The notes beneath the pieces are model-generated. The model was not told where the DNA came from and did not search any database. It saw only the letters and a program-made list of their open reading frames with translations. From Catajapyx aquilonaris (taxonomy: Eukaryota), in contig KZ538930.1 in the NCBI GenBank assembly GCA_000934665.2, positions 1 through 39,872 on the forward strand: DNA of 39,872 nucleotides. The letters are read 5' to 3'. The translations under genes were made by a program, and so were the position numbers. This document shows, one piece after another, positions 1 to 39,872 of the stretch. How positions within the stretch are numbered: position 1 is the first letter of the stretch; the number at the start of each line of letters is the position of its first letter.

Positions 1-821
1 CTATATCAGCCATACTATTACATTACATTAGTTATACAGGGTGTTGCAAGTTCGTGGGTCACCTTTCTTATCGCCAAATTTGGTATACCGTCGTAATAAA
101 GGTACCCCCCGACGAAGAAACTGCGTGGGGCGTTCGAAGACACTTCCGTGGTCGCTCATAACTCTCCCGCCGAAAATGTACCCGGACCAAAAGTGATCAG
201 CACAGTGTCCAAGTGAAGATTTCCCCACTACAAAACCGACTGCAAGTCACTTGCGGGACCCCTCAACCTGCCTGCAACTTGTGGCTGCAAGTCTGCAATC
301 TGCAGGCCGACTTGCAACCTGCAAGGGTGTTCGTTTTCGCGCCCTCCCGCAAACCGCAGGTAACCAAGGTGACGTAAACACTTTTGCGGCTGCAATGGCG
401 TTCATTTTGCCCCCCTTGGTCTGTACAAGACTCTGTACTGTATACATCCTGTTGGTCAGATGACCATGCTTCCATAGGTGGTAGCTGGACCATCTGAACA
501 TCAGGATACAGACCATCATTCATGTGGGGATGGCGGATGCCACCGAACCTGAATTTCCGCCTGCCGTAATTACTTGACTCAGCTCCAAATTGGTGGTGAC
601 TGGTGACGTAGGCCGGGTAATGCTACGTATACCTCCCCAGTCAGCTCTTTCCTCTTTGTCCCCAGTATGAGAAGTTGTACGTACAGTACTGACCGACCAC
701 CTATACATTCGAGTGCATGAGTCCAATAGATTGACTGCTAAGGGCCCATTGCAGGCACATTTTCTGCAGGAAAGTCTCCTTTTTATTTTCTTTCTTGCTT
801 CCCTCCTTTCCCCTCCACCCA

Positions 822-856
822 CCATTCCACCCATTCCACCCATTCCACCCATTCCA
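822..856. repeat. 9-bp tandem repeat (CCATTCCAC) x ~4
   Basis: Directly visible; explains the GMGGMGG run in the 520..867 ORF. Confidence 0.85.
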
Positions 857-1426
857 TCAAACCCCAAATGACTGCAGAATTGGGGCTAGTGCGGATCAAT
901 GACTAGTCCAGGTGCTTCCTCTTCTGCCTCATTGGATCAAGTCACGCTTCTCCCCATCCTCCTTACCCGAATTTTGCTCTACTAGTCATTGTGCCACACG
1001 TCATGTTGCTATTCTAGTAAGTCTAGTTTTTAAAGAAATTTTACACCGTAGAGAATAGTAGTTGGCACCTGTTTTCCACGCAAAGTATCTGTATTAATAG
1101 TGTATTATTCATGATGTATAAACCCGTTCGAATTACAATGCATTAGTCGATTGACACCGGCACTGTTATGCACGGATTTACAATGGATGAGGGTGCAATA
1201 TAAATTTGTCACCGATTAATTTTTTAGCGTGCGAGAGGGGAAATGTGTGGCCAAATGCAAATGAATGACACGATGAATAAAGAACTGACTGAAATGCAGT
1301 ATAGGCACATATCCGCTGATACGAATGTGTGCAAATACACTAGGTTGTACTAGGTTGTTCAGATATTAACAAGACTGAATAATTTCTTTAGAACATTCCT
1401 TATTACACACTGACTTCTTTTACATG

Positions 1427-1932
1427 TTACCCTTCAAGACACTCCCCACTGGGTACTACACATTTTTTCAGCATTCTGGTAGCTGTTTTAGCCCCTTTTC
1501 AAAAATGTTTTTTGATTGTGGGAGTATCCACTCTGGAACAATTGCCATCACAGCATGGTTGTCTTCACACACCGCACTGCGGCTGTAACCAACGTAAGTC
1601 TTCCAAACAAGCAGAAATCACTTGAGGTCACGTCTGGGATAAAGAGTGAGTTTGGCAGGGGGTCCCACCTTACTTTTTGATTTTGTTATTATTTTTTGGG
1701 GGGGTGTGGGGTTTCGCTTTGTCTTGGAGGAAGCATATCCGATTTCCTCAAGTCTTACTCTTGGTTCGGACTTGTTTCTTCGCCTTTGTTAAGATGATAG
1801 CTGAATACTATTCTGCAGCGATTGTTCTGCCTTCTGGTAACAAATCAACACGAATAATTTCCTTCCAATCCCCCAAAAAAGTCGCCATAACTTCTCCAGC
1901 GGAGCGCGTCCTTCGCGACTTTTTGGGTCTTG
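1427..1932 (-). pseudogene. Decayed mariner transposase, catalytic/C-terminal half
   Basis: Minus strand translates in pieces to RPKKSRRTRSAGEVMATFLGDWKEIIRVDLLPEGRTIAAEYYSAII, then PDVTSSDFCLFGRL (cf. YSPDLAPSDF), then FEKGLKQLPEC* and KCVVPSGECLEG*. These match mariner motifs, with stops and frameshifts. Confidence 0.85.
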
Positions 1933-2204
1933 AGGTTCTCCACTCCCTCAGTTCCCTTTCTGAAGGCTTTACACCACCCAAACACATAGGTTCGAGAGAG
2001 ACACTGTTCGACCTTCTGTCTTTTAACTCTCTGCCAAATTTCTATTGGATTGACGTTTTCCTAACGAGAAATTTGATGACAATGCGTTGTTCCGCGCTCC
2101 AGGGCACTTTCTGCTCGGTTATCTCTCCTGGAAATTCCAGGCAAGATTGGGCAGGATCCCCCATAAGGGGATGGGTTTAGGCGAGACACCCTAATATATA
2201 TATG

Positions 2205-2766
2205 CAGGATGTTTATTGTAACTCTGCAAAGACTTTCAGGGGTAATAGAGGGGACCAAAACAAGTATTTTTGACATAGGAACCTGTGTCCGGAAACGCCA
2301 TCTAGAGGGGGTTCATAGACAAGGAACGGGTGCGCTCAGACGCTTCATGAGGGAGGCGCTCTGCGAGCGGACTGTTTTGTTGATAGATGGCGCTCGGATA
2401 GTAAACACCGATGCGATGTGCCATAACCTGGCAACAACAGAACCGATGTTGACTATCCGCGCGTCTCCTAGGAAGTGGACTTTAGTTGCTAGATGGCTCT
2501 GCTGTTGCCAGGTTATGGCACATCGCGTTGTTGTTTACTTACAACAACGCGATACGCCATAACCTGGCAACAACTGTGCACCATCTACCAACAAAACAGT
2601 CCGCTCTCCTAGCGCCTCTCGCCTGACGCGTCTGAGCGCACCCGTTCCTTGTCTATGAACCCCCTCTAGATGGCATTTCCGGACACGGGTTCCTATGTCA
2701 AAAATACTTGTATTGGTCCCCTCTATTACCCCTGAAAGTCTTTGCAGAGTTACAATAAACACCCTG
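2205..2766. mobile_element. Tc1/mariner-type MITE with ~190-bp terminal inverted repeats
   Basis: CAGGATGTTTATTGTAACTCTGC at 2205 mirrors GCAGAGTTACAATAAACACCCTG ending at 2766. It sits in a TA-rich site. Mirrored ORFs 2209+ and 2535- are a by-product. Confidence 0.92.
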
Positions 2767-3573
2767 TATATACGAATATATTATATACATACAACAAAAT
2801 TTTATATCGTGACACGGCAAAATAATAACCCCCAGGGATGCAACATTGTGTGTACAGCAGCACTGGAAGTGACTGCATCCAGGTTCCGGAAGATTCAAGT
2901 AGTGTACCAGACTGCATCATTGCCTTAATAACAGTATCGATCGTACATTAATTTGCATGCAATTCATTTTTGACTATTGATTAGAAAGGACCCGTTTACA
3001 ACGAAACAAACAGCCTCATTCACCACTATATGCCTCACTTCTCGATTAATTCATTACAAAACTTCCTTTCTCACCATTCTCCTCCCCCCACTTCCCAACC
3101 TCCCATTACAGATCCAATGAATGTTTGAAGAGATGTACTTTTAGGAGCAGAGGAGAGAGATGGGGAGGAGGGAGAGAGAGAGGATATCAGCCATGAGCAT
3201 TATTCAGACTTATTTTGGGACCGACTATTAATACTAGCTCAAATGATATGCATTCTTAATGAAATCCCTCATCATCAGTGAAAATTAGCATCGAGGCTTC
3301 TAGGCCTACTACTACGTTTTGAGAGGAGGGAAGAGCATGAAGGTCACCTTGCCCTACACCCAGCATAATAAACATAATGAGAAAAACCATTGGGTAAGGT
3401 GTCGCATACCCGCCTATCTAGCATGATTGGATGTCAGAATCAAGCAGCCGAGCTAATGAACGAATGTTACGAACTAAAATTGGTAATCTCTTGCTGGGTA
3501 ATCTGTAGGACATAGATTTTTCTTGGTCATAAGACAATTTGTGGACTAGAAAAGTGAAAGATATATTATTGTA

Positions 3574-3976
3574 CAGTACCCTGCATTAATGGCCATGCAC
3601 AGACATCGCCACCAGTCCAAGAAAGAGCGGAATTAGGGGTCGGTGGGCTGCGTCCAAAATACTTGGACAGCTCAAGATATCGCGGTTGATTCAAACGCCT
3701 GCTACAAAGATGGATCACAGCGGATCACAGATATATCTGTGAGATGAATTATAAGGCCATTGCGATTCCTATCAATGTATTGAGGTTGTGAACCAGTTAT
3801 TACACTTACCACGCGAATGCCTGTTAATCCACCGCGATATCTTGAGCCGTCTATATAGAGCGGTCTCGTGAGCAGTCTTGATATCAAAGTATTTTGGACA
3901 CAGCCCACCGACGCTTAGTTCCGCTCAATCCCGCCAGGTGGCGATGTCTGTGTATAGCCATTAATGCAGGGTACAG
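3574..3976. mobile_element. pogo/Tigger-like MITE
   Basis: TA-CAGTACCCTGCATTAATGGC ... GCCATTAATGCAGGGTACAG-TA, with imperfect inverted arms of ~90-110 bp. Confidence 0.88.
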
Positions 3977-4761
3977 TACATGCACTGCATGTCACGGATG
4001 CATAGCTGAGATATTTTGGCCAAAGTTCTGCGAAAGTGCAATTTTTCAAGTTTCATGTGGCCACAGAACACTCCAGGAACCTGCAATAATTGGAATTTCA
4101 ATACTTATGGCATTGGTTGATCATACCCAATTATTTGAGCGATATATTCTTCCCTAGAATTTATATTTAATTAACATGGTGAGCTATCACATTGTAATAT
4201 CGTATTCAGAAGAGCAAGCAAGGGCATTCGCTGAAAGGTTTATATCAATTCAGATCTGGACTAGGTGTCTGGATTCACTTGGCAGAAAATGTAAGTTTAC
4301 CTAGGACGTCAGATCCTTAGTAATTTATTTATCCTTTATTATCTTCATTATTATAATATATTCTTTAATAACCTTTGTATTTGTATTTAGGTGTCATTTT
4401 GAATACGGTATACGCAAATGCATATCAGCCACACTGGATTCCTAATCAGCATTGTCATTTATTGACTGGTCTTTTTCATTTCAGCCGTATCCTGACTGCC
4501 AAAAGCGTCATAGCCAAACAGGGTGCGGTCATTCTTGCACTTAACAAGTCCCCTCCACCTACTTGGCAGAATCTAGGCCAGGGGCCGTAGTATGTTGCTA
4601 CATGGAGGTGAGAATAATTATTCTTACGTGTGTGCGGCGCGGAGAGTTAGATCCCACCCGATTAGTCCTCGCGGCGGGAATTTCCTGCACTGGACAGGGT
4701 CTTCTCCAAACAGTACTATCATGGTATCTGAAGCTTGTTGCGACGCGACGCGAAGGTGTCT

Positions 4762-4991
4762 ACCTTGACGTGGTGGTGGGGATTGCGTTTCTCTCGCGAC
4801 CCCAAGAGCTATGCCGGCGGTAGCTTCGTCTATACGGGCAGGGCCACCCAAGTTGGACACTATGGACAGGTCTTTGGGATAGAGAGATATGTACCAGTCT
4901 TTCCTCTTCGTTTCTGTCTCCATCTGTCCCACCTTTGGTCTTCTATAGCCAGATAGCCCCAGTTGCTTTGGCTTCATCTTCATAATAAACC
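4762..4991 (+). mobile_element. Short retroposon with RTE/BovB-like 5'UTR segment (copy 1)
   Basis: CGTGGTGGTGGGGATTGCG...GAGCTATGCCGGCGG...GGGCCACCCAAG...GGACAGGTC resembles the conserved RTE/BovB 5' motif. It ends AATAAACC and has a second copy at 26528. Confidence 0.7.
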
Positions 4992-5008
4992 TGAAGCTGG
5001 TTTGCTGG

Positions 5009-5140
5009 TTCGTTTTGGTCGCAGAATAGGGCAATAAATTAATGGCATTTGACTTTTCCCGACCGCTATCCAATCGGGGTTCGGCAGGAATTGTCCGGCG
5101 AGCGATGCCAGAATTTGCCTTCTGCTGCGACCAAAACGAA
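5009..5140. repeat. Short inverted repeat (probable MITE relic)
   Basis: TTCGTTTTGGTCGCAG (5009) is the exact reverse complement of CTGCGACCAAAACGAA (ends 5140), with imperfect extension on both sides. Confidence 0.65.
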
Positions 5141-5589
5141 ATACCCTAGCATAGTTCCAGCGCATGATCGTCTCCATACTACGAGAGTATGGGGAAGGCC
5201 CTGTCGCTTCTGCGTCCCTTCCTTCAGAGGACAAATTGACAAGGATCAAACTCACTGGCGATGAAGCATTAAGGCTCAGGATGTCCTAATAAAAATTACT
5301 AGGCAAATTAGGAGATTCGTGTCAGTTTTAGCTGTAAAATACCATGCCAAATGTAGAGATTGATTTCATATCAGTATTGAATCATCCTGAAAAGTAGACC
5401 TAATTAAGCTGCTCCAAACGTAGCACCGATGATGCATGAAGATTTTCTCCACGTTTCCCACGCTTTGGCCACATTCCTCCAAAAAAGTGCTCACCATAGG
5501 CTACCTCCCTCCCATGCCACAACTAAAATGGCCCTACACTGAACCAGGCATTTCCGGTACGATCATTATCAAGAAATGGACTAGGACGA

Positions 5590-5639
5590 GGGGGGGGGGG
5601 GNNNNNNNNNNNNNNNNGGGGGGGGGGGGGGGGGGGGGG
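5590..5639. other. Poly-G run containing an assembly gap
   Basis: N run flanked by G homopolymers. Confidence 0.9.
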
Positions 5640-7076
5640 AAGCAGAATCAGATGAGAAGGGTCCGAAGGCTAGGACGGATGCACAAGAGCTGTTTCCGCC
5701 TGGGTGAGTGCACAGTTTCGGCCATGGTTGACTGAGTTGGGATCTGCCCAAGCCCCACCCTTTCCTCCCCACCCACGTCACTTGATCCTCAGCTTCTGAT
5801 TATCCTCTCCCTAACCTCAGAGGCTATAGACTACTGGAACCAACAAGGGAATCCACAATATTCTGCCTATCAGCTGGTACCACCGTCCGACATAGGCGTC
5901 GTCATACTCCGCTGAAAAGTTCAAAGCCTTTCCCAGAGACAAAATCTACAGTAGTTGCTATGAGTCATCCATATATCACTGCAAATCATGTGCTGACTAT
6001 GTGCTATGTCGTAGATAGCACAATGTGCTCTAGTTAGCACGGCAGTTAGCACGGGGAAATTTGAATCTTAAGTCAGCACCGACTCAGCACATGCGCAAGA
6101 CTGTGCTGACTTGATAAATAGTCAGCACACGGTGTGCTAAAACAAATGCTTAGGCAGCACAACAGTCGGCACATGAAAGTCACATGATAAATCCAGACAG
6201 CACAATCCCATCTGCGCAGCATGATTCATGCGCTGATCCGCTCTTGTGCTTTGTCCGGAGACGGGATATGTGTCAGACAAATCTAGAGATGGGGCAAACC
6301 TCCGCTCGCCTCCGCTACTGCCTACCATTCTATTCATTCAATCTTGCTGAAGAATGTGACTATCTTAAATAATGTGGTACTACCCAGTATAATGTGGAAT
6401 CATGCGTACTGCACTCGCATTTTTTATTTTATTAAAATTATCATTCGTGAATAGTATGCAACTCAAAAAAATAGCCATCATCTACCATCATTGTCAAAAA
6501 ATTAAAATCGAATTTACACAAGGTTCCTACTCCTAGCACCTCATTGGCCATTTCATGGGCCAAAAATGGCTATAATTATCACATTTCAAGCCCAGGACTA
6601 GACTCTCATATAGCAGATATTTTAAAACTGAGTTTTACCCCATCACCTAACATTTGAAAGGGGGAAGCCAGGCAAGGGAACCCCAAAATATTGTATGTAA
6701 TACATTGGCATATACCAGGCGATTTCCTGGCAAAAGAGAGATTTGACTGCCGGGTAAAGCGAGTCATGTTGCACCGTCCTCAAGTTTCCGCCAAATATTT
6801 CTAGCTCCATGTATCACATCGCACGGACATCGCATAATAATGATGCCATTGGCCACGAGTTTTGCCCGAGATATTGCGAATTTTATTATTGTTCCGAGGA
6901 GGCGGTAAAGTGTGTTACATTCTTTTTATAACCAGCTGCTTTTCTATTATCAATACTTATCTCTGAAGGACAAGAAGGGTCAGTTCCGTCTTCCAGATTC
7001 AGTCTAGTCTCTATCTCGTCATGTTTCTATGTCTACTGTATAAGAGAATGTTAGACACTCTGTTTCTTCTTCTTCT

Positions 7077-7077
<1 letters not shown>

Positions 7078-7142
<65 letters not shown>

Positions 7143-7412
7143 TAATAATAATAATAATGGATACCCCGTGATAGGCCCCTTGGGCCTCTTAGGGGATCAT
7201 CTTTTGAAAACCCGACTTTATTCATTTGCCTGAAATGTGATGGATTTTGATAGTGGGAGGAAACGGGAGAACCCCGAGAAAACCCACGCGAACACGGAGA
7301 GAACCCATCGAAACTTTATCCACATAAGTATCCTCCGTCCGACCCGGGGATCGAACTCGGGACCTTAGAGGTGGAAGGCTGCGGCGCTAACCACTCGGCT
7401 ACCGTGTCGCCC
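7078..7412 (-). mobile_element. tRNA-derived SINE family A (V-domain-like core) with (TAT)n tail
   Basis: Minus strand: A box GGTAGCCGAGTGG, B box GTTCGATCC, core GTGTTCGCGTGGGTTTTCTCGGGGTTCTCCCGTTTCCTCCCAC. Flanked by a TCTTCTTCTTCTT direct repeat. Confidence 0.92.
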
Positions 7413-7427
7413 CTCTTCTTCTTCTTC

Positions 7428-7446
7428 ATTATTATTATTATTATTA

Positions 7447-7482
<36 letters not shown>
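7428..7482. repeat. (ATT)n microsatellite
   Basis: Directly visible. Confidence 0.95.
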
Positions 7483-7484
<2 letters not shown>

Positions 7485-8083
7485 GCTACATTGCATTACC
7501 ACGTTATTCCCGAGCACTTCAATAACAATCTTGAACCTTTGCATGTGCATTTCGAGTTTGGTCCGATTTTCATCGTGCATGTTGCAGAACGTCAACAATA
7601 TTCTTATTTATAGGCTTATGTTTCGTGGCACACCTGATGTGCTACACAATAATTAAAATTTAGGTGTACAACGACATACCTTCCGTGATAATCATCATCT
7701 CAGAATAAAATAAACTAAATTCCGATCAAAATTCCCAAATGTCTATGGCAATGGCATCGCCGCCGCAGAGTCAACGAATCCCGTTGCATAACTTGCAAAC
7801 ATCATATGAGATCAAATCTCGTAAGAAATAACAAACGGGAAGGAAAAAGGAGTAGAAACGTGTGAGTATTGATTTAGAGTTCGGACACAAGCGGCAAGGG
7901 TAAAACGGAAATGGTAGATTGGATGGAACGGGAGGAGGATAGGAAGCACTAATGAAACCCCCGAGACTGCCTTAGCCTATACCAACCACATCATCTTCAC
8001 GGTGCAACCAAGCCATGTATTACGCCTGGCTCACGAATTTCAAAGGAAGAACTATAGGCATGGATATCTTTATCATAACAACA

Positions 8084-8163
<80 letters not shown>
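8084..8163. repeat. (ATA)n microsatellite
   Basis: Directly visible. Confidence 0.95.
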
Positions 8164-8165
<2 letters not shown>

Positions 8166-8237
8166 CCTTTTATTCGCAATAAGCAGCAAGAATCACTTCA
8201 CAACTGTCCCACTCTAAAAAATTATGAAAGTTCCATT

Positions 8238-8595
8238 CAGAGGAGCCCGAGTGGAACTGCGGTAACGTATGCAACCACCGATGTAAGGGTCCCGGGTTCG
8301 ATCCCAAGCCCGGGTCCCCCCCCCCCNNNNNNNNNNNNCCCCCCCATCTCGTGCAGAGTTAGGTCGTCTCTGGCTTCGTCTCGGGTCGAATCTTTGATAG
8401 ACTAATCCATCCGGGGAGTTCACAAAATGCACTGTTACAGACACTGCACATCCCCTCCCTGCCCGTGGACCAGGGCGCTTCGCTATAAGGTTCCAAAAAT
8501 GTACACCATGTACACCAGGTTTAATGAAATAAAGGTCGGTGCAATACCTCCTCTGAGGGAGGTTCGCACTACTCAAATTATTATTATAATAGAGT
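8238..8595 (+). mobile_element. tRNA-derived SINE family C
   Basis: A-box-like GTGGAACTGCGG, B box GGTTCGATCCC, ATT-type tail, 11-bp TSD AAAGTTCCATT (8227-8237 and 8596-8606). An inverted homologous copy lies at 37415-37745. Confidence 0.85.
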
Positions 8596-8891
8596 AAAGT
8601 TCCATTTGGGTTGTAGCATTCTGATTGAAATGTCTACATATTTGCTGATGATAGTGAGTTCACACACACGGTCCCTGCCTCCCTGGTGCCTAAGAGGGTA
8701 TACGACGCGTCTCAAGAGAGATCACTGCAACGTACTATAACAGTTATTTTCTAAAGCGTTCGTGTGAGTATTATGCAAAGACTGTATATCATCCGCATGA
8801 TCCACCAATGAAACCCTTTCGGACACTCCGCCACGACATTACCCTCACTTGTGCAGACCTAGTTTGGACTACAACGAATACAACTCTTATA

Positions 8892-9140
8892 CAGTGTTCC
8901 AATTATCCTGGTCCTTTCAGTTATCGCAAAATTCTCCCCAAGTTGTTACTTTTGTGTAGCTTTCTTTCCTCCCCGATGGAGGTGCCCAATTATTATTCCC
9001 AGGTGTGGTTGAATAAAGCAGCTGCTATATAATTGTGCATCTCGATCGGGGCGCGCACAAAGCTACACCAAAGTAACAACTTGGAGCGAATTTTGCGGTA
9101 GGTAACTGAATAAAAGGACCCGGATAATTGGAACAAACTG
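8892..9140. mobile_element. TA-flanked MITE (Tc1/pogo-like)
   Basis: TA-CAGTGTTCCAATTATCC ... GGATAATTGGAACAAACTG-TA, with ~70-bp imperfect arms. Confidence 0.85.
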
Positions 9141-9545
9141 TATAGTTAACTTATAGGTATGGCCAAGTATGGCGCGTGCAGTCAACAGATTGGGAAACAG
9201 TCCCTATATGATTTTGACTTTCATTATGAAAAATTGTTTCTAATTAAGTGCTTCTTTTTCGCATTCTACTTTTGATTGCCACTATGATGTTCCAATTCCT
9301 AGTTAAATACGAGTATTTCTCCAGAAACGTACATAAGAGTACAACATGATCTCTCATAGCATCTGTTTCTGTGGATGGTCGTAATGAGTTGTGCGATTCC
9401 TTCCTGAAAATCAGAAAGCGACAAAATGATACCAAATTTGAATTTTCGGGGTTTGAGTTGCAAAACAACGGAAATAATTATTCTCCCATTGGGGAGTAAG
9501 TACCGTTGTGAAAGAGAAACGTCACTTTGCACCATTCACATACAT

Positions 9546-10320
9546 AAGAGGGGCCGCTCAAAGATCAATGCCTCCTATTGATCAAGGAGTGAGATGACCA
9601 CACCAGTAACGCAACGACTTGTTCTTTTCCTTTTTGCTCCGGTTGGGCTTGGACCGCGTGGACAATCTGGGCAGGACTAACTACTAGTCTATCGGCATGC
9701 ACTGTGTATAGTAGAATGTAGTAAAAGAATGCTGCACCTGGCTGTGAATATTACAATCTGTGTAGAAAGAAACCTATGCAGGCTAGGCATTATACAGACT
9801 CTCCTCTCAGTCACTCATCAAAAGCAAATGTCCCAACAATGCAATGTTGTCACCGAGGAAGGAATCAATGCATTGCCTTAAAATGTGCACACCACTAGCA
9901 GGAAACCATTGGTTTCTACTGTTTCAAATTGGATCCTCATGCAAGATTCATCCTGCATTTCAGAAAGGACACAGCGCGGTGTTTTCCTTACGGTTCCCAA
10001 CTGATTCCTAATGTATCCAAGTGGTTCCTGGACCGCTTGATTCCGCTTGTTGGTTAGGCCTACCTATCGATTCCATGTGCTGGTTCCTGATGGGAATACC
10101 TGCACACCAGTTCCTAAAAGTGATTTCCCCTCCTTTCCCCTCGACACGAAGCACACGAAGCAATGTAAGGAAAAATAATACATTCGTGCCATTTAGAGTA
10201 TTGCACGACATCTGTTCACGTGCCATTCATTCGAGAAAAGCTCGGAGAAAAGCATGGAAAAAAGTCCCGATATAACTCGGAGAAAACATGGTTTGGTCAG
10301 TGATGGACGGCAGTTTCATA
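9546..10320 (-). mobile_element. Highly decayed mariner-like relic
   Basis: Mariner-TIR-like GAGGGGCCGCTCAAAGATCAATGCCTCCTA near 9548. Weak N-terminal-like LRVEGKGGEI and PRCVL (cf. ARWVP) on the minus strand. Confidence 0.3.
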
Positions 10321-11132
10321 GAAGAGATTGAAAATTGAGGGGAAAGACCACAAAAGGTCTCTATATGAATAAATAGGGCAGTTCGAAATGTCGCAGTTTC
10401 AGCGATCTACACAACTTCACATGATTTGATTCATTTTCTGCAGCGCATGGAAGAGTTAACCAGGGATCCACATTCTGTGGTCCTAAGGTAGGCGGGCCAT
10501 CATTTACCCTATTTGGCTAGAATTACTCAGTGTTGCGCGCCTAATGGGTTTATTTTCTTACTAAGTCTGTGATTAGCCTAGTTTAAAAGTGGGTATATTT
10601 ATCTGGCACACTTTGATTGGTGTCGATTCGACCTCTCTTTTAAGTTATTGGAATAGCTCAGCATTCATTAAATTTCATAAACCCTGATCTGTTGGGGTCA
10701 CTCTTGGTAATGAAGTGCAGCGTGATGCGAAATAGGCTCCCGTCCAAGCTCCCGTCTCTAGGTGCTTCCCAATCAGGCATTGATAGATTGCATGCATGGA
10801 GCATATCCTACATCTCGAGAGTCTGGCATCACTAAAACTGAAGTAAACCGATGGCTCGCCCCCTCAACATTTTTAATGGAAGGGCCCGGGTCCAGGGATG
10901 GACTAATGAGGGATCGATTGATGATTTATTGGGTTCGTGAGCGATTGGGCGGTGAATTACAAGGTTAACGAGCGATTCCGTGGTAAATGGTGACGTAAAT
11001 GAACGAATGGTGGGTGAGTGGGACTGGTGGATAATGAATAATAACGATGTAAATAAGCTATTGGCTAACGAACCAGTGAAAAAGCCGTAAATGACACACG
11101 CACGCACGCACGCACGCACACAGGCGCGCATT

Positions 11133-11364
11133 CCTATCCTTGTGAGGTTTTTCCAAAATTTAAAATTTAAAACTAACCTAACCTACAAGGAAACACACGA
11201 AATTTTGGTGAAATATATTTTTACTGTCTTTATGAGGTATTTGTCGATTTTCCCCTATCCTTGTGAGGCGTGTGTTCACTATGGGGTACAGGAAAACTAC
11301 CTCGTAATGACAAAATTCCTCACAAGGATAGGAAAAACGCGAAAAAAATTCATCACAAGGATAG
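11133..11364. mobile_element. Small non-autonomous element with CCTATCCTTGTGAGG inverted/direct repeats and an AACCT tract, beside (CACG)n
   Basis: Two forward and two reverse copies of the 15-bp motif, plus internal ACTAACCTAACCT. Confidence 0.6.
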
Positions 11365-11670
11365 AAATGCGCGTCCATACCGGCACACACAAGCACGCGT
11401 TTAACTTTCCCCTTCATAGGCTCATGTAGCGACTTCGACTTTTGCGAGTTACGGAATGTACAATGTGTATTTAAAAAATATATATATAAAGTTTTGGCCA
11501 AAAGTATTCTAGCGATATGCAACCATCAGCACGCTTTCAAGGTGAATTCTTTCTTTCTATCTATCTACTTTTTGGTGTGTGTGTGTGGGGGGGGGGATGT
11601 CAAGTTCTGAAGTCCTGGTAATACGACGAGACGTCAAGATATGTTTGGTACTCGAACTCCTACACCATTG

Positions 11671-12402
11671 CCTGACCCCGGCAACCAGCGATGCAGGGAT
11701 GCATACTTGTCAGGATGGATATCGTCAACGTCGTCGCCGGCCTTTCGGGCCCATACCATGCTTCTTCCATGCTGACCCTCTACCACCTGTATCATTTTGG
11801 CAGACGAATTCGTATAATACCCACCAATACAGTGGGTAACCTAACCATAATGCGACTAAGATATTACAACAAACGCAATCTGATATCTGAAAGCCATATG
11901 GACAATATTAAGGGAACTGATGAAATCTTTTCCCCCTCTGCTGTTGAATTACTGCAGGAGCAGGACATAACAGAAAATGTGGTTTGATGAGTGGCAGCTG
12001 AAATTGGAAGCCTACTTGAGCAGTCTGGAAGCGTTCTGGAGGAGACTCAGGTGTAGGGTGCGAGAGGAGGGTAGCTGTGGAACAAGAGGGTGTGGACCGC
12101 AATCAGAAATTGAACCATCCTGCAGATCTCCCCCTCCCCGAATCTCAACCGGTAAAGATGACACCGACTAGCGTTTGGGTGCTCCTCGAGACTCGGCGCC
12201 ACCCACATTGCATCACTCTTGTCCTACTTTGTGTGCAAGTACTATACAGAGTGTTGACGAATTCATCTGCCAAAATGATACGGGTGGTAGGGGTGCACGT
12301 GGATGAAGCATGGCATGAGTCCGAAAGGCCGGCGACGATGTGTATCCTGACAAGTGAAGGGATACCCCCGTACGTGCCTGCATTGCTGGTTGCCGGGCCA
12401 GG
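11671..12402. mobile_element. Unclassified element with ~145-bp diverged inverted arms
   Basis: 11671-11813 is the gapped reverse complement of 12257-12402 (e.g. GTATCATTTTGGCAGA / TCTGCCAAAATGATAC). Confidence 0.75.
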
Positions 12403-12619
12403 CGCTCGTCACAGTGCATTTATGCGAAGAAACCAAAATGGGAAACAAAATGCCAAGAAACTCTCTTTGAAGCACATTCTGCAAAGGTACCAAATTTGAA
12501 ATGCGATCCCTCTCAGGGGGCCCTCATTTAATACTTATATAACTTACAATTTCGGACAAAAAAGGTTTTACGCTTATTAATTACCGAAGGTGAAGGACTG
12601 AACTACCAATTGAAGAGAT

Positions 12620-12877
12620 AATGGATACCCCGTGATAGGCCCCTTGGGCCTCTTAGGGGATCATCTTTTAATAGACCGACTTTATTCATTTGCCTGAAAT
12701 GTGATGGATTTTGATAGTGGGAGGAAACGGGAGAACCCTGAGAAGACCCACGCGAACACGGAGAGAACCCATCGAAACTCTATCCACATAAGTATCCTCC
12801 GTCCGACCCGGGGATTGAACTCGGGACCTTAGAGGTGGAAGGCTGCGGCGCTAACCACTCGGCCACCGTGTCGCCCG
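12620..12877 (-). mobile_element. SINE family A (copy 2)
   Basis: Near-identical to 7157-7412, with a 13-bp TSD CAATTGAAGAGAT (12607-12619 and 12878-12890). Confidence 0.93.
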
Positions 12878-13709
12878 CAATTGAAGAGATGAGATGAGAA
12901 ACCCCATAAGTCCGTACAAGTAGATTTTTTAGGAGAGACATAAAACGACACAAGTGCACGATACTGCTGTTGCCTACAATGGAATATTTTTTTAAGTAAC
13001 CCACATGCAGAGGCAATACTTTCATCCTGGTTTGAAAAGATTAAGTGACAATGGGTGTATGTAGTGTTTTGTTAAGGGCCGTGGACATATAGGGTTTCTC
13101 GTCTCATCGCCCTTGAAGGGATATATGAAGACCAGAATGCTGTACTTTTTTATAAACATGGGCTTCATTTCCATTACAGAATGACACCCTTCACTCAAAG
13201 TCCCACAATTCAGTTCCATCTGACCCCTTCTCGTCTTCAGTTTGATCACTTCTTTTTTGAAGATTATGGGACTGACCCAGCCTTGTGGCCATACAGCCCC
13301 TTACTTCCTATTTATTGAATGCAACAAAATACACCAATACAAAACAATAAAGCAATAAACTGCACTATTAGGTTAAGCTAGCATCCACTACTTCGCCTCT
13401 AGCCATCATTTGCCATGATACATGAATGCAGAAATCCCATACGTGGAGTGGACATAAGGGGTTTCTCAACTCACTGGGTCATTTTCTGGGCTTTTGCCTC
13501 ATATTCTTGTGTGGTTTCAGCACACCCTGGATATATAAGGATGTTGTGCGTCCATTCCCGGCGATAACTCAATTTAACCAAAAATGTGACTTATGGGCTC
13601 TTCTGACCGCTTCAATTTGAAGAAAATCTGATAGTTTTATTTGGCAAACATTCCATGTAAGATATTTGGCCAAGGCAAGAAAAGGCTTGGCTGCGAAAGT
13701 TTTCAGACA

Positions 13710-13712
13710 TTT

Positions 13713-13747
<35 letters not shown>

Positions 13748-13986
13748 TACCCCATTGGGAGAATCGGCGCTCCATTAGGGGGGGAGGGTGGAGTACCACC
13801 ATTGGATGGGGCCAAGGATAGGGAAGGAAGGAGGCGGCTGTGGCCTATTATACTGAAGCGACCCCGGAATTATCCTAGGAAGACCGTGGAAACCACAGAA
13901 AACCACGGTCAGGGTTGCCGGCCCCGGGAATCGAACCTCCCGATTAGCAGTCGGGCTCCTTAACCACCACACCAACTTGCTTCGGT
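13710..13986 (-). mobile_element. tRNA-derived SINE family B (Lm1/Talua-like body) with (TAAA)n tail
   Basis: Minus strand: TGGTGTGGTGG A box, GGTTCGATTCCC B box, CCCTGACCGTGGTTTTCTGTGGTTTCC...GGCCACAGCCGCCTCCTTCC. TSD GTTTTCAGA. Confidence 0.88.
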
Positions 13987-15122
13987 GTTTTCAGATGTAT
14001 GGTCCCCTCTGGTTCTAAAACTGCTTCGATCGTTTGTGTAAAGTAGTAGCTATGTGCCATCATGTGGCTAAGTTCATTTTTAGGAAAAATTCGTGTTTTT
14101 GACACCAAAACGGTTCTTGCATATTGCACGCACTAATATATGGTCGACCATCTACGAGGAATTCACATTATAAGAATTTGGGTGCCATAATGGAGACCTG
14201 GAGGCATGCGCACATTGACTAACGTTTTGTATCCTACCCGGCCATATCTTGCAATTCAATGAAGCTGAGCTCTGAAAATATCCACATCCATTTCATTCCA
14301 TCCGAGTCTGCCTCCAAACAAGTAGATTAAAGTGTCACTCATTCTGCACTGGTGTAAATCATTTGCCCCCTTTGCACTACGGAACACTGGTCCCCTTCCC
14401 AGCCATTTTCTAAAGCAGCACCTCCAGTATGCAGCTCAAACCATACCATTCTAATAAATTGCACTGAAAGTGTCTATAACGGACCCTGGACATAGCAAAA
14501 ACTTGTCCAATTATTATTGCGGAACCGACTGGCTTCCGCTATACTATGCATGTCTTATACTTGATCTTCTTCATCTCTGCCAATTTTATAGGCACAGCAC
14601 GCCCAACATAATTATGGCTCTATACTAGTCTTATTGGTAGTTGCACAGGGCATGCTCGTGTGATTCCAGTTTTTAACAATCAACACTTTCCGAGAAAACG
14701 GAAGCTTCCCATATACAACTGACGACTATAGGAACATGCAGGTAACTCATTTGTCATTTCCCACCAGCATGAGAAGCTACAAGTGACATCATCCATGAGA
14801 AGCTATCCTTTCCCCGCCTTTCCCTTTCCACCAGTCCTGCAAGAATTTCCTAACATATCCCTCGTCAAGTTTCCGACCGCAGCACCAATTTGCTTCCAAA
14901 ACCGACACATTTGACATTCAAATAACACAGCTGGCGTTTTGTTTATCATGAATTTCAAGTCAACCAAAAGGGTTTAGCGGACATAAATTGGAGGTTCATT
15001 ATTCACATAATACATGTGTGCACCATTACGATGGGGAGAGGTGTTTTTTCGTATGTACGTGCGCCCAGAGGCTTAACATAATTGACACTAGGTTGAAGTT
15101 TTCATCACAGAAAATGCGACGT

Positions 15123-15124
15123 GG

Positions 15125-15168
<44 letters not shown>
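15123..15168. repeat. (GGCA)n microsatellite
   Basis: Directly visible. Confidence 0.95.
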
Positions 15169-15484
15169 CCCGGAATCCATCACACTTTCAGAGTGCCCGC
15201 ATAGGCACAACTGAACATAATCATAAAAATAAACGCAAAGGTTGACCTAACTTTTTATAGGCTGAGGATGCTTGGCTGCTCCTGTTACTCTTATTCTGCA
15301 TATTCCAATAATTATGGTCTCAGTACAGGCAAAAAAACAAACTGCAAAAAATGCCTCTACTATGCTTGGTATTGTTTTAGCAAGTACAGTAGACTATTGC
15401 AAAATCTGTACACGCACAGTCATGTCACGAGCTACAATGAACTGCATAATATTTCTCAAGTACTGTACTACGTAATGGCCTATA

Positions 15485-15918
15485 CAGGGTGAAGGGAAAC
15501 TCGCGGACAATAGCCAGGTAGACTGATAGAACTCGTAAAACTAATATAGATATGTGCAATGAGTTTTGGCTTCGTTGCGTAGTTAATGAGTACGGCGCCC
15601 TTAAAGTGTAGAGGGCCGGATGGTGGAATATGATGCAAAAAACAACAAAGTGCACTGGTGTGGTACCCTGATTCTTACTCTGACGGATTTGCTCACCTAT
15701 TGCACATGGATGATGTGTTAAGGGACCGAGGCAAGGGACCCTCGAACTGACTTTTGCTTCTTAGAAGCTGGCGGAACAGATGTGACGTCACGAAACTTTG
15801 ACGGCGCCGTACGCATTAACTACGCAACGGAGCCCAAAACTAATTGCACATTACTACATTAGTTTTACCAGTACTATCAGTCTACCTGGCGATTGTCCGC
15901 GAGTTTCTCTTCACCATG
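15485..15918. mobile_element. Tc1/mariner-type MITE with ~115-bp TIRs
   Basis: TA-CAGGGTGAAGGGAAACTCGCGGACAAT ... ATTGTCCGCGAGTTTCTCTTCACCATG-TA. Confidence 0.92.
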
Positions 15919-16027
15919 TATAAGATAACCTACTACTGTACAACTAGACTGACAAAATAAACAAAAAATGAACATTACAGATGCGTGGAATTGTGCTCGA
16001 CATATCACTGCAGGGAAATGAAAATTA

Positions 16028-16698
16028 GTGGATGTATTAAGCTCAAACCCCGAAAATGCTAATTGAGCGGGAGAAAAAACGCCCAGACCCAGGTCTGGTC
16101 GCTTTCAATCCATCCAGTCCTAGGTGTGGTCGTGTTAACCGATATTTGCCAAACGTCCCCTGTACAGGACACCTGCACAGATATATTTTTTATTTATTGT
16201 GTTAGTTCTTTTTCTGCTGCTAAAGAGCTGCCAGAGTAGTCACGAGTGCTTCAGTTGTCAACACAGCCTCTTGACACAGCTAATAATGCAGATTCAAAAT
16301 TGCTCAGCACTGCTTCAGCTTTTTAAGATATATCGGTTGAAATCTGCGCTACACATTCGTATCGGGAGATCCAGCGCTCTTACCTACTAGTAAGTAAGGT
16401 TAGGTCATGGGTATGCTGGTACAGCGTGTCCCTACCCTTACATTATGTCTCCCATTACAAAAGTCTTTCCGAAATCTGCTGTCCCCTATATAATAATAAT
16501 ATAATAATAATGGGTGAATTTGCCTATAGTGCCCCCCCCCCCCCGGGCACTATAGGCAAATTCACCCATTATTTGGACAAGTAAAATTTGCGATGGATTC
16601 TGTTCGCTTTGGGATGGCTTGAAAACGACCAGACCCAGTTCTGGATGGTTTTTGTTCGCTCAATGAGCATTTTCGGGGTTTGAGCCTTATAGATGCAC
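16028..16698. repeat. Diverged ~88-bp inverted pair enclosing a perfect 29-bp-arm hairpin
   Basis: GCTCAAACCCCGAAAATGCT in the left arm (16028-16115) mirrors AGCATTTTCGGGGTTTGAGC in the right arm (16611-16698). The hairpin is at 16506-16573. Confidence 0.7.
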
Positions 16699-17966
16699 TC
16701 ACAAGAACATTCATGTACTTTTCCTCTACAGTTCTACAGTATAAACTTTGATTCTGTTGCTTGTACATAGGCCTACACATTATGCAGCTATTGAACACGA
16801 AACACCACACCAAGGGAATCAGGGATTAACCACTTGGGTACTCCGGTGTACACCTGCAGTGGTACTCCCAGGTACTCCTTAGGTACCTTATTCTTTGGTA
16901 CTCCTTGGTACTCCTTGAATTTGGTACTCCAGTGTACACGTGACAGTCGAGTGCCCTTGACACACACAGTTCTTGCTTTCTCTCTCTCTCTCTCTCTCAT
17001 GATCACTAACCGATAGTTGCTACTTAAAAAATAATGATTTTACACACTAACGTGTAGCTATACTGTAAGTTAAAACGTAATCTCAGCAAATCTAGCGCCG
17101 TTATGTAAGCCTGATTTCCACCATCACGGATCTGGACCTCCAGATTATCGACTTACATTGCATGAATATCCTTGCGAGGACAGGGACACACACACACCCA
17201 TAACCGCCTGAAGTGAACCTATGAAGCCTAACTAAACACTGGTCAAGTCCCACACGAAAGCTTCTTTGCCCAACCTTTGACAGCATGCACTGAGGTCTTT
17301 CATAATTATGTTTTGTACCATCCAGATGGCGACGGTGTGCACTACAGCTTCAGTTTCTGATATGGGACGTGGTAAGGTAGGCATATCTCACCAGGCTAGT
17401 GAAAAATTCAACAAAGTAGAGTGGATGGTAGGAATAACAGTGCTGGTCAATCCCCTCCACACGCATACATGAGGCAGGGGGAGAGTTTCATGCGTTGATT
17501 AACGGGTTGTTAGTTTTCGGAGTCTGCACACTAATTAATTTTTCACGAACAATGCGCTAAATAATGCCGCGCATTACCAGGCGAACATGTGCATCAGACG
17601 CGCGGAGCATTGAGTTTCCGCAGTGAAAATAATGTACTGATAGAAGCTGACAGCTACTCACTTATTCCATTTGTTTGATCACATTCTGGACAAGTTCCAA
17701 CCACTAGACTAATAGAAACCCGACTATTTTCCGGGTCTGGCCATCACCCATCCAGTCCAGCCCATGCAGCCCATTCCGGAATGGCAAAACCGAGACGACC
17801 TGCAGCAGCATCGTTGTCAAAAGCAGCAGCCAGGCACGAATCGCACTCGGAAGCCGCTTTTGTCATAATCCACCAGGATCCACTCCCGTGCACAAACAAT
17901 TTTATACAAATGCTGCCATTTACCGCTAAAAAAGGGATCTCCATACACCAGTTTGTGCTGCAGCTA

Positions 17967-18011
17967 CCCACCACCACCACCACCACCACCACCACCACCA
18001 CCACCACCACC
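17967..18011. repeat. (CCA)n microsatellite
   Basis: Directly visible; source of the poly-T and poly-V ORF runs. Confidence 0.95.
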
Positions 18012-19683
18012 TCACTCACATAACGCATGCAGCCTATTTCCCCCTCCCCATTCTCTGGGATAGATACTAGTGGTAGGCACCTGAGCACGTGTCAATCACA
18101 GCCCATATAACCGCAGTGGCAAAGGCATTATCATGTAGCCCCAAAGTAGGTCTACATTGCTGTGGTTCCTGCGGTTTCCAGTTGGCATTTGGTTGTTCTC
18201 TCCGCACAGCACCAGCCAGCCAGCCAGCCCCATTTCATTATTCGCTCGGCCCATGCCCTCCTCAGGCTCTCCAAACGACTACTGCTCCATGCGGATCCAT
18301 GTCAGATTCCGGCCAGTTATGGCTCAACCGATACACGCATCTAATGTGGCCGACGGACGGTTACTCTTGCCAAAATCATGACAACCACTTCTTATTTACA
18401 CTTGGTCACACGCACTCCTGTCGCCTGTCACGTTGACATGTACACAATCATTTCACTCAATATCACCGGCAACCAGATAATCAGCCAATTAATACTTATT
18501 GCAGGCCGGCACCTGTCCTATAGTCATAATTTGCCCGGCCAGACGGGAAAGCGTCCGGCTCTCGTAAAACGAAAAGCATACCAGGACTCTGCAAATGCTA
18601 AGTACTACTAGTACATGTATAGCGTCGAGCGCCTTGAAAATGTGCGGAAGCACGCACAAATGTTAGTTGACACGGCGCAATGCGTCTAATAACTCGTTTC
18701 CTCACTCGCAATAAGTTCATGTTTATTCACAACGGACTAGTGAGATGCATATCCCCGACCAACAATTCATACCGGGTGACGTCCCTCCCCACTGTTACAG
18801 CTCAGCATCAACAACCCTACATTCAGCCGGTGTCTACTTTGTCCCAAATTCCCTGCTGCTTAAGTTTAAATTAAGGTCCTGAAGGTGGCAGCCTATTCCT
18901 GAGTAATAGGCGCCGCCTCACTCTCAAGACAGTGCTCATGCAAGACCTTCTCAAGGCGGACAAAAATGCATATTTGTAGTGTGTTCAGGGCCAAATATTT
19001 CAACTCCACGTATGCACAATATTATTGACTTCACTTACTATCCTCGAATTCTCCATCTGTCTCACATCATTACATACCCTCTTCCCAGGTACATCCCGGT
19101 ATAAAAGTGCACAAATGAAAACTCTGTCATCAAAGTGACCTGTGGAGCCCTTGTCTTTCATGAGCTTCTTGGTAATGCGATTAACATTTTACGCTTGAGA
19201 CGTACCACTTGAGAAGGAATGGTAGGGTAATGATGATAACAACTTTGATCATTTTACCCCTGCAAAACTCTCGCAAAACTCCTCCGAGCTTTTACACTAC
19301 AAGTCAAGTTTTTGACGCCAATTTCATTCTATCACAAGGCAGCTTGGGGCAAATCCGTCACTCATTTCGGGCTACATATGGCTGCTTCGATGTGGATATT
19401 ACGTGACGCAAGAACGCTGCACACCAATCAGGCGTCAATTGAGGGGTGTGGTGGAAAAACACAATAACCCACATTTTTTGTCATTTTTGACCTAAACACC
19501 TAGCAACTATATATGTAAAAGACATGACAAACATTTTGGCTCACTCAAAGTTCACATATCATGCACGAGACGGCAACACGGGCTAGATAACAACCCACTT
19601 GCCATATTTTCTGGCACTTCCTCTCGCGGAAATACTCGACAACCCACCATATATTTATACCCTTCACATTCTTCCGTTTAATA

Positions 19684-20117
19684 CAGGGTGTAACAAATGT
19701 TTCTGGCCCAGTCAATATTATACAAGGGAAATGCTCCGTTTTTTAAAGCTACCCTCATCTTTTATGTTGATATTGTACTACTCCCATAATCTCCGGAATA
19801 TGCTGTCCCCTGTATGACTCGTTTTCCCGTCCATGTCCTCACTGGCTCTGCTTTTGTGCTCACATGAATGAGAGGTGTGCAATGCAAGTGTTGTCTGTCA
19901 AGAAGATTCCTTACAAGTGCTTTGTTATCAATGCCTGATAATTGTGGGCCAGGCTGTAAGATCAAGTCAGGCCAAAAAATCGTGACCAGTTAATAAGAGA
20001 GTTGACCAGGAATGAGCAACTGTCACACAAGAGATACATTCAAACTTGTGGACAGTTTGGGAAGAGGTGTAGCTCCATCTTTGAACAGAAATGGTGTGCA
20101 TACTGAATTATTATTAA
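19684..20117 (+). mobile_element. Internally deleted Tc1 relic
   Basis: TA-CAGGGTGTAACAAATG terminus. About 19968-20117 translates with frameshifts to RPKNRDQLIRE...LVDSLGRGVAPSLNRNGVHTELLL*, resembling the Tc1 C-terminus (LVDSMPRRL..V...GG.T.Y). Confidence 0.65.
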
Positions 20118-22397
20118 CACCTTACATCCTTCCATGTCTGAATAAACTCTCATATAATTATACACCTTAGGTTAATTAAAAAAATTATTCGCCCTCTGGC
20201 CGCCGCGCCGTGTCCGTCATTTACGGACACTCACTTTGATATATATAATTTTGGCAAAGAATCTATAAATCGTAAATGAATGCGGTTTTGGGCATATTCA
20301 CAAGCAAAACAAGCCGAATTCACCACAAAAATGACTTGCTCGAGTGATTCGTCGGACTTTTTCGTATGACGTCATCTTCCGGCGGCTATATTGGAAAAGG
20401 TTATATGCGCAATGATATAGAGATTGTATGAAGCTCAGCTCAATTATGGGAAGCAATTAATTAGATCGGTTTCTAAGAGATAACCACGCATCGTAGGGAA
20501 CTCAGACCTTCACTTCGCTATACTGGTTCTTCACAAATAATAATCTTGGTACGTAAAGCTTGTGCGTCATTTACTGACCACCTTGTATAAGCGAGTCCTG
20601 ACTCACTACCGCCTGATATGAATCCTACCCCCTCACGCAAAACGACATTAACACAGGGCTCCAAGACACTCACGAATACGCGAAGTTGTCATGCCCTACA
20701 TTTGACACAAGGCACCACGGAAATTGATGGGATTGATGCAAAAACAGGTTAACTCCACCTTTGGCCGAAAATGAGTTATTGTAAGGTTCATACCTTACTT
20801 TATCCTGTCATCATACTTCCCACCGTACATACACCCCTTATCATTGCAGTGAGACCTCCTTCCACGTTGGGTTCATTTCCAATGATCCTTAGCAGCAATC
20901 CACCAAAAAGGGAAAGGGTTTCAACAACAGGGGTCAGAAAGCAAGTCAGTTTGGCTTGGGCCAGATGCTGACCGGAGGTGACGCTGGCCATAGCAGAGGG
21001 GCATGTTTCCTACGTTGATACATCAGGACCAGATGAAACGGTACAATTGCACACCAGGTCCATCTGAAGCTCTGAATGACGCACGAGAAGCTGCCACGAG
21101 CAGTACGAGAAGCCTCCGCGAGCAGCACTACGAGCAGACCTTGCGAGAAGCCTATACCTAATTCGATATTGTTATTTCCACGTCAAGATTGAGAACTTGT
21201 ACTGTATTGTCTGGGAACCATAATATAATAATATTAGTGTTTGACAGTGAACTGGTATTCTCGAACTCACTTCCCCACTTCACCAGAATCAGAAATCTTA
21301 GTTATGTTTCTGCCATCTTGGGGCCATTCTGCATATTTTGGTTCAAAAATCAGACCTGTCATGCTCTCCACTGAAGAAATATAGCCGCTAGAATCCTAAT
21401 ATCCTCATATGAGGACATTCGAAGAAAAAAAAATAATCTCCAAATGAGATGTGACTTTTCTTGAAGTGCCTGTACCTATACACCCATAAGGAAGTTTGAT
21501 TTTCGCTACAGTTCACTACAGACTTTGGTATCCGCATATTAAACAAAAAGTTATAATTACAAACATTAAGAATTTGCCGGTAATGCAGTTTTTCTTTGTT
21601 TTCTTGAAAGTAACAAAAGTGGACTTATCCTGTTTTTGCACTAAACCCTTCAATTGCCCTATACGCCAAGTCATAGTAATTCTGCTCAACACAGCTAACT
21701 ATAGCTTCGGCCATCTTCAATTTTCATTCATGTTGTCAAAAAACATATTTGCACTTAAGCTGAAGCTATTGACAGATTGTGCTGTTCAGAGTACAACAGC
21801 AAAAGTTTCTTTTTATCCTAACGTGGAAGTACTAGATCACATTGACAGATATACATCATATTATCCTCTTATCCTATTTCAACATGGGTACAACACCCTC
21901 CATGCATTGGAAAGAGAAAGCATGTTTGTTTTAAATAATTAAATAATTCTGAATCATTTCAAATCACGCCACGTATTTCGCGTCAAGTTACATAAGTCAC
22001 TTACATTTATAAGTTTCCGTTCAATTTATGGGAGAACTATTTCCGAAGCGGTATGTTCATTGCCAGGCGTCACTTCTACCAACAACTTTTCATCATTCAA
22101 TTACAGCCCAGTCTCGATAACCCGATCATCGGTAATCCGATATAGCTTTACGACGTGTCAATTAGTGTTCTGCTACGGGTACATACGCTCTGCGAGTACT
22201 TTGCACACGCCCACTCCGGCTCTTGCAAAACCGAAACACTGAAAAACAAACGCCCTCTGCGTTTTGCTTTGTGTACCAGATAGCTGCATTATTTTCATTT
22301 TAAATGCATTTCTCAGCTTACGATAATAATGATCGTTTCTTCAAATAACGCTGCAGTATACACTCTACTGTCTTTTGTTCAATGTACTGTAGGCCTA

Positions 22398-23160
22398 CAG
22401 GGTGTCCATATGATTACGACCCAAAACCAAAACTTAATAACTCAACGTTGGTTACAATACTAACATATCCGGGTTACGTCATTCCAAAAAAAGAAAAGAA
22501 ACAAAATTGGCATTTTTTCAATAAATTGTAATGTGGGTACCCTACCCTACGGTGAGCGACAAAATAAACATGTGATCTTCATATCCTGTACATGCTGGGG
22601 GTAACCATAGCCACAGTGCCATCTTTAAACAACTGTTAAGATCATTTCTGACCTTGACCTGGTAGGGAATGTTCTTCTAATGACTCCACCACAGGACATA
22701 AATCCAACGAGATTAAGTCTGGTGCCCTCTATGAGGCGATGAAATTGTCATTTTGCACCAATATTCGTCAACCCATATTTGACAGGAGCCTCGTAGTACA
22801 AATACTTGAGCATGCTGGAGAAAATGACTGTTCCTCAATTTACCAGCTGGCCTGGAACTCACTTCCAACAATATGGCGTACCACCCCAATGCACTCTCAT
22901 GGTAAGGCAACATTCTGAACAATGAATTGCCTGACAGGAGATGGATCAGCCTAGGTAAGACAATATTGCATGGTCCTCTCGGGGTTTCCTAAGTCGCCAC
23001 TCTCGCCAGACTTAACCTCGCTAGATATTTTCCTATGTGAGGGTCACGTAAAAATCAATTTTCCTATCAGGTCAAAATCAGAAACGATCTTCAATAGTTG
23101 ACACCAAGCAAAATCTAGGCGTTGTTGTTATGGTTACGCAGGTATACCCATCACGGTACT
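22398..23160. mobile_element. Decayed Tc1/maT-like element with an inverted duplication of the transposase 3' end
   Basis: TA-CAGGGTGTCC terminus. Plus strand gives YLSMLEK..FQQYGVPP..LNNELPDRRWI..SPDLTSLDIF (cf. FQQDGAPPH..RWIG..SPDLTPLDF). 22520-22724 is a diverged reverse complement of 23003-23160. Confidence 0.75.
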
Positions 23161-23583
23161 AAATACGTGGTCTGTGACAGACTGCTGCCTGGTATATTTT
23201 CCGGACTATTTAGAACGCCCAGTTTTATACAATTTATTGAAAAATATAAGATGAGAAGGAATCTTGCGAGTCGCTTCCTTTGAAATGGCAATCCGAGTGT
23301 GTGAGAGATAACCATCTTTGAGATATAAAATCTTAGTTTTGGGTCTTAATACTCTGGCAAATGTACAGTACGCATTTACTATTATTCGTGACCCCGGCAC
23401 TTCCTGCCTATATGGCACATTTACTGTATACCTATTACCTCATTTTGGATTCGTTCCCTCTCCGCCACCCACTCAGCTGCCTACTGCTTTCTCATAATCC
23501 ATGTTCGGTCATGACACCACTTCTAGGTTCCCATGGGACACAATATTGAGACTGTCCTGTACCTGGTTTTGTTGTGCGCCTAC

Positions 23584-23665
23584 CCATGTGTCTTACGCAT
23601 GGTAGGAATGGTTAACTCCAACAGGTGATTTGCAGTCACTTACCTGAAATAGAAAAGAAAAACAA
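23584..23665 (-). promoter_or_regulatory. Candidate recursive splice site (3' splice site fused to 5' splice site) with cryptic RS-exon
   Basis: Minus strand TTGTTTTTCTTTTCTATTTCAG|GTAAGT (junction 23644/23643). No AG for ~150 nt upstream. Downstream donors GC|GTAAGA (+47 nt) and GG|GTAGGC (+60 nt). Confidence 0.65.
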
Positions 23666-24116
23666 TGATATCATATGTAGATGTACATAACCCACCGTAA
23701 GGCAGCATTCACAATTAAGTCGAAAATATGTTGGAAATGCAGGTGTTGTTTTTATATGGAACAATATAATCGTGTCATCGTAATAAGAGGATCATGCTAT
23801 TGATAGCAACATTAAGCATTTTGCAACATGAGTACAGGTATATTGGAAGGCCGTTTGAAAGTCACAGCAATGGCTCAATTATTTACTATATTTTGACAAA
23901 TTCGGATCAATAATCCTGGCACTACATAGCCGTCAAGCCACTATCAAGGTGAAGGTGTTGTTCTATGAGAGTAAAATCTCGATATAACGCTCTTCAAGGG
24001 ACCGGCCAAAATGAACGTTAAAAGCGGGAACTCGTTATAATACAGCTACGTATACGGAAAATACGATTTAATTCACCATTTTCTCAAGAAATGAATGCCT
24101 TCACTGTTGCTATGTA

Positions 24117-25042
24117 CGAGGAGTGATCAAAAAGTAAGGTCTCCAAGGCTGTAACATTTATTCTGTATGAACACAAATGACGAAACTTACAGGGTACATG
24201 AGGACAATGGACATCTACTTTTCTACATAGTTTCCACACCGAAGAACGCACTTATCCCATCGCCAGACCAGTTTCTGAATCCCTTCCCAATAGAAAGGGG
24301 TGCCCTGTTGACAGCACCTGTCACGCAGCCTTCTTCACCTCATCGTCGCTTCGGAGATGCTGACCTGCCATGTCTGCTTTCAGGGCTCTGAATAAGTGAT
24401 AGTCTGTGAGGGATAGTTTGGGACTATAGGGTGTGTGAGGAAGAACCTCCCAGTCGTATCCATTCAGCAAAGCCATGGTGTCCCTCGATGTGTGCGGACG
24501 GGCGTTGTCGTGGAGAAGATGACCCCAGTAGTGAGCAATCCTGGAAGTTGCGACTATCAATTCGGAGCGCAGTGACCCTGGCGAAGTTGCAGAAGGCCAT
24601 CAGGTGGAAACAACCAGGATTGCTCACTGCTGGGGTCATCCTTCTCCACGACAACGCCCGTCCGGACACATCGAGGGACACCATGGCTTTGCTGAATGGA
24701 TACGACTGGGAAGTTCTTCCTCACACACCCTATAGTCCCGACCTATCCCTCACAGACTATCACTTATTCAGAGCCCTGAAAGCAGACATGGCAGGTCAGC
24801 ATCTCCGAAGCGACGATGAGGTGAAGAAGGCTGCGTGACAGGTGCTGTCAACAGGGCACCCCTTTCTATTGGGAAGGGATTCAGAAACTGGTCTGACGAT
24901 GGGATAAGTGCGTTCTTCGGTGTGGAAACTATGTAGAAAAGTAGATGTCCATTGTCCTCATGTACCCTGTAAGTTTCGTCATTTGTGTTCATACAGAATA
25001 AATGTTACAGCCTTGGAGACCTTACTTTTTGATCACTCCTCG
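24117..25042. mobile_element. Palindromic mariner (DD34D) derivative made of two 3' halves
   Basis: TA-CGAGGAGTGATCAAAAAGTAAGG at both ends. Arms 24117-24544 and 24614-25042 each encode HDNARP..WEVLPHTPYSP(D/K)LSLTDYHLF (34 residues between the Ds) and RWDKCV..GNYVEK*. Confidence 0.96.
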
Positions 25043-25415
25043 TATATATGGATGCTTATAAACTTCGTTGTCCTGAACTGACCTGCCCAGATACCACGTA
25101 GACCTCGAAAATATCCCCTGAAGCACCCAAAACAATATCGAATAACCAGGGTCATAGTTGACATAAGCCGCCTCTCCGCAACGTTCACATGCTTAACACT
25201 TGGTGACAAGGCTCACCTCCTTACACCATCCCACAATAGCTTTCATACTTGAAAGGTGGATGGGGGGAAATGCCATGCTATTCATAGGTTGTTGCCAATT
25301 GCTGACCGCGCCATACTGCCAGCCTGCTTCCACCACATTCCGCCAGCAAGCCTATCTGCTCAGCAGAGTCTCCCCCACCCAAGCAAATCTCAGCTGGTTC
25401 AAGCCCTGTACATAC

Positions 25416-25865
25416 TATGGGGCTCAAATGGTTTTGGCCACTTTATCCTGGTCTTGAAGCAACCCTTCCCACACACACACCCAGACCTGTTTTCACTAAG
25501 GTGTGGCACGTAAAAAAGACAACTTTTCAAAGCGAGTGTAAACTAACCTAACCGAACCGAACCGAACCTAACCTACCCTAACTAACCTAGGCTGAGAGAA
25601 ATGGACTTTTGTGAAACCCTGCAAAACGAAATAGTGGGGTCATGTCCCCACTGTAACGGTAATATTCTCGTGTATGAAGCAGTTTTGCCCTGTCGGGACC
25701 TAAAATGTCCCCACAATTTGGTCAACGTCCCCAGAGTTACAGTTACACACCTGTTTCCGTCTCCACACCTTATTGAAGACAAGAACACACCTGCTCAACG
25801 TGGGGCCTGTGCGAAGGGTTGCTTCAAGACCAGGATAAAGTGGCCAAAACAATTTGAGCCCCATA
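25416..25865. mobile_element. Element with ~57-bp inverted arms containing an (AACCT/AACCG)n / GTCCCC-type insert
   Basis: TATGGGGCTCAAATGGTTTTGGCCACTTTATCCTGGTCTTGAAGCAACCCTTC is mirrored at 25808-25865. Confidence 0.8.
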
Positions 25866-26527
25866 GGACGTATATACACACATCATACGCCTTTCGACGT
25901 TATATGCGGGATATGTGTCTCTGGAGGGCAGGGAAATTCAGCGGTATATGCAGCAAAGCGTTCAAAGCGGGAAGAGCTTAAACGGGATAAATTTACCATT
26001 GGGCCTCATGGAGATGATCCAGAGACCCGAAAAAGGGGCGTCCAAAGCGTGATAGCGTTATATGCGGGAGCGTTACACAGTCAAATTCGATACAACGCTC
26101 CCGCATATAACGCTACTTTTGGGCTGTCCCTCGAAGAGCGTTAAATCCAGGTTTTACTGTAACGAGATTTTACTGTATTTTGTTCTACCCTTCACTATGC
26201 GACAGTGCTGTTGGTTGTAAGGTGTCAGGAGACGTTTAGGGTGTGGCGGAAAATGGGATTTGGTAGCATCCTTCATGGAAATGATAGGGCCTGCTAACAG
26301 GGAAAGCCATAACCGCACGTGCTAGTCGAGTTGTCTAGCCATCAGGTTAATTCCCATCATTCTCATTAGGAATTCATCAAAATTAAATTCCAGTTGCACC
26401 CCTAAACTATACCTCCCTTCTGCCATAAATGAAAGGCACAGCATTTTGGTCAGACTACTATATATTATGCTAGGGAATCGTCCTACCTGAAGCGTATTAG
26501 GCAGTCTTTTACCCCCCCCCCCCCCNT

Positions 26528-26776
26528 CGTGGTGGTGGGGTTTGCGTTTCTCCCATGACCCCAAGAGCTATGCCGGCGGTAGCTTCGTCTACTGGTAGGG
26601 CCACCCAAGCCGGACAGGTCTTTGGGATAGGAGACAGACTAAGAGAGATGCCAGTCTTTCCTCTCTTCTTTTTCCTCTTCGTTTCTCCCTCCATCTGTCC
26701 CACCTTTGCTTCTTCTTATAGCCAGATAGCCACAGTTGCTTTGGCTTCTTCCAAATAAACCAAACCAAACCAAACC
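26528..26776 (+). mobile_element. Short retroposon with RTE/BovB-like 5'UTR segment (copy 2), (AAACC)n tail
   Basis: Homologous to 4769-4991; ends AATAAACCAAACCAAACCAAACC. Confidence 0.75.
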
Positions 26777-27658
26777 AGTCTTTACTAAGCACCCTGTATG
26801 GGTACGCGACATGGAACAGTGCATTAGATTTCTCATTGCTGATTAATGCCAAAAGATTTTACGTTATGGAAACACGATGTGTTTAACTGCGCTCCACTGT
26901 TCTTGCCATTAACACATAGTAAAGTCACACATGTCTGAAGTTGGTTTTTAACACATTTTAAAGCACATGAACGTGTAACGCAGGAGGAAGGATGCTGACG
27001 GTACCGGACAAATTCGAGAATTGGCTTCCCTTATATACCGTAACATTTTAAATAAATGTACTAGAAAAACCATAGCTCCGCTCGAATTTTTGTATGGCAC
27101 GGGCGTAGAAAACCGCTCGCTTCGCTCACGTTTTTCTACGCCTGCCGTGGACACCGCATTTTAAATCGCTTCCGACTTATAGCCAGTGATGATGCCCATC
27201 CCCCAATCATATGTGTACTCCCACCCCACCCGTTCCTCCGTCCGTGATTCTGAACTGTTATCCACGAATCTGTACTACCTCGTGAACCGTCTGAAATCCC
27301 ACCTTTGCATTGCATGGGCTGGGAAATACTCTGCATGCATTTGCTCACCTCAACATACCAATTCCTTTGGAATTTTGAAAACCCCCAATAAATTATTGTA
27401 CGAACATAAATTCACAACCTCTACCGCCTCTACTCGCATGCACTCATCGCACGCATGTATCTAAATGATATTATGCACACTTTCCGACCAGGTTTTGTAA
27501 CTGCTCATAAGAAAGACGATCAAGTACTGATTTCATTATTCTTCCCGACAATTTCTTTTGATATTCTCGACCTATTCCCGGGTTCAGTGTTGAATATCGC
27601 AGCCAATCCTGCTTACAAACTCTCCCTGCGGTGTTGACAGGAGGTTGACCTTCTTTAA

Positions 27659-28486
27659 CCCTTTGACGACTACGGACATCATAATTATGATGTCTTGAGA
27701 TTTGCCCTGACAACTTGGGACATTTTTCAACTCGTCAAATTCCGGCCTCACCGATTTTCTTGAAATTCGGTGCATTGGTAGCCCACTCCAAGGGATGAAA
27801 ACGCACCTATTACCTGCTCGAAATAATTGACACACATTGGAGGGGGGCATATTATGTTAATGCAACGAATTTCAAGAAAATCGGTGAGGGCGGAATTTGA
27901 CCTCTGCCCCCCTCCAATATGGGTCGCAGGGTCCTTTTGGGCTTATGTCGGGTTTACAGGCCATTCGCCGAATCAATTAGGAAAGAGTACCTGCGGCTTG
28001 CTGACCCTTTGAATCGTTGTTTTGCTACTGGGTTTGAAGTTGGGGGAGTGACCAGGGACCCCGGAATTAATTCCTCTAGCTGAAGCAGAATGCAGATGGG
28101 AGCATTGTTGTCATTGTTGCCGAATCGTATGTTGCTAGGTGATGAACAAACACAACGATGAAAATGTGGAAATCGTGACTAATTGATTCGGCGAATGGCC
28201 AGAAAACTCGACTTCAGCCGGTGCCGTTTTTCATCTCTTGGGGTGGGCTACCATTGTACCGAATTTCAAGATAATCGGTGAGGTCGGAATTTTATGATTT
28301 GACCTCTGCCCCCTCAAAAATGGGTCACAGGGTCATTTTGATCAGGTAACGATAGGTAATCCGGGTAATCCGGGCAGTCCGCGGATTATTATTCATTAAA
28401 AATATCACTCTTCATCAAATTTCCGGAAAAGGGGAAAAAGAACTCAGGCCCTAAGGCAATGGCTCAAAAACTCCGTCGTCAAAAGG
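27659..28486. mobile_element. piggyBac-type non-autonomous element
   Basis: TTAA-CCCTTTGACGAC ... GTCGTCAAAAGG-TTAA, with internal ~70-bp inverted and direct subterminal repeats. Confidence 0.88.
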
Positions 28487-28699
28487 TTAAAAAACTGAAA
28501 TTATTTTGCTTTATAAACGTCCACGGAGTTGGCAGTTTGGCACCACTGCACTGATAAACAACATCCTGACCGTAGTCCAATGTTCGGCTTGTTTACGGCT
28601 TCCATTTCCCCCTCCCCTGTTGTGAGGTCACCGTGAAGACGTGGGCGGAGGAAGGTGGAAGGGTGGAGGGGTCTTCACGGGAGAGGAGAATGATGCGTC

Positions 28700-28870
28700 C
28701 TCGTTGACGTCCAGCAAGGGACTGTGGCGTTCTCCCACCCATTGCGCATGCTCGGAACGGGGCCAATCGGAGGCGTCATGGTAACAATGCGCATTGAATA
28801 CGTCGCAGCAACAATGGACGGGGGGCCAATAGGAAGAGGTGGCGGCAACAATACGGGGGCGTACCAATCA
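28700..28870. promoter_or_regulatory. Promoter-like CpG-rich motif cluster
   Basis: CCAAT at 28763, 28826 and 28864; TGCGCATGC (NRF1/Ewg-like); TGACGTC (CRE-like); CATGGTAAC, GCAAC and GGCAAC (RFX half-sites). Confidence 0.4.
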
Positions 28871-29275
28871 GAGGGCTCGGCCCCCCAACGCAAGCATTTT
28901 AATATTATAGATTAGTTACGATAGTTCCCGCGAAAACTTCAGTTTTAATCTAAAAGTGTCATTGAGTTATTAAACTAATGACCTGAAATCCAGAATGATC
29001 AGAGTAATATTGGAATAATTACAAGACACGATGATTTGAAGGGAGTGCATTAGCCCTTACTTTAATGGGGGCTTAACGTCGGCCTATTTCTGCCGCTAGG
29101 CTCAACACCGACGCCAGGGGGTGGTCCTCCTCCTGGAAATTTGGGCATTAGCCCTTACTGGATGATTTTTTCTTCCAACATTATTTTCCCACGTGAATTA
29201 TAATATACTAGTTCTTATTTAGCCATTGTATCAATTTCTTTTAATTACGAGCTTTGAGGTTACACTTCTGCCGGA

Positions 29276-29470
29276 TCGTGAGCTCTAGTGGAGATATCGG
29301 TATTAGTCATTCAAGCTGCCATCGTGTGTTGTGGGTTCGAATCCCGGTGCAACGCATCACGACTCGTGATGGGTTATTTCCTCGTGTTTCCTCCGATCGA
29401 TTCCAGAGGAATTCTGGGTGGGTTCTCTCCCTGAATGGACACTTCCTTCCTCTCCTCTCCTTCCTCTTTT
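29276..29470 (+). mobile_element. Degenerate tRNA-derived SINE related to family B
   Basis: B box GGGTTCGAATCCC followed by TTTCCTCGTGTTTCCTCC..CCAGAGGAATTCTGGG..CACTTCCTTCC. Confidence 0.55.
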
Positions 29471-29896
29471 CGGCATCGAACAAAATTTGAGCTATCTCCT
29501 TCCATGTTTCTCCGTCGTTTCGTCATGAATACACGGAACGGAAACGAAAGCCTCTTCGACGACACAACATACACCTACTGCTATGAACCAACCAACCAAT
29601 TTCCTACTACTGGTTGTCGCAAGCGATTTTCACGCATTTCAGTACACCAACACGAAAGGAGCAACTTCCCTAGACAGTAGTGTTCCTTATTCCATTCTGT
29701 GCCTATCCTGTACCTTGACATGGGCAAACAAGGAATGTAGAGACACCCTACATATAGCCAATGAAACAATGCTTTATCCGGGTGCTTGTTGCACATGGTG
29801 ATCGAAAAAGAATGCGCGGATTTAAAAACCCTATAACTCGAAAACTTGTAGACATATCTAAATGAGCTTGGTTGGTCACAATGTAAAATAATAGGA

Positions 29897-30397
29897 AATA
29901 AACTTTCCTAACTCGAATTTCTATAACTCGAAGTTCTCCATAACTCGAAGTGCTGGCGGGGCCTTACAATGGGATATCAATGCACTTTCAGTCTCCCTAA
30001 GTCGAAGTTCATGTTGGCGAGTACGGAAAATTTTCTCATTTCCCAGCCGAAGGGTCGAGAGTAGGCCACATGCACAGAAAGGCTCAATTTCCTGATCTCC
30101 GTCTACCAGACCTACCGAAAGAAGTGTTTGACTCGATTGTGACAATTGAATCCTTGGACCTAAGAGTAGGCAAATGTCCATAACGCAGTTTTTTTAACAC
30201 CAAAACAACGAGGAACATTGTAAGTGTGATATAGTTACAGTTATTTCTAAGTTTTGAACACCTTTCGTCGCTGGATATAAAGGTAGGCTTCCTTATAGAG
30301 TTCTGTGCTTAAAAAATGCCACACTTCCCTAACTCGAATCTTCTATAACTCGAAGTTTTCTCCCGGTCCCATGGAGATTCGACTTATAGTTTTACTG
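29897..30397. mobile_element. pogo/Tigger-like MITE nested in the Tc1-like element
   Basis: Subterminal TAACTCGAA repeats at both ends; right terminus GGTCCC..GTTTTACTG-TA. Confidence 0.7.
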
Positions 30398-30833
30398 TAT
30401 CTGGAGTTCCCGTTTCAATCCTATCCCGGAGATGCTGAAATATCTCTGATATTTACACCACACACATTGTTCTTGATGATTCAAATAAAAGCCGTGAAAC
30501 AAACCTGCCGTAGGAAAATTTCATTTCTTCAGCCTCCCAGTGTGCGACTTCTTGAATTAGAAGTTTCCCTATGCCTACCCCCCCCCCCCNCAGAAGCCCA
30601 GATCTTACCCCGATGGACTTGTTTGTGGTGGAGACACATGTATGGTGAAAGGATCTGGCATCTCCAGCACCTACGGGATAGGATCGCAATGGTGACATGC
30701 CTGAGCGGGTTAGGCACGACACCAATCACAGTATTTATATTTGCCAAGTGACAAAGGAAGCTCATATCGAAACAAACTATGGTAGAACCAAAACTTTGGA
30801 CGCTTCTTAGAATTTCAAAACTTAAGTCATTTA

Positions 30834-31345
30834 GGGCCGGTTGCACCAGTCACGGTATATGGAATACGGCGGTATACCGCGGTATACCGCGAGAAGTGTT
30901 GCGCCACCTACGGTTGTTCTAAAACGACCCGTTCTCCGTCCCATTTACCGCCGGATCCATCTACCCGCCGATCCTGCAGCACAAGTTGCTTATACCGCGG
31001 GTTTATGGTGTTGTCGTGGTTGCGGACTGGTGCTAGGGATTTCGTGTACTGTGTGACACCAGGTGGCAACCCTGCCACATGGTTGCCGTAGATACGAGAC
31101 GACCAGCCATACTTCCATGACGTCACGGATTGCGTCACGGGTGCTGCGATCCAATCAGGGCTCTCCAAAATTTTTGCCCGCTTACGTCTCTCATGAGCCA
31201 GCGTACTACCGAAAACGCCGCGTTTATCTGGACCGGTGCAACGCTATGGAATAAACCCGCGGTTTTTCATGGCATATACCGTGTACCCGCGGTGCAGGGT
31301 TCTTCCATATACCGTTCCATATACCGCGACTGGTGCAACCGGCCC
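30834..31345. mobile_element. PIF/Harbinger (Tourist-like) MITE
   Basis: TTA-GGGCCGGTTGCACCAGTC ... GACTGGTGCAACCGGCCC-TTA, a 3-bp TTA TSD, and subterminal TACCG/CCGCGG repeats. Confidence 0.93.
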
Positions 31346-31666
31346 TTAGATATATGTCTACAAGTTTTCGAGTTATATAGGGTTTTTAAATCCGGGCATT
31401 CATTTCGATCACCCTGTATATTTCTTTCACATCTCCGAGCATTTAAACCTGCATCGCCTAGTATCAGTGACGTTTACAGTTGGACTGGAGCTTGAACGAT
31501 GAATGCAGTACCTGTGTACAGGAACACTTCTACTTGGAAGATGAAAAGGTGTAGTTTCTGGACCATTAATTTATTATTCAAACAGGTTTTCAAATATGGA
31601 ATTCCTTGCCTGATTCTGTGGGACGAATTTATATATCCGACTCTAGAGCCATAAAATTTCCACGTA

Positions 31667-32324
31667 CGAAAATACTGTAAGTTTCCCTTCGCGATTATTT
31701 CCCAAAGTATTGTATATACGATCGTATGTATGAGGTAATATTTTGCCACCAGCAGTTAGAGGACATTATTCTGCATGGGTCAGCGCAGGAGTAAGAGGAA
31801 GAAAGAGACTTTCGCGCCAAGCATGCCCACTCCATAAGCGCTTGAGTCAGAAAGACATGGACGAACGATGAAGTGCTGGAGGTTATCGGCGAATTCCACG
31901 TCATCGACCAGACAACTGTATCTACACTAACCCGCAGCAAATGGCCGTGACAGTGCGGCAGAGGAGCAGTGGCGTCGAAGACCGTCGACGACTAAGGTGA
32001 ACGTCGAACGTGTGGATGCCACGATTCGCGCTGACCGACGGGTCACTGTCTGGTCACAGTTGTCTGGACGCTGAGGTGGAACACGCGGATAACCACTCAC
32101 ACTTCATCTGTCCTTTGACTCAAGCGCTTATGGAGTGGGCACGCTCGGCGTGAAAGTCGCTTTCTTACGCTTCCTCCTGCGCATGCACGGAGTGCACGAG
32201 GGAGACCAAATTGGCTCACCCATGCAGAATAATGTCCTCTAACTGCTGACGGTAAAAAATTTACCCACATGTACAATACTTTCGGAAATAATTGCGAAGG
32301 GAAACATTTTCGGAACGACCCTCG
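31667..32324. mobile_element. Palindromic mariner derivative made of two 5' ends
   Basis: Diverged arms of ~230 bp. Right end TTTTCGGAACGACCCTCG-TA. The spacer encodes RRPSTTKVNVERVDATIRADRRVTV (mariner GRPST..DRR.T motif). Confidence 0.88.
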
Positions 32325-32757
32325 TAGATTACTACTTCAACCAATAAACCTTGACTCTTATCACTAACAATAATAAAGTCGGGAATATACTGAGTGAGAT
32401 TGTTACCACTCTAGAACAAATTAACACTTGTAATTCATTGCCAAAGGCATCTACTGTAAAAAAAAAGCCCTAACAACTTGGGAAGTATTACTGTACATGG
32501 AGTGTGGGGGCGGAGAGAAGGGGCAATGAAGGCGCTGTCATCAAGCCACAAATCAAAGTAGATCAATGGACTTTGTTTGAAGAGACACTTTAGTGAAAAT
32601 GCTAAGTGAAAAAAGAAGTGTAAGATGCAGATGAAAGTAGTGGGGTGGTTGGGTCGAAGCAATCGAGGCACTAGGTGACTTCAGCCTAACACGTTCAGAA
32701 GTGTCGAGGTGAAAAGTTTTGACCTGTCGGTCATCCCCTGCGTTGAGTTAAGCTCAC

Positions 32758-32810
32758 CTTCCAGTTGAAAGATCGATGGGACGTGTGAACCTGAAGGTCT
32801 CCTGACCCAT
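32758..32810 (-). CDS. Possible short first coding exon (MGQETFRFTRPIDLSTG..)
   Basis: ATG followed 53 nt later by a strong donor AAG|GTGAGC, in unique sequence and on the same strand as the recursive site. No recognisable homology. Confidence 0.2.
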
Positions 32811-33391
32811 TAAACAGTCGTTCCTCCCTCCCTCCCTCCCTCCCCACCATTGCTTCCTCCTCCTTCCGCCAAATGGACGGATAGATGGCAAACCTTGTCC
32901 ATTTTCATTTTCCTCTTTTCCTACCACTACCCTGCCAAACGCTCTGAATTTCAACATCTGTCCTTTACAACCAGCCAGACTAAACATCAAAGTTCATTAC
33001 AGAAAATTGCCAAAGGCGGTAATTATGTTTGCATGCGCACCTTTTACATGTTTCGCTAATTAACTTATAATGAGCTTCAGCCTACACCAATGCATCTTTT
33101 TTTGCAAAGCTGAAGAAAAATCGCAACTGTGCGCTAACTGAAGTAAATGAGGTATGAAACGATGGGCAGGGTAAAGAAACAAGATAATATCAAATTTGTT
33201 CCATTACAGTACCATTACATTACCTATGATCGTTTATGACAACACTCTCTTCAAGGACCTTGATCGACAGGAAAAAATCCATAGTCAGTATCTACAGTTT
33301 GCATTTGAATGGGAACATAAGCCTACTCAGGCGGTATTCAAAATTTATGCAATTCTTAATGAATGTGTTCTTTAGTAAGATACGATTGAAC

Positions 33392-33396
<5 letters not shown>

Positions 33397-33456
<60 letters not shown>

Positions 33457-33728
33457 TCATACCCCGTTATCAGCCGGCGGCTTTTTAGGGGGGAAATTTT
33501 TGTTTGACTGGAACTCTTTGCTTTCATTTTATTTGCTTTTTGGGATAGGATAGGGATGGAAGGAAGCGGATGTGGCCTGTTTTTTACGGAAACGACCCCG
33601 GAATTATCCTGGGAGGACCGTGGAGAACCACATAAAACCACGGTCAGGGTCACCGGCCCCGGGATTCGAACCCAGGACCTTCCGATTAGCAGGCGGACTC
33701 CATATCCACTACACCAACCTGCTTCGGT
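33397..33728 (-). mobile_element. SINE family B (copy 2) with (TAT)n tail
   Basis: A box TGGTGTAGTGG, B box GGTTCGAATCCC, homologous to 13710-13986. 12-bp TSD ATTGAACATAAT (33385-33396 and 33729-33740). Confidence 0.92.
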
Positions 33729-35569
33729 ATTGAACATAATTGGGCAAAGAAGTAGACGCATAGGATGAAAATACTATCAGAACTCCACCACATGTCCAAT
33801 GCCTTGGAAATATACTGTCAGTAGGCCTACACAATGATAAAGAAACGAGAAAAACACAGCTGGACTGGCCCCTCAGATGCACTTGCAGCCAAAAACTCCT
33901 CCTATAAAAAATATTTCCGAACCCAACATAAAATATCCAATAGGCGATCTGACCAGAAACCATTCCTAATTCTCCTTTTGAGAATTATTCGGGACAGATA
34001 ATGTAGCAGAAGCTTTCCAAGTGACAGTGAAATCAAGCTATTAGCACTGTGGATCGAAACGTCACGGCTAGTTTTCATTAAGCGCCATCCAATGGCGTTC
34101 GACACTTGGAAATGCATACCGTAACCGTTGGCTCGCTGTCGGCAGGTTACCAGAATGATGTTGGCGTTCGATAGCGCTTGATTTTTTATCTTATACTGGT
34201 ATTTCTAGGAAGACGTGAATTTTAGAAACACCCTGTGAGCTGTGTTGTCACAATGACTCCCGGAAATCCTCCCAATTGTACACTATACGTGATAATACAC
34301 AATAGCATTGTGTCGCGAAAGGCGGAGAAGACACGTCACACGAATCGACCTTCCTTTTTATGCTTTCATTACACTTACCATATTATGTCTATTCAGTGGG
34401 AAAGGAGGGAAAGAGGGAGGATTTATTTATTTTTTGCCATTAAAAATTCTTTTTCCAAGCTTGGTGAAATTCGTAGGGGTATAGTTCAAACGCGGCTTTC
34501 GTGCTGGCCAAACTTGACATGCAGGGTGGGGGAAGGATTGGCGGGGAGGCGGTATGGGGGGGAGGGGGGAGGGGGGACTCCCTTGCTTCCCCTTTTGTGT
34601 TTCCTGCATGCAACGGGTGTAGCCCAGCTTGCACCCAGATCCACCCCTAGCGCCATAATATCCGCCATTTTGGCACAAATGCAATCCCCCCACCCAGCCC
34701 TTCATGGATGACTATCCACAAATCCTTATTCAACGTGCACTTGTCTATGACTAATGAAAATGGCGGTTGTTTCATTCGGAGTTTCACAGATCAGTCATTC
34801 AATTCAGTAGATATGAATGCTGCAGGAGTCTACTTCATTTAAAAACAGAAGATTTCCTCATTCTTCGTCTTTCTCGGGCGCTGTAAGCCTGTAATAATTG
34901 TTACTGAACAGTGAACAGAGAGTCACTGCAAGTGTTATTTCTCAAATTGACAACTTCAAAAACGTAGTCTCGATTGATATGATCTACTTCATCTTGCTGG
35001 TCTCTTGTGGACTCATGAATAAGGCAGATTTACCCAAAGGTGTGGGCGTCAATCAGATTCCCGGTGTCTGAGACATAGAGGCATGCAGGCAACGCTGGTA
35101 TAGTGGTTCTGATAACCCGATTAGATATTTTTACTGAGCTGACTATTATATAGCAATGGAGCTGTCAATTCATGCTATGAGTGTGGGATTCACGTGAAAG
35201 TCAGGTAGCTAGTGTTGGTAAATAGCTGAGAGGAGGCGGTCTTCACATACTTCCCTTCAGGCAGGAAGAGCCATGCCTGATGCTGATCTTTGGCCCAGAA
35301 TAATCTTATTAGCAGTGGTAGACCCTATTAGCAAAAAACTATTCATGCAAGACCGGTAATACTCTATATCACTATTAGAATTAGTATTGTTAAGGGTATA
35401 TTATCTTCCACAATTAATCAGATAAACAAGAGTTCTCTCAGTGATTACTACGAGCGTATTACCAAATGCATCATCCTATACTGTGTATGAACGTGCAACA
35501 ATGAAGCATGCTATAATTCTCAATATTCTGCAATTATTTGGTACAGTTTTGATACCAATCTATTGCCTA

Positions 35570-35729
35570 CACTGTAAACTGCAAAACATTAAAAGAGCAT
35601 CACTGGTGAGTCTCTCACGTAACATCAATTTTTAATGCTCTTCTGATGCTCCTGTAATTCTTTTTTGTTGCTAAAAAGCATCACTGCTCTTTTATATGTA
35701 CATGTATTAATGTTTTGCGGTTTACAGTG
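35570..35729. mobile_element. CACT-terminal (EnSpm/CMC-like) MITE
   Basis: TA-CACTGTAAACTGCAAAACATTAA ... TTAATGTTTTGCGGTTTACAGTG-TA, with internal AGCATCA repeats. Confidence 0.8.
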
Positions 35730-35831
35730 TAGTTTCCCTAGTAACATTATGTTCGCTTCCTCAGGCCGAGTCAATTGGTAAGCGACCAAAATAGAAGTTG
35801 TGTAGACTACTGTTTACACGACAGGATAGTG

Positions 35832-36061
35832 CAGTGGTTTCCAACCTGGGGGTCGCGGGCAGGGTCGGGGGTCGGGGGGGTCGCGAGCCTTTGTTCAACT
35901 TTTTTTGCCACTTCTGTGTAAATTGAACCATTTTTGCGGCGGTACAGAGTATATGTTTTCTGGAAATGGGTCTGTTATCGAAGGGGCCGNGGGGGGGGGG
36001 GTCGCACATTTATGGAAACATGTTTAGGGGGTCGCAGTTGGTAAAAGGTTGGAAACCACTG
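35832..36061. mobile_element. hAT (Charlie/Buster-like) MITE
   Basis: CAGTGGTTTCCAACCT ... AGGTTGGAAACCACTG, 8-bp TSD GGATAGTG/GGATAGTA, and GGGGTCGC subterminal repeats. Confidence 0.93.
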
Positions 36062-36906
36062 GGATAGTACAATATGGAGTGTCAAGCAAGGATTGCAAGA
36101 TCTAGCTGAAATATTGCTTATAAATCGATTCTAGGAATACATAGTGAAGTTATGTTTGTGGGATGATGATGTGAATGAAAATGCAAGTCTAAATGACAGA
36201 TGAGACGAGGAGCGTAGCAATCTAGGTAGATGTCATGTAATTGTAATGGCAATGTCCCCCACCGTCCGCTCACCGATGCCGAAGGGATGACGAGGGTGCA
36301 AAGTTGTACGAATCGGAGAAGGAGCGAAAATCTGCTCGGATATTAAGTATTCAGGGAGTGAATCTGGCCGCTTTTGTCACTGTTGCCGTGGGCTTATATT
36401 CCCTCCCCAACTTCCTATCCTTAATTCTTTCACCCTACGTTCTACTAATTCCTTGCCTGATCGTGGACAGCATACGTATGAAGAGACGAGCAGATTTTTT
36501 TTGAGGGGGGGGGGGGCATTTTTTTCTTCCACTTTTCCGGCCTACCCCATAGCAATGCCTGGTACTATAGTTTTCCCATTGGGAAGATGGGGCATGAGCA
36601 GATGCATGCGCCATTATAATTAAGTTATATCGCACTGTACATTTATTTACGTTCTGGAATCTACTAACAGGCAGATTTTTGCCGGATTATTAAGGCCTGA
36701 AATCACCATGGTCCCAACAAATCCCGCGTTAAAAGATCAGGGCCGATGCCATTTATGCATATTTGCATCCCACAATCAGAGCTCTGGGCCGGCGGGATCT
36801 ACATTGACAAAAGCGGAAACTGAAGCCCTAATCGGATGTCGTCACACAATCGTCTTTCGCTTTTGACTCATTCCCATGTTTGCCGATCCGCCCACCATGC
36901 TGCATC

Positions 36907-36909
<3 letters not shown>

Positions 36910-36959
<50 letters not shown>
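36910..36959. repeat. (TC)n microsatellite
   Basis: Directly visible. Confidence 0.95.
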
Positions 36960-36962
<3 letters not shown>

Positions 36963-37414
36963 TCTGACGCTGCCCTCTCCCACAGCGTATTCGCCTATAG
37001 GCCCTACATTATGGCGCACACTTCTTCAGCTGTTCTTTCTACTGTAGTAGTGAGTTTCGTAGTTGTTGTGAACAGAGAACCAGGTGTTAGAGAGCCTCCG
37101 GGCCTCGATTGTCAAGTTTTAGACTTTCTACTGCGGAAGAATGGCTAAAACACTAGTGTGCTAAAAAGAACCTCCTCAATATTATGCTTAATTTAGCTAA
37201 TACAAACTATACTGTGTCAGAGACAATGCTATCGCATGTCTTTTCATTGTACAATAAGTATACCGGTACTATAGGAGTACTTTTTAACGACTCATGTTCA
37301 ACCGTGACGAGGACAGGGGAGATAGGACTACTAGTAGATGACTTCGTCGCCCTGACTTGGCGTCGTTTTTTTATATAAATTTACCCCGTGGTGGGCTACA
37401 CTGGCCCTTTTGGG

Positions 37415-37745
37415 GGAACCTTTTGATTTCAGGCTTTACATGGCTGGAACCTTTTTACGAATCGCCCTGGTCCAAGGGCAGGGTGACTGGGAGGGGATGT
37501 GCGACCAGCGAAATGCAAGTGCAATGTCTCAAACGGTACATTTTGTGAACTCCCCGGGTGGATTAGTCTATCGTAGATTCCACCCGAGACCAAACCAGAG
37601 ACGACCCAACTCTGCACGAGATGAAAGGGGGAAGGCCCGGGCTGGGATCAAACCCTGGACCCTTCCATCCGTGGGTGCATACGTATCCGTGGGTGCATAC
37701 GTATCCGTGGGTGCATACGTATCCGCAGCGCCACTCCGCCTCCCC
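37415..37745 (-). mobile_element. SINE family C (copy 2) with an internal 18-bp triplication
   Basis: Reverse-complement homology to 8240-8530; (ATCCGTGGGTGCATACGT)x3 at 37667-37720. Confidence 0.85.
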
Positions 37746-37891
37746 AGGCTTGGCGTAGTTGTCGCAGTGGTAGTGGTAGTACGTAAATGTTGTGCAGGGT
37801 GATTTTCTCGAATGGAAACCCTAATATTCCTCAATAACTTTTTCTACTATTGTATGATTCCCGATGAAAATTGACATTACTCACTTTTTTA

Positions 37892-38112
37892 AATGGATAC
37901 CCCGTGATAGGCCTCCTTGGGCCATTCAGGGGATCATCTTTTCATTCACCGACTTTAATCATTTGCCTGAGCTACAGTATGATGGGTTTTGATAGTGTGA
38001 GGAAATGGGAGAACACCGAGAAAACACCCGCGAACACTTGAGAGAGCCCATCGACCTTCTATCCACATAAGTATCCTCTGTCCGACCCGGGGGACGGGGA
38101 TCGAACTCGGGA
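37892..38112 (-). mobile_element. SINE family A (copy 3, 5'-truncated, more diverged)
   Basis: Homologous to 7157-7363; retains the B box but lacks the A box. Confidence 0.88.
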
Positions 38113-38489
38113 TTATATTTGTTCGGCGCGGACATAACTGCAACGAGGATTGAGAAATAATCTGGTCAATTCAAGGCACGGCGCTTCAAGGCTGTCCAAA
38201 ATGCCCCGACTTCGCTTTCACCTCTCAAGCGGGGATTAATCGGGTATGGTCTTCAGGAGGCGGGGGTTGTCCGCACCCTCAGGACCACCACCTGCTGCCC
38301 CTTCATGTATTGCAGGGAACCCCTCGACAGTCAGGATGAAAATTTCCACGTATAGTCGTACTGTACCATTATTCTTGCTGAGCGGTACTGTACCCTGTAC
38401 ATGTCAGTTTTAATCGGGAACCATACTAGTTAAAGCGTTATTGAGGAATGTTTGGGTTTCCTTTCGAGAGAATCACCCTATAGTATAGG

Positions 38490-39872
38490 ACTCGCTTTGC
38501 GAGGTGGGGGGGCCCCGCCCCCCCACACCCCCCCGTGGGGCTGCGCCCCACGTGCGCGCCTTCGGCGCGGTGCCCGTGTCCCGCCTAATCCATCCGGTTA
38601 CAGAAATCCATCCGTTTACAGAACCCGTGACGTCACGGTCCACAAAGGTATTACGGTATCAGAATGCGCCCTGAGCTGACGGATGGTGAAAAAAGGAAAA
38701 GTGGGGTGGGGGCCAGGGGGAGGGGGTGTAACCAGATGTGAGCTGAGAGGTCTCCGGAGATGAGGGTGAATGGGCCATTGTTCTTTCCCGGCTTAACGAC
38801 AAACAGATGTTCCTTGTGGAGTGGGCAAAAGTCGACTTTCTGCCATCTCGAAAACGGCTGGGAATTTTGGCATTTTGAGGATTTTTGGACAATGTATATC
38901 GACCAAGGAATCCAACGGAATTTCGACCACAGCTCTACGACCTCGGGAAGTGCGAAATCTTTTCCATCCTATATCCTATATCCTCCTATATCCTCGGCGT
39001 GGGGCTTTATATATATTAGAAGACTCGCTTTGCGAGGCGGGGGGGCTCCGCCCCCCCACACCCCCCACACCCCCCCTTGGGGCTGCGCCCCACTTGGCGC
39101 GCCTTCGGCGCTACGCGTTCCCGCCCGGGCCTACCCACTTACCCAGCACCGCCAGAGAGCTGGAAATAATAACCTGGAGTTTGTCGTCAACGGAGTCACC
39201 AATGAAGCATGACAAATACCTCACCTCCAACAATCAACCAACCTACCAACCAGCCAATCAACCAACAACAATGAGCGCGCCCCACAAACAACAGTGCAAG
39301 TGCAGCCGGCCGCCACACACTTCCTCCGACACTCCCCAAAAATTGGTCGGAGCGAGGTGGCAATGTGGCATCTATGTTCACAGGACACCCGTGACGTCAC
39401 CACTAAAGGTGCGAGTAAAAGGAAACATGACGCAATAACAGATAACGTAGTGGAGGCGTTGAGTAGGGGAGGAGGATTCGAGGGGCCGGGCGGGCCGCCG
39501 GGGGAAGCGGGAGGTTATTGTGGGTGGTGGAGGCAATGCGATAGTGCCTCTCGTCTGTTGGCCGCTCGGGGAACCGGGGGAGTTGGGGGGATGCATTAAT
39601 TTGGCGATCTGGGGTTTGCGTCTACATTTAATTTGGCGATCTCGAAAACGGCTGGGAATTTTGCGATTATGAGGATTTTTGAAAATAGGAAACCGGGTGC
39701 AAGGAATCCAACGGTGTAAGTCCGAGGTCTGTACGACCTCGGGAAGTGGGAGATCTTTTCCATCCTATATCCTATATCCTCCTCGTTTAGGGGCTTTATA
39801 TATATTAGACTCGCTTTGCGAGGCGGGGGGGCTCCGCCCCCCCACACCCCCCCTTGGGGCTGCGCCCCAATT
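38490..39872. mobile_element. Head-to-tail array of Helitron-like units
   Basis: CTCGCTTTGCGAGG + GC-hairpin block at 38491, 39024 and 39810. A ~175-bp block ending TTTATATATATTAGA at 38845 and 39639. The repeat structure is certain; the Helitron assignment is inferred. Confidence 0.6.

Follow-up and report, generated by a model that had tools for sequence, protein, structure and literature searches.

A candidate recursive splice site of the Drosophila type on the minus strand of a repeat-rich, apparently gene-less stretch of DNA

Introduction

The closest described counterparts of the site reported here are the intronic ratchet points of Drosophila (Ubx, kuz, luna). In Drosophila, 197 ratchet points have been placed in 130 introns of 11-133 kb, and they are strongly conserved (Duff et al., preprint 10.1101/006163). 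All but one of them (196 of the 197) carry TT at positions -5/-6, and their branch points lie mostly between -36 and -21, with a peak at -30 (10.1101/006163). According to an excerpt of Joseph & Lai (PMC8605326), each comes with a cryptic exon that measures about 50 nt, is out of frame as a rule and ends at a weaker donor. The fly ratchet points were established from junction reads and lariats, from saw-tooth coverage and from their deep conservation; the site described below is a candidate read from the sequence.

A wider comparison is available from Shepard et al. (PMC2773006, excerpt), who give the ratio of sense to antisense ratchet motifs in introns longer than 50 kb as 8.2 in sea urchin, 21.7 in fruit fly, far above 10 in mosquito (>>10), 4.0 in bee and 8.0 in beetle. 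The same excerpt gives a ratio of 0.9-1.5 for eight vertebrates, and a background of about 0.07-0.12 motifs per 100 kb per strand. In the locust, a recursive site has been predicted in a 230-kb intron of NPF1, with support from U2AF65 immunoprecipitation (PMC8892266, excerpt). The invertebrate predictions of both studies, as excerpted, resemble the present site in their juxtaposed splice-site motif and in their setting in a large, repeat-rich genome of invertebrate type. They differ from it in that they sat in annotated large introns of known orientation.

Recursive-splicing exons of vertebrates were reportedly described by Sibley and colleagues in 2015. They share with the present site a YAG/GT junction, a short exon with premature stops, and competition between the regenerated donor and the donor of the exon (PMC5126111, excerpt). 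Human recursive sites, on the other hand, lack the Drosophila consensus according to the same excerpt, and the motif is not enriched in vertebrate introns in that of Shepard et al. (PMC2773006). The excerpted lungfish study reports recursive splicing at levels like those of human. A last comparison concerns pseudoexons or poison exons of giant introns, for example in DMD (PMC7175933, excerpt), which also combine a strong cryptic acceptor, nearby donors and a frame-disrupting exon deep in non-coding DNA. Pseudoexons need no donor at their first base, and a perfect GTAAGT at +1 sets the present site apart from them.

Results and Discussion

Anatomy of the candidate site

The window, that is, the whole stretch of DNA that was analysed, is 39,872 nucleotides long. 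Its minus strand reads ...ATTGTTTTTCTTTTCTATTTCAG/GTAAGTGACTGC..., the slash marking the acceptor/donor junction here and in the motifs below. The elements around this junction, with negative positions counted upstream of it, are the following.

23645-23644, minus strand: acceptor AG, within a CAG motif
23643-23638, minus strand: GTAAGT abutting the AG, candidate regenerated 5' splice site (ratchet-point donor)
23646..23664, minus strand: polypyrimidine tract, with 17 pyrimidines among the 20 positions from -3 to -22 and TT at -5/-6
23646..23796, minus strand: stretch of 151 nt with no AG, leading up to the acceptor, the preceding AG being 23798-23797
23719-23714, minus strand: CTTAAT, branch-like motif, A at -72
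23665..23673, minus strand: better-placed branch-point candidates by motif match only, TGAT (A at -28, 23671) and TCAT (A at -23, 23666)
23597..23643, minus strand: candidate cryptic recursive-splicing exon of 47 nt, followed by TGC/GTAAGA (donor 23596-23591)
23584..23643, minus strand: alternative cryptic exon of 60 nt, followed by TGG/GTAGGC (donor 23583-23578)

A sequence-only reading of the same DNA had proposed this junction as a ratchet point, and its account of the letters was accurate. A pyrimidine tract with TTTCAG does abut a perfect GTAAGT on the minus strand (AG at 23645-23644); the stretch from 23796 to 23646 is free of AG over 151 nt; CTTAAT lies about 70 nt upstream (A at -72); and the alternative donors begin downstream, after 47 nt (G at 23596) and after 60 nt (G at 23583). 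It was also right that the 60-nt exon carries stops in all three frames, and it had missed that the 47-nt form keeps one frame open. Yet 47 is not a multiple of 3, so that inclusion of the shorter form would shift the frame. Both downstream donors, TGC/GTAAGA and TGG/GTAGGC, agree with the consensus on the intron side alone and fall short of GTAAGT, donor strength being taken here as consensus match rather than as the score of a trained model.

These two donors bear on an alternative reading, by which the junction would be the ordinary 3' splice site of an unrecognised short exon of 47 nt, 60 nt or more, with GTAAGT as its first six bases by coincidence. Such an exon could belong to a 5' UTR, to a non-coding RNA or to a poison or alternative cassette, the last corresponding to an "expressed recursive-splicing exon" in fly terms. 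Its attraction lies in the strong acceptor, in the presence of donors at 47 and 60 nt and in the open frame of the 47-nt form. It also has precedents: some fly exons with ratchet-point features are expressed, for example the Ubx microexons (Duff et al., preprint; PMC8605326, excerpt), and vertebrate recursive-splicing exons can be included and then introduce premature stops (PMC5126111, excerpt). We nevertheless consider this reading unlikely, given that the available donors resemble the consensus on the intron side only and are inferior to the GTAAGT at the junction, that the 60-nt form is stopped in every frame and the 47-nt form shifts the frame, that no neighbouring acceptor-donor pair with an open frame and strong signals was found on the minus strand, and that a Pfam signal is absent from the ORFs of at least 50 aa in the window.

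Returning to the ratchet-point reading, the upstream elements differ in what they contribute to it. Two motifs, TGAT with its A at -28 and TCAT with its A at -23, lie within the branch-point range of fly ratchet points, a fit by motif only. The AG-free run contains three matches to YTNAY (A at -141, -72 and -55), of which CTTAAT is one, against about two expected per 150 nt by our own estimate of 1/64 per position; CTTAAT was therefore dropped as evidence. In length, the AG-free run itself ranks first on the minus strand and fourth over both strands. Among the 11 pyrimidine-rich, acceptor-like AGs of the window, however, an AG-free run of at least 50 nt precedes seven and one of at least 100 nt precedes three. 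Because three of the 11 comparable AGs reach 100 nt, the run is mostly a by-product of richness in pyrimidines and AT, and it was set aside as independent support.

The predicted RNA fold of positions 23570-23800 is not unusually structured (z = +1.05; 169 of 200 shuffled sequences fold at least as well). In this fold, the pyrimidine tract and the junction are unpaired.

Chance expectation

The octamer AGGTAAGT taken alone is at chance level: it occurs once on the two strands of the window, for which Markov models of order 0-4 predict 0.79-1.44 occurrences. Its copy at the 23638-23643 junction is also the only AGGTRAGT on either strand. The juxtaposition with a strong acceptor is much rarer. 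Of 4,525 AG dinucleotides on both strands, 11 combine at least 17 pyrimidines among the 20 positions from -3 to -22 with YAG, and GTAAGT is found 20 times in 79,744 positions (both strands). A strong acceptor followed at once by GTAAGT is thus expected about 0.0028 times per window, or 0.0019 times with an order-3 rate. GT follows 3 of 67 strong acceptors, against about 3.8 expected, so that a general excess is not seen and multiplying the acceptor and GTAAGT rates looks fair.

The remaining features of the site are uncommon in the window as well. Among its 281 AGGT sites, the candidate is the sole one to combine at least 13 pyrimidines out of 20 with a donor matching at six of six positions. 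As a background for TT at -5/-6, this dinucleotide is found at two of the 11 AGs with at least 17/20 pyrimidines and at nine of the 67 with at least 15/20. A GTAAG lies at +30 to +80 after 19 of 280 AGGT sites, and the looser GT[AG][AG]G after 65 of 280. If independent, all features together (0.0028 x 2/11 x 19/280) would be expected about 3e-5 times per window, a product of our own making that is partly post hoc, some features having been noted after the site was seen.

These numbers also measure the strength of the plainest alternative, namely that a T-rich tract and CAG came to stand before GTAAGT by chance, without function, in DNA that is intergenic, antisense, or intronic and ignored by the spliceosome. 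We regard this chance juxtaposition as a serious, though on the whole doubtful, explanation. The octamer count (one seen, 0.79-1.44 expected) is what it predicts; the AG-free run follows from composition, as the three comparable AGs with at least 100 nt indicate; and both YTNAY and loose donors are frequent, GT[AG][AG]G at +30 to +80 after 65 of 280 AGGT sites being an example. Furthermore, 0.0028 per 40 kb amounts to about 70 chance sites of core quality per Gb, and to hundreds when many windows are scanned, and the candidate was selected out of a very large scan. Even in Drosophila, recursive splicing affects only 6% of the long introns (Duff et al., preprint 10.1101/006163), and no recognisable exon was found in the window by Pfam or by a simple exon search. 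What chance accounts for less easily is that the features known from the literature are all present together, each of them being uncommon here (TT at two of 11 AGs, GTAAG at +30 to +80 after 19 of 280 AGGT sites), with the expectation of about 3e-5 per window for the full set if independent, partly post hoc as it is. It also sits poorly with the large introns of invertebrates, in which sense-strand motifs are 4 to more than 20 fold over background (PMC2773006, excerpt).

By themselves, the statistics are unable to decide between a ratchet point and chance. Sense-to-antisense ratios of 4 to more than 20 mean that a sense-strand motif in a large invertebrate intron is real at least three times in four; a vertebrate host would leave the motif almost without predictive weight, because the ratio there is 0.9-1.5. 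We weighed these figures by combining priors of 5-15% (for the window lying in a large intron in the sense orientation) with ratios of 4-20, from which posterior values of about 0.13 to 0.74 are obtained. The extra sequence features raise the posterior. It is lowered by uncertainty about the taxon, by the size of the scan from which the site was picked and by a possible dependence of the features on one another. The candidate motif is, in addition, stronger than a threshold hit of a motif survey.

Copy number and repeat context

The sequence-only reading had named a location within a multicopy repeat as fatal to its proposal. This test was run and the site turned out to be single copy. A contig covering 21612-23999 (2,388 nt) carries it with no differences, at depths of 31.4, 17.2 and 25.2, which equal the single-copy baseline in each of three DNA runs, all from one sample. 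Binned depth agrees for 22024-23595, where the bins are at baseline. The next bin, 23596-24100, is raised (824 in run X1, against a baseline of about 30), and we attribute this rise to a repeat that would start at the end of the contig, near 24000. No second copy of the site was found within the window. The site is therefore outside any young multicopy repeat, although old copies, 80-95% alike, may exist for 23596-23999, where the raised bin also holds a repeat. Related sequence was looked for as well: an exact 28-mer across the junction had no match in a metagenome scan, and no look-alike turned up among the other windows of the scan. A search for sequencing runs over 19000-26500 yielded four DNA runs of one sample, a run of unknown kind and no RNA run. 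The run of unknown kind (X5, with the same species label and 31.8 Mb of contigs) covered only repeats in 8400-24100, with no single-copy bin, and has no bearing on expression.

These depths speak to another explanation, according to which the splice-like signals, inert today, would be left over from a decayed gene fragment or from a mobile element that is old and diverged. The surroundings lend it some colour: the window is dense in repeats, a mariner-derived palindrome begins about 470 nt away, SINE and MITE-like copies are frequent, and the depth table cannot split the site from the repeat near 24000 within the raised bin (824 against about 30). On the other side stand the 2,388-nt contig, which spans the site at single-copy depth with no differences in all three DNA runs, the failure to find a second copy inside the window, and the lack of Pfam matches among the local ORFs. 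We judge this explanation very improbable.

The repeats of the window deserve a description of their own. The palindrome (24111-25048) is near-perfect, 947 bp long, with arms 94.4% alike and a centre near 24580. Both arms consist of the 3' part of a mariner element, as copies inverted to one another, and a C-terminal fragment of the transposase (HDNARP...YSPDLSLTDYHLF) whose spacing, counted by eye from the translation, is DD34D has been kept in each. A transcript of the palindrome, if there is one, would fold into a hairpin of about 470 bp that lies, on the minus strand, about 470 nt upstream of the candidate. Relatives of the mariner fragment, at 43-55% identity, come from ants, a sandfly, a bee, a spider and a nematode, and are mostly arthropod. 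The CpG observed/expected ratio of the window is 0.77. Vertebrate values lie far below this ratio. The mostly arthropod relatives of this animal-type mariner and the CpG ratio point to an invertebrate animal as the likely source of the DNA and, with the very repeat-rich context, the ratio suggests that it is probably not a fly.

Two families of high-copy elements were observed. The first, of very high copy number, occurs at 7154-7412, 12618-12876 and 37892-38092, and in the bin 12592-13115 the contig depths add up to about 165,000, the baseline being about 30. The element ends sharply at 12876, where 156-166 contigs have loose ends, and resembles there the beginning of a minus-strand SINE of the tRNA-Ser type. 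Position 12876 is joined straight to 15482 in two contigs per DNA run, skipping 2,605 nt, and numerous loose ends are found at 15481 as well as at 12876. These joins and ends point either to 12877-15481 being a nested insertion within a repeated element or to other copies in which its two flanks adjoin. The second family is a tRNA-derived SINE with copies at 13815-13986 and 33547-33728 (83.5% alike; bin depth about 77,000 against about 30). The only tRNA-like call made by ARAGORN, a tRNA-Ser(GCT) at 33651-33722 on the minus strand, falls inside it. Most of the SINE copies that could be oriented are on the minus strand.

Microsatellites of (AAT)n or (ATT)n with 18-27 copies lie at 7078-7158, 7428-7483, 8084-8163 and 33392-33456, each next to a SINE-like copy; the copy at 7154-7412, for instance, adjoins the plus-strand (AAT)n run at 7078-7158. 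They are probably SINE tails. Pairs of short inverted repeats at 2199-2772, 3570-3980, 15481-15922, 27727-28302 and 31681-32305, with arms of 80-195 nt that are 80-93% alike and 200-600 nt apart, look like MITE or foldback-type elements. Runs of N at 5602-5617 (16 bases) and 8327-8338 (12 bases), and single N at 26526, 30590 and 35990, are assembly gaps or uncertain bases.

Gene content and strand bias

The window had been described as apparently gene-less, and this holds within the reach of Pfam (ORFs of at least 50 aa), Rfam and a simple exon search. Pfam returned no family at E<=0.001 for the 370 X-free stop-to-stop ORFs of at least 50 aa, a set from which short exons could escape, ORFs below 50 aa or containing N having been left out. 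For the first 150 ORFs (all at least 70 aa) taken at E<=0.01, two sub-threshold matches were obtained, Transposase_1 at 1811-2041 and PHD_pln at 12832-13071, both on the minus strand. Rfam gave no family over the window. The simple search for acceptor-donor pairs with an open frame yielded a single weak candidate, on the plus strand (11420-11541), and no minus-strand pair was convincing. A lack of genes would be as natural in an intergenic desert as in a giant intron.

Between 13001 and 33000, G exceeds C on the minus strand by 7.7% (z = 7.2; 16 of 20 1-kb bins), with no A/T skew, so that the T>A component is absent. Outside 13-33 kb, G exceeds C in 10 of 19 bins. Strand skew is known as a signature of transcription from mammals only. 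An excess of G and T on the non-template strand is reported for human genes (PMC10030826, excerpt). The skew may be due to transcription, to replication or to old repeat content. It is the one observation that speaks for the earlier suggestion that the window would lie inside a giant intron of a minus-strand gene, and it is not diagnostic.

Sites resembling a donor (at least 7/9 matches to MAG/GTRAGT) are also more numerous on the minus strand, 101 against 69 on the plus strand, and GGTAAGT occurs four times on the minus strand and never on the plus strand. This minus-strand excess is in part to be expected from the G>C skew.

Comparison with known ratchet points and proposed mechanism

Set beside the intronic ratchet points of Drosophila, the site has in common with them the pyrimidine tract (17 of 20) leading to CAG/GTAAGT, TT at -5/-6, by motif match a candidate branch-point A in the appropriate range, and a candidate out-of-frame cryptic exon of about 50 nt, either the 47-nt form (frame-shifting, followed by GTAAGA) or the 60-nt form (stopped in all three frames, followed by GTAGGC). 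The setting, with no recognisable exon for tens of kb, is shared as well. The premature stops that mark recursive-splicing exons of vertebrates are likewise found, through stops in all frames of the 60-nt form or the frame shift of the 47-nt form. Finally, the site is unique in the genome as judged by single-copy depth in three of three DNA runs of one sample. The interpretation offered by the sequence-only reading is therefore supported in part: the single copy of the site, the TT at -5/-6, the branch-like A at -28 and -23 by motif, the shape of the cryptic exon and the lack of a recognisable exon around it argue in its favour, and the AG-free run and CTTAAT, on which it had also drawn, add little.

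On this basis we hold it to be a tentative but credible proposition, a little short of even, that the site at 23643 is a genuine and used recursive splice site of the Drosophila type in a long intron of a minus-strand gene. We extend slightly less confidence to the fuller version, in which the site would be used constitutively as a ratchet point, would obey the full Drosophila grammar and would lie in an intron longer than 40 kb in an invertebrate other than a fly. If true, that grammar would comprise here TT at -5/-6, CAG/GTAAGT and a weaker donor behind an out-of-frame cryptic exon of about 50 nt.

The following mechanism can be proposed. U2AF and U2 would recognise the CAG (23646-23644) together with the T-rich tract and a branch region whose A is at -28 or -23, and binding of U1 to the weaker donor 47 nt (or 60 nt) downstream would define a short cryptic exon. 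Joining of the upstream exon to 23643 would then rebuild a strong 5' splice site, xxx/GTAAGT. The rebuilt donor would beat the donor of the cryptic exon, and the next intron segment would be removed from 23643, the mRNA keeping nothing of the site. A weakened GTAAGT would be expected to force the cryptic exon of 47 or 60 nt into the mRNA, with a frame shift or stops, as described for the Bx and kuz mutants of the fly (PMC8605326, excerpt). In all this, the anatomy of the sequence is what we observed; transcription, use of the site and a host gene are inferred.

Biological meaning

Whatever its status, the site is one candidate of a well-described kind, and the mechanism is not new. If it arose by chance, it shows how a perfect-looking motif misleads when RNA data are not at hand. 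If it is used, it would mark a giant intron and the transcribed strand in otherwise empty-looking DNA of a non-model organism. It would also be a further instance of fly-type recursive splicing outside flies, for which the excerpted precedents are motif enrichment (PMC2773006) and the predicted site of the locust (PMC8892266). Under the fuller version given above, recursive sites would be callable by sequence alone in unannotated, repeat-rich genomes, where they could reveal the strand and the extent of giant transcription units with no visible exons.
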